Source: Ferroglobus placidus DSM 10642 (GTDB taxonomy: Archaea > Halobacteriota > Archaeoglobi > Archaeoglobales > Archaeoglobaceae). Taken from it: a stretch of DNA of 32,000 nucleotides. The notes beneath the pieces are model-generated. The model saw only the letters and a program-made list of their open reading frames with translations. It made no database searches and had not been told where the DNA came from. Shown one piece after another: positions 1 to 32,000 of this stretch. Positions within the stretch are counted from its first letter, which is position 1, and every line of letters begins with the position of its first letter. A program made the position numbers and the translations under genes. The stretch covers positions 1,500,001 through 1,532,000 of the forward strand of contig NC_013849.1 in the NCBI RefSeq assembly GCF_000025505.1, written 5' to 3'.

Positions 1-2
1 CC

Positions 3-455
3 TACGAGAAGATTAAAGCAAATGTTGACGTTCAAATTCATCTTCACTCTCCGGTCTTCTACAGAGAAGTCCTCGAAGTTGAGAACATTAACGTCATAGG
101 GATAGAAGCTGCGAGAGATGAAAAAGCCATGGATTTCGTTGATGTTGAAGAGATAGAAAGTTACGATAAATTCCTCAGAGTTGGTGTTGCGAGAAGCGAT
201 TTCGACGCGATGATTGCAGAATACAACGCTAAAACCGGAGAGAACGTCTGGGGAGATGTTGAAAAAATGGAGAGAGCTCTGGATGAAATAGAAAGCGTCG
301 AGAAGATAAGGGGAAGGCTGAAAAAGGCTGTAGAAAAGTTCGGAGAAAGGTTGAAGTACGTTGGAGCAGATTGCGGGCTTATGAGCTTTTACTCACAAGA
401 GCTTGCTTTCAAACACCTGAGAAAAATAAAGGAAGCTAAGGAGGGATTGAAATAG
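3..455 (+). CDS. 3' part of a MetE/URO-D-superfamily (cobalamin-independent methionine synthase-like) gene; 5' end lies outside the window
   Basis: The frame is open from nt 3 (YEKIKANVDVQIHLHSPVFYREVLEV..IGIEAARDE) and continues into the listed 129..455 ORF. From memory it aligns with the MetE C-terminal barrel (QIHTHMCYCEF / ITIETSRSD / NPDCGLKTR versus QIHLHSPVFY / IGIEAARDE / GADCGLMSF). Stop TAG at 453-455. Confidence 0.5.
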   Translation, partial: YEKIKANVDVQIHLHSPVFYREVLEVENINVIGIEAARDEKAMDFVDVEEIESYDKFLRVGVARSDFDAMIAEYNAKTGENVWGDVEKMERALDEIESVEKIRGRLKKAVEKFGERLKYVGADCGLMSFYSQELAFKHLRKIKEAKEGLK

Positions 456-526
456 ACTATCTAAGTTTCTTTTTCACGGCTTTAACGACTCTATTCGTCA
501 TAGTCGATCCCCCCGGAAACATCCCG

Positions 527-1069
527 ATGTTCATAGCTTTAACAGAAAAACTCGATAAAGATTTGGTGGACAGAATTTCGAAGAAGGCTGTAACGATAGC
601 CTCGTCGATCCTCATAATTTTCGTTTTTGGCGGTTACGCAGTCATGGAATTCTTCAGAATATCGATAGAATCGTTGAAAGTGGCTGGAGGGCTTTTGCTG
701 TTTATAGTCTCGGTGGACATTTTACTCGGAAGAAAAACGAGGGAGTACTACTTCCAGAAGGGGCTTGAAAGCGTCGATGTCGATTCTATAGCAGTCTTTC
801 CTCTCGCGTTACCCCTTTACACGGGTCCCGGAGCGATAACGGCAACGATAGTCTTAGCCTCGGAAGCTGATATCGTAGGAAAAATAATTTTGGTTCTTGC
901 GATACTCGTCGTTTACGGAATAGTCAGACTCACGCACGTTTACAGCGCAGCGATAATCTCCCTTCTCGGAAAGAGCGGCTCTGATATAATCGCCAGAGTT
1001 ATGGCGATTTTCCTCGCTTCGATAGGGGTTGAGTATATATTTGACGGAGCGCTATCTATTCTGAGGTGA
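527..1069 (+). CDS. MarC/UPF0056-family integral membrane protein
   Basis: Multi-TM hydrophobic protein. The family hallmark LFVIVDPPGNIPMFIALT straddles the first ATG, with the motif starting near nt 491. The real start is therefore probably upstream of 527 (see finding). Confidence 0.7.
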   Translation: MFIALTEKLDKDLVDRISKKAVTIASSILIIFVFGGYAVMEFFRISIESLKVAGGLLLFIVSVDILLGRKTREYYFQKGLESVDVDSIAVFPLALPLYTGPGAITATIVLASEADIVGKIILVLAILVVYGIVRLTHVYSAAIISLLGKSGSDIIARVMAIFLASIGVEYIFDGALSILR

Positions 1070-1073
1070 GAGC

Positions 1074-1811
1074 ATGCATAGAGCAATCGCCGAAAAAATT
1101 CCAGAGGGAAAAAAGATCGCTATCGGAATTTACAGGGAAAGAGAAGGTTACGACAAGAAAGTTATGAAAGCCGCGAAACTCTGCAACTTTGCCGAAGTTG
1201 TTGTCGTTGACGAGGGAGAAGAGACCGAAAAAAAGCTCTTAGACATGGTTGAAAAGGGGGAAGTTGATGCAGCAGTTAGAGGAACTGCGAGAGCCTCGAA
1301 GATGATCGCTGAGCTAAAAAGGAGAGGCTACGAGTTTGTGAGAATCGCTTTACTCGAAACCTTCTACGGAAAACTCTTCTTGCTCTCACCGGTCGGGGTT
1401 GACGAAGGAAAAACTTTGGCTGAGAAGATCGTGATTGCTGAAGAAGCTAAGAAAATGGCTTTAAAGCTTGGCATGAATGATAGAGTTGCTTTTTTAGCCG
1501 GAGGAAGGCTCGGGGATATTGGTAGGAGCGAGGAGGTCGACAGAAGTCTTGCTGAGGCTGAACTTCTCGCAAAAATTTGCGGGGGCGTAAATAGAGAGAT
1601 TCTACTTGAGGACGTTGAAGAGGACATAATAATTCCGCCGAACGGGATGATAGGAAACTACATATTCAGGGCGATGTGCTACCTCGGTGGAGGAAAAGAA
1701 TACGGAGCCTATTACGCTAAGCTACCCTTCACTCTGATAGACACGAGCAGAGCTCAGAGTGCCGAAGGCTATTTAAGAGCTTTAGCTTTGGCAGCGGTGA
1801 TGTCGGAATGA
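1074..1811 (+). CDS. Phosphate acyltransferase-fold protein, possibly MtxX-like (H4MPT/methyltransferase-associated)
   Basis: 245 aa with a GEVDAAVRGT motif and Gly-rich segments reminiscent of the Pta/PlsX/MtxX fold. It sits in an operon with glyA and fae. The assignment is from memory only. Confidence 0.35.
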   Translation: MHRAIAEKIPEGKKIAIGIYREREGYDKKVMKAAKLCNFAEVVVVDEGEETEKKLLDMVEKGEVDAAVRGTARASKMIAELKRRGYEFVRIALLETFYGKLFLLSPVGVDEGKTLAEKIVIAEEAKKMALKLGMNDRVAFLAGGRLGDIGRSEEVDRSLAEAELLAKICGGVNREILLEDVEEDIIIPPNGMIGNYIFRAMCYLGGGKEYGAYYAKLPFTLIDTSRAQSAEGYLRALALAAVMSE

Positions 1812-2272
1812 GAGAGTATCCGAAAAGACCGGTAATCGGTGTCGGAGCTGTAATAGTAGAGGACGGGAAAATCCTACTTGTCAGAAGAGCTAACGAGCCG
1901 AACAAGAATATGTGGTCGATTCCCGGCGGGTTGGTCAGAGTAGGGGAATCGCTCCACGAAGCTTTGAAAAGGGAAATTCTCGAAGAAATCGGCGTTGAGA
2001 TAGAAATTGGAGACGTCGCTTGCGTTACTGAGGAGATATTTCTTGACGATGATGGAAGGATAAAGTATCACTACGTTATTGTCGACTTCTTTGCGAAGAT
2101 AAAAAGCGGGGAAATTAAAGCTGGAAGCGATGCGAAGGAAGTAAAGTGGATAAAGCTTGACGAGCTTGGAGAAGACGTCGTACCTTTCGTTAGAAAGCTT
2201 GCGGAAAAAATTTTGAGGGAAGAAAAAATGATATATCTGCCCGGAGGAAGGACAACCCTAAAAAGGTGTTGA
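1808..2272 (+). CDS. Nudix hydrolase
   Basis: Nudix box GGLVRVGESLHEALKREILEEIGVE (GX5EX7REUXEEXGU). ATGA start/stop overlap with the upstream gene. Confidence 0.85.
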   Translation: MREYPKRPVIGVGAVIVEDGKILLVRRANEPNKNMWSIPGGLVRVGESLHEALKREILEEIGVEIEIGDVACVTEEIFLDDDGRIKYHYVIVDFFAKIKSGEIKAGSDAKEVKWIKLDELGEDVVPFVRKLAEKILREEKMIYLPGGRTTLKRC

Positions 2273-2275
2273 TGT

Positions 2276-3538
2276 ATGAGTGTCGAGGAAGTTTACGAAG
2301 TCATAAGAAAACACACGGAATTTTACAAAAACTCCCTCCCGCTGATAGCGAGCGAAAACATAACGAGCAAGTTCGTTAGAAATTGTTACATCAGCGATCT
2401 CGGGCATAGATATGCTGAAGGGAAAATAGGGGAGAGGTTTTACGAGGGTTGCAGCTTCGTGGACGAAATCGAGTTAATGGCTGTAAACCTCATGAAAGAG
2501 CTCGTTAAAGCTCCCCACGTTAACGTTCAGCCGATAAGCGGTGTCGTAGCAAACATGGCTGGATTTTTCGCTTTAACAAATCCGGGAGATAAAATATTCG
2601 CCCTCTCAATTCCTTCCGGAGGTCACATTAGTCATGAGAAGTATTCCGCAGCGGGTTTGAGGGGTTTGCAAGTATTGCATTACCCTTTCGATGCTGAAAT
2701 TATGAACATAGACGTTGACGAGACTAAGAAGCTTGCGGAAAAGGAGAAGCCGAAGCTTTTCGTTTTGGGTGGCAGCCTCTTCTTATTCCCCCATCCGGTT
2801 AAGGAGATTTCGGAGATTGCTGCCGAAATTAACGCTAAGGTCATGTACGATGGGAGCCACGTTCTCGGGCTCATAGCTGGAGGAGAATTTCAAAACCCGA
2901 TGGAAGAAGGGGCTGACGTTTTAACAGCTTCCACCCACAAAACGTTTTTCGGACCTCAGAGAGCGATAATAGCTTGCAGAGAAGAGTTGGCAGATAGGGT
3001 TGATAAAGCCGTTTTCCCCGGAGTTGTGAGCAACCATCATCTAAACACTTTAGCCGGACTCGTTATCGCTGCGATGGAATTCAAGGAGTTCGGGAGAGAT
3101 TATGCGGAGCAGACCGTTAAAAATGCGAAGAGACTTGCGGAAGAACTGGCTGAGGAAGGATTAAAAGTTTTGGGAGAAGACCTCGGCTTTACCGAGTCGC
3201 ACCAAGTGGCAGTGGATGTTAGAAAACAAGGAGGAGGAGCTAAAGTTGCCAAAAAGCTTGAGAAGGCTAACATAATTCTGAACAAAAACCTGTTGCCTTG
3301 GGATTCGATTAAGGATACGGAAAACCCCTCGGGAATAAGGATCGGAGTTCAGGAGGTAACGAGGCTTGGTATGAAGGAGAGCGAAATGGACGTCATAGCC
3401 AAGCTTATAGCCGACGTGATTTTGGACAGGAGAAGCGTTGATAAAGTTAGAAAGGACGTTATCTCTTTAAAGAAGGAATTCAGCAAGGTAAAGTACACTT
3501 TCGAAGAACACGAGGCTTACGAATTTTTGAGAATTTAA
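2276..3538 (+). CDS. glyA: Serine hydroxymethyltransferase (archaeal, presumably H4MPT-dependent)
   Basis: LIASENITS, HRYAEG and the PLP-lysine region TASTHKTFFGPQRA. 420 aa. Confidence 0.93.
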   Translation: MSVEEVYEVIRKHTEFYKNSLPLIASENITSKFVRNCYISDLGHRYAEGKIGERFYEGCSFVDEIELMAVNLMKELVKAPHVNVQPISGVVANMAGFFALTNPGDKIFALSIPSGGHISHEKYSAAGLRGLQVLHYPFDAEIMNIDVDETKKLAEKEKPKLFVLGGSLFLFPHPVKEISEIAAEINAKVMYDGSHVLGLIAGGEFQNPMEEGADVLTASTHKTFFGPQRAIIACREELADRVDKAVFPGVVSNHHLNTLAGLVIAAMEFKEFGRDYAEQTVKNAKRLAEELAEEGLKVLGEDLGFTESHQVAVDVRKQGGGAKVAKKLEKANIILNKNLLPWDSIKDTENPSGIRIGVQEVTRLGMKESEMDVIAKLIADVILDRRSVDKVRKDVISLKKEFSKVKYTFEEHEAYEFLRI

Positions 3539-3584
3539 TCACTCCACGGAAAGTTATATCAGAGAGAAATTTTAATATTACAAT

Positions 3585-4088
3585 ATGACGCACCACGACG
3601 TTTTAATGACCGGAGAAGCTTTGGTTGGAGAAGGGAATGAAGTAGCCCACGTAGACATTCTGATAGGCAGGAGAGACGGACCGGTTGGGATAGCCTTCGC
3701 AATGGCTTTAGGAGCTCCCTCTCCGGGACATGGGGGATTGACGGCAATAATCGCTCCGAACTTGGCTGTTAAGCCGCCTACTGTCATAGTTCCAACCGTG
3801 ACGATAAAGAACATGAAGCAAGGTGAGTTAATCTTCGGACCGGCTCAAAAGGCTGTTGCCGACGCTGTGGCTGACGCTGTTAAGGAGGGGATTATTCCGA
3901 GAGACAAAATAGACGAGTGGTGCATAGTCGCTAACGTCTTCATCCATCCGGCGGCACAGGATAAAAAGAAGATCTACGAGTACAACTACCAAGCTACGAA
4001 GCTGGCTATAGAAAGGGCTGTGAAGAATCTGCCAACTCCCGAGGAAGTGGAAGAAAAGAGGAAAGACGCGAAGCATCCGTTCGCTTAA
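3585..4088 (+). CDS. fae: Formaldehyde-activating enzyme
   Basis: GEALVGEGNEVAHVDILIG, IAPNLAVKP, FGPAQKAVADAV, EGIIP, VFIHPAA, YNYQATKLAI and a C-terminal KHPFA. These match the Fae sequence pattern recalled from Methylobacterium and archaeal Fae. 167 aa. Confidence 0.85.
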   Translation: MTHHDVLMTGEALVGEGNEVAHVDILIGRRDGPVGIAFAMALGAPSPGHGGLTAIIAPNLAVKPPTVIVPTVTIKNMKQGELIFGPAQKAVADAVADAVKEGIIPRDKIDEWCIVANVFIHPAAQDKKKIYEYNYQATKLAIERAVKNLPTPEEVEEKRKDAKHPFA

Positions 4089-5161
4089 CCCACTATTTTT
4101 TCGTAATCCTTTTCAACTTCCTTCAAAAACGCACTTTCGTATCCCTTCACGTAGGCTAAAAGCGTAGCTCCGCCCATTCCGACTCCTTCCTTAACGAATC
4201 CCTCCTCGTAAGCTTTCAATCCTTCCTTGCTCGAATTTTTGAGCAAAGGATCTGCAGCTATAACGTTAGCGTCTTCGGGAGTTATGCCTACGATGTCAGC
4301 CGTTCTGTCTTTGGCTATGTAGCTCGTAGTAGCAATGTTTACCTTGAAGTCCTTTTTGAAGAGCTTGATGAGGTTGGCTACGGCTGCCATCTGAGTTCCG
4401 CCGGCTAAAACGACTGGCTTTTCGCTTCCCAAAGCAACCCCCGTAACTCCGATCATCACGGGATCTCCAACTTTAGCGATTATTTCGATTGGATCTTCCG
4501 AATTTACCCTGCTTGCAGCTCTCTCAATAACTTTCATCTTTATCTCAACTGGATTTTCCGGCATACTCGACGAAACCTTCGGCTCTTTTCCAAGAGCTTT
4601 TAAGACAGCCCCAGCTGTTGTCGTGCCGGCTGGAATGCTTTCTGCGATCATCAAACAGTCGGAATTCTTAGAAACTTCTTTACCGAAAATTTTAGCGTAC
4701 TCAAAAGCCTCTTCAACCCTCTCAATGTTCATCGCCTCTCTTTCGTATATGTTCTCCCCAACTGGAGCGTTTATAGACACGTAAGGAATCTTCGGCTTTA
4801 TCATCAGTCCAGAATCGACAACAAAAAGCTGCGGCTTGACGAGTCTTAGAGCTGTGTAGGTTATCAGAGCTGGAGTTGGCTTTCCGTCCGGCGTGGCTGG
4901 AGGGAAGGGAATGCTCCTGCATTTTCCGTAATACAAGAGCTCCGCATCAGCTGGCGGAGTGAACTTTATCAAGTCCGGATTAGCTCCAGCCACCGTAATT
5001 CCCGGAATTTCCGCCGTTTTCGTGTTACCTATGCACAAAACGAAGCTGACGTCCCCTTTTAACAGCTCTGAAAAATCTCTTCCCTTCAAAACCTCGTACA
5101 TGAAAGAAAGGAGGATTAGCCAGTGAAAAACTCTTGCGTTTGTAATACGTACGTAATTCAA
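4085..5161 (-). CDS. cobT: Archaeal-type CobT (UPF0284; nicotinate-nucleotide:dimethylbenzimidazole phosphoribosyltransferase-like)
   Basis: FVLCIGNTKTAEIPGITVAGANPD, TPDGKPTPALIT and AGGTQMAA are typical of the archaeal CobT/UPF0284 family. A more likely start is the internal Met at 5101 (MYEVLKGRDF...). 4-nt convergent overlap with the fae stop. Confidence 0.7.
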   Translation of the reverse strand: MNYVRITNARVFHWLILLSFMYEVLKGRDFSELLKGDVSFVLCIGNTKTAEIPGITVAGANPDLIKFTPPADAELLYYGKCRSIPFPPATPDGKPTPALITYTALRLVKPQLFVVDSGLMIKPKIPYVSINAPVGENIYEREAMNIERVEEAFEYAKIFGKEVSKNSDCLMIAESIPAGTTTAGAVLKALGKEPKVSSSMPENPVEIKMKVIERAASRVNSEDPIEIIAKVGDPVMIGVTGVALGSEKPVVLAGGTQMAAVANLIKLFKKDFKVNIATTSYIAKDRTADIVGITPEDANVIAADPLLKNSSKEGLKAYEEGFVKEGVGMGGATLLAYVKGYESAFLKEVEKDYEKIVG

Positions 5162-5162
5162 A

Positions 5163-5699
5163 TCAGCTTAAAGCGAAGTGCACCCCCTTCTCAACGAGCA
5201 TTGAGATAAACGCTGTTACTATTCCAAAAGCTGCCATCTTAGCGAAGGAAAGAGCTAAGTTTTCCTTTGAAAGCTTTCCTAAGTACAATCCTATGAGTCC
5301 GAGGGATATCGTTGTGAGGACTATTGAAACGAGGGTTGCGAGGAACGGACTTGCGTTTAGCATAATCGCGAAGAAGAAAGGCAAAACAACTATGATGCTG
5401 CCGAAAATGGTGGAAGCTCCGTCGACGAGACTTCTCGTCAAAACTCTTCTCCTGACTCTCTTGTAAATTTCCGTCTCCTTTAAATTTTTGAGCATCGCCT
5501 TCTCTATTTTAACTATTTGCATCTCTTCTTCGATTCTCTCAGCCGTGAAGGCTCCGAATATGTTGGACAAACCGTTCGCCACTCCCCCACCGATTCCGGC
5601 AGCTATTATAATCGATATTTCCGCTCCCGATGCTCCGATGACCACTCCGAGGGTTGAAAGAGAGCCGTCTATGAAGCCCCTAACGAGCTGCCTCTCCAC
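5163..5699 (-). CDS. VIT1/CCC1-like (DUF125) membrane protein, putative Fe/Mn transporter
   Basis: RGFIDGSLSTLGVVIGASG...GLSNIFGAFTAE resembles the VIT1 core. Central amphipathic helix and C-terminal TM helices. Confidence 0.5.
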   Translation of the reverse strand: MERQLVRGFIDGSLSTLGVVIGASGAEISIIIAAGIGGGVANGLSNIFGAFTAERIEEEMQIVKIEKAMLKNLKETEIYKRVRRRVLTRSLVDGASTIFGSIIVVLPFFFAIMLNASPFLATLVSIVLTTISLGLIGLYLGKLSKENLALSFAKMAAFGIVTAFISMLVEKGVHFALS

Positions 5700-5722
5700 A
5701 AATTGAGTTGTAAACTCTTCTT

Positions 5723-6340
5723 TTATTCTTTTTCTCTCAACTTCGCAGCAATGTTATCGAACTTCTTACTTACCTCCTCTCCAAATAGTTTCGTGAGTAC
5801 TTTGTGAAGCTCCTCTTCAGCAAGAACGTCTTCTATGATTTCCTCAATCTCGTAAATTCGGAAGCCGAATTTTCTTTCCACGTAGGCTAAAGGCATGAAG
5901 AGAACCTTACCTTTGTACTCTATAGCCGGAGACATCAGCTTTTTTACGTTCCCAGTTTTTAGCAAATAGCTTACGAAATTGCTTTGTAAGAATTCGTCGC
6001 TCTCGTAATTCCCATCGAGGATCGAATATTCTTCAGCTTCGTCCAACTCCTTTTCCGCGCATATCTTGTAGTATTCGACGAAAAGCTTCTCTATCAAATC
6101 CTCCCATCTCCCAATTCTGTCCGCGAGTTCTATCAGCTTTTTATTCGTCGGATCTTCGCGAAGAGCATTTAAAAGCTGGGATTTCGCACTCTGAACTCTC
6201 GGGTAAATTACGTGTTCGTATAAATCCCTTTCGAGAACGTTAGCTTGGTAAAAACCTCTCTCAGCGTCCCACTCTATCCACTTCTGCACTCTCAAAGCGA
6301 TTTCATGCATCAACTCGTCTATCGCTTTTTTCGAGAGCAT
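5723..6340 (-). CDS. Hypothetical acidic helical protein
   Basis: Uninterrupted 205-codon ORF with protein-like composition, heading the minus-strand string 6340->4085. No motif recognised. Confidence 0.5.
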   Translation of the reverse strand: MLSKKAIDELMHEIALRVQKWIEWDAERGFYQANVLERDLYEHVIYPRVQSAKSQLLNALREDPTNKKLIELADRIGRWEDLIEKLFVEYYKICAEKELDEAEEYSILDGNYESDEFLQSNFVSYLLKTGNVKKLMSPAIEYKGKVLFMPLAYVERKFGFRIYEIEEIIEDVLAEEELHKVLTKLFGEEVSKKFDNIAAKLREKE

Positions 6341-6384
6341 ATCAAATGAAAAATACTTATAGATCTTTATTCCACTTTCGCTCG

Positions 6385-6831
6385 ATGAGCGGTAGCGTGC
6401 TTTACTTCTCCTACACTGGCAATTCGAAAAAAATTGCCAAAACTCTCGCTAAGGAAGTTAAAGCGAAGCTCATCGAAGTTAAGCCAGTTTTAGAACTCCC
6501 TTACGTTTTCTGGCTATCTTTGTCTTTCTTTCCCCTGCTCGGGTTTCCGGTTAAAGATGTTGAGGTGAAAGACTACAGGGTAGCCGTATGCTTCCCGAAA
6601 TGGACGTTCAATTGCCCTCCGATAACGGAGCTCCTTAAGAGGGGCGTTTTTAGAGGGAAAAAAGTGTTTCTGTTCATCTCCTACGCCGGATGGAGAGAAA
6701 AGGAGTACGCTGACTTTTACGAGAAGCTCTTCGAGAGTTTCGGGGCTAAAGTTCAGCTCGTGGAACTTGTCAAAAGAGACGAGTTAAAGAGCTCTCAGAT
6801 AGTCAGGTTTAAGAACCTCTGGATGCTCTAA
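6385..6831 (+). CDS. Flavodoxin-like fold protein
   Basis: VLYFSYTGNSKKIAKTLAKEV (flavodoxin N-terminal phosphate loop pattern), YRVAVCFPKWTFNCPP and KKVFLFISYAG. ATG 6385 lies about 26 nt after the TATA-like tacttataga (6354-6363). The ORF track allows an alternative start at 6346. Confidence 0.55.
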   Translation: MSGSVLYFSYTGNSKKIAKTLAKEVKAKLIEVKPVLELPYVFWLSLSFFPLLGFPVKDVEVKDYRVAVCFPKWTFNCPPITELLKRGVFRGKKVFLFISYAGWREKEYADFYEKLFESFGAKVQLVELVKRDELKSSQIVRFKNLWML

Positions 6832-7650
6832 AGCGAAGTCTATCTCTCTCAAAAGCTTTTCCTTCTCCTCGGGCAAATTTGCTTTCAGAGGGAGGTAGTT
6901 GGAGGCGTGGTTTGCTCTGAAGACTGTTTTATACTCAAGCAGTTCGACGATTCTTCTAAGCTCGAGCAGCAGCTCTTTCTTGTTAAGCAGCTCAAACTCT
7001 CCCCTCAAAACTTTCCTGTGGAGAGGAGTCCCCTCTACGACCATGAGAGTTAGAAAAGCTGTGTAATGCGGCTTCATCTCGTTGAGGAGCTTTGCAGTGT
7101 TTTCCGCGTGCTCTTCGCTCCTTTTTCTCCCACCGAGTCCGAGTATAGCTGTGACCGAAAGCGTCACTCCGTTTTCTATCGCTTTTCTTCCAGCTTTAAG
7201 TATTTCTTTGCTCGTCGCACCTTTCTTAACTTCTTTCAAAACAACGTCATCTCCAGACTCTATTCCAAGGTAAATTAGCCTTAAACCACTCTCAGCCAGC
7301 AACGAAATTTCTTCATCGCTTTTCGCGAGAATGTCCATCGGAGTTGCGTATATCGAGATTCTTTCGAGGTTGGGGAAAACCTTTTTTGCCATCGAAATTA
7401 TCTTAAGGAGCTTCTCCGTGGACATGCAAAAAGCGTTTCCGTCTGCGATAAACATTCTTTTTGCATCAGGATAAAACTCCTTTAAAATTAGCAAATCTCT
7501 CCAAATCTCCTCCAAACTTTTCTCCCTGAACTTTTTCATTTTGTAAGAGCCGCAGAACGTGCATTTGTTGTGAGAGCAGCCTATTGTAGCCTGAAGAATA
7601 ACGCTTTTTGCTTCACTCGGCGGTCTGAAAAGTGGCAGATCGTAGATCAC
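6784..7650 (-). CDS. Radical SAM protein (Elp3-type domain), function unknown
   Basis: PPSEAKSVILQATIGCSHNKCTFCGSY cluster motif, spaced Cx4Cx2C. GIESG region. GTG start at 7650. Confidence 0.8.
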   Translation of the reverse strand: MIYDLPLFRPPSEAKSVILQATIGCSHNKCTFCGSYKMKKFREKSLEEIWRDLLILKEFYPDAKRMFIADGNAFCMSTEKLLKIISMAKKVFPNLERISIYATPMDILAKSDEEISLLAESGLRLIYLGIESGDDVVLKEVKKGATSKEILKAGRKAIENGVTLSVTAILGLGGRKRSEEHAENTAKLLNEMKPHYTAFLTLMVVEGTPLHRKVLRGEFELLNKKELLLELRRIVELLEYKTVFRANHASNYLPLKANLPEEKEKLLREIDFALEHPEVLKPDYLRAL

Positions 7651-7689
7651 GAAAAACGATCTTGCTAATTGCTAAAAAGGGTATCGTTT

Positions 7690-7710
7690 GACCATGGTCG
7701 AAACATGTTT
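7690..7710. promoter_or_regulatory. Two abutting perfect 10-bp palindromes (GACCATGGTC, AAACATGTTT) in a divergent promoter region
   Basis: Read directly at 7690-7699 and 7701-7710. Flanked upstream by the 7-bp inverted repeat AAACGAT (7654-7660) / ATCGTTT (7683-7689). Confidence 0.4.
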
Positions 7711-7737
7711 TTATTTTATTGAAGCTGAGGATTTTTC

Positions 7738-8412
7738 GTGAAGCTCTTCGAAATTTCTGGGTTGAAGGAAGGAAGATTGCTCAGGAGGCTGAACAGGTTC
7801 ACTCTGGAGGTTGAAGTTGATGGGAAAGTGAAGTTGGCGAACCTTCGAGATTCTGGAAGGTTGCCCGAATTAATGAAGGAAGGAAATAGAGTTTTGCTTA
7901 AGGAGAAGAAGGGAGGAAAGACCTCCTATGTTGTCTTTACGATATTTGACGAAGAAGTGCCGGTAATTGTAAACTCTTCCCTCCACGGCAAGTTAGCTGA
8001 GAAAATTCTCCTCAGCGAAGGTTACGAGATTTTGAAAAGGGAAGTGAAAGTCGAAAACAGCAGAATCGATTTCCTCGTTAAGAAAGGAGATGTCAGACTG
8101 CTCGAGGTTAAAGGGTGTACCCTCGTGAAGAACGGAATCGCTCTTTTTCCGGACTCTCCAACCGAAAGAGGCTTGAAGCATTTGACGATTCTCGAAAAAT
8201 TCGGAGGAGAAGTTCTCTTCTTGGTTATGAGGAACGACGCTGAAGTTTTGTCTCCAAATTTCGCCACTCACAAAAAATTTGCAGAGAAGCTCGAAAGCTT
8301 GTCTAAGAAGATTGAAATTAAAGCCGCAAAACTAAATCCTGTTGTGGAGAATGGCACATTAAAAATCTATCATTCCGGCTACATTCCGGTGGTATTCAAA
8401 AAAGTTATTTAA
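7738..8412 (+). CDS. sfsA: SfsA-family protein (sugar fermentation stimulation/nuclease-fold DNA-binding protein)
   Basis: RLNRFTLEV, NSRIDFLV, LLEVKGCTL and ALFPDSPTERGLKHL are SfsA hallmarks. GTG start about 25 nt after the T/A-rich box 7708-7718. Confidence 0.8.
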   Translation: MKLFEISGLKEGRLLRRLNRFTLEVEVDGKVKLANLRDSGRLPELMKEGNRVLLKEKKGGKTSYVVFTIFDEEVPVIVNSSLHGKLAEKILLSEGYEILKREVKVENSRIDFLVKKGDVRLLEVKGCTLVKNGIALFPDSPTERGLKHLTILEKFGGEVLFLVMRNDAEVLSPNFATHKKFAEKLESLSKKIEIKAAKLNPVVENGTLKIYHSGYIPVVFKKVI

Positions 8413-9866
8413 TGAGCCGCTTTTCATCTTTCATGCTCACAACCATCGAAGCCAAGCTCATCAGCGCCCTCGAAAAAGGAAAGCTTTACACTGTTGATGA
8501 AGCGTCGAAGCTGTCCGGGCTTAGTAAGGATGCCGTTTTAAAGGCTGCTTACCTCCTTCAAGAGAAGGGTTACGTGAAGGTTCACGAAAAAGTCTGGAAG
8601 GAATACGAGCTCACCGACGAGGGATTGAAGTATCTTGCCGAGGGCTTACCGGAAGAGAGACTTTACGAGGAGCTGACGAGCGGCTCTAAAGGTATAGCCG
8701 AACTCGAAAAGAAGTTTGGAAAAGAAGATTTGAAAATAGCCCTTGGCTGGTTGAGAAGAAAGGGAGCAATTAAAATTGAAAACGGCGTTGTGAAGCTCGT
8801 TTCGAAGCCGGAGTTTAAAGAGAGAGCCATTTTAAACGAAATTTACGAAAACAGGACTGCTGAAGTTGATAAAACGCTTTTAAAAGACCTTATAAGAAGA
8901 AAGCTCGTTAAAGAGGAGGAAGCTAAGGAAATTTTGATCGAAGTGGTTTCCAAACCCGAGGTTGAGTTGAAGGAGAAAATAACGGATCTAACTCCGGAGC
9001 TTTTAATAAGTGGAGAGTGGAGGGGAAAGGAGTTTTTAGAGTACGACATAAGAATTCCGGCAAGAGAAGTTTTTACAGCTAAAATTCACCCCTACGAGAG
9101 GATAATCAGAGAGTGCAGAAAGATATTCTTGGAGATGGGATTCACGGAAATAAAAGGTCACTACGTTCAATCTGCTTTCTGGAACTTCGACGCTTTGTTC
9201 CAACCTCAGGATCATCCGGCAAGGGAAATGCAGGATACATTTTACCTCGACAAGTATGTTGATATAGACGAGGAGCTTGCATATAGAGTTAAGGAGACTC
9301 ACGAAAATGGCTGGATTACCGGCTCCAAAGGATGGGGAGGAAAGTGGGACATAAACAAAGCGAGGCAGCTTGTTTTGCGAACTCACACCACAGCGATAAC
9401 AATCCACTACTTGGCGATGAACCCCGAGCCGCCAGTCAAGGCTTTCTGCATAGACAGGGTTTACAGGAGGGAAGCTATAGACGCTACTCACTTGCCAGAA
9501 TTCGACCAGCTTGAAGGTGTCGTTCTCGACGAGAACGTCGGATTCAAGGATTTGCTCGGTTTGCTGAAGGAGTTCTTCCTTAAAATGGGCTTCGAAGACG
9601 TCCGCTTCCGTCCGGGATATTTCCCCTACACCGAGCCGAGCGTCGAGCCGGAAGTTTACGTGGAAGGATTGGGCTGGATAGAGCTTGGAGGTGCTGGAAT
9701 ATTCAGGAAAGAAGTGACCGAGCCGTTGGGAATAAAGGGCAAGGTTCTCGCTTGGGGGCTCGGAATTGGTAGGCTTGCGATGCTCAGATTGGGAATGAAG
9801 GACTTGAGAATGCTTTACAATCCGGATTTAGGGTGGTTGAGGAATTTACCAGCTATAAAGAGATAA
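8412..9866 (+). CDS. pheS: Phenylalanine--tRNA ligase alpha subunit (archaeal type)
   Basis: FQPQDHPAREMQDTFY, LRTHTTA, class II motif 3 region GLGIGRLAML. 484 aa with an archaeal N-terminal extension. Confidence 0.93.
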   Translation: MSRFSSFMLTTIEAKLISALEKGKLYTVDEASKLSGLSKDAVLKAAYLLQEKGYVKVHEKVWKEYELTDEGLKYLAEGLPEERLYEELTSGSKGIAELEKKFGKEDLKIALGWLRRKGAIKIENGVVKLVSKPEFKERAILNEIYENRTAEVDKTLLKDLIRRKLVKEEEAKEILIEVVSKPEVELKEKITDLTPELLISGEWRGKEFLEYDIRIPAREVFTAKIHPYERIIRECRKIFLEMGFTEIKGHYVQSAFWNFDALFQPQDHPAREMQDTFYLDKYVDIDEELAYRVKETHENGWITGSKGWGGKWDINKARQLVLRTHTTAITIHYLAMNPEPPVKAFCIDRVYRREAIDATHLPEFDQLEGVVLDENVGFKDLLGLLKEFFLKMGFEDVRFRPGYFPYTEPSVEPEVYVEGLGWIELGGAGIFRKEVTEPLGIKGKVLAWGLGIGRLAMLRLGMKDLRMLYNPDLGWLRNLPAIKR

Positions 9867-9903
9867 ACAAAACGATTATAAACTTCAACATTTAATTTTA
9901 TGT

Positions 9904-10455
9904 ATGGCCAAAGTTTTGATCGTCGCCGGAGATGCCGTGGAGGCTTTGGAGATCTTCTATCCTTACTACAGGCTGAAGGAAGAGGGGTTCGAAGTGCATG
10001 TGGCAGCTCCGAGCAAAAAGGAGCTGAACACGGTCGTTCACGATTTCGAAGAAGGATGGGAGACCTACACCGAAAAGAGGGGTTACGTTTTCAGATGGGT
10101 GGATTTAACTTTTGCTGAAGTCAAGCCGGAAGATTACGACGGGTTGTACATTCCGGGAGGAAGAGCTCCCGAGTACATAAGAACGTATCCCGAGCTTGAG
10201 AAAATAGTAAAGCACTTCTTCGAAGCTAACAAGCCTGTAGCTGCGATATGCCACGGTCCTCAGATTCTCGCGGCTTACGGATTGTTAAAGGGGAAGAGAG
10301 CCACCTGCTACCTTGCTGTAAAGCCGGATCTGATTTCCTGCGGAGCGGAGTACAAAGATGAGGAAGTCGTCGTGGACGGAAACTTGGTGACGAGCAGAGC
10401 TTGGCCGGACCTGCCAGCTTTGATGAGGGAGTTCATAAGATTGCTTAAAAAATAA
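9904..10455 (+). CDS. pfpI: DJ-1/PfpI-family intracellular protease/deglycase
   Basis: YDGLYIPGGRAPE, nucleophile elbow AAICHGPQIL and GNLVTSRAWPD. Confidence 0.88.
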   Translation: MAKVLIVAGDAVEALEIFYPYYRLKEEGFEVHVAAPSKKELNTVVHDFEEGWETYTEKRGYVFRWVDLTFAEVKPEDYDGLYIPGGRAPEYIRTYPELEKIVKHFFEANKPVAAICHGPQILAAYGLLKGKRATCYLAVKPDLISCGAEYKDEEVVVDGNLVTSRAWPDLPALMREFIRLLKK

Positions 10456-10481
10456 CTCTTTATTTTTTATAAGAGTTTTTT
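10454..10481 (+). terminator. Hairpin plus oligo-T terminator after pfpI
   Basis: AACTCTT (10454-10460) pairs with AAGAGTT (10471-10477) around a T-rich loop. It is followed by T6 (10476-10481). Confidence 0.45.
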
Positions 10482-10587
10482 ATCGAGAGGAAAAAGCGTA
10501 CCTTTAACTTTTTTCGAAAAGAGCGATCTAAGTAAAGATAATCAATTAGTATAATTGCAAGACGATTGAAGAACGCTGACGATACAT

Positions 10588-10596
10588 CTTTATATT
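10588..10596 (+). promoter_or_regulatory. TATA-like box of mutS
   Basis: CTTTATATT ends 25 nt upstream of ATG 10621, in a 165-bp AT-rich intergenic region. Confidence 0.4.
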
Positions 10597-10620
10597 TTGT
10601 GTCGAACATAATCATGGGAA

Positions 10621-13083
10621 ATGAGCGAGAAGCTAACTCCGATGATGGAGCAGTATTACAGGATTAAGCAAAAGTACAAAGATGCTTTGCTATTCTTCAG
10701 AGTCGGAGACTTCTACGAGCTTTTTGATGATGACGCAAGAGTTGCTTCGAAGGAACTCGGAATCGTGCTGACTTCGAGGGACAAGAAGCATGCGATGTGC
10801 GGAGTGCCGCATCACGCCGCTTACTCTTACATAAAAAAGCTGATAGAGAAAGGTTACAAGGTTGCGATCTGCGAGCAGGTTGAAGAGCCAACCGGAAAAA
10901 AGCTCGTTAGGAGAGAAGTCGTGAGGGTAATAACCCCCGGAACTGTCGTGGAAGAAGAGCTACTAACCACGGAAAGCAACTACCTAATGGCTCTCTTTAA
11001 AAGGGAAAAGGTGGCTCTCGCTTTCCTCGATGTCTCCACAGGAGAATTTTTCGTCACGAGCGTTAAAAATGTTGATGAGGCGATTTGCGAAGTTCTCAAG
11101 TATTCTCCTGTAGAGTGCTTAATTCCGGAAAGCTTCGAGGAAGTCGAGGAGTTGGAGAAGCTCGTTAAAAACGTTAGGAGAATTGAAGATGAGCAGTTTA
11201 ACCTGAAGAGGTCTCTGGAAGTTTTAAAAGACGTTGCAAATTTCCAAGCTCTGGAGTTGAGCGAGGAGGAAATTTTAGCTTGCGGAGCAGTTTTAAACTA
11301 CGCTAAAAACTCCCTTCTCTTTTCCAAACCAGCTTTAAAGCTTCAAAAACTGGAGAGATCAGAGTACATGGTTCTCGATTCGACGACGATCAAAAACCTC
11401 GAAATTTTCAGAAACCTTGTCGACGGCGGCAGAAGAGGAACTTTGCTCGACGTTATAGACAAAACTGTCACAGCGATGGGAAGCAGGTTGCTGAAGAAGT
11501 GGCTTCAGAGACCTCTTTTAGACGTAACGGAAATCGAGAGAAGGCTCGATGCTGTCGAAGAGTTGAAAGAAAAATCCTTCGTCAGGAGGGTTTTGAGAGA
11601 AACTCTTGAGGATGTCTACGATCTCGAAAGAATTATCACGAGGCTCGAACTCGGAAAAGCCAACCCAAAAGATCTCGTTGCTTTGAAGAACTCTCTTAAA
11701 GCTGTCGGAAAGATCAAGAAGTTCGATTTTCAATCTAAAAAACTTAGAGATCTCGTTTACGGAATGAATCCGATGGAAGAACTGTGTTCTTTAATAGAAA
11801 AGGCGATAGTGGAAGATCCTCCGGCAAACGTGAAGGATGGAGGAGTAATTAGGGAAGGATTCGACGAGGAGCTTGACGAGTTAAGAAAAGCGAAGAAAGA
11901 GCAGGAAGAGTTTATAAAACGATTGGAAGAGAGGGAAAGAAAGAGAACCGGAATAGATAATCTGAGGGTTGGTTACAATAACGTTTTCGGCTACTACATA
12001 GAGATACCGAAGAGCAAGGCTAAAAATCTGCCGAGGTATTACATTAGAAAGCAAACCCTCGTGAACGCTGAGAGGTTTACTATTCCGGAATTAAAGGATA
12101 GAGAGGAGAAGATTTTAGCTTACGAGGAGAGAATAAGAATTCTCGAGCAGGAGATTTTCGAGAGAATAAGAAGAGAAGTTGTCAGGCATGCTGAAAAGGT
12201 TAAGGATTCTGCCGAAAGGGTTGCTGAGCTCGACGTTCTCTGTTCTCTGGCTGAGGTTGCCACCCTCTACAACTACACCCGCCCAAAGGTGAACGAAGGC
12301 TTTGACATAATCATCAGAGACGGGAGGCATCCGGCGGTGGAAACAACAACGAAGTTCGTTCCGAACGACGTAAATCTGACGGAGAACAGCAGAATTTTAA
12401 TAATAACGGGTCCCAACATGGCTGGAAAATCCACTTATTTAAGGCAGGTTGCGTTGATAACGATTCTCGCTCAGATAGGGAGCTTCGTTCCGGCAAGTTA
12501 TGCTGTCGTAGGAATTGTGGACAAGATATTCACGAGAATAGGGCTTGTGGATGATATAACGAGAGGGAGAAGCACGTTTATGGTAGAGATGCTCGAAATC
12601 GGGAGAATTTTAAATAACGCAACAAAGAGGAGCTTAATTCTCCTTGACGAGGTCGGAAAGAGCACGGGAACGAAGGAAGGACTGAGCTTGGCTTGGGCTA
12701 TAATAGAGTACTTGCACGAGCTCGGAGCTAAAGTCCTTTTCGCAACCCACTATCACGAACTTTCGAAGCTTGAGAACGAGCTCGCTGGAGTGAAGAACTA
12801 CCATTTCAGGCTTAAGGAAGAGAACGGAAAGGTTGAGTTCGACAGGAAAATTAGGAGAGGTTTTTCTAAGGAAAGCTACGGGATAAAGATCGCGGAGATG
12901 GCTAATTTACCGAAGAGAGTTGTTGAAAGAGCCTACGAAATTTTGAATTCCGAGAACGTCAACGGGGAGGTGCCTGAAATAGTCGAGGAAATTTCGAAGA
13001 TTGACGTCATGAATCTGACTCCCGTTCAGGCTTTAGTTGAGCTTGAGAGGATTGTAAGAAAATGCAGAGAGTTGAAGAGCTGA
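10621..13083 (+). CDS. mutS: DNA mismatch repair protein MutS (full-length MutS1 type)
   Basis: TPMMEQYYRIKQKY, the mismatch-recognition motif RVGDFYELF, MCGVPHH, Walker A GPNMAGKSTYLRQ, LLDEVG, FATHYHEL and the C-terminal LTPVQAL helix. 820 aa. Confidence 0.93.
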   Translation: MSEKLTPMMEQYYRIKQKYKDALLFFRVGDFYELFDDDARVASKELGIVLTSRDKKHAMCGVPHHAAYSYIKKLIEKGYKVAICEQVEEPTGKKLVRREVVRVITPGTVVEEELLTTESNYLMALFKREKVALAFLDVSTGEFFVTSVKNVDEAICEVLKYSPVECLIPESFEEVEELEKLVKNVRRIEDEQFNLKRSLEVLKDVANFQALELSEEEILACGAVLNYAKNSLLFSKPALKLQKLERSEYMVLDSTTIKNLEIFRNLVDGGRRGTLLDVIDKTVTAMGSRLLKKWLQRPLLDVTEIERRLDAVEELKEKSFVRRVLRETLEDVYDLERIITRLELGKANPKDLVALKNSLKAVGKIKKFDFQSKKLRDLVYGMNPMEELCSLIEKAIVEDPPANVKDGGVIREGFDEELDELRKAKKEQEEFIKRLEERERKRTGIDNLRVGYNNVFGYYIEIPKSKAKNLPRYYIRKQTLVNAERFTIPELKDREEKILAYEERIRILEQEIFERIRREVVRHAEKVKDSAERVAELDVLCSLAEVATLYNYTRPKVNEGFDIIIRDGRHPAVETTTKFVPNDVNLTENSRILIITGPNMAGKSTYLRQVALITILAQIGSFVPASYAVVGIVDKIFTRIGLVDDITRGRSTFMVEMLEIGRILNNATKRSLILLDEVGKSTGTKEGLSLAWAIIEYLHELGAKVLFATHYHELSKLENELAGVKNYHFRLKEENGKVEFDRKIRRGFSKESYGIKIAEMANLPKRVVERAYEILNSENVNGEVPEIVEEISKIDVMNLTPVQALVELERIVRKCRELKS

Positions 13084-13586
13084 AGAAAAAACTTGAGGAA
13101 ATTGTAAGAGAGCTCGAAGAAATGCAATCTCTCCTAAAAGTTAAAGCTCTGGGAGAAGCTGTAGAAAGGATTAAAATTGCCATCAAAGAGCTCGAAGGTT
13201 TTGAGAAGAAGGGAAGCGAAAGCTTTTCCCACTACGACTTGAAAATAAAGCTCCTCGAGATGTTTAAAGGCTCCCACTATCTCGAAAGCGAGAGGACAAA
13301 ACTAAGCAAGTTTGGAGTGAGACCGGATGCTGTAGTTATAAAAGACGACGCTGTCGTATTAATCGAAGTCGAGAAAGATAAAAAGAACTTTTTGAAAAAA
13401 GTTAGGAAGCTCAAAAAAGTTAAAGACAAGCTTTTGGAGAGTCCTATATTCACCGGAAGGAAAATCAAATTTGTTTTCGGGCTTGTTGAATTCGAGATCG
13501 ATGAAGAGCTTAAAAAAGAGGTTTTAAGTCTCGGTGATGCGGAAGTCTACTCCTCTTTTGGTGGCGAGTTGAAGAGGTTGCTTTAG
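13062..13586 (+). CDS. Hypothetical protein with N-terminal coiled coil and a PD-(D/E)xK (restriction-endonuclease-fold) signature
   Basis: ATG 13062 overlaps the last 22 nt of mutS. The first roughly 50 aa show a heptad-like K/E/L pattern. The motif GVRPDAVVIKDDAVVLIEVEKDKK (nt 13320-13376) gives D89...E102-x-E104-K105. Confidence 0.5.
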   Translation: MQRVEELKKKLEEIVRELEEMQSLLKVKALGEAVERIKIAIKELEGFEKKGSESFSHYDLKIKLLEMFKGSHYLESERTKLSKFGVRPDAVVIKDDAVVLIEVEKDKKNFLKKVRKLKKVKDKLLESPIFTGRKIKFVFGLVEFEIDEELKKEVLSLGDAEVYSSFGGELKRLL

Positions 13587-13661
13587 ATTACTATTGAGAA
13601 AACTTTCAAACAACTATCCAACAATTGTATTAATATTTGGATGATGTTCAGCTAAATGGAA

Positions 13662-13675
13662 AAAAGTTTAAATAT
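13662..13675 (+). promoter_or_regulatory. BRE/TATA promoter of the mto-type operon
   Basis: AAAAGTTTAAATAT, with TTTAAATA ending 33 nt upstream of ATG 13707. An identical 14-mer occurs at 22787-22800. Confidence 0.55.
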
Positions 13676-13706
13676 GATATTCTACAATGATTAATTGGGT
13701 GTAAAC

Positions 13707-14732
13707 ATGACCCCAAAGGAAAGGATTAGGAAAATTTTCTCCAGGGAGAAGCCTGATAGGCTGGCATGTTTTAGCGGTATGGGTAACGTGACGGTAGAAG
13801 GTTTGAAGAAGTACGACTATGCCTTCTACGAAATTCACCTCGATGCAGAGAAGATGGCTAACGCTGCTTGCTCAAGTTACGAACTCTACGGATTTGAATG
13901 TGCAGTAGCTCCTTTCGATCTCGGTGTTGAAGCTGAGGTTCTCGGGGCTGAGATGAACTTCTACACCCACAAGGGCAAGGAGGACATAGTGTATCCGACG
14001 GTGAAGAAAAAAGCCATAAACGAGCCGGAAGATTTGAACGTTCCTGAAAAAATAGAAGAGAAGGGCAGAGTTCCACTTGTTTTAAAAGCCTTGGAAATTA
14101 TGCAGAAGAGAGTTGGAGAAGAAGTGCCGATTGCAACTTACATTCTCGGACCCTACACCTTAGCCGGGCAGATAATGGATTTGGAGAAGCTTTTAAAGAT
14201 GTCTTTCAAAAACCCCGACAGAATAAACGAGCTGCTCTCTCAGCTAACAGACTTCTTAGCCGAACTCGGAAGAATTTATCAGGATGCCGGTATAGATTAC
14301 TTGACAGTCAGAGAAATGGGCGCTCCAACAGACGTTTTAAGCCCAAGAATGTTCAAAAACCTAATCTTACCCCATCTGAAAGAGCTTTTCTTAAAGCTGA
14401 AAGAGCCAACGGTTTTGCACATTTGCGGAGATACGAACATGATAGTCGAATTAATGTGGCAGAGCGGAGCAACAGCGATAAGTGTTGAACAGAAGAATGA
14501 TGTGGCTAAAACAAGAGAAAAGCTCGGCGAAGAAGCTATAATTTTCGGAAACATAGACCCATACGGAACGCTCGTTCTTGGAACTCCTGAGGATATAAGA
14601 AATGCTGTCAAAAAGGCTATAGTGGGGGGAGTTAGCAGCGTTTGGCCGGGTTGCGATATTTGGCCAGCGGTCTCAAAAGAAAACATGCTCACGTTTGTTG
14701 AAGCTGTTAAGGAATTTGGAAAACTTCAGTGA
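13707..14732 (+). CDS. mtoB: UroD/MtaA-family substrate:corrinoid methyltransferase (MtoB-like, candidate O-demethylase)
   Basis: URO-D-fold methyltransferase with the zinc motif LHICGDT plus WPGCD, and GNIDP. First gene of a coupled methyltransferase/corrinoid/activase/MtrH-like set. The ORF track start TTG 13695 is less likely than ATG 13707. Confidence 0.7.
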   Translation: MTPKERIRKIFSREKPDRLACFSGMGNVTVEGLKKYDYAFYEIHLDAEKMANAACSSYELYGFECAVAPFDLGVEAEVLGAEMNFYTHKGKEDIVYPTVKKKAINEPEDLNVPEKIEEKGRVPLVLKALEIMQKRVGEEVPIATYILGPYTLAGQIMDLEKLLKMSFKNPDRINELLSQLTDFLAELGRIYQDAGIDYLTVREMGAPTDVLSPRMFKNLILPHLKELFLKLKEPTVLHICGDTNMIVELMWQSGATAISVEQKNDVAKTREKLGEEAIIFGNIDPYGTLVLGTPEDIRNAVKKAIVGGVSSVWPGCDIWPAVSKENMLTFVEAVKEFGKLQ

Positions 14733-14741
14733 GGTGATAGG

Positions 14742-15437
14742 ATGGTTGACGAAGCTAAAAGAAAGGAAATCTTGGAGAAGTTAAAGAGAGGAGTAGTTGA
14801 ATTCGATGAAGATCTCGTGAGGGAAGCAGCGAAGGAAGCTTTAGAAGTTGGAATGGATGCCCTCGATGCGATTATGAACGGACTCGTTGCGGGAATGGAA
14901 GAAGTTGGGGAGCTATTCGACAAAGGTGAGTACTTCGTTCCGGAAGTGCTGATGTGTGCTGACGCCCTTTATGCTGGACTCGAAATTCTTAGACCTCACG
15001 TGAAGAAGGAAGACATAAAGGTGAAAGGACAGGTCGTCATCGGAGTAGTGGAGGGAGACGTTCACGATATAGGCAAGAACCTCGTGAAGATGATGTTCGA
15101 AGTTGCCGGCTTTGAGGTAATTGATCTTGGAAAGGATGTCCCCCTCGAAAAGTTCGTGGAGGAGTCTTTGAAAAGTGATGCTGACATAGTTGCTTTATCG
15201 GCGATGATGACCACTACGATGCTCGGAATTCCCAAAGTCATTCAGATGATAAGAGAAAAGAATCCGAAAGCAAAGATTCTCGTTGGAGGTGCTCCGATAT
15301 CAAAAGAGACCGCCGAGAAGTGGGGAGCTGACGGGTGGGCTCCCGATGCGACTAATGCAGTGCAGGAAGCTATAAACATGATAAAAGGTTTAAAGAAAGA
15401 AATAATGGGAGAAGAAAAGGGGGAAGAGAAGAATTGA
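14742..15437 (+). CDS. mtoC: Corrinoid (B12-binding) protein, MtaC/MtoC type
   Basis: N-terminal helical cap, then the B12-binding domain with DxHxxG (GDVHDIGKNLV), LSAMMTTTM and VGGAP. GAGGTGA RBS lies in the 9-nt spacer after mtoB. Confidence 0.85.
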   Translation: MVDEAKRKEILEKLKRGVVEFDEDLVREAAKEALEVGMDALDAIMNGLVAGMEEVGELFDKGEYFVPEVLMCADALYAGLEILRPHVKKEDIKVKGQVVIGVVEGDVHDIGKNLVKMMFEVAGFEVIDLGKDVPLEKFVEESLKSDADIVALSAMMTTTMLGIPKVIQMIREKNPKAKILVGGAPISKETAEKWGADGWAPDATNAVQEAINMIKGLKKEIMGEEKGEEKN

Positions 15438-15455
15438 TCCTCTTCGGTGATTTTT

Positions 15456-17348
15456 ATGGAAAAGTGTAAAATTATTTTTCAGCCTGAAGGTAAAAGAGGT
15501 GAGTTTCCCCCGGGAACAACTATTCTGGACGCTGCAAGGGAGATTGGTGTGGATATAGAAGCGATTTGTGGTGGAAAGCTTACTTGCGGGAAGTGCCAAG
15601 TCGTTATTGAGCAGGGTGAGGAAAACCTCTCCCAGATGACGGAAGATGAGAGGAGACTGCTTGACAAAAGAAAAGCCGGGAAAAACTATAGACTTGCTTG
15701 CGTAACAAGATTTTACGGAGACGTGGTTGTTTTCGTTCCGGAAGAGAGTAGAGGTGGAGAGCAGATAATTCTCAAAGAGGGTGTTGAAGTTTCGGTAACA
15801 ATAGACCCTGCTGTGAAAAAGTATTACCTTGAGCTTCCGAAGCCACATTTAAAAGATGATCTCGGAGATTTTGAAAGAATTTTAAACGCTTTAAGAGAGG
15901 ATTACGGAATAGAAAACGTCGATATAGATTACGAGGTTTTAAAAAAGCTTCCGGATGTTTTGAGGGAAAGCGATTGGAAAGTAACCGTTACAATCTGGAA
16001 CGATAGAGAAATAATTGACGTCGAACCCGGATATAAGGCTGAGAACGTTTACGGTTTAGCTGTTGACATCGGAACCACAACTGTGGTTGGCTATCTAACG
16101 GATTTGAGAACCGGTAAAATCCTTGCTATAGATTCAATGATGAATCCTCAGGTGCCCTACGGAGAAGATGTGATGAGCAGAATAACGTATGCGATGCAAA
16201 ATCCAGAGGGTCTGGAAGTTTTGAACAAAAAGATAGTGGAGGGAATAAATCAGATTCTTGTGAACGTTTGCAAAGAAGCGGGAATTAAGCCTGAAGAAGT
16301 TAGCGAAGTGACTATAGTTGGAAACACAGCCATGCACCACATTTTTCTGAAGATAGATCCGCAGTATCTTGCTGTAGCTCCATACGTCCCGGCAATTCAC
16401 CGATCTCACGATGTTAAAGCGAGGGACATTGGAATTAAGATTGCAAAAGGTGGAAACGTCCACGTTTTACCAATAGAGGCTGGATGGGTTGGTGCAGACA
16501 ACGTGGCTGTTCTGATAGCTACAGAGCCTTACAAAAGAGATGAAATGTGCTTGGTTATAGACATCGGGACGAATGGAGAAATTGTTCTGGGGAACAGAGA
16601 GAGACTGCTTTCCTGCTCAGCCGCAGCAGGACCGGCTTTAGAGGGTGCTCATATAAAACACGGAATGAGAGCAGCGACTGGAGCTATAGAGCGAATCAGA
16701 ATAGATCCAGAAACTTTCGAGCCGGAATACAAAACGATAGGCAACGCCCCTCCACGAGGAATATGCGGCTCTGGGATAATCGATGCGGCTGCCGAACTTT
16801 ACAGGGTTGGTATAGTTAAGAAGAACGGAAGGTTCAATCTCGATCTCGATACGCCGAGAGTTAGAGTTGTTGATGGACAGCCGGAGTACGTTATAGCTTG
16901 GGCAAATGAAACGGCTATAGGACACGATATAGTGATTACCCAGAAAGACATAAGAGAGATCCAGCTTGCGAAAGGAGCTATGTGTGCCGGAGCCCACATA
17001 CTCATGAAGGAAATGGGAGTTGAGAGTGTTGACAGAGTAATTGTTGCCGGAGCCTTCGGAAACTACATCGACAAGATTTCAGCTTTAATAATAGGTTTGG
17101 TTCCCGATGTGCCTGTGGATAGGATAGAGTCGGTAGGAAACGCTGCTGGAGTTGGAGCGAGACTCGCTTTGATAAGCAGAGAGAAGAGAAGAGAAGCTAA
17201 CGAGATCGCGAGGAAAGTTGAGCATATCAAGCTGGCTGTACATCCGGATTTCGAAAGGGAATTCTCGATGGCGATGTACTTCCCTCACATGGATAAGAAG
17301 AGGTATCCGAGGCATGAAGAGGTTTTGAAGGTGAGAGGTGCTGAGTAA
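15456..17348 (+). CDS. mtoD: Reductive activase of corrinoid enzymes (2Fe-2S ferredoxin domain + ASKHA/DUF4445 ATPase; RACE/MtoD type)
   Basis: N-terminal AICGGKLTCGKCQV...LACVT ferredoxin motif. The C-terminal part has DIGTTTV and DIGTNGE actin-fold phosphate loops. An alternative GTG start lies at 15447. Confidence 0.8.
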   Translation: MEKCKIIFQPEGKRGEFPPGTTILDAAREIGVDIEAICGGKLTCGKCQVVIEQGEENLSQMTEDERRLLDKRKAGKNYRLACVTRFYGDVVVFVPEESRGGEQIILKEGVEVSVTIDPAVKKYYLELPKPHLKDDLGDFERILNALREDYGIENVDIDYEVLKKLPDVLRESDWKVTVTIWNDREIIDVEPGYKAENVYGLAVDIGTTTVVGYLTDLRTGKILAIDSMMNPQVPYGEDVMSRITYAMQNPEGLEVLNKKIVEGINQILVNVCKEAGIKPEEVSEVTIVGNTAMHHIFLKIDPQYLAVAPYVPAIHRSHDVKARDIGIKIAKGGNVHVLPIEAGWVGADNVAVLIATEPYKRDEMCLVIDIGTNGEIVLGNRERLLSCSAAAGPALEGAHIKHGMRAATGAIERIRIDPETFEPEYKTIGNAPPRGICGSGIIDAAAELYRVGIVKKNGRFNLDLDTPRVRVVDGQPEYVIAWANETAIGHDIVITQKDIREIQLAKGAMCAGAHILMKEMGVESVDRVIVAGAFGNYIDKISALIIGLVPDVPVDRIESVGNAAGVGARLALISREKRREANEIARKVEHIKLAVHPDFEREFSMAMYFPHMDKKRYPRHEEVLKVRGAE

Positions 17349-18298
17349 TGTTTTGCGTTGAATCGAAAGTAGTTGAGATCGGTGGAATCAAGATTGGGGG
17401 GAAGGGGGAAAATCCGGTAGTCTTAGTGGGAACGATGTTTTACACCGGACACAAGATAGTGGAGAAAAGGAAGGAAGGGAAGTTCGACAGGAAAAAGGCT
17501 GAGGAGCTGATAAACATGCAGGAAACTCTGAGCGAAGAAACCGGGATTCCGTCCATGCTCGATATAGTCGCTCTGTCCGAGGAAGAGTTTAAGAAGTACA
17601 TAGATTTCGTGGCTGAAGTGACGGAAATGCCGTTCATGATAGATGCTTGGAAAATTCCACCAAAGATAGGGGCTGCTAAATACGTGAAGGAAATAGGTCT
17701 GGAGGATAGAGTAGTTTACAACTCCTTATCTCCTTGGAGCGAGGATTTGGAGAAGGAGGTTAACGAACTTAGAGAAATTGGGCTGAAGCACGGTTTGACA
17801 GTTGCATACAACATGAACGATCCGAGTGTTGAGGGGAGGATAAGAATTCTAAAGGAGACGCTCCTCCCAGCTTTGGAAAAAGCCGGATTCGAAAACATTC
17901 TCATTGACACATCCGTTTTGAACACTCCTTCGATAGCTCTTTCTCTCTTAGCCTGTAAAAAGATTAAGGAGGTGTTCGGACATCCGGTTGGTTGCGCCCC
18001 TTCAAACGGCACGGATGTTTGGAAGTATCCGAGGGAAAAGTGGGGCAAACTCGGTTTCGCAGCTGTAGATAGCGCAGCTCATGCGATAACAGCTTTGCTA
18101 TGGAACGACTTCATACTCTACGGAGCGATAGAAAATGCGAAGTGGGTTTTCCCAGCTGTAGCAACAGCCAACTCAATTCTGGCGACCTTCATATACGATG
18201 AAGTTGGCAAACTGCCTGAAGGAGAGCATCCGCTGAACAAACTCTTCCCCGAGTTTGTGGAGCAGCTAGGGGCAGTAAAATGTGGAAATCGATCATAA
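17348..18298 (+). CDS. mtoA: MtrH-family methyl-corrinoid:tetrahydromethanopterin methyltransferase (MtoA type)
   Basis: Near-collinear with recalled MtrH: IGG..GE.P, GTMFYTGHKIVE, AEELIN.Q, YIDFVAEV, YNS, DPSVEG, IDTSV, GHPVG, ILYGAIENA..FPAVA. TAATG overlap with mtoD. Confidence 0.85.
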   Translation: MFCVESKVVEIGGIKIGGKGENPVVLVGTMFYTGHKIVEKRKEGKFDRKKAEELINMQETLSEETGIPSMLDIVALSEEEFKKYIDFVAEVTEMPFMIDAWKIPPKIGAAKYVKEIGLEDRVVYNSLSPWSEDLEKEVNELREIGLKHGLTVAYNMNDPSVEGRIRILKETLLPALEKAGFENILIDTSVLNTPSIALSLLACKKIKEVFGHPVGCAPSNGTDVWKYPREKWGKLGFAAVDSAAHAITALLWNDFILYGAIENAKWVFPAVATANSILATFIYDEVGKLPEGEHPLNKLFPEFVEQLGAVKCGNRS

Positions 18299-19284
18299 TC
18301 TTTCTATTTTTAGCTGTAGCAATCATCATTTCAGGTTGTGCGGAGGAAAAATCCGTAAAGCTCGTTAAGCTTTCCCCTCCAGACATGCTTGAACAGATAA
18401 AAATAGGGAAGATAGACGCTTTTATAGCCTGGGAGCCTTTTCCGAGTAAAGCTGTCAAAAGCGGGCAGAAGATTTTGATGTATTCCGGAGACATATGGAA
18501 AAATCACCCGTGCTGCGTTGTTGCTTACAAGGTTGGAAATGCTGACGAAAAAATGCTTGAAGCTTTGGTCTGGGCTCACGTAAAGGCGACGAGATTCATA
18601 AACGATGAGAAAAATCGGAATAAAGTGGTTATCTACGCTTCCCAATTCACAGGGCTGGATGAAGAGACGGTAAAGATGGCTTTAAAGAATATAAAGTACG
18701 TGGAGTATCCGGATGGGAAGGAGTTCAGGCATTACTACGAGTTTTTGAAGGAGGCAGCAATTCTGAAGAAATCTATCGAAGACTTGGGATACAAAAGCGA
18801 GGAAGAGTTTTTCGAGAAGTTTTTGAGGAAAGACGTTTACGAAAAAGTTGTTACTAAACTTGAGGAAAACCCGAATTACGTTCCGGAAAAAGCTGGAAAA
18901 ATTAGACTCGGATACATAACAGCCGATCTACACCATCTCGCCTTGTACGTCGCTTTGAAAGAAGGGTACTTTGACAAAGTTTTTGAGAAAGTTGATTTAA
19001 AGCAGTATCCCAACGGAGTTGCGATAATGGAAGCTTTTAAACTCGGAGAGCTTGATGCAGCTTATCTTGGTGGTGCTCCTGCAACTTTGAAGAGGATAAA
19101 CGATGGAATAGAAATTTCAATAGTTGCCGGAGTTAACAACGAAGGCTCTGCTTTAGTTGTGAGAGAGGGAATAAACTCGCCAAAGGATTTAGCTGGGAAA
19201 ACTGTAGCGATTCCGGGATTTGGAACTGTCCAAGACTTCCTAATGAGAAAAGTCCTAAGGGAGGGAGGGTTGAAGGGAAGTTGA
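18280..19284 (+). CDS. ABC transporter substrate-binding lipoprotein, NMT1/SsuA (nitrate/sulfonate/bicarbonate) family, circularly permuted
   Basis: Signal peptide plus lipobox-like IIISGC. aa 207-334 (IRLGY...DLAGKTVAIPGFGTVQDFLMRKVLREGGL) match the SsuA N-terminal half. aa 25-85 (VKLSPPDMLEQIKIGKIDAFIAWEPF...HPCCVV) match the SsuA C-terminal half. The start overlaps mtoA by 19 nt. Confidence 0.75.
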   Translation: MWKSIIIFLFLAVAIIISGCAEEKSVKLVKLSPPDMLEQIKIGKIDAFIAWEPFPSKAVKSGQKILMYSGDIWKNHPCCVVAYKVGNADEKMLEALVWAHVKATRFINDEKNRNKVVIYASQFTGLDEETVKMALKNIKYVEYPDGKEFRHYYEFLKEAAILKKSIEDLGYKSEEEFFEKFLRKDVYEKVVTKLEENPNYVPEKAGKIRLGYITADLHHLALYVALKEGYFDKVFEKVDLKQYPNGVAIMEAFKLGELDAAYLGGAPATLKRINDGIEISIVAGVNNEGSALVVREGINSPKDLAGKTVAIPGFGTVQDFLMRKVLREGGLKGS

Positions 19285-20042
19285 ACCAGAAAATTTATTC
19301 CGCTCTCCTCTTCATCTCTCTCTGGTACCTCTTATATTTTCTGAACGTTCTTCCAGCCTTTCACGTAGTTGTCGTAACTTTTTTAGAGCTTGTTGTTGAA
19401 GCGGAGCCTGTTCTTGGAAAGACTCTCCTTCAGCATGCAGCTTCGAGCCTATTAAGAGTTTTAGCTGGAGCAACAGTAGCTTTTTCCCTCTCAATCCCCC
19501 TCGGAATTTTGATGTGGTTTTCGAGGACATACAATCTCTTACATCCAGCTATAGAGGTTCTAAGACCAATTCCCCCTCTTGCATGGATCCCCCTCTCTTA
19601 CATTCTCTTCGCCTCATTCCCCAACCCAACGGTTTTCGCTCAAATTTTTATCGTAGCTGTCGGAGCTTTCTTTCCAAGCTTCGTAACGATTTCCGATTAC
19701 GTCAGAGGGATTCCTCAGGAGTTCATCGAATTGGCGAAAGTTTTTGGTGCGAGAAACTTTGATTTGTTAACGAAAATAGTTCTTCCTTATTCCCTCCCCG
19801 GGATAATCACCGGTATTAGGGTTGGACTCGGGGTTGGATGGATGAGCATAATCGCTGCCGAGATGATTGCTTCCTCAGGCTCTGGTTTAGGATATTTCAT
19901 TCTCGTCATGTACGAAGTCGGAGGGAGAATGCCGGAAATACTTGCTGGAATGGCTATGATCGGTCTTATAGGATATTTGATGAATACTCTTCTTTTTAAA
20001 CTGGAGGAAAGATTTCCATGGCGCTTGAAATCAGAAACGTGA
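19281..20042 (+). CDS. ABC transporter permease (SsuC/TauC-type, BPD_transp_1)
   Basis: Six predicted TM segments. EAA-loop-like ELAKVFGARNFDLLTKIVLPYSLPGIITGIRVGLGVGW. TTGA start/stop overlap with the binding-protein gene. Confidence 0.85.
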   Translation: MNQKIYSALLFISLWYLLYFLNVLPAFHVVVVTFLELVVEAEPVLGKTLLQHAASSLLRVLAGATVAFSLSIPLGILMWFSRTYNLLHPAIEVLRPIPPLAWIPLSYILFASFPNPTVFAQIFIVAVGAFFPSFVTISDYVRGIPQEFIELAKVFGARNFDLLTKIVLPYSLPGIITGIRVGLGVGWMSIIAAEMIASSGSGLGYFILVMYEVGGRMPEILAGMAMIGLIGYLMNTLLFKLEERFPWRLKSET

Positions 20043-20761
20043 AGAAGAGTTTTGGAGATTTAAAAGTTCTCGACGGAGTGAGCTTTGAAGTAGAGAAAGG
20101 CGAGTTCGCTTGTATTGTAGGGGAGTCCGGATGCGGAAAAACAACTCTGCTTAAGATAGTGGCTGGACTTGTTAAAGCAGATGAGGGAGAAGTTTTATAC
20201 GATGGGAGAGAGCTGAAAACGGAAGACATAGCTTTCGTTTTTCAGGACGATCGTCTTTTGCCTTGGAGAACCGCCTTAGAAAACGTGATGTTTTCCTTGG
20301 AGATGAGAATGCGAGAGCTGGATAAGAAGCGGAGGGAAGAGATAGCAAAGAGTTTCCTTGAACTCGTGGGATTGAAAGGATTCGAAAACTACTACCCCCA
20401 CCAGCTCAGCGGAGGAATGAGGCAGCGAGTCGGAATTTGTCGAGCTTTAGCGGTAAATCCTAAAGTGCTGCTCATGGATGAACCCTTTGCAAGTCTCGAC
20501 GCTCAGACGAGGAACAGGATGCAACTCGAACTTCTGAGGATTTGGGAAAGGGAAAGAAAAACTATTCTTTTCGTAACCCACAGCGTTGACGAGGCTGTTT
20601 TCTTGGCAGATAAAGTCGTCGTTCTTTCTCCACGCCCGACAAAAGTCCTGAAAGTTTTGGAAATTAATCTGGAGAGACCGAGGGACAGGACTTCTCCAGA
20701 GTTCATAGGATACAGAAGAGAAATTATAAACTTTCTTCAGGGGTCTTCTTTCTTAATTTGA
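20018..20761 (+). CDS. ABC transporter ATP-binding protein (SsuB/TauB-type)
   Basis: Walker A GESGCGKTT, Q-loop FQDDRLLPW, signature LSGGMRQRV, Walker B LLMDEPFASLD and H-loop FVTHS. GGAGG RBS at 20003-20007. Confidence 0.92.
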   Translation: MALEIRNVKKSFGDLKVLDGVSFEVEKGEFACIVGESGCGKTTLLKIVAGLVKADEGEVLYDGRELKTEDIAFVFQDDRLLPWRTALENVMFSLEMRMRELDKKRREEIAKSFLELVGLKGFENYYPHQLSGGMRQRVGICRALAVNPKVLLMDEPFASLDAQTRNRMQLELLRIWERERKTILFVTHSVDEAVFLADKVVVLSPRPTKVLKVLEINLERPRDRTSPEFIGYRREIINFLQGSSFLI

Positions 20762-21246
20762 ACAACGTTATACTTACCCTTAAGCTCGTAAAGAGTGAGC
20801 AAATAAAGAAGGCAGCTGAGCTTGTTTAACCACTCCACAAGATTTATCCCAACTTTTCCTTCGTCGTTCAACCTTACAGCCCATCTCTCAGCTCTTCTTA
20901 CAACGGCTCTCGCAACGCTTAAATAAGCTGTAATTTCGTCCTGCTCTAAAATTATAAACTTGTCAGGTTGCTCGACTTTCCTACCAACCTCTCTTATAAT
21001 CTCTTCAAGCTCCTCAACGTCCTTTCTCGTGATCATTTCTTTCCCAGAGATCATCTCCGCTCCTACGTTGAACATCTTTCTCTGAACTTTTTCAAGAATT
21101 TCTCTCGTTAAACCTTCCGACTTTACCTTTGCTAAACCTATGAAAGCGTTAGCCTCATCCACACTACCGACTCCCCAGATTTCATCGCTGTCCTTGGAAA
21201 TTAGCCCACTTCTCAGACTGGAAGTCAGTCTTACATCTTTTTTCAT
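20737..21246 (-). CDS. PduO-type ATP:cob(I)alamin adenosyltransferase-like protein (COG2096) with a degenerate N-terminal ATP motif
   Basis: GVGSVDEANAFIGLA (compare EAYGxxDELNxxIG), QRKMFNVGAE and ARAVVRRAERW resemble the PduO/MMAB helical bundle. GGAGG sits 5 nt before ATG 21246. The ORF track permits 21291. 25-nt convergent overlap with the ATPase gene. Confidence 0.55.
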   Translation of the reverse strand: MKKDVRLTSSLRSGLISKDSDEIWGVGSVDEANAFIGLAKVKSEGLTREILEKVQRKMFNVGAEMISGKEMITRKDVEELEEIIREVGRKVEQPDKFIILEQDEITAYLSVARAVVRRAERWAVRLNDEGKVGINLVEWLNKLSCLLYLLTLYELKGKYNVVQIKKEDP

Positions 21247-21376
21247 CTCAGCCTCCCTCTTTTTAATCAAGCACGCCATTAAATTATTCAAGTTTTCTTG
21301 ATTTTAATAAACTTTCTTGGTTGTGAGGTGAAGATTGAATCGGGTGACGTTTCGTCACATTTCCCTCAGTTTTTAC

Positions 21377-21919
21377 TTAATCTTCCTCGCACCAATTTTT
21401 GAGCTTTTCGAAATCTTTCTGATAGTCAACGTTACCTTCTTCGAGCATATTTCTCAGCCAAGGACTTGTGTAAATCTTGTACGTTTTCCCAAATTTCTCT
21501 CTGACGATCAAGTTTTTCTCTTCAAGTTTCTTGATTATCATCGAGATCTTGGATTGGGAAAAACCAGTCTTGAAGTGGAGGGAATCCTGGGTTATTCCTT
21601 CATTTTCGAGAACGAGTTTTATTATCTTGAACTCATCTTCCTCAAGCAAATTTCTGATTAAATCGAGTATTTTTCCGTTCTGATTCTTCTCAGCTAATTT
21701 ACTTCCCGATTCGACAATTTCACTCTTTTCCTCACTTAAAACAACAGCTAAAACTAAAATAATAACCGCTGCAAAGAAAAAGTAGCTGTTAAACCCGTAA
21801 AAGGCTCCGAAGCACGTGTTTGGATACGGATTCGCCACGATGGGGTTGAAAAAGGAGACAAGTAAAAGGACTATTCCAAGCAAGAGCAAGAGATTTTTTA
21901 AAGTTGCGAGCTTAGACAT
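21377..21919 (-). CDS. Membrane-anchored winged-helix (MarR/ArsR-like) transcriptional regulator
   Basis: Two N-terminal hydrophobic helices (LLLLLGIVLLLVSFF, YFFFAAVIILVLAVVL). They are followed by EDEFKIIKLVLENEGITQDSLHFKTGFSQSKISMIIKKLEEKNLIVREKFGKTYKIY, a wHTH pattern. Confidence 0.6.
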   Translation of the reverse strand: MSKLATLKNLLLLLGIVLLLVSFFNPIVANPYPNTCFGAFYGFNSYFFFAAVIILVLAVVLSEEKSEIVESGSKLAEKNQNGKILDLIRNLLEEDEFKIIKLVLENEGITQDSLHFKTGFSQSKISMIIKKLEEKNLIVREKFGKTYKIYTSPWLRNMLEEGNVDYQKDFEKLKNWCEED

Positions 21920-22024
21920 ATAAATTCACTAAGCTTTTCACCACTTATAAAATTTCGTCGGTTTGTTCACTTCTTGCAAAAACGCAGCGAATACAATTAT
22001 ATGTTCCTTTCCGTTGATTCTTTC

Positions 22025-22330
22025 ATGAAAGTTATCATTACCGACCAACCGTGCGGCTATAAAAGTGAGGTAATAGCGAAAAAAATCGATAAAAGCGTGA
22101 AAATTGAGATAATTTCCGAATGCGAGGACGTTCGTAAATTTGGAGAAGAACTGCCGATTTTAAGTGCAAAAGACGTTCTTACAAGAATTCCAGAAAATAT
22201 CGTTTACAAAAAAGCTAATTTAAAGCACTCCACCTGCATAATTCCCTGGGTCGTTTTAAAAGCTGCGGAAATTGAGCTTGGACTCAACGTTAAAAGGTTG
22301 CCAAGAATAAAGTTTGAGGACGACTTTTGA
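22025..22330 (+). CDS. Small hypothetical Cys-containing protein
   Basis: 101 codons from ATG 22025, which lies about 27 nt after the TATA-like acaattatat (21993-22002). The ORF track allows TTG 21974. No family recognised. Confidence 0.4.
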   Translation: MKVIITDQPCGYKSEVIAKKIDKSVKIEIISECEDVRKFGEELPILSAKDVLTRIPENIVYKKANLKHSTCIIPWVVLKAAEIELGLNVKRLPRIKFEDDF

Positions 22331-22385
22331 TCATTGTCCAAAAAATTTTGATATGGCTATACATTCGTACATGTTTTTGATCATT
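22325..22385. repeat. Two copies of TTTTGATCATT spaced exactly 50 bp apart
   Basis: Copies at 22325-22335 and 22375-22385. Each contains the palindrome TGATCA. Located in the 119-bp intergenic region upstream of the TusA-like gene. Confidence 0.5.
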
Positions 22386-22410
22386 TTTTAGGATTACATC
22401 CAGAAGAGAC

Positions 22411-22431
22411 CGAAATGTTTATATTGTTTCG
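22411..22431 (+). promoter_or_regulatory. TATA box (TTTATATT, 22418-22425) bracketed by the inverted repeat CGAAA-N11-TTTCG
   Basis: Read directly. The TATA box ends 25 nt upstream of ATG 22450, which suggests a leaderless or near-leaderless mRNA. Confidence 0.45.
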
Positions 22432-22449
22432 AATCTGTAATTATTCTCA

Positions 22450-22668
22450 ATGACAGTTATCGACCTTAGAGGCTTAACGTGCCCCGAGCCAATAATTAAG
22501 CTCAGACAAGAAATGAGCAAATTCAAACCGGGAGATGTAGTAGAAGTTCTAACCACAGACCCAGGAACGATGATCGACATTCCGATATGGGCAGGAAATT
22601 CTGGTATTGTGGTTTTAGAGTGTAGGAGAGAAGGAGACCACATCAAATTCGTTTTAAAGAAAATTTAA
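22450..22668 (+). CDS. TusA/SirA-family sulfur-carrier protein
   Basis: 72 aa with DLRGLTCPEPIIKLRQ (the family CPxP motif) and the two-layer alpha/beta length typical of TusA. Confidence 0.85.
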   Translation: MTVIDLRGLTCPEPIIKLRQEMSKFKPGDVVEVLTTDPGTMIDIPIWAGNSGIVVLECRREGDHIKFVLKKI

Positions 22669-22786
22669 AGCGTTTAATGGCGTTAAAATCTTCCCAGAAT
22701 TTATTATGGTTCAAATTTTGGATAATATCTAAATAAATTCGAGAAAATTGATACTGAAGTATAATACATCTCGGGATTGTTGAGAG

Positions 22787-22800
22787 AAAAGTTTAAATAT
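22787..22800 (+). promoter_or_regulatory. BRE/TATA promoter of the CMD / methyltransferase-2 unit
   Basis: AAAAGTTTAAATAT, identical to 13662-13675. Followed by the GGAGGTGA RBS (22830-22837) and ATG 22842. Confidence 0.5.
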
Positions 22801-22841
22801 AGTTATTAAAAATTATAATTGTTTATTGTGGAGGTGAGAGT

Positions 22842-23261
22842 ATGGGAAACAAGGAGTGTGAAGAATACGTCAAAGAAAGAATGAAACTGATGCCAAGATT
22901 TTTGAAGACCGTCTGTGAGGTTTGGCCGGAAGCTGCTAAAAAGTTTGCAGATTTCTATGAGGTAATCTGGAGGGATGGGGCTTTAGATAGAAAGACCAAG
23001 GAGTTAATTTTCACTGCCATAGGAGTAGCGACTGCCTCTCCAAGATGTATTGTTCATGTAATTGCCGCTGTTGAAGCTGGTGCTACTGATGAGGAAATTC
23101 TCGAAGCCGTCACTGTAGGATTCATCGGAGCTGGCTTCTATCCAAACAATCCGGGAATTCCGTACGCTTTCGAATACGCTGTAAAAGCGATTGAAGTTGC
23201 TCAGAAGTATAGAAGAGGAGAAGATTGGGAATACTTAAAACCGCCGGAGTTCAGAGGATAA
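22842..23261 (+). CDS. Carboxymuconolactone decarboxylase (CMD/AhpD-like) family protein
   Basis: KTKELIFTAIGVATASPRCIVHVIAAVEAGATDEEILEAV matches the CMD helix pair. The usual CxxC position reads SPRC. Confidence 0.7.
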   Translation: MGNKECEEYVKERMKLMPRFLKTVCEVWPEAAKKFADFYEVIWRDGALDRKTKELIFTAIGVATASPRCIVHVIAAVEAGATDEEILEAVTVGFIGAGFYPNNPGIPYAFEYAVKAIEVAQKYRRGEDWEYLKPPEFRG

Positions 23262-23311
23262 CTTTCTATTTTTTCAGTTTTACAATTTTTGTGTTGCTTT
23301 GGGGTGAAAAA

Positions 23312-24343
23312 ATGCGTCCGAAAGACATTCTCCTTGAAGCTTTTGAATTAGGAGTTCCGGAAAGAGTTCCTGCGGTAATTTTTGGAGGAGGTATGTGGAC
23401 GATTAAAAATTCTGGCAAGGATTTCCTTTACTATATTGGCAAGCCGAAGGAGTATGCGGAGCTTATAGTTAAAACAGCAGACATTCTGCAGTCGGACATG
23501 GTTTACCCTGGCTCGGGATACAACAACTTTCTGGCTGCTGCGATAGGTGGAAAGATTAAGGTTAGGCACATAGGTGCTCCCGATTTGGAGGGACCAATTA
23601 TAAACTCTCCGGAGGACCTTGAAGCTTTGGAAATTGACAAAATTTATGAAAACGAAGCTCTTCAAACTATTTGGAAAGCTTCCGAGATTGTTTACAACGA
23701 GATTGGGGATAAATATTTAGTCGGGACGACTTCCTGGGGTCCTTTCACGAAAGCCGGAAATTTGAGAGGTGTAGAGCAGCTCATGAGGGACATCTACAAG
23801 AACAAGGAATTTGCTAAAAAAGTGATAGAGTTCGCCAAAGACCTCATAATGGCTTTTTACGAGCCAGTAGTTAAGGATGCGGGGTTAGAGGCTGTGAGCA
23901 TAGCAGACCCGACGGCAAGTGGAGATTTGATATCGAGGAGGCACTTTTTAGAGTTCGCATTACCACCTTTAAAGGAACTGATAGACGAGATGAAAAAGCG
24001 TAAAATAGCTGTGTTTTTACACATTTGCGGAGATACGAGCGATAAGTTGAGGGAGATAGCGGAAAGCAAAGCCAGCTGCTTCAGCTTGGATCACAAAGTA
24101 GATCTCGGTTATGCCAAGAGCACGCTTAAGAGTGTTATATGTATAGCCGGCAACGTCGATCCAGTTTCGGTTTTAAACGACGGCACTCCAGAATATGTAG
24201 AGGAAGTGTCAAATAAGTGCATTCACATTGCTGCTGAAGGTGGCGGCTACGTCCTATGCCCGGGATGTGATATCCCTCCAACAGTTCCCCTTGAAAACAT
24301 TCAGGCTTTTATAAGAGCTGCAAGAAAAACCAAGCTCAGATAA
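23312..24343 (+). CDS. UroD/MtaA-family methyltransferase, paralogue 2 (no adjacent corrinoid protein)
   Basis: FLHICGDTSD, AGNVDP and LCPGCDIPP are the same Zn and fold motifs as 13707..14732. ATG 23312 is preceded by GGGGTGA. The ORF track start at 23225 would add a hydrophobic, non-homologous extension. Confidence 0.8.
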   Translation: MRPKDILLEAFELGVPERVPAVIFGGGMWTIKNSGKDFLYYIGKPKEYAELIVKTADILQSDMVYPGSGYNNFLAAAIGGKIKVRHIGAPDLEGPIINSPEDLEALEIDKIYENEALQTIWKASEIVYNEIGDKYLVGTTSWGPFTKAGNLRGVEQLMRDIYKNKEFAKKVIEFAKDLIMAFYEPVVKDAGLEAVSIADPTASGDLISRRHFLEFALPPLKELIDEMKKRKIAVFLHICGDTSDKLREIAESKASCFSLDHKVDLGYAKSTLKSVICIAGNVDPVSVLNDGTPEYVEEVSNKCIHIAAEGGGYVLCPGCDIPPTVPLENIQAFIRAARKTKLR

Positions 24344-24409
24344 CTATTTTTTATTTTTCATTTGATTACAAGCCAACTTTTATAAACGAGTTGTTAACTA
24401 TAATTAATT

Positions 24410-24943
24410 ATGAGCGAAATAAACGGCGTTGATGTGGAATATTTAAAGCAGTTAGTGGAGACTGTGAAGAAGCATCCGGAGCTCGGCAGAACTCTCTGGA
24501 GAGCAAGATCTAAATGGAAAGACGGTTTCAAAGTTGAAGTGAACATAAGGGACTTCACAATCAGAATGGATGAACCAAAAGATCTCGGAGGCACCAATAC
24601 AGCTCCAAACATGGTGGAATTCGTATTAGGAGCTTTAGGAGCTTGCCTTGTTGTTGGTTATGTTATGAACGCAGCGATTAGAGGAATAGAGCTCGATAAA
24701 GTTGAAATAGATGTAGAGGGAGACATCGACCTTCCCGGCTTTTTTGGCTTGGAGTCTCCGGAAAAGGTCTCTCCGGGATTTACAAACATCAGAGCAAGGG
24801 TATTCCTTAAAACGAAAAAACCCGTAAGTAAAGAGGAGCTTAAAGAGCTTCACGAAACAGTTGTGAAAACCTCACCTGTCGGAAACACGCTGATGAAGCC
24901 TGTTAATCTGGAAGTAAAATTGGAGGAAAGGAGAACTGTTTAA
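24410..24943 (+). CDS. OsmC/Ohr-family protein (single-Cys variant)
   Basis: GGTNTAPNMVEFVLGALGACLVVG is the OsmC core. The second conserved Cys (CP) position reads TSPV. TATA TTTTATAAA (24378-24386) ends 24 nt before the ATG. Confidence 0.8.
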   Translation: MSEINGVDVEYLKQLVETVKKHPELGRTLWRARSKWKDGFKVEVNIRDFTIRMDEPKDLGGTNTAPNMVEFVLGALGACLVVGYVMNAAIRGIELDKVEIDVEGDIDLPGFFGLESPEKVSPGFTNIRARVFLKTKKPVSKEELKELHETVVKTSPVGNTLMKPVNLEVKLEERRTV

Positions 24944-25311
24944 CCTACACAAATGACTTTGTCTGCTTCGAGAGCGAGATAAATGAACGTGGCAGCCCCG
25001 GCAACCTCAGCTTCATCGATTATGTCCTCTTCTTTTATTTTTCTCACTACAAGCGTTTGAGAGCAAACATAGATTTTCACTCCTGCTTCAATCGCCTCGT
25101 TCAATCTCTGCCTTATTGTAGGTACTCCCGGCTTTACCTCTTCTTTATCCAAAGCTCCCTTGACCATTATCTCCACTCCATCCTGAAAGCAGAAAACTGT
25201 CGTTTTTATCCCGAGATTGGCACTTAGGGCTGCGAGCATTAGCGTAGTTCTCGCTATATCCGGGTAATTCAAGCCCTTACTCAGAACGAAAACAAGCTTT
25301 TTCTCCGCCAT
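24940..25311 (-). CDS. DsrE/DsrF-like family protein (COG2044-like)
   Basis: About 123 aa alpha/beta protein. KLVFVLSKG, VFCFQDGV and IYVCSQTL resemble DsrE-type proteins. The ATG at 25311 fits the TATA (minus strand, 25331-25339) better than TTG 25326. Confidence 0.6.
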   Translation of the reverse strand: MAEKKLVFVLSKGLNYPDIARTTLMLAALSANLGIKTTVFCFQDGVEIMVKGALDKEEVKPGVPTIRQRLNEAIEAGVKIYVCSQTLVVRKIKEEDIIDEAEVAGAATFIYLALEADKVICVG

Positions 25312-25449
25312 GGGGTAAAATTTCAAAGGAATTTTATAGCTTTTACTTCCGCTCCAAGTCTAATCGAGACAATAACTTCAAACTTCTACCAAAAGTCGTG
25401 GAAAATCTACAGCAAAATTATAATTGCTAAAAATCAGAGATCTTTGGAT

Positions 25450-26517
25450 TTACGCATAAGAGTCGCCAGTAGCTCTAACGCTGATCTTTTTAACAGTTTC
25501 GACCATCACCCTAACGTTTCTGTTCGGGGTTAGCGGAGAAAGAGAACAGCCAGGAGCGATTATATCTATTCCCGCCTCTATCGCTCGAAGCGTCTCAGCT
25601 TCAACATCTTCAGGTTTTCCGAAGGGAAGAGTGTATATCGTGTCGATGTTACCCATTATCGCCGCCTTTCCTCTTGAAATCTCCACCGCAAACCTTGCGT
25701 CAGTCTTCGAATCTATGCTCAAGCAAGTCGCTTTCGTCTCTACCATGTCTTCGATTATGCTCGTGCAATCTCCGCAGATGTGGAGTATGGTTATTCCCTT
25801 GATCTTCCTTATCAGCTTTCTATCGAAAGGCTTTGCAAACTTCGCATAGTTTTTCGCTCCTATTACATCTGCGGAAGCGAACATGTTCTCGATGACTATC
25901 GCATCAGCTCCCCTATCTCTCATAGCTTTCGCATACTCTGCTATCGCATCAAGCCCCATTTCGGTGAATTCTTCAACAAGCTTGGGTTTTTTTATGGACA
26001 TCTTCAGAATCTTTTCTATGTTCGCTATGTGAGCAGCTAAGGAAAACGGACCTATAACGTGCCCCAATACTGGAAGAAAGTCTCCGTACTTCTCAGCTAA
26101 AATTTCGATCGCATCGAGAACTATCGGTATTCTTCCCCTCTCCAAGAAGTTTTCGGGAACCTCTATTCCCTCCGGAGCAACGCAACCTTTAAAAGAAACA
26201 ACCGGAATGCTGCTCTTCTTTTTTCCCCAGTTCACTTCCAAACCAAACGCTTCAGCTTCCACAGTTTGGCAAAACGGTACACCAACCCCCTCCAATCCGA
26301 GTTCTTCCCAAGCAGCAGAAGCTAATGTTGCAAGCTTTTCAGGGTTTGAATAGGCATCTTTGTAAAATATTCCAAGTTTCTCCATCTGCTCTATCGTGGC
26401 TGTTTGGTTAGCAGACAAAACCGGAGGACGGTCTACCTTTTTCAATTTAACTGCTTTTAAAAACCTTTCCTTTGGCGTTAACTCATTCGCAGAAAAGCTT
26501 TTTGAGATCCTCTTCAT
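25450..26517 (-). CDS. UroD/MtaA-family methyltransferase, paralogue 3 (no adjacent corrinoid protein)
   Basis: LTPKERFLKA N-terminus like paralogue 1. ILHICGDCT, MGNIDT and IAPGCSLSP. The start overlaps the Lrp gene stop by 35 nt. Confidence 0.8.
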   Translation of the reverse strand: MKRISKSFSANELTPKERFLKAVKLKKVDRPPVLSANQTATIEQMEKLGIFYKDAYSNPEKLATLASAAWEELGLEGVGVPFCQTVEAEAFGLEVNWGKKKSSIPVVSFKGCVAPEGIEVPENFLERGRIPIVLDAIEILAEKYGDFLPVLGHVIGPFSLAAHIANIEKILKMSIKKPKLVEEFTEMGLDAIAEYAKAMRDRGADAIVIENMFASADVIGAKNYAKFAKPFDRKLIRKIKGITILHICGDCTSIIEDMVETKATCLSIDSKTDARFAVEISRGKAAIMGNIDTIYTLPFGKPEDVEAETLRAIEAGIDIIAPGCSLSPLTPNRNVRVMVETVKKISVRATGDSYA

Positions 26518-26989
26518 TGTAATTCACCAGCAACCTTTTCTCTTCCTTAATTATCGAAGCTACGAAGTGCGTTCCTGTCTTTACAACTCCGTCGATGGCA
26601 TGTATCTCTCTGAGAATTCTTTTGAGATCTTCTCTGTCCTTTGCCCTCGCTATAACAATGAAATCGAAATCTCCGAGGATGTAGTAGACTGCAAAAACTC
26701 CTGAAATCGACGCAAGCTTCTGTCCGATTTCCTCCGGCGTTGTGTTGTTATAACTCACGCTTACGAACGTTACGGTGGTTATATCGAGTCCAAGGGCTTC
26801 CGGATTTAGCTCTATCAACGTACCTTTTATAAGTCCCATTTTTTTAAATTTCTTCAGTCTGTAGTGGACGGTGGAGCGGGAAATGTTCGTAATTTTCGAT
26901 ATTTCGTCGAGATTGTAGCTTCCGTTTTCCTCCAAGCACTTCAGGATCTTCAGGTCCTTTTCCTCAAGTTTTACCACCATCTCTACCAC
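26483..26989 (-). CDS. Lrp/AsnC-family transcriptional regulator
   Basis: KILKCLEENGSYNLDEISKITNISRSTVHYRLKKFKKMGLIKG (HTH), followed by a RAM/ACT-like domain (FVSV...GVFAVYYILGDFDFIVIARAKD). GTG start at 26989, alternative ATG at 26980. Confidence 0.88.
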   Translation of the reverse strand: MVEMVVKLEEKDLKILKCLEENGSYNLDEISKITNISRSTVHYRLKKFKKMGLIKGTLIELNPEALGLDITTVTFVSVSYNNTTPEEIGQKLASISGVFAVYYILGDFDFIVIARAKDREDLKRILREIHAIDGVVKTGTHFVASIIKEEKRLLVNYNEEDLKKLFCE

Positions 26990-27037
26990 CCCTTATTGTT
27001 CCCGATCGATAATAAAAGTTTCGCATTACTATATAAT

Positions 27038-27051
27038 TCAAATTAATTTGA
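27038..27051. promoter_or_regulatory. Perfect 14-bp palindrome TCAAATTAATTTGA, candidate Lrp operator
   Basis: Read directly. It lies 49-62 nt upstream of the Lrp start, just upstream of a minus-strand TTATATA box (about 27029-27035). Confidence 0.4.
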
Positions 27052-27120
27052 TTATTATTCAAGTTAGTTTGAGTTTTGTGTAAGAAGTTAATTAAGTTTT
27101 CGAAGAAGAACATAAACCCC

Positions 27121-28761
27121 TCAGCTTGGCGACTTCTCATCATTTTCAGCAGCGGGAGTAATCATCATCGGGGAAATGTAAGGTAGCAGAATTTTGAACT
27201 TCTCTTCTCCTATTAAATCTTTCAGCTCCTTCAAACTCCTGAACGGCTTAGCAGAGATTATCTTAGCTGCCGTAGTTTTTCCGATTCCCGGAATGCTTTC
27301 GAGCTGGTAAAGTTTCGCTTTATTTACGTCCAGAATTGGAATCGCCGTTACCGACCTCATTCCGTAATCGACAACTCTCGCATCGACGAAAGCGTTCCTT
27401 TCAAACTCTCCAACCAATCCGACTAAGAGGGGGTAAGTCGCAAGTTGTCTTGCGAAAGTTATTCTTCCTTTTCTTACCTCGCACCTCAAATCTCTTATCA
27501 GCCTGCCTTTCGGAACTATTTTTTGCAACATCCTGTTGTCTATGTTGTTCCTAACTCTCTCCTTGAAAATTTTGAAGTACTTTTTGTGTCTCCTCACGTT
27601 CTTGTAACCGACTTCAGCCATTGGCGTGTTTGGGAAAACCTTCACCTGCCTGATGTTTATCCTCCTGAGAAGCAAACCTCTTCGCATAACCTCTTCGAGA
27701 AACTCGTAGTTCTTCTCGAAGGTCTCCTTCGTCTCACCCTTCAAACCTATGACGAAGTTTATTCCCGGTAGAAAGTATGGTAAGCCGTTGTATCCGACGA
27801 ATCTTCCGTATCTGTTCATAAGCTCTATCGCAAACAGAACTTCGTCTGGCGTTGCCAGAAGATCGTTCCTCTCAATGACTTTTTCGTCAGCACTCTCCAA
27901 ACCGAAAGCAGCCACGTTTCCGGGAGTTTGGTAGCATACAATCGTCTTTATTATCTCTTTGCTCTCCTCAGGATAAGCTGCAATGGTTTTCGGATTAACG
28001 TTGTCCAGATGGAGGGTTTTAATCTTCGGGCATCTCCTCCAGATCTCTCTGTGGAAGTTTTTCAAAGCTTCCGGATTCGGTTTCGGAATATCCTTGGAGA
28101 AGTCGCCGAGGTAAGTGAAAAAGTCAGTTTGGTTTCCGAGTCTAAAATAGCGAACCCCTTGATTGTATAGAGTTTCTATTTCTTTTATAACCCACCTTGG
28201 CTCTCTCATCGAAATTCTGTGAATCCTCTCTATGCAAAAGCTGCACCTTCCCCAGTAACATCCCTTGTAAGTTTCTATCTCGCAGATAACGTTCGGATAA
28301 TCGCTGTGCTGCTTAACCACTTCTGCTCCGAGAACCGCAAATTTATTAACGAAGTTCCTGCTCGAATCCTTAACTTCTCCACCGAGCCTCTCATACAAAG
28401 CGTGCTCAAAAGGGAAGGGGAGAACCTCGTATCTTTCAAATATTTCTTTATCGAGATCCTCAAGAACTATAGGTCCGACGAGGATCTTCTCCTTTTCTGG
28501 AAGTAAGTGTTTTAGCTCTTTAGCCGAAAGCGGTTTTCCGCCAAGATATTTTCCCGGAACGGCAATTCCGGCTATAACGATCACGAGCTTCGCTTTATCG
28601 AACACGGAGGGGTTTTTTCGGAACTCGTCTATCGTTATGTATCTGTAGCTGTGCCCCAGATCTCTGAGCATTCCAGCTACGTATCTCGGATAGGGAGAAA
28701 TGTAAGGGGGAACTCCGAGGCAGGAAGGTTCGTCGACGTAGCCGTCGAGAATTCCTATCAT
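27121..28761 (-). CDS. Radical SAM protein with an N-terminal Rossmann/B12-binding-like domain and a C-terminal helix-hairpin-helix
   Basis: N-terminal LDGYVDEPSCLGVPPYISPYPRYVAG. Cluster motif ETYKGCYWGRCSFCIE (Cx4Cx2C). C-terminal LESIPGIGKTTAAKII (HhH). 546 aa. Confidence 0.8.
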   Translation of the reverse strand: MIGILDGYVDEPSCLGVPPYISPYPRYVAGMLRDLGHSYRYITIDEFRKNPSVFDKAKLVIVIAGIAVPGKYLGGKPLSAKELKHLLPEKEKILVGPIVLEDLDKEIFERYEVLPFPFEHALYERLGGEVKDSSRNFVNKFAVLGAEVVKQHSDYPNVICEIETYKGCYWGRCSFCIERIHRISMREPRWVIKEIETLYNQGVRYFRLGNQTDFFTYLGDFSKDIPKPNPEALKNFHREIWRRCPKIKTLHLDNVNPKTIAAYPEESKEIIKTIVCYQTPGNVAAFGLESADEKVIERNDLLATPDEVLFAIELMNRYGRFVGYNGLPYFLPGINFVIGLKGETKETFEKNYEFLEEVMRRGLLLRRINIRQVKVFPNTPMAEVGYKNVRRHKKYFKIFKERVRNNIDNRMLQKIVPKGRLIRDLRCEVRKGRITFARQLATYPLLVGLVGEFERNAFVDARVVDYGMRSVTAIPILDVNKAKLYQLESIPGIGKTTAAKIISAKPFRSLKELKDLIGEEKFKILLPYISPMMITPAAENDEKSPS

Positions 28762-29753
28762 TCTCCTCTCTGGATTTTCGCGTGACCGCCTATAATTGAG
28801 CTGCTAAGCTCCAAGTTTCTGATCTCGCACTTTTCATCTACTATGCTCCTCCAAAGCTTGACCTTCCTCAAAACAACATCCTCGAAAACGACGGATTCGC
28901 TTATGTCGGAATTTTCTATGACGCAGTTCTTTCCTATGTAAGCGAACGGACCGATTATGCTCCTCTCTTTAACCTCCACTCCCTCCTCTATGACTACCGG
29001 CTCTATTACCTTGCTCGTTTCGTCGATTTCAACGTCCTCGGCTATGTAGCTTTCCGTGTAGCATTTGAAAGCCTCTATGTAAGAATCCGGATTTCCAACG
29101 TCAAACCAGTTGTCGTTGAAGACGTGTCCCAAAACTTCTTCTCTGCTTACGAGCCACGAAACGAAATCTCCGAGGTTGTCTTTTCTTTCATCCCTCACGT
29201 ACTCTGGAAGCATCTTCACGACTTTTTCGGGAAGAGCGTATATTCCTATTCCGACCAAGGTCGTCAAAGGTTTTTCTGGCTTTTCGTAAAATTCCACTAT
29301 TCTCTCTCCGTCCATAACAGCTACACCGTATCTCTTAGCCAGCTCCTTATCTTTAACATCGTAAAGAGCTATTAGTGGCTTCCTTTCTTCCTCGAACTTT
29401 CTCACAAAGCTTTCCAAAGTGAATGAGAATATGTTGTCTCCCGCAACAACAAGTATATCATCGTTCATATCCTTCGTAATCTCCGAAAGAGCTTTGACAG
29501 CTCCGAGCTTTTCCTCCTCTCTCGTAGTATCTTCGACGACTATCTCAACCTTTTTGTCCTTAGCCCACTCTCTGAAATCTTCAGCGAATCTCAAATTCGT
29601 GGAGACGAAAATTTCGAAGTCGAAGGGAAGAAGCTTTTCGTAAATAAAGTCTATTATTTTCCTCTTACCTACGGGAAGCAACGGCTTAGCCTTCGTTTTG
29701 GTTATTGGCCAGAGCCTCGTTGCGTAACCGCCAGCCATTATCACCGCTTTCAT
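28758..29753 (-). CDS. Sugar-phosphate nucleotidyltransferase with a C-terminal left-handed beta-helix domain
   Basis: MKAVIMAGGYATRLWPITKTKAKPLLPV (GxGTRL-type loop) and VVAGDNIF. C-terminal hexapeptide-like repeats (IGKNCVIENSDISESVVFEDVVL). ATGA overlap with the downstream radical SAM gene. Confidence 0.8.
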   Translation of the reverse strand: MKAVIMAGGYATRLWPITKTKAKPLLPVGKRKIIDFIYEKLLPFDFEIFVSTNLRFAEDFREWAKDKKVEIVVEDTTREEEKLGAVKALSEITKDMNDDILVVAGDNIFSFTLESFVRKFEEERKPLIALYDVKDKELAKRYGVAVMDGERIVEFYEKPEKPLTTLVGIGIYALPEKVVKMLPEYVRDERKDNLGDFVSWLVSREEVLGHVFNDNWFDVGNPDSYIEAFKCYTESYIAEDVEIDETSKVIEPVVIEEGVEVKERSIIGPFAYIGKNCVIENSDISESVVFEDVVLRKVKLWRSIVDEKCEIRNLELSSSIIGGHAKIQRGE

Positions 29754-29830
29754 TACGAAATCTGATTTGACAATAAAGTTAAAAACTTTCGCTTCAAAAC
29801 CCTTAACTACTTTCTCACGAATTTGAAATC

Positions 29831-30298
29831 ATGTTCTCCCACATAGAAAACGGGAAAGTCAGAATGGTTGACGTAAGCGAAAAAGATGTTGTTCTTAGAA
29901 TTGCGAGAGCTGAAGGCTTTATTAAGCTTAAAAAGGAGACGATCGAAGCGATTAAAAAGGGAGAAGTTGAGAAAGGGAACGTTATAGCTACAGCAGTAAT
30001 AGCCGGCACTCTCGCGGTGAAGAAAACTTCAGAGTTAATTCCGATGTGTCATCCAATTCCGATAACCTCGGTAAAATTCGACTACGAATTTGAGGAAGAC
30101 GGAATAAAAATGACGTGCGAAGTGAAGGCTTTTGCAAAAACCGGAGTGGAGATGGAAGCACTAACTGGAGTTAGTGTCGCTCTGCTTACCGTATGGGACA
30201 TGGTGAAATCGATGGAGAAGGATGAAAGAGGCAATTACCCGGAGACAGCTATAAAAAATGTGAGGGTTGTCGAGAAAGTGAAGGTTCCTGATTTCTAA
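29831..30298 (+). CDS. moaC: Cyclic pyranopterin monophosphate synthase MoaC
   Basis: [49 protein letters not shown]. Confidence 0.93.
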
Positions 30299-30406
30299 AA
30301 ACCAAGGAGAATGTTGGACGCTTCTCTTTTTGAGATTTCCTCTCAGAAATTTGAAATATCGAAGTGGGGAAAACTTTTTTAACCTTTAATCCATGATACA
30401 ATTATT

Positions 30407-30781
30407 GTGATAATCAACAACCAACTGATGTTTCTCGAAAACAAGTTCGAATTTCTAAAGGGGGAGATAGAAAGGGCAAAGGAAGAGTACGAAAGGAGGA
30501 TTGAAGAGATAGATCGCGAGGTAGACGAAATTTTCAGAAATCTTGAGAAAAGCGGAAAGAAGATAACGAACAGAATTCTTCTAAACCAGATTCTCGACGA
30601 TTACATTCAGAAAAAGCTGGGGAAAGGTGAAATGGAAATTCTGAAAGAAATCGACATTTCGGCTAAAAAAAAGGAGAGAATCGTTTTTGCCAGGTACGGC
30701 AAGTTTAACGTTCTTCTGAGAATAATCTACAAGGGTGAAAACAACTTTCAGATTCTGAACTGCGAGCTTTACGTAGTTTAG
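30407..30781 (+). CDS. Hypothetical coiled-coil protein
   Basis: 124-codon ORF with a GTG start and an alternative ATG at 30428. The K/E-rich helical N-terminal half has protein-like composition. No family recognised. Confidence 0.4.
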   Translation: MIINNQLMFLENKFEFLKGEIERAKEEYERRIEEIDREVDEIFRNLEKSGKKITNRILLNQILDDYIQKKLGKGEMEILKEIDISAKKKERIVFARYGKFNVLLRIIYKGENNFQILNCELYVV

Positions 30782-30818
30782 ACAAAACCTTTTTAAGCTG
30801 AACAGCTGTCCTCTTTTC

Positions 30819-31001
30819 ATGGGTAAGACCGGAACGACTCAGTGGATCAAGATAAGAGGAAGAAAAGGTCAGACGAGGCTTGTTCCGTCGAAATATCAGT
30901 ATTACAAGAAGCCCGGGCCTAATCAGAAGTACACCTCCGACGGAAAAAGAAGGAGAAGGATAAAGAGGTCGCCGAAAAGCATAGTTGGAGCGAAAACTTA
31001 A
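30819..31001 (+). CDS. Possible small, extremely basic protein (60 aa)
   Basis: 19 Lys/Arg versus 1 Asp. The ATG lies about 22-29 nt after the TATA-like CTTTTTAAG (about 30789-30797). Followed by a T6 run (31013-31018). Coding status is unproven. Confidence 0.3.
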   Translation: MGKTGTTQWIKIRGRKGQTRLVPSKYQYYKKPGPNQKYTSDGKRRRRIKRSPKSIVGAKT

Positions 31002-31082
31002 CGTTACTTAGTTTTTTGAAATTGTTAAAATTTTGGTAAACGTTAAATTGCTTAATTGAGAATTTTGTACTGGGTGTAAAGA

Positions 31083-32000
31083 ATGGAAATCGCAAGCTTA
31101 GTTATCTCTCATAAAAAAGCTTCGATAGATGAAATTCAGAAGGCTTGGCACGGTGATTATAGAAGCTTAATTGAAAGGGTTTTAAAATATCCCGGAATTG
31201 AGGAATGCGTCATTTTAATGACTTGTAACCGCGTTGAGGTTTACGTTGTCGGAAACTACACAGAAAAAACGCTTTTAAAATTTGCGAAGGAAATGGGCGT
31301 TCCAGAAAGGATAATCGAAATCCATAAAAACGAAAAATGCATGGAGCACATTCTCAGAGTCGCTTCCGGATTGGAATCGATGATGGTTGGAGAAGATCAA
31401 ATTCTCGGACAGGTAAAAGACTTTTACAATTTGGGGAAGCAGCACGGTGGAATTGGAGAAATCTTGGACTTAATTTTCTCCAAAGCCATACAAGTTGGTA
31501 AGAGAGTTAGAAGGGAGACGAGAATAAATAAGGGAGCGATTTCTATAGGCAGTGCAGCTGTGGAGCTCGCTGAAAGGGTGTTGAAGAGCTTAAAAGGTAA
31601 AAAAGCACTTGTAGTTGGAGCGGGAAAAATGGCTGAGCTCGTCGCAAGATCTTTAGCTCATAAAAACCTTGAGAAAATTTACATAGCTAACAGAACTTTC
31701 CAGCGAGGAGAGAAGCTTGCCGAAAAGGTTGGAGGAATCGCAATTCCCCTCGACAAACTTGAAAGGTACATGGTTGAGGTAGATGTTGTTTTCACAGCCA
31801 CAGCCTCCCAAAAACCGATAATAACGAAGGAAATTGCCGAGAAGGTAATGGAAGTTAGAAAGGACGAATTAGTTATCGTAGACATAGCTCTGCCGAGGAA
31901 TGTTGAAAAAGACGTGGGAAGTGTAGAAGGAATTAGGCTTTTCACGATAGACGATTTGAGAGAAATAAGCGAAGAAAACTTAAAAAGAAGGCTTAAAGAG
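31083..32000 (+). CDS. hemA: Glutamyl-tRNA reductase, 5' part (continues beyond the window)
   Basis: Translating from ATG 31083 gives MEIASLVISHKKA...ILMTCNRVEVYV (catalytic Cys), HILRVASGLESMMVGEDQILGQVK and VVGAGKMAEL (NADPH site). The frame stays open to nt 32000. Confidence 0.9.
   Translation, partial: MEIASLVISHKKASIDEIQKAWHGDYRSLIERVLKYPGIEECVILMTCNRVEVYVVGNYTEKTLLKFAKEMGVPERIIEIHKNEKCMEHILRVASGLESMMVGEDQILGQVKDFYNLGKQHGGIGEILDLIFSKAIQVGKRVRRETRINKGAISIGSAAVELAERVLKSLKGKKALVVGAGKMAELVARSLAHKNLEKIYIANRTFQRGEKLAEKVGGIAIPLDKLERYMVEVDVVFTATASQKPIITKEIAEKVMEVRKDELVIVDIALPRNVEKDVGSVEGIRLFTIDDLREISEENLKRRLKE

Follow-up and report, generated by a model that had tools for sequence, protein, structure and literature searches.

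A MutS1 and an overlapping PD-(D/E)xK-fold protein gene as a candidate MutL-independent mismatch-incision module in Ferroglobus placidus

The 32-kb stretch of Ferroglobus placidus DNA analyzed here (the window) encodes a full-length MutS1 whose gene overlaps that of a 174-aa protein, Ferp_1745, with a predicted PD-(D/E)xK nuclease fold. We regard the two genes, with modest confidence, as a self-contained MutL-independent mismatch-incision module, in which the small protein probably acts as the DNA-cutting enzyme of MutS; the genomes concerned are reported to have neither MutL nor NucS. The cutting itself, its control by MutS, and a role in mismatch correction rather than in anti-recombination are elements that we only infer. 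The initial annotation had proposed such a MutL-independent pair of a MutS and a small nuclease, and the examination of fold, conservation, synteny, and MutL/NucS occurrence supports this idea, with none of these refuting it.

Both open reading frames (ORFs) lie on the plus strand, and their previously noted overlap of 22 nt was recovered at the same coordinates (Table 1). The overlapping start would give coupled expression of mutS and the small gene, and the TATA-box-like sequence TTTATATT is the putative promoter of this two-gene unit. A second TATA-like box, TTTAAATA, suggests that the downstream MtaA/URO-D-like gene belongs to its own transcription unit. Ferp_1745 is currently annotated as "hypothetical."

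Table 1 Features of the mutS-Ferp_1745 locus, in window coordinates
Feature	Position	Strand	Residues	Basis or remark
Putative archaeal promoter, TATA-box-like TTTATATT	10589..10596	+		32 nt 5' of mutS ATG; predicted by sequence reading
mutS, full-length MutS1 of hyperthermophilic-archaeal clade	10621..13083	+	820 aa	Pfam MutS_I-V, NCBIfam mutS1 equivalog, NJ tree
GDFYE, Phe-X-Glu mismatch-binding motif	10705..10719	+	29-33	MutS domain I
Walker A, GPNMAGKST	12409..12435	+	597-605	
Walker B (DE, 676-677) and D-loop, DEVGKSTGTKEG	12646..12681	+	676-687	Clade variant of canonical DEIGRGTSTFDG
FATHYHEL			707-714	MutS
LTPVQAL			799-805	MutS
mutS 3' end/small-gene start, 22-nt out-of-frame overlap	13062..13083	+		ATG-CAG within MutS K-C-R codons
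Ferp_1745, MutS-associated PD-(D/E)xK-fold protein gene	13062..13586	+	174 aa	ATG start; homology, conservation, AF2 model
Ferp_1745, N-terminal two-helix hairpin codons	13065..13190	+	2-43	AF2 secondary structure, conservation
Ferp_1745, invariant E53 and H57 codons	13218..13232	+	53, 57	Start of core's first helix; alignment, AF2
Ferp_1745, invariant E75 codon	13284..13286	+	75	Just past strand 1; alignment, AF2
Ferp_1745, invariant R87-P88-D89 codons, "PD" element	13320..13328	+	87-89	Just ahead of strand 2; alignment, AF2
Ferp_1745, invariant E102-V-E104 codons	13365..13373	+	102-104	Strand 3 end; ExE replaces usual (D/E)xK
Ferp_1745, invariant K113 codon	13398..13400	+	113	Helix after strand 3; alignment, AF2
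TATA-like box TTTAAATA	13667..13674	+		Ahead of next gene; predicted by sequence reading
MtaA/URO-D-like gene	13695..14732			Next gene 3' of Ferp_1745

The larger product is a full-length MutS1, as initially recognized. Pfam MutS domains I to V are all present above cutoff and in order (E values of 1.7e-17 to 1.8e-79), and the protein scores 939 bits against the NCBIfam mutS1 equivalog TIGR01070 (cutoff, 641.7) and 1006 bits against PRK05399 (cutoff, 480). The motifs quoted for it in the initial annotation were all located, and the Phe-X-Glu motif occurs in every variant listed from a 120-sequence MutS alignment. The MutS proteins paired with the small protein group together in a single clade of Archaeoglobaceae, Methanocaldococcus, and related metagenome-assembled genomes (MAGs), which is monophyletic in a neighbor-joining tree. 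The deviation after Walker B that had been pointed out for F. placidus turned out to be clade-wide. Relative to the canonical DEIGRGTSTFDG, F. placidus MutS carries the changes R680K and G681S; the D-loop reads DE(V/I)GK(S/N)T in all clade MutS proteins listed (Fpl and P0003 to P0045) versus DEIGRGTSTFDG in nearly all outgroup MutS1 proteins listed. In the full alignment, the outgroup MutS1 proteins (n = 76) have R and G at the two altered positions in 99% and 100% of cases, respectively. With DEVGKSTGTKEG at this site, the window MutS fails to match the canonical D-loop DEIGRGTSTxDG, a deviation best read as a variant inside MutS1 and not as a reason for exclusion from it. The bacterial beta-clamp motif was found in 0 of 43 clade MutS proteins versus 25 of 76 outgroup sequences. 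Neither F. placidus MutS nor Ferp_1745 contains a PCNA-binding (PIP-like) motif, and therefore no strand-discrimination route is visible.

Pfam scans detected no GHKL/MutL-type gene in the window, as had been stated at the outset, or on the syntenic contig. The MutL signature motif was likewise absent from 360 kb comprising the window and related and comparison loci. At the genome level, an HMM and tblastn survey (PMC5290159) identified a MutS in F. placidus, did not identify a MutL, and found no NucS. Its Supplementary Data 1 lists the organism as "idMutS-undefMutL, confirmedtblastn," so that the standard mutL that could have argued against the proposal is missing from this tblastn-confirmed listing. 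In the table of the same survey, nearly all other MutS-positive archaea have MutL, and Archaeoglobi are a class listed without NucS. The genome-wide absence of MutL and NucS rests on this one study from 2017, which required at least 50 bits and more than 75% length coverage; a very divergent MutL would therefore be missed.

Ferp_1745 is a real gene and no chance overlap. Conservation of the small gene extends over more than 20 distinct sequences, and the dN/dS of this gene outside the mutS overlap equals 0.05 to 0.11, indicating strong purifying selection. The family is tiny, with 11 matches at an E value of ≤1e-3 among 1.84 billion representative proteins, and has no assignment in Pfam, NCBIfam, PADLOC, or PHROG. 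No Pfam nuclease family reached its gathering score for the small protein. Sub-threshold matches among the 23 family members point to AHJR-like (PF18743; 20 members; best E value, 5.4e-5), PDDEXK_10 (PF07788; 12 members; best E value, 1.7e-4), and Hjc (2 members), and the window protein itself, at 15.7 bits, stays below the AHJR-like cutoff of 26.1. MutH was matched by none of the 23 at an E value of ≤1. Two other identities were considered and rejected for the 174-aa protein: MutL, with no GHKL or MutL_C match, and NucS/EndoMS, with neither a match to the NucS Pfam family (PF01939) nor a PIP-like motif, and with a helical hairpin instead of a beta-barrel DNA-binding domain at the N terminus.

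The AF2 model of the small protein (pLDDT, 90.0; pTM, 0.81; a second AlphaFold model has a pLDDT of 83.6) has an N-terminal helical hairpin and, after it, a PD-(D/E)xK core. The order of the core elements, H55-66, E72-74, E90-93, E97-104, H107-124, and E134-142, corresponds to the alpha-beta-beta-beta-alpha-beta fold. When the two AlphaFold models were searched against the PDB with Foldseek, almost all of the top 50 matches were PD-(D/E)xK nucleases, at weak E values (best, 4.5e-3 and 5.6e-3). They include Nt.BspD6I, BsmI, the R2 restriction-like endonuclease, the arenavirus cap-snatching endonuclease, and Hjc, and further XisH, Bax1, Card1/Cdn1/Can2, and FokI; nickases are among the top matches, and none of the top 50 is MutH. 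These lists, along with the sub-threshold AHJR-like and PDDEXK_10 matches, bear out the restriction-endonuclease-type fold first read from the sequence. The N-terminal segment, originally described as coiled-coil-like, is predicted to be a two-helix hairpin (residues 2 to 25 and 28 to 43) with a conserved segment, A33-I34-E-x-L-K-I-A, and is a candidate MutS-docking or dimerization element.

The nearest sequence families are archaeal and Holliday-junction-resolvase-like, and this, together with the Hjc structures among the Foldseek matches, would suit a pair acting on recombination intermediates instead of replication errors. MutS would then sense heteroduplex mismatches and an Hjc/AHJR-like nuclease would cleave the branched or heteroduplex DNA, resulting in anti-recombination or heteroduplex rejection as for MutS2-Smr or plant MSH1. 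MutS-nuclease fusions such as MSH1 do suppress ectopic recombination (PMC12292046), and the lack of a strand-discrimination motif in the F. placidus pair is in line with such a role. However, the Hjc and AHJR matches are sub-threshold, with nickases and restriction enzymes scoring equally or higher, and the F. placidus protein is a MutS1 with Phe-X-Glu and five domains, whereas MutS2-type proteins are without domain I. We therefore consider a recombination role unlikely.

The synteny anticipated by the initial annotation is found well beyond F. placidus. Of the 21 testable clusters at 95% identity, 19 have mutS immediately upstream of the small gene, in several unrelated contexts, the flanking genes differing among Ferroglobus, Archaeoglobaceae MAGs, Methanocaldococcus sp. 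28A, M. indicus, and other lineages. At the 15 loci where the junction was read, the window included, the genes overlap by 16 to 25 nt with the same ATG-CA(G/A) start, and called-gene coordinates give similar overlaps at loci L021, L037, and L038. The fixed-start overlap is kept across MutS proteins that are 55 to 72% identical to F. placidus MutS. The small gene occurs essentially only with this MutS clade. In one lineage the genes are unlinked, the small gene following dapA and rpS17e, apart from mutS; assembly GCA_027051265.1 of this lineage has both genes, on different contigs. Physical coupling is therefore not obligatory.

This unlinked arrangement would be in line with a small protein that works independently of MutS, for example as a resolvase, a repair nuclease, or a restriction-like enzyme in its own right, and that simply shares an operon with mutS; MutS would then work alone or with an unrecognized, highly divergent MutL-like partner. 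Such independence seems quite improbable in view of the near restriction of the small family to where this MutS clade occurs and of the overlap maintained over the above divergence. The two genes have also stayed together while their neighbors changed several times and during a likely transfer into Methanocaldococcus, and even the genome in which the genes are unlinked retains both.

Nine residues are invariant across the 23 sequences of the small family: E53, H57, E75, R87, P88, D89, E102, E104, and K113. The D...E-x-K arrangement originally proposed holds for its acidic residues (D89, E102, and E104) but not for its lysine, since residue 105 is variable (K in F. placidus and T in most homologues) and K113 is the invariant one. 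The motif is therefore PD...ExE...K. This pattern fits PD-(D/E)xK variants with the lysine relocated to a helix, which exist, for example, in cap-snatching endonucleases. The canonical ExK lysine is absent, and K113 is the likely candidate for the catalytic lysine. As judged from the alignment, the active site, made up of H57, E75, P88-D89, E102-x-E104, and K113, looks intact.

The missing ExK lysine could also be taken to mean that the small protein has a nuclease fold but no catalytic activity and works as an adaptor or regulator, perhaps serving MutS as a dimerization, clamp-loading, or DNA-tethering factor. Inactive PD-(D/E)xK domains are known, and the conserved N-terminal hairpin suggests a role in protein-protein interaction. 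Against this, all expected metal-site positions and the lysine of the following helix are invariant in the 23 sequences, as is typical of active enzymes, and cap-snatching endonucleases with a helix lysine are among the structural matches, which makes an inactive protein very unlikely. Least probable of all is a defense or selfish module that spreads horizontally and directs a MutS-like sensor and a nuclease against foreign or heteroduplex DNA: it could draw on the patchy distribution of the pair, its flanking transposase genes in Methanocaldococcus sp. 28A, and a weak SduA_C (Shedu nuclease) match (E value, 0.15), but the larger protein is a genuine MutS1 equivalog, the neighbors are housekeeping genes (aminoacyl-tRNA synthetases, thermosome, and metabolic genes), the contexts are stable within Archaeoglobaceae, and PADLOC gave no meaningful match, with no family for the small protein and only P-loop-level matches for MutS (best, mad8; E value, 7.7e-5 over 36 residues).

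For the favored MutL-independent incision module, the following scheme can be drawn. Being a complete MutS1 with intact Phe-X-Glu and ABC ATPase motifs, F. placidus MutS should, like bacterial MutS, recognize a mismatch and then adopt an ATP-bound state. Mismatch-activated MutS would not recruit MutL but bind or activate the small nuclease directly, most likely by contacting its conserved N-terminal hairpin. The nuclease would nick or cleave the DNA close to the mismatch, and the archaeal machinery for resection and resynthesis, or for recombination, would then take over the cut. In functional terms, the small nuclease would unite the roles of MutL and MutH.

Similar to the MutS-MutL-MutH system of Escherichia coli, the pair joins a MutS1 sensor to a small PD-(D/E)xK-fold protein from a gene of its own, which makes the incision in E. 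coli and is predicted to do so here. Unlike MutH, to which it has no relationship detectable by Pfam or within the Foldseek top 50, the small protein carries an N-terminal helical hairpin that, to our knowledge, MutH lacks. A further difference is that the F. placidus genome has no reported MutL matchmaker (PMC5290159). The pair also resembles MutS2-Smr, plant MSH1-GIY-YIG, MutS7-HNH, and the Cyanophora MutS1 with an Mrr_cat-like extension, MutS-family sensors that are equipped with a nuclease and work independently of MutL; in MutS lineages, nuclease gain has been proposed to accompany MutL loss (PMC12292046). In contrast to these fusions, the F. placidus nuclease candidate is a separate polypeptide encoded by an overlapping gene, it comes from a different, undescribed PD-(D/E)xK family, its partner is in other respects a normal five-domain MutS1, and the hosts are hyperthermophilic archaea. 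We consider the pair a new variant on the known theme of a MutS with its own nuclease, with the nuclease encoded separately. Compared to Hjc, AHJR-like, and PDDEXK_10, its nearest sequence families, the small protein differs in having ExE and a helix lysine in place of ExK, an extra N-terminal hairpin, and an essentially exclusive association with mutS. Finally, the proposed route would be archaeal, MutL independent, and based on a PD-(D/E)xK nuclease, as is that of EndoMS/NucS. However, NucS is PCNA activated and recognizes the mismatch itself via its N-terminal DNA-binding domain (PMC6159515, PMC8228993), whereas recognition in the F. placidus pair would be delegated to MutS.

Accurate replication in hyperthermophilic archaea that have no MutS/MutL has been described as an enduring mystery (PMC8358315). 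NucS/EndoMS is the answer to this puzzle in many archaeal lineages. For some Archaeoglobi, the MutS-Ferp_1745 pair provides a concrete, testable mismatch-repair candidate, consisting of two small, thermostable, and easily expressed proteins. We tentatively propose, with somewhat less confidence than for the module itself, that it represents a third self-contained archaeal mismatch-repair route, in which a bacterial-type MutS1 directly licenses a dedicated, undescribed PD-(D/E)xK nuclease without MutL or NucS, the two genes being maintained as a cassette in hyperthermophiles (Archaeoglobaceae, Methanocaldococcus, and relatives). If activation of the nuclease by MutS is direct, no simpler MutS-dependent incision system would be known. 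The pair would demonstrate that MutS can be connected to an incision enzyme with no intermediary, and it would aid in dissecting the licensing of a nuclease by a MutS clamp in the absence of MutL, with the D-loop change of this clade (R to K and G to S) as a handle on rewired ATPase signaling. In addition, it would extend the idea of MutL loss and nuclease gain in MutS lineages to a separately encoded archaeal nuclease.

Both ORFs proposed in the initial annotation are confirmed and share 22 nt. The product of the larger one contains the full set of five Pfam MutS domains and also passes both NCBIfam mutS1 equivalog models. In addition to the previously listed GDFYE, GPNMAGKST, and FATHYHEL motifs and the C-terminal LTPVQAL helix, it carries the signature STFMVEM. 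By its sequence, this protein is an unambiguous, full-length MutS1. The smaller product matches Ferp_1745 of Ferroglobus placidus DSM 10642, annotated there as a "hypothetical protein", with 100% identity. TATA-like boxes precede both mutS and the next gene downstream of the pair, and mutS and the small gene therefore look like one transcription unit, the small protein probably being co-expressed with MutS from its overlapping start.

Features of the mutS-Ferp_1745 pair, its surroundings, and related loci (L numbers) from other genomes and metagenomes
Feature	Location	Strand	Remark
mutS	window 10621-13083	+	820 aa
Small gene, Ferp_1745	window 13062-13586	+	174 aa
Phe-X-Glu motif, GDFYE	MutS residues 29-33		
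Walker A, GPNMAGKST	MutS residues 597-605		
Clade-specific MutS sites	window 12646-12681 (D-loop); MutS residues 232, 488, 572, 690, 694		
TATA-like box, TTTATATT	32 nt upstream of mutS ATG		putative promoter
Second TATA-like box	ahead of next gene downstream of pair		
SfsA gene	window 7738-8412	+	three genes upstream of mutS
Methyl-transfer gene cluster	window 13695-20761 and 23225-26517, with 2276-4088 upstream		dense
Transposases DDE_Tnp_IS240 and DDE_Tnp_1	L003 3427-5352 (Methanocaldococcus sp. 28A, CP187540.1)		just upstream of pair
Scaffold gap	L022 5131-5230		100 N
Loci of unlinked lineage	L017 5001-7538 and L026 4148-4693 (both GCA_027051265.1); also L023, L025		

The small gene is real, and its family is tiny. 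A HMMER scan of 1.84 billion representative proteins (cutoff, E ≤ 1e-3) returned 11 matches, comprising nine full-length members, one C-terminal fragment, and a 1,098-aa protein. The last looks like a coiled-coil false positive, matching in seven stretches, the best of them to the N-terminal helix. Neither Pfam, NCBIfam, PADLOC, nor PHROGs contains a curated family for the protein, and scans against the latter two gave no meaningful match. Loci were gathered by using the small protein to scan genomes and metagenomes and were supplemented with contigs encoding MutS homologues or divergent family members, resulting in 22 distinct small-protein clusters at 95% identity. Outside the mutS overlap, pairwise dN/dS equals 0.05 to 0.11 in five of six pairs, the sixth being saturated at synonymous sites. 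Given these values and the 22 conserved clusters, a chance overlapping ORF was rejected.

The small gene also follows mutS elsewhere, as a dedicated pair would lead one to expect. After exclusion of one cluster at a contig end, 19 of 21 clusters have mutS immediately before the small gene, in the same orientation, and this order also occurs in two further loci, from Methanocaldococcus indicus and an Archaeoglobus sp. At the 15 junctions read, including that of the window, the small gene starts at ATG-CA(G/A) inside the MutS (K/R)-C-(R/K) codons, with an overlap of 16 to 25 nt; gene-call coordinates indicate similar overlaps in L021, L037, and L038. The pair is flanked by PfpI and MtaA-like genes in Ferroglobus, by DUF134 and PheRS-beta in the MAG of an uncultured relative (L002), by transposases and a thermosome gene in Methanocaldococcus sp. 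28A, by Rpr2 in M. indicus, and by LysRS and PolD in another lineage. What stays constant across these contexts is the pair alone. The nearby transposases fit horizontal acquisition of the cassette in Methanocaldococcus.

Upstream of P0131, the most divergent family member, there is again a MutS, one that shares only 48% identity with that of the window. A scaffold gap falls exactly at this junction, which explains why no gene was called for this MutS and why the called P0131 lacks part of its N terminus. Both exceptions to linkage come from a single lineage; there, the small gene is located after rpS17e and dapA, overlapping the end of the latter (DHDPS) by 4 nt. In GCA_027051265.1, the assembly that contains one of the two, an 845-aa MutS of the sister sub-clade is encoded on a separate contig, with no adjoining small gene; thus, co-occurrence outlasts the loss of linkage. 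This lineage is a natural "uncoupled" variant, useful for asking whether the two proteins still co-evolve.

Two other parts of the window deserve mention. SfsA combines an OB domain with a restriction endonuclease-like domain and hence has the PD-(D/E)xK fold, but its family differs from that of the small protein, and it is not kept beside mutS in other loci. The methyl-transfer cluster encodes three URO-D/MtaA-like methyltransferases, a B12-binding corrinoid protein, a RACo/RamA-type corrinoid activase, an MtrH-like subunit, and an NMT1/ABC transporter, with serine hydroxymethyltransferase (SHMT) and formaldehyde-activating enzyme (Fae) upstream. The cluster resembles a system by which Ferroglobus would use methyl or methoxy groups in a corrinoid-dependent manner.

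Among the best 120 MutS matches, the closest relatives (55 to 97% identity) derive from Ferroglobus, Archaeoglobus and Archaeoglobaceae MAGs, four Methanocaldococcus genomes, and unnamed MAGs, and the next matches, at 52% identity or less, are Asgard, Thermoplasmata, and bacterial proteins. The relatives group as one clade in a neighbor-joining tree, the sub-clade with unlinked genes being basal. The deviant post-Walker B motif noticed in the window proved to be clade-wide, with DE(V/I)GK(S/N)T... replacing the otherwise near-invariant DEIGRGTSTFDG. The clade-specific substitutions R680K, G681S, T488I, V572T, Q232L, I690L, and V694I affect positions that are 78 to 100% conserved in 76 outgroup MutS1 proteins, and may mark rewired ATPase signaling or a lost MutL interface. 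The bacterial beta-clamp motif was found in the C-terminal linker of 0 of 43 clade MutS proteins versus 25 of 76 outgroup proteins, and no PIP-box/PCNA motif was found in F. placidus MutS or the small protein; these two motif searches yielded no strand discrimination feature.

The absence of MutL from the neighborhood was confirmed, as Pfam finds the GHKL/MutL signature in no gene of the 32-kb window, nor does it appear in the Pfam list of the syntenic contig. A crude regular-expression search covering motifs I and III of MutL plus one NucS-like motif gave no match in 360 kb (the window and 36 loci), which is weak evidence of absence. At the genome level, Castaneda-Garcia et al. (2017; PMC5290159) applied HMMs for MutS and MutL to reference proteomes (at least 50 bits, >75% length) and used tblastn to confirm archaeal absences. 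F. placidus is entered in their table as "noNucS; idMutS-undefMutL; confirmedtblastn". In its rows for DPANN, Euryarchaeota, and "other archaea", MutL is identified in all MutS-positive archaea except F. placidus, Archaeoglobus profundus, and the unassembled Lokiarchaeum, and all eight Archaeoglobi listed are NucS negative. For A. profundus, Supplementary Data 1 of that study gives MutS as identified, MutL as not identified, and no NucS; its MutS was not recognizable among our best 120 matches and may be of another type. The survey thus gives good, though indirect, grounds to think that the MutS of F. placidus needs neither MutL nor NucS to work.

The small protein was modeled with AlphaFold2 from 2 sequences (pLDDT, 83.6) and from 11 sequences (pLDDT, 90.0; pTM, 0.81). 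An N-terminal two-helix hairpin (residues 2 to 25 and 28 to 43) is followed by an alpha/beta core consisting of helix 55-66, strands 72-74, 90-93, and 97-104, helix 107-124, strand 134-142, helix 148-155, and strands 160-166 and 169-172. Foldseek returned no strong match in the PDB (best E values, 4.5e-3 and 5.6e-3). In agreement with the restriction endonuclease fold suggested initially, PD-(D/E)xK nucleases fill nearly all top 50 positions for both models, albeit with weak E values. They include the nickase Nt.BspD6I and its partner subunit, BsmI, the R2 restriction-like endonuclease, arenavirus and bunyavirus cap-snatching endonucleases, Hjc, XisH, Bax1, Card1/Cdn1/Can2, FokI, SdaI, and Bse634I. 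Subthreshold Pfam matches were obtained to AHJR-like (20 of 23 members; best E, 5.4e-5) and PDDEXK_10 (12 of 23; best E, 1.7e-4). A family profile run against PDB chain sequences gave nothing significant; a designed protein and Psu ranked highest, and the R2 restriction-like endonuclease reached an E value of about 1.5. A MutH homologue was rejected for lack of a sequence match or a top structural match, and NucS was rejected because its architecture is wrong.

Across an alignment of 23 members (28 to 81% identity to the window protein), M1, A33, E53, H57, E75, R87, P88, D89, E102, E104, and K113 are invariant. The model places H57 on the first core helix, E75 directly after strand 1, P88-D89 directly before strand 2, and E102-x-E104 at the close of strand 3, where a PD-(D/E)xK active site would be expected. 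The literal D...ExK reading of the initial annotation is not exact: D89, E102, and E104 never vary, but the lysine of that reading, K105, is replaced by threonine in most homologues, and the one lysine conserved throughout, K113, sits on the helix that follows strand 3. The site looks functional, since cap-snatching endonucleases include variants with a lysine on that helix and ExE is found in BamHI.

Homology indicates that this MutS is equipped to bind mismatches and to bind and hydrolyze ATP, and comparison indicates that its clade has a genetic link to a PD-(D/E)xK protein that is conserved and apparently active. We infer that mismatch-activated MutS would directly recruit or activate the small nuclease, the most obvious candidate for the contact being the conserved hairpin with its A33-I34-E-x-L-K-I-A segment. 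The nuclease would then nick or cut close to the mismatch, covering the jobs of MutL and MutH. The product could be a nick or a double-strand break repaired by recombination, the latter as proposed for plant MSH1 (PMC12292046). The principal rival is an anti-recombination or junction-cleaving role for the same two proteins. Alternatively, the small protein could be an unrelated, merely co-transcribed nuclease or an inactive adaptor, or the pair could be a defense module. The co-occurrence, being exclusive, counts against these three readings, as do the invariance of the active-site residues and the housekeeping character of the flanking genes.

A MutS protein with its own nuclease is an already-known idea. 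MutH of Escherichia coli acts through MutL, MutS2 is fused to Smr, plant MSH1 to GIY-YIG, and MutS7 to HNH, and Cyanophora MutS1 has a possible Mrr-like extension; gain of a nuclease has been tentatively tied to loss of MutL (PMC12292046). Our literature search found no paper mentioning Ferp_1744/Ferp_1745 and no description of a MutS and PD-(D/E)xK pairing in archaea. The comparative evidence for the pair is strong. The pair differs from known MutS-nuclease systems in four respects: its MutS has the ordinary five-domain MutS1 form, its putative nuclease is made as a separate polypeptide and represents a previously undescribed PD-(D/E)xK family, the two are kept as an overlapping two-gene cassette, and it occurs in hyperthermophilic archaea, which are otherwise believed to be without MutS-based repair.

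Follow-up and report, generated by a model that had tools for sequence, protein, structure and literature searches.

Several systems that pass methyl groups through corrinoid proteins have been described. The MtoABCD system of Methermicoccus shengliensis and Archaeoglobus fulgidus consists of four proteins, the last being an MtrH-like H4MPT transferase, and includes a bacterial-type activase, and Mto clusters use MFS transporters (PMC8630106, PMC8359953). The Methanosarcina coenzyme M (CoM) methyltransferases (MtaA/MtbA/MtsA and MtsD/F/H) combine a UroD fold and a His-Cys-Cys zinc site with a cognate corrinoid protein. In the type 1 mlp clusters of Kountz and Balskus, several His-Cys-Cys MtaA-like proteins accompany a corrinoid protein and a RACE activase, and most hosts have selenium traits (10.1101/2023.07.31.551370). 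The mec and cmu halomethane cassettes, of which mec is compared here by its published gene content, hold several UroD-family transferases, an MtrH-like protein, a corrinoid protein, and an activase (10.1101/2021.08.30.458270). CoM itself is used by methanogens, alkane-oxidizing archaea, and alkene-oxidizing bacteria, and M. acetivorans has an SsuABC transporter termed CoM-specific, whose binding protein is up by 2.2 log2 under CoM starvation (PMC12068725). We identified the locus of this transporter, MA0063-65, from position and gene order. Which of these systems does the operon of Ferroglobus placidus DSM 10642 resemble?

The window (the whole 32-kb stretch of DNA that was analyzed) contains seven same-strand open reading frames in one run (Table 1). 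All are present as the initial annotation had reported, with the families that it named (by profile search, URO-D/MtaA-CmuA, B12-binding, Fer2 plus RACo, MtrH, NMT1/SsuA, BPD_transp_1, and ABC_tran) and with the same six junctions (in order, a 9-nt gap, an 18-nt gap, a TAATG overlap, a 19-nt overlap, a TTGA overlap, and a 25-nt overlap). The activase starts at the ATG at 15456, after the 18-nt gap. This tight packing suggests that the seven genes are co-transcribed. A BRE/TATA box had also been placed before the first gene, and we found the TATA box TTTAAATA at 13667-13674 preceded by a purine-rich BRE at 13659-13666, with 36 nt from the TATA box to the ATG at 13710. A search with a strict BRE-TATA pattern gave 39 sites genome-wide, 3 of them in the window, and nine Archaeoglobi orthologues have a TATA-like box at the equivalent 5' position. 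Farther upstream, seven orthologous loci have an element resembling TTTGGATGAT ahead of their TATA box, and another is found in the CMD promoter region of F. placidus (22717-22726). Two features went beyond the earlier description of the region, namely, the circular permutation of the binding protein and the remainder of the cassette, at 21974-26989.

Table 1. Features of the F. placidus methyltransferase-importer operon and its surroundings (positions are those of the window).
Feature	Position	Strand	Basis
Conserved upstream element TTTGGATGAT, candidate regulator site	13636-13645	+	Inferred
BRE plus TATA box (TTTAAATA)	13659-13674	+	Same position in Archaeoglobi orthologues
MT1, MtaA/CmuA-family zinc methyltransferase, UroD fold (340 aa)	13710-14732	+	Cut-offs, triad, model, tree
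Corrinoid methyl-carrier protein, DVHDIG motif at residue 106	14742-15437	+	B12-binding profile matches
ATP-dependent corrinoid reductive activase (2Fe-2S plus RACo/ASKHA)	15456-17348	+	Pfam Fer2, RACo linker/middle/C-ter
Soluble MtrH-like methylcorrinoid:H4MPT methyltransferase	17348-18298	+	Above PRK00979 cut-off
Circularly permuted SsuA/NMT1-type lipoprotein, mature form residues 21-334	18280-19284	+	Profile matches in swapped order
SsuC-type permease	19281-20042	+	Sole genome match of MA0064
SsuB-type ATPase	20018-20761	+	Top genome match of MA0063
PduO-type cobalamin adenosyltransferase, convergent	20737-21291	-	PF01923
DUF6951 protein, cassette member	21974-22330	+	In 48/80 related loci
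TusA-like sulfur carrier	22450-22668	+	Profile match below cut-offs
CMD/AhpD-like protein, cassette member	22842-23261	+	In 61/80 loci
MT2, second His-Cys-Cys methyltransferase, cassette member	23312-24343	+	In 60/80 loci
OsmC-like protein	24410-24943	+	In 14/80 loci
DsrE-like protein	24940-25326	-	In 9/80 loci
MT3, third His-Cys-Cys methyltransferase	25450-26517	-	PRK06252, 353 bits
Lrp/AsnC regulator	26483-26989	-	

The first methyltransferase, MT1, scored above the cut-offs of TIGR01463 (245.3 versus 235.4 bits) and of PRK06252, the methylcobalamin:CoM methyltransferase profile (269.4 versus 244 bits), and under the MtaA/MtbA equivalog cut-offs (NF040654, 254 versus 400 bits; NF041608, 187 versus 600 bits). 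Its zinc site is present as the triad His237-Cys239-Cys315 (His-x-Cys...Cys), which is invariant across 58 sequences and is typical of S/Se-methyltransferases (10.1101/2023.07.31.551370). The predicted structure (pLDDT 95) superimposes on MtaA (4ay7) with a TM score of 0.93. Despite this likeness to the Methanosarcina enzymes, MT1 forms a separate clade in the methyltransferase tree (support 99/100) and is only 31 to 34% identical to its closest M. acetivorans paralogues; Ferroglobus differs from Methanosarcina also in its soluble MtrH-like protein, its bacterial-type activase, and the absence of Mcr from its genome. The MT1 clade is distributed across Archaeoglobi, Nitrospirota, Chloroflexota, and Hydrothermarchaeales.

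The corrinoid protein is 51% identical to a type-1-mlp-like corrinoid protein, 49% to an MtsD-type corrinoid domain, and 38% to MtoC, and the activase and the MtrH-like protein are each 43% identical to their Mto counterparts (MtoD and MtoA, respectively). In an Anaerolineales relative (L058), the MtrH-like protein and MT1 are fused in frame. The initial annotation had matched these four proteins to the Mto system. The match holds for the architecture (methyltransferase, corrinoid protein, bacterial-type activase, and MtrH-like H4MPT transferase) but not for the identity of the first enzyme, which is not MtoB: over 200 aa, MT1 shares 22% identity with A. fulgidus MtoB (full lengths, 340 versus 417 aa), and it falls outside the MtoB clade in the tree and keeps the zinc triad that MtoB lacks. 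On these grounds we rejected membership in Mto. The F. placidus genome has no MtoB orthologue, and no MFS transporter stands beside the operon, where an ABC importer takes its place.

What does this importer carry? MA0063, MA0064, and MA0065 each have their best match in the F. placidus genome among the three importer genes of the operon. MA0063 matched the ATPase with 241 bits (next genome match, 137 bits); the permease scored 127 bits against MA0064, 100 against TauC, and 84 against E. coli SsuC; and the binding protein is the top match of MA0065 (31% identity). In the reverse search, made for the binding protein only and by way of an un-permuted cassette relative (L062), MA0065 was the sole M. 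acetivorans match. An HxCC motif (HPCC at residues 76-79 in Ferroglobus) and a GT(V/I)QD motif are common to the binding protein and methanogen SsuA and are absent from E. coli SsuA/TauA. Unlike MA0065, the Ferroglobus protein is permuted (residues 19-117 correspond to model positions 147-248, and residues 208-333 to positions 1-129), lies within a methyltransferase operon, and is placed in a subclade separate from that of MA0065; a single clade with MA0065 was not rejected (p-AU 0.21). Fold searches with its predicted structure (pLDDT 95) gave middling matches only (best TM ∼0.4, Z 8.7), as expected with the halves swapped, and indicated no ligand; in the ESM Atlas it fell in generic NMT1 clusters only. 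An MA0067-type regulator was not found in the F. placidus genome, whereas relatives of the importer retain the same divergent HTH regulator as the methanogen transporter. One of them (G094) has the same permuted importer in one run with cs-comDE, and its regulator is 54% identical to MA0067.

Other ligands were considered for the binding protein. Nitrate or bicarbonate was rejected because NrtA/CmpA scored lower than TauA and methanogen SsuA; the position of the NrtA lysine ligand is occupied by Cys in Ferroglobus. Pyrimidine precursors were rejected on the weaker matches of ThiY/THI13 and the lack of adjacent thiamine genes. The initial annotation had regarded an SsuA-type protein as odd for aromatic ethers, and we agree. 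Among the substrates that it offered, sulfonate was the best, and the evidence points more narrowly to CoM (the most likely substrate, judged from homology) or a derivative. Its proposal that the importer takes up the methyl donor therefore gives way to one in which the importer probably supplies a cofactor and not an aromatic methyl donor.

Genes for CoM supply recur beside MT1 in other genomes. Among MT1 loci outside the Archaeoglobi, all cassette relatives found being in metagenome-assembled genomes, 43 of 70 carry genes for CoM precursors, namely, cysteate synthase, fused ComDE, or both (of each, one representative scored above curated cut-offs), and 8 of 70 carry an ssuABC importer. The slot 3' of mtrH is occupied by cs-comDE in L012, by an HTH gene plus ssuABC in L019, and by permuted ssuABC in Ferroglobus; in L005, the importer is not 3' of mtrH. 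At least four separate binding-protein subclades occur in MT1 cassettes of distant phyla. ComDE is present in 7 of the 10 MT1-bearing Archaeoglobi, compared with 6 full-length matches among the other 86, and six genomes have ComDE and no cassette. F. placidus has an adjacent cs-like and fused comDE pair away from the operon, at 869.3-871.6 kb of the genome; its cysteate synthase scored 288 bits, below the 325 cut-off, and its ComDE scored above the cut-off in the alpha half and below it in the beta (ComE) half (204 versus 221.5 bits). No CoM synthase MMP16 was found above cut-off in this genome, and one COG1900-type protein is present. A strict rule in which the importer replaces biosynthesis was rejected, since both are present in F. 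placidus, L014, and L062; in the genomes of L011 and L068, the search for cysteate synthase gave no match. About 24 Archaeoglobi, including A. fulgidus, have the permuted importer without an MT1 orthologue and without ComDE. In JdFR-42, two McrA-like genes and a permuted importer (on a different contig from mtrH) occur with no ComA/ComDE match.

The PduO-type gene that converges on the operon is also found 3' in loci L001, L003, L097, and L098. Farther along, MT2 groups weakly with Mlp2-like proteins and CmuA (support 84/48), and MT3 falls inside the MtaA/MtbA/Mlp1-3 clade (97/91) as sister to Mlp1/3-like proteins (93/85), the Mlp references being taken from one cluster (L141) with the C. ljungdahlii gene order. 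The Lrp/AsnC gene is divergent from MT1 in Geoglobus-type relatives, which indicates that the cassette halves were rearranged in Ferroglobus.

These data can best be explained by a methyl-transfer module that is soluble, links methyl-CoM, a corrinoid protein, and H4MPT, has its own CoM importer, and probably serves methyl-sulfur compounds, a reading to which we give a probability of roughly 0.55. MT1 would bind a thiol, which we infer to be CoM, on its zinc and exchange methyl groups with the corrinoid protein. The MtrH-like protein would carry methyl groups from corrinoid to H4MPT or back, as suggested by its family and by the MT1-MtrH fusion in one relative, and the RACo activase, from what is known of its family, would restore Co(I). 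Homology and gene context suggest that the permuted-SsuA system imports CoM, possibly methyl-CoM or CoM disulfide, and that import may work beside de novo synthesis by cs-comDE. The same carrier would probably serve MT2 and MT3 for the loading or unloading of other methylated sulfur or selenium compounds. An argument against this reading is that passing a methyl group from CoM to H4MPT costs about 30 kJ/mol. We slightly favor a flow from methyl-thioethers to H4MPT, with oxidation to CO2 by use of Fe(III) or nitrate, over the downhill direction from methyl-H4MPT to thiols, which is almost as probable. Methane would not be made, since Mcr is absent. More tentatively, F. placidus, which reduces Fe(III) or nitrate and is not a methanogen, may both make and import CoM and use a soluble methyl-CoM:H4MPT transferase to oxidize methanethiol or dimethylsulfide.

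Could the operon instead be a type-1-mlp-like methyl-sulfide/methyl-selenide system? Its enzymes would then demethylate methanethiol, dimethylsulfide, or methyl-selenides (or methylate sulfide or selenide) directly on the corrinoid, CoM would not be a substrate, and the importer would take up another small organosulfur compound. The closest relatives of the corrinoid protein, the leanings of MT3 and MT2, and the adjoining TusA, DsrE, OsmC, and CMD genes fit such a system, in which Mlp2 methylates selenide and, at a slower rate, sulfide (10.1101/2023.07.31.551370). However, MT1 is none of Mlp1-3 in the tree, and the described type 1 clusters are without an H4folate transferase, whereas the Ferroglobus operon has an MtrH-like gene. 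This reading also leaves the frequent cs-comDE genes, and their exchange with ssuABC in one slot, unexplained. No SelD was found above cut-off in the genome, on which ground selenium salvage as the main role was rejected. We consider this alternative possible but clearly the less probable of the two. That a general sulfonate importer simply moved beside the methyltransferase genes and is co-transcribed with them without shared function is unlikely: most permuted importers in Archaeoglobi do stand alone with their own regulator, and TauA is the best match to the binding protein among solved structures, but the several subclades found in cassettes of distant phyla, the overlap with mtrH, and the missing MA0067-type regulator argue against it. 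A halomethane (Cmu/Mec-like) system is more doubtful still. The mec cassette is made up of similar parts, and MT2 leans weakly to CmuA, but MT1 and CmuA share 23.5% identity, the Ferroglobus genes have neither a MecJ-type antiporter nor a sensor kinase beside them, and the CoM genes would be unexplained; public genomes outside Dehalobacter were reported to be without a mec homologue of >35% (10.1101/2021.08.30.458270). An Mto-type O-demethylase for methoxylated aromatics, although its host degrades aromatics (PMC3236036) and its architecture, activase, and MtrH-like protein are alike, is highly improbable given the first enzyme and the transporter.

What is new here is a cultured archaeal member of the cassette and the assignment of its importer. 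A false lead for methoxydotrophy is removed, and a widespread, naturally permuted binding-protein family gains a ligand hypothesis. If Mcr-free anaerobes have a methyltransferase cassette linked to CoM, this cofactor would have one more use. F. placidus DSM 10642 is available in pure culture, so that ligand binding, the amount of CoM in the cells, and growth on methyl-sulfides are directly measurable. Should F. placidus indeed oxidize methyl-sulfides, the operon would be a candidate for the genes behind anaerobic, non-methanogenic oxidation of these compounds and the archaeal form of a pathway common to Thermodesulfovibrionia and Chloroflexota.

All seven open reading frames, the six junctions between them and the BRE/TATA box described in the initial annotation were reproduced in the window sequence. 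Its proposal that the operon is an MtoABCD-type O-demethylase system was not borne out. Compared with the A. fulgidus mto cluster (L103), three proteins show a resemblance that reflects common families: the corrinoid protein to MtoC (38%), the activase to MtoD (43%) and the MtrH-like protein to MtoA (43%). The first methyltransferase, MT1, which sets the substrate, reaches only 22% to MtoB over 200 residues, and the genome (a single contig of 2,196,266 bases) holds no MtoB orthologue. The operon is almost certainly not Mto, and the literature searched does not describe it for F. placidus.

Which methyltransferases does MT1 resemble? In profile searches, it scored over the cut-offs of the MtaA/CmuA and methylcobalamin:coenzyme M (CoM) methyltransferase models, and its predicted model superposes on MtaA with a TM of 0.93. 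The zinc triad His237-Cys239-Cys315 is kept in MT1 and, in contrast, absent from MtoB; within the superfamily, His-Cys-Cys is a mark of S- or Se-methyltransferases (10.1101/2023.07.31.551370). Phylogenetic analysis placed MT1 in a clade of its own (support 99/100), separate from MtaA/MtbA, Mlp-like proteins, CmuA and MtoB. These data suggest that the operon very probably encodes an S/Se-methyltransferase system. Arg201 of MT1, part of a TVRE-type motif, is kept in 14/14 MT1-clade rows examined, as is a (C/V)FSG(M/L)G motif, and both are absent from MtaA; Arg201 could bind an anionic group on the substrate.

In other Archaeoglobi, MT1 has relatives at 73-97%; those at 50-59% come from Nitrospirota (Thermodesulfovibrionia), Hydrothermarchaeales, Chloroflexota and further groups. 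Its partners at 80 loci were the corrinoid protein (76), MtrH (75), the activase (67), a CMD protein (61), a second methyltransferase (60), DUF6951 (48) and an HdrD-like protein (45); locus counts here are only descriptive, because relatives are not independent. Most of these partners are also in the window, in the second half of the cassette. The locus has been rearranged in F. placidus, for in Geoglobus-type relatives that half lies on the 5' side of MT1 in divergent orientation. At 43 of 70 MT1 loci outside the Archaeoglobi, we found cysteate synthase (cs) and/or fused ComDE (representatives over curated cut-offs), with which type 2 CoM biosynthesis begins; ssuABC was present at 8, and neither at 21, many of them short contigs. 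In the slot 3' of mtrH, one Hydrothermarchaeales genome has cs-comDE, another has a regulator and ssuABC, and F. placidus has permuted ssuABC.

Ferroglobus placidus AEDII12DO is a hyperthermophilic Fe(III)/nitrate reducer with an H4MPT-dependent acetyl-CoA pathway (PMC3236036). Its genome has adjacent cs-like and fused comDE genes, with cs and ComE scores under cut-off; MMP16 and SelD gave nothing over their cut-offs in it, and McrA and ComA were not found there. Adjacent cs-like and comDE genes also occur in complete Geoglobus-type genomes without the methyltransferase cassette and without Mcr. In six Archaeoglobi genomes, ComDE is present but the cassette is not. This would be consistent with CoM serving as a general thiol, and in Methanosarcina CoM is reported to act as an antioxidant (PMC12713407). 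A signal-less NMT1-fold protein is present in 13/13 Archaeoglobi with full-length ComDE, directly after comDE in 10 of them, and is a candidate either for the missing step of CoM synthesis or for a protein that binds CoM in the cytoplasm.

The importer's binding protein is circularly permuted: its residues 19-117 align with the second half of NMT1_2, whereas residues 208-333 align with the first half of TIGR01728. The best 120 homologues, aligned over 83-100% of length, have this order too; they come from Archaeoglobi, one Methermicoccaceae genome and some Bacillota. All 16 permuted proteins sampled for the tree group together (100/100). Since the model is confident (pLDDT 95), the permutation is a feature of an intact protein family and no sign of damage. 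In Desulfitibacter (L090), the genes ahead of the permuted importer encode a pyridine-nucleotide disulfide oxidoreductase and a LarA-like protein, and CoA-transferase genes come after it, a setting reminiscent of CoM-dependent carboxylation clusters.

With its halves restored to standard order, the binding protein scored higher with MA0065 (114 bits) than with TauA (63.5) or E. coli SsuA (51). M. acetivorans has one close relative of the family, at 73.7 kb, a locus that we equated by position and gene order with MA0063-65 and the regulator MA0067. All three subunits have the window's importer genes as best matches, and MA0065 is up 2.2 log2 under CoM starvation. The binding protein shares HxCC and GT(V/I)QD motifs with methanogen SsuA; aligned with TauA, it keeps G61, G79 and T132, which we take to be sulfonate contacts, and the presumably amine-binding D205 falls within the HPCC motif. 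Stand-alone importer copies are preceded by a divergent regulator 40-56% identical to MA0067, and in one genome (G094) regulator, cs, comDE and permuted ssuABC form one locus. JdFR-42 has two McrA-like genes, this importer and a second importer, with no ComA/ComDE match. The ssuABC system has been termed a CoM-specific ABC transporter (PMC12068725) and is carried by almost all methanogens (PMC10658910). These data suggest that the importer probably takes up CoM or a close derivative. The permuted importer is also present, with neither MT1 nor ComDE, in about 24 of 96 Archaeoglobi genomes, including that of A. fulgidus; members of the family may therefore transport sulfonates other than CoM, or supply CoM for different purposes. 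In the tree, the binding protein is not nested within the MA0065 clade, although a topology that joins the two in one clade was not rejected (p-AU 0.21).

Coordinates of features in the window, on the F. placidus genome contig (G000:C1) and at relatives' loci (L handles)
Feature	Location	Remark
MutS (820 aa) overlapping a 174-aa protein	window 10621-13586	directly upstream of operon; 174-aa protein without Pfam or NCBIfam match
TTTGGAT(A/G)AT	window 13636-13645, 22717-22726	5' of each of the two cassette promoters; may be bound by Lrp-type regulator
MT1	window 13710..14732 (+)
MT1 Arg201	window 14310-14312
Binding protein	window 18280..19284 (+)
Cassette, second half	window 21974-26989
Lrp-type regulator	window 26483-26989
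Second MtrH-like gene	G000:C1:119576-120376	31%
Second RACo activase	G000:C1:326583-328310	38%
Signal-less NMT1-fold protein	G000:C1:747382-748218 (L085:5383-6219, minus)	GxLSTxYHTS; also in L092, L095, L100, L101, L102, L012
cs-like and comDE	G000:C1:869337-871651 (L081:7338-9652)	869.3-871.6 kb
DsrM/HdrE-like and HdrD-like pair	G000:C1:952086-953796	45% and 58% to pair within Geoglobus UBA235 cassette; candidate reductase of CoM disulfides
TiaS-kinase-domain protein and radical SAM gene	L095:2396-4373, L100:10111-12082	just upstream of cs-comDE, Geoglobus-type genomes
MtrH-MT1 fusion	L058:8020-10317	in frame, 765 aa, Anaerolineales UBA4826
Type-1-mlp-like cluster	L141:4156-7126	Acetoanaerobium noterae; also an NMT1-type ABC importer, only 22% to that of F. 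placidus

The mechanism that we propose starts from observed gene content, zinc triad, homologies and linkage, and from what is known of these families: corrinoid methyl carriage, reductive activation and corrinoid:pterin methyl transfer. CoM would serve MT1 as its thiol and the importer as its ligand, and the outer substrates would be methyl-sulfur compounds. In one direction, methyl-thioethers would be oxidised through H4MPT, which would suit an Fe(III)/nitrate respirer; at the CoM step, such oxidation is endergonic by about 30 kJ/mol. The other direction, downhill, would be the methylation of thiols, sulfide or selenide. We give the model as a whole a probability of roughly 0.55, and the system is testable in a type strain.

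Follow-up and report, generated by a model that had tools for sequence, protein, structure and literature searches.

The "mlp" gene cluster described by Kountz & Balskus (PMC10418091) is the closest known system to the gene island of Ferroglobus placidus analysed here. Type 1 mlp clusters are composed of the MtaA-like proteins Mlp1-3 and a corrinoid protein, plus a Ram/RACE activase, and include the dimethylselenide (sdm) genes of M. voltae; the Mlp2 enzyme ClMlp2 methylates selenide and sulfide in vitro, with methylcobalamin as methyl donor. Based on few characterised enzymes, the same preprint takes a His-Cys-Cys set of zinc ligands as the mark of S/Se-methyltransferases in this superfamily (PMC10418091). 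In O-demethylases one or both zinc cysteines are replaced, or the zinc is absent. The island has in common with mlp that two or three MtaA-like paralogues from distinct ancient clades accompany a single corrinoid protein plus a RACE of bacterial type, that the His-Cys-Cys zinc site is invariant, that sulfur/selenium-related genes are neighbours, and that it occurs in anaerobes only. Each also has a divergent paralogue basal to the MtaA/MtbA radiation, Mlp2 in mlp and, by its tree position, UROD2 in the island. Type 1 mlp clusters are defined as having no H4folate methyltransferase, whereas the island family possesses an MtrH-like enzyme (27 of 32 loci) and in many cases also FolD; an SPRC-type CMD and a DUF6951 protein, which are fixed in the island family, are not mentioned for mlp (PMC10418091). 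Neither Ferroglobus nor Archaeoglobus, Geoglobus or Thermodesulfovibrio appears in the species table and trees of that work (PMC10418091).

The Mto system of Methermicoccus shengliensis and Archaeoglobus fulgidus, the latter a relative within the Archaeoglobaceae, likewise combines an MT1, a corrinoid protein and a 2Fe-2S RACE activase with a non-Mtr, MtrH-like enzyme that delivers the methyl group to H4MPT. MtoB is, however, an MtvB-related O-demethylase of 47-48 kDa, discussed separately from the MtaA/CmuA family (PMC8630106), while the island encodes MtaA-like proteins of about 340-355 amino acids with a His-Cys-Cys zinc site. The gene orders also differ, C-B-MFS-A-D in Mto and B-C-D-A-ABC in the island. 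The methanogen proteins MtaA, MtbA, MtsA/MtsB, MtpA/MtpC and the fused MtsD/F/H resemble the island enzymes in protein family and zinc chemistry, but have CoM and Mcr on their other side, whereas the island leads to the pterin via MtrH and its host is not a methanogen. MtsA and MtpA illustrate that this family is able to take methyl groups from thioethers.

The features found in the window, i.e. the whole 32,000-nucleotide stretch that was analysed, are listed in Table 1.

Table 1. Features of the methyltransferase island of Ferroglobus placidus (positions within the window).
Feature	Position	Strand	Assignment	Evidence
Promoter element AAAAGTTTAAATAT	13662..13675	+	BRE/TATA-like; belongs to the UROD1-corrinoid-RACo-MtrH-ABC operon	exact 14-mer
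UROD1	13707..14732	+	MtaA/CmuA-family zinc methyltransferase, core operon	PF01208, 228 bits
Corrinoid protein	14742..15437	+	B12-binding methyl-carrier protein	PF02310 + PF02607; TIGR02370 210 against cut-off 215
RACo	15447..17348	+	RACo/RACE-type ATP-dependent reductive activase	Fer2 + RACo_linker + Raco_middle + RACo_C_ter; AcsV-like, 552 bits
MtrH-like	17348..18298	+	methyl-corrinoid:pterin (H4MPT) methyltransferase	PF02007, 250 bits
ABC importer	18280..20761	+	NitT/TauT family (NMT1/SsuA-like binding protein, permease, ATPase)	Pfam
DUF6951	22025..22330	+	DUF6951 protein	PF22263; three conserved Cys, one conserved His
TusA	22450..22668	+	TusA/YedF-like sulfur (selenium) carrier	PF01206 in public gene call; CPxP cysteine
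Promoter element AAAAGTTTAAATAT, second copy	22787..22800	+	upstream of CMD-UROD2	
AAAATTATAATTG box	22809..22821	+	between TATA and CMD start	palindromic core AATTATAATT
CMD	22842..23261	+	CMD/AhpD-fold partner of UROD2	PF02627; one-cysteine variant, SPRC replacing CxxC
UROD2	23312..24343	+	divergent zinc methyltransferase, core cluster member	PF01208, 207 bits
OsmC	24410..24943	+	OsmC-like protein	PF02566; second (CPV) cysteine absent
DsrE	24940..25311	-	DsrE-like sulfur-carrier protein, downstream of UROD3	PF02635 + gene call
AAAATTATAATTG box, second copy	25414..25426	+	between UROD3 and DsrE	
UROD3	25450..26517	-	MtaA/CmuA-family (soluble CoM-methyltransferase-like) enzyme	PF01208, 254 bits
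Lrp	26483..26989	-	Lrp/AsnC-family regulator	Pfam; 35 nt overlap with UROD3

The three URO-D-fold genes are those recognised by the sequence-only reading, as is the overlap of the Lrp gene with UROD3, and the motifs that it had noted in all three (LHICGD, GN(I/V)D and PGC) are seen in the translations of UROD1, UROD2 and UROD3 as VLHICGDT, FLHICGDT and ILHICGDC, as FGNIDP, AGNVDP and MGNIDT, and as WPGCD, CPGCD and APGCS, respectively. None of the proteins is a true uroporphyrinogen decarboxylase, their scores with the hemE model TIGR01464 (67-78 bits) being far under the cut-off of 303. UROD1 passes the MtaA/CmuA model TIGR01463 (249.6 against 235.4) and NF004889 (272.5 against 244), as does UROD3 (311 against 235 and 353 against 244), while UROD2 remains under the TIGR01463 cut-off (184.5 against 235.4). 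The equivalog cut-offs of MtaA (316 against 400) and MtbA (265 against 600) are reached by none of the three. MtaA (4AY7) is the top solved match in each case, with 150 bits for UROD1, 238 bits over the full length for UROD3, and 78 bits for UROD2, for the C-terminal two thirds only. UROD3 shares approximately 39% identity with a Methanolobus MtbA and with URO-D+B12 fusion proteins. In a neighbour-joining tree UROD3 falls within the MtaA/MtbA group, UROD1 is sister to that group (87%) and UROD2 is basal; the respective clades have bootstraps of 93-95, 99 and 100%, and the phylogeny separates all three from MtoB/MtvB. A strong N-terminal divergence had been claimed for the whole set; this holds for UROD2, whose first 100 or so residues are 16-18% identical to those of the others, and not for UROD1 and UROD3, which in this region are 28-42% identical to each other and to MtaA. 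UROD2 and UROD3 are supported as corrinoid-type methyltransferases rather than haem-pathway decarboxylases.

The start of UROD2 at 23312 is preceded by a GGGGTGA ribosome-binding site and matches the public gene call. The RACo activase carries its 2Fe-2S domain at the N-terminus. The MtrH-like protein passes NF002142 (454 against 287) and stays below the mtrH equivalog TIGR01114 (226 against 271), and is predicted not to belong to the membrane Mtr complex. The top NCBIfam matches of the ABC importer are SsuA_fam, TauC/SaoP and SaoA/TauB, every one below its cut-off. The elements SPRC..HV, GIPYAFEYA and GE.WEYL of CMD are invariant across 64 sequences, and its lone cysteine aligns with the second cysteine of the AhpD CPGC in 5DIK. 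DUF6951 has the conserved pattern CG...C...H..C..P; the TusA-like protein, with CP.P conserved, scores 45.6 bits with YedF and 41.4 bits with TusA. Both of these upstream genes had been overlooked and are informative. So are OsmC and DsrE, which lie between UROD2 and UROD3 and had been passed without remark; the former keeps GAC, with SPV in place of CPV, and the latter has a conserved cysteine within C.QT.

The island belongs to a widely conserved vitamin-B12-dependent methyl-transfer system, so far uncharacterised: no paper describing the cluster family and no experimentally studied member were found in the literature. A pattern-limited scan, using one genome per species, yielded 347 relatives of UROD2; 80 related loci were compared for synteny, including 32 bacterial ones whose downstream flank measured 7 kb or more. 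UROD2 and UROD3 had been regarded as orphans, and within the window neither is indeed located beside a corrinoid-protein gene, the sole one being that of the UROD1 operon. The orphan status is nevertheless a local artefact. The distance between CMD and UROD2 does not exceed 400 bp in 61 of the 80 loci, and in the 32 well-flanked bacterial loci UROD2 forms collinear clusters with RACo (30), UROD1 (28), the corrinoid protein (27), MtrH (27) and DUF6951 (26). Seven members make up the universal core (UROD1, UROD2, CMD, the corrinoid carrier, RACo, the MtrH-like protein and DUF6951), to which UROD3, Lrp and DsrE are an archaeal add-on. The whole island is contiguous in Geoglobus (L005, L008) and in the archaeal locus L087, where TusA is inserted between MtrH and UROD2 inside the methyltransferase operon; in Ferroglobus it is split into two promoter units approximately 8 kb apart. 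The cultured Metallumcola ferriviriculae has the order Corr-RACo-UROD2-CMD-MtrH-UROD1-ABC, followed by CoA-disulfide-reductase-like, NarI-like and HdrD-like (CCG) genes and CobW, and the NitT/TauT-type transporter is likewise part of the cluster in Anaerolineae and L086. The Lrp-UROD3 pair is kept in L003, L005, L007, L008, L011, L012, L015, L087 and L088, with DsrE after UROD3 in the first, second, third and fourth of these. A 36%-identical relative of UROD2 is found in a plain URO-D/Corr/URO-D/RACE cluster (L085).

Because this synteny spans the Archaeoglobaceae, Hydrothermarchaeota, Nitrospirota, Chloroflexota and Bacillota, the extra paralogues can be tied functionally to the single corrinoid protein/RACo/MtrH core, as the sequence-only reading had proposed. 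Its view of them as interchangeable MT1 modules is not supported: UROD1 and UROD2 are ancient clades, each conserved on its own, and a fixed pair in 28 of the 32 loci. The passing of an MtrH-family model, together with a FolD gene after the cluster in L044, links the system to the C1 pterin pool.

The zinc site is His-Cys-Cys(+Asp/Glu) in all three enzymes (H237/C239/D260/C319, invariant, in UROD2), and the His/Cys/Cys ligands are invariant in the three clades (11/11, 12/12 and 29/29 sequences). Genes for TusA, DsrE and OsmC are met repeatedly in the loci of archaea, Nitrospirota and Chloroflexota, and in the Archaeoglobaceae, in Pyrohabitans and in the Nitrospirota OsmC flanks the cluster; TusA is present in 18 of the 80 loci, and each of the three occurs in a minority, many loci being short. 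Further recurrent neighbours are HdrD-like genes (L011, L082, L086), CoA-disulfide-reductase-like genes and the sulfonate-type ABC importer. The metal site and the neighbouring genes point to methyl-S (or methyl-Se) compounds as the probable substrates rather than lignin-type methoxy compounds, although TusA, OsmC and DsrE could alternatively protect or repair the oxygen-sensitive Co(I) and zinc-thiolate enzymes.

We favour, with a probability of roughly 0.55, a reading of UROD2 and UROD3 as integral parts of one conserved methyl-sulfur/selenium:H4MPT corrinoid system. The zinc of a URO-D enzyme would bind the S (or Se) atom of the methylated compound and the methyl group would pass to the Co(I) corrinoid protein, maintained in its reduced state by RACo; the MtrH-like enzyme would then transfer it to H4MPT (H4folate in bacterial versions with FolD adjacent), for oxidation or assimilation via the Wood-Ljungdahl pathway's methyl branch. 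The fixed pair UROD1 and UROD2 may act on separate methyl-S donors, or remove in turn the two methyl groups of a dimethyl compound. A thiol, sulfide or persulfide product would be handled by the one-cysteine CMD and OsmC, TusA and DsrE, and in relatives also by the HdrD-like and CoA-disulfide-reductase-like proteins, while the NitT/TauT ABC system would bring in a polar substrate. Against the methyl-S reading counts that volatile methanethiol or DMS requires no ABC importer, and we know of no growth of Ferroglobus on methylated sulfur compounds.

Since it is uphill to bring a thioether's methyl group onto H4MPT, the system may run in reverse or need product removal. A soluble analogue of Mtr, in which MtrH and then the corrinoid protein relay the methyl group of CH3-H4MPT to a thiol, sulfide or selenide, is an unlikely reading, yet the one among the alternatives to be taken most seriously. 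It would be thermodynamically downhill (the standard free energy of the Mtr reaction is about -30 kJ/mol), and could serve S/Se detoxification or volatilisation, a methyl sink, or methionine or cofactor synthesis. MtaA-type enzymes physiologically methylate a thiol, the ClMlp2 assay is that of a methylcobalamin:selenide/sulfide methyltransferase, and UROD3 resembles MtaA over its full length, weakly matches a methionine-synthase model and has, in L088, an orthologue in an MT2-like position among Pyl-type methylamine methyltransferase genes. On the other hand, the presence of an ABC importer and of dedicated regulators suggests that the system responds to a substrate from outside, two or three thiol methylases per carrier have no obvious purpose, and Ferroglobus already possesses a MesC-type methionine synthase (PMC7857596). 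The same L088 arrangement, in which the methylamine methyltransferases adjoin an Lrp-UROD3 pair, would also suit UROD3 as a remnant of the methylcobamide:CoM methyltransferase of a methanogenic ancestor, functionally unlinked to the island, as would its place within MtaA/MtbA and the confinement of its close orthologues to Archaeoglobaceae, Hydrothermarchaeota and allies. This we consider highly improbable: UROD3 is intact with complete zinc ligands, a 13-nt box is common to its side and the CMD promoter region, and Lrp-UROD3 adjoins UROD1, UROD2, CMD, DsrE, OsmC or TusA in eight loci. Those eight are all the loci listed above for the pair except L088.

The sequence-only reading had seen an Mto-type O-demethylase island, with UROD1-3 as interchangeable MT1 enzymes for methoxylated aromatics around one MtoC/MtoD/MtoA core. 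The combination of MT1, corrinoid protein, 2Fe-2S RACE and MtrH-like MT2 fits the Mto scheme, M. shengliensis has two MtoB paralogues, the common promoter element suggests co-regulation, and Ferroglobus is an aromatics degrader. This identity is nonetheless not supported: UROD1-3 have only 341-355 amino acids against the 47-48 kDa of the MtvB-related MtoB1/MtoB2, UROD1 and UROD3 score above the MtaA/CmuA cut-off, and CdmB, the solved relative nearest to MtoB, is matched by UROD2 alone, and at no more than 28 bits. The mto clusters of A. fulgidus and M. shengliensis have MFS transporters and not a sulfonate-type ABC system, and the invariant His-Cys-Cys site, unlike that of O-demethylases, together with the sulfur-carrier and thiol/disulfide neighbours disfavours methoxyaromatic substrates. 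Less probable still is selenium salvage, i.e. the demethylation of (di)methylselenide or methylselenol to selenide, a role proposed for the majority of type 1 mlp clusters, with M. voltae sdm and ClMlp2 as precedents (PMC10418091). The named NCBIfam families nearest to the CMD, OsmC, TusA and ABC proteins have a selenium association (GSU3128 (seleno)protein, OsmC-related (seleno)protein, YedF and Sao), but all these matches are well under their cut-offs, the genes of the window need no in-frame TGA, and the ties to MtrH and FolD suggest that not only the heteroatom but also the flow of carbon is of importance. Archaeoglobaceae are not known to use selenocysteine.

The promoter match reported between the main operon and CMD-UROD2 is real: AAAAGTTTAAATAT occurs at both as an exact 14-mer, the only two copies in the window, 32 nt upstream of the start codon of UROD1 and 42 nt upstream of that of CMD. 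Loci of Geoglobus and Archaeoglobus sp. retain the element before CMD-UROD2 as GAGAAAAGCTTAAATAT, and the Geoglobus UROD1 operon has a related element and a conserved upstream box. The window contains the AAAATTATAATTG box, a candidate operator, exactly twice, where 0.06 copies would be expected, and relatives keep it as ATTAAAAATTAYAA.

The gene map of the window was built from six-frame ORFs together with Pfam and NCBIfam scans, and its features are collected in the table below. Pfam searches and translations returned the three URO-D-fold methyltransferases (UROD1, UROD2 and UROD3) with the motifs and coordinates described in the sequence-only reading, and the ORF coordinates bear out the 35-nt overlap between the Lrp and UROD3 genes; the Pfam model (PF01208) spans each URO-D protein end to end. 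A copy of UROD2 at 97% identity is carried by a 'Ferroglobus sp.' MAG. On either side of the island is a cobamide-related gene, one for a CobT-type phosphoribosyltransferase of the archaeal kind (TIGR00303, 382 bits) and the other for a PduO-type adenosyltransferase. The PduO-type gene faces the ABC ATPase gene in convergent orientation and runs over the latter's 3' end. Serine hydroxymethyltransferase, a C1-pterin enzyme, is encoded approximately 10 kb upstream of the methyltransferase operon. MutS is of the bacterial five-domain type although its host is archaeal; the 174-aa ORF overlapping its 3' end, where the public contig also calls a gene, had no Pfam or NCBIfam match. Directly past the Lrp gene lies a gene for a radical SAM protein of 546 aa; the protein carries a helix-hairpin-helix domain at its C terminus and displays weak matches to B12-binding radical SAM methyltransferase models.

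Features of the Ferroglobus placidus island and its surroundings, in window coordinates
Feature	Position	Strand	Remark
Serine hydroxymethyltransferase	2276-3538	+	
CobT-type phosphoribosyltransferase	4085-5161	-	
SfsA-family gene	7738-8412	+	
MutS	10621-13083	+	full five-domain, bacterial type
174-aa ORF	13062-13586	+	
Box ATATTTGGAYRATRTWCAGCT...TGGA	13620-13661		directly upstream of UROD1 BRE/TATA
14-mer AAAAGTTTAAATAT, one copy	13662		
UROD1	13707-14732	+	URO-D
Corrinoid protein	14742-15437	+	core operon
RACo-type activase	15447-17348	+	
MtrH-like protein	17348-18298	+	
NMT1/SsuA-like ABC importer	18280-20761	+	binding protein 18280-19284
PduO-type corrinoid adenosyltransferase	20737-21291	-	
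Membrane HTH protein	21377-21919	-	
DUF6951	22025-22330	+	
TusA-like protein	22450-22668	+	72 aa
14-mer AAAAGTTTAAATAT, other copy	22787		
13-mer AAAATTATAATTG, copy 1	22809-22821		just downstream of CMD TATA box
CMD	22842-23261	+	
UROD2	23312-24343	+	
OsmC	24410-24943	+	
DsrE	24940-25311	-	
13-mer AAAATTATAATTG, copy 2	25414-25426		between UROD3 and DsrE
UROD3	25450-26517	-	
Lrp	26483-26989	-	
Radical SAM protein	27121-28761	-	

True HemE was ruled out for all three proteins, with TIGR01464 scores of 78.4 (UROD1), 71.3 (UROD2) and 67.4 bits (UROD3) versus a cut-off of 302.95; the outgroup, tobacco HemE (1J93), has Y/S/H where all three UROD clades have H/C/C. The best solved relative is the methylcobalamin:CoM methyltransferase MtaA of M. 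mazei (4AY7), with 238 bits full-length for UROD3, 150 for UROD1, and 78 over the C-terminal two thirds for UROD2. The MtaA/CmuA models TIGR01463 and NF004889 (whole-protein cut-offs 235.4 and 244) were passed by UROD1 (249.6 and 272.5) and UROD3 (310.9 and 353.1), with UROD2 below both (184.5 and 167.9). None reaches the MtaA/MtbA equivalogs, the best being UROD3 with 316 versus 400 (NF040654) and 265 versus 600 (NF041608). A methionine-synthase-like function was considered and set aside, UROD3 matching the methionine-synthase model at E=2e-4 only; Ferroglobus is reported to have MesC (PMC7857596).

UROD1 and UROD3 share 35% identity over their full length, and the pairs UROD1/UROD2 (32%) and UROD2/UROD3 (30%) align within the C-terminal ~245 residues only. 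Strong N-terminal divergence, which had been claimed for all three paralogues, holds for UROD2, whose first ~100 residues are 16-18% identical to those of the others, but not for UROD1, UROD3 and MtaA, which share 28-42% there. In a neighbour-joining tree of 53 sequences (334 columns, 100 bootstraps), the only references were HemE as outgroup, fusion proteins, one named MtbA (P0232) and the MtaA sequence of 4AY7 as reconstructed from the HMMER alignment; bootstrap values were 100% for the UROD2 clade, 99% for UROD1 and 93-95% for UROD3. UROD3 falls among MtaA, MtbA and the URO-D+B12 fusions, with UROD1 as sister of the MtaA/MtbA/UROD3 assemblage (87%), and UROD2 is basal. The tree shows three old, separate clades, and UROD2 is a relative of the MtaA/CmuA family yet a clade apart. 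Among remote relatives, P0313 (683 aa) is a tandem URO-D-URO-D fusion, and P0308 and P0178 (566-585 aa) have URO-D fused to a B12-binding domain, with the corrinoid domain N- or C-terminal. The members of ten remote UROD2 relatives are all named 'uroporphyrinogen decarboxylase', and a Eubacterium relative of UROD2 (P0310, 29% identity) has an unrelated gene context.

The residues H237, C239 and C319 (UROD2 numbering) are invariant in 11/11 UROD1-clade, 12/12 UROD2-clade and 29/29 MtaA/MtbA/UROD3-group sequences, and the carboxylate serving as fourth ligand is Asp or Glu in all but one clade sequence. With these predicted His-Cys-Cys ligands and a displaceable Asp/Glu, UROD1-3 have the expected make-up of S/Se-type zinc methyltransferases. 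Beside related clusters (L044, 5935-6795; L082, 20066-20926; L086, 6259-7140; L088, 14548-16409) there are repeatedly genes for CobW/COG0523-type GTPases, putative metallochaperones for zinc or cobalt. This fits with zinc-dependent methyltransferases; none is present in the window.

UROD2 and UROD3 had been described as orphans. A pattern-limited genome scan with an alignment of UROD2 orthologues, one genome per species, gave 347 species-level matches; 80 of these loci were fetched and their ORFs searched with the window proteins, and 197 representative clusters came from the protein library at E<=1e-30. A collinear cluster was found in Nitrospirota/Thermodesulfovibrionia, Anaerolineae/Chloroflexota, Bacillota and Desulfobacterota, its bacterial gene order being UROD2-CMD-MtrH-UROD1-Corr-(4Fe-4S protein)-RACo-DUF6951 (Corr, corrinoid protein; RACo, its activase), followed in L044 by FolD. 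In 61/80 loci, CMD and UROD2 are no more than 400 bp apart. For 32 bacterial loci, 7 kb or more of downstream sequence is available; of these, RACo is present in 30, CMD in 29, UROD1 in 28, the corrinoid protein and MtrH in 27 each, and DUF6951 in 26. In Geoglobus (L005, L008) both halves of the window are joined without gap, in the order DUF6951-TusA-CMD-UROD2-OsmC-DsrE(-)-UROD3(-)-Lrp(-)-UROD1-Corr-RACo-MtrH-SBP. The locus L087 has an operon UROD1-Corr-RACo-MtrH-TusA-UROD2, from which an Lrp-UROD3-CMD-DsbA-like unit diverges, and it also has two DsrE genes; the cultured Metallumcola ferriviriculae has Corr-RACo-UROD2-CMD-MtrH-UROD1, followed by an ABC importer of the window's type and then by CoA-disulfide-reductase-like, NarI-like and HdrD-like genes and CobW. 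UROD2 therefore belongs to a collinear multi-phylum cluster with UROD1, the corrinoid protein, RACo and MtrH, and Geoglobus joins both UROD2 and UROD3 to this core, so that the orphan status does not stand. UROD3 orthologues at 50% identity or more are limited to Archaeoglobaceae, Pyrohabitans/Hydrothermarchaeota and allies, where the Lrp pairing is kept. A 130-kb metagenome contig (L088; regions 1-5300 and 9507-11008) carries a 60% identical Lrp-UROD3 pair beside a Pyl-type MtmB split at its amber codon, an MtbB-like gene, three corrinoid proteins and a RamA-like activase; UROD3 may act there as a classical MT2.

The sequence-only reading had treated the island as Mto-type. The window contains a corrinoid protein, a RACE and an MtrH-like part; an Mto system would combine MtoC, a 2Fe-2S RACE (MtoD) and an MtrH-like MtoA with an MtoB-type MT1 and be induced by methoxyaromatics. 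MtoB1/2 are MtvB-related proteins of 47-48 kDa, kept apart from the MtaA/CmuA family by Kurth et al. (PMC8630106); the A. fulgidus cluster has the order MtoC-MtoB-MFS-MtoA-MtoD (PMC8359953), and zinc-free CdmB is the reported closest relative of MtoB (PMC13222342). Enzymes of the MtoB/MtvB/OdmB/CdmB type have ~420-430 aa and Cys ligands replaced or no zinc, a description that fits none of UROD1-3, which are 341, 343 and 355 aa long and keep the Cys ligands. CdmB (9RUI) was matched by UROD2 alone, at 28 bits, with no match for UROD1 and UROD3 at E<=1e-3. By its MtaA/CmuA scores, CdmB match and Cys ligands, and for MtoB by the published description, the URO-D enzyme is the wrong type of MT1 for the Mto label. 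Since MtoB is described as MtvB-related and the CdmB match is 28 bits or none, the core operon appears to follow an Mto-like logic with a URO-D enzyme of the thiol-methyltransferase type. As a caution for annotation, a URO-D, corrinoid, RACE and MtrH cluster alone is no ground for the label "Mto / methoxydotrophy".

A closer likeness is to "type 1 mlp gene clusters" of MtaA-like proteins (Mlp) defined by Kountz and Balskus (PMC10418091), which combine a corrinoid protein and Ram/RACE with at least one Mlp2 and one Mlp3 in a single cluster. Their sites are of the His-Cys-Cys kind, their neighbours relate to sulfur/selenium, and Mlp2 is sister to the rest; ClMlp2 catalyzes methylcobalamin:selenide methyl transfer in vitro, sulfide being a weaker acceptor, and the lack of an H4folate methyltransferase is a point on which the authors insist (PMC10418091). 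Compared by composition and topology, the published labels being anonymised, these clusters and the island have in common two to three MtaA-like proteins with a corrinoid protein and RACE as well as the tree shape, and a 36%-identical UROD2 relative resides in a plain URO-D/Corr/URO-D/RACE cluster (L085). Unlike type 1 mlp clusters, the island family has an MtrH-like gene, and the SPRC-type CMD protein and DUF6951 likewise set it apart; its taxa were not found in the tables and trees of the mlp preprint (PMC10418091). Judged by sequence, the island family would be a variant of mlp-type systems to which MtrH, SPRC-type CMD and DUF6951 were added.

The CMD partner is better conserved than UROD2, with the invariant motifs SPRC..HV, GIPYAFEYA and GE.WEYL. 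In an alignment with AhpD (5DIK), its sole Cys falls on the latter of the two Cys in the CPGC motif, and CMD is accordingly a one-cysteine variant. OsmC keeps its first Cys and has SPV in place of its relatives' CPV, the carrier cysteines are kept in TusA (CPxP) and DsrE (C.QT), and HdrD-like CCG proteins are encoded in L011, L082 and L086. By type, the ABC system belongs with the nitrate/sulfonate/taurine importers; among named families it best matches the SsuA family, TauC/SaoP and SaoA, in each case below cut-off. Membership in the selenocysteine-assisted organometallic (SAO) system was rejected, as SaoA, SaoP and SaoX scored 258, 136 and 59 bits versus cut-offs of 360, 295 and 300; a MerB-like gene (SaoL in that system) was not found in the window. 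The one-Cys CMD and OsmC, TusA, DsrE, the HdrD-like proteins and the ABC type, together with the His-Cys-Cys site, argue for soft-atom (S or Se) substrates with thiol/persulfide handling rather than for aryl methyl ethers.

What is established is the gene content, the synteny, the placement of the enzymes in families and the conservation of their ligands, and these are best explained by a methyl-S/Se:H4MPT corrinoid system, to which we give a probability of about 0.55. The URO-D enzymes would transfer methyl groups between a methyl-S/Se compound and Co(I), MtrH would pass the methyl group onward to H4MPT, and the cysteine carriers would handle the thiol or sulfide product. Methyl transfer from a thioether to the pterin is uphill by approximately 30 kJ/mol, as judged by Mtr energetics, so the reaction would have to be pulled by removal of its product, unless thiols are what the system methylates. 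A rather improbable alternative is a protein-mediated methyl-sulfur relay coupled to the H4MPT/H4folate pool, in which the one-Cys CMD (SPRC), one-Cys OsmC, TusA and DsrE would be carrier thiols, not peroxidases, and mixed (per)sulfides the true substrates or products of the methyltransferases. One such mixed (per)sulfide would be Cys-S-S-CH3, with methanethiol or dimethyl di- or polysulfides as its source. Organosulfur demethylation would be tied to the traffic in persulfides and to disulfide reduction of the HdrD type, and this coupling would also pull the uphill methyl transfer. Such a relay, if true, would supply missing enzymology for anaerobic methylated-sulfur oxidation by non-methanogens.

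The methyl-S/Se:H4MPT system, if correct, would represent a widespread route that links methylated compounds of sulfur (or selenium) with the C1 pool of the Wood-Ljungdahl pathway in non-methanogenic anaerobes. The cluster is carried by, among others, Archaeoglobaceae, Hydrothermarchaeota, Thermodesulfovibrionia, Anaerolineae, Bacillota and Desulfobacterota, and hydrothermal and deep-subsurface samples are the source of many carriers. The methyl-S/Se:H4MPT system would likewise extend the mlp clusters by the pterin link that they reportedly lack, and give testable roles to the SPRC-type CMD protein and DUF6951, both families of unknown function. We know of no enzymes identified for the use of methanethiol, DMS or methylthio compounds by sulfate-, iron- or nitrate-reducers. 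Our literature searches returned nothing specific on the cluster in Ferroglobus, Hydrothermarchaeota or Thermodesulfovibrionia, including experiments on its members, or on anaerobic methanethiol/DMS methyltransferases outside methanogens.

The 14-mer AAAAGTTTAAATAT, proposed earlier as common to the promoters of the core operon and of CMD, has exactly two copies, each spaced from the opening gene of a unit as a promoter would be, and these promoter elements are kept in the Geoglobus and Archaeoglobus sp. loci. The 13-mer AAAATTATAATTG, with the palindromic core AATTATAATT, also has exactly two copies in the window versus 0.06 expected; the first is kept as ATTAAAAATTAYAA in the Geoglobus and Archaeoglobus sp. 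loci, and the 13-mer may be a shared operator, with the adjacent Lrp protein as a possible binder. The shared elements fit a common control, with Lrp perhaps as the regulator, though this proves nothing. T-runs 3' of CMD and 3' of UROD2 could be archaeal terminators, so that transcription of UROD2 by read-through from the CMD promoter is an assumption. The box ATATTTGGAYRATRTWCAGCT...TGGA upstream of UROD1 is kept in Ferroglobus and Geoglobus (L005, L008) and, as a phylogenetic footprint, marks a probable regulator site. An SfsA-family gene is located approximately 5 kb upstream of the Ferroglobus island and an SfsA-DUF123 fusion (L044, 470-1609) approximately 6 kb upstream of the Nitrospirota cluster, which is probably a coincidence.
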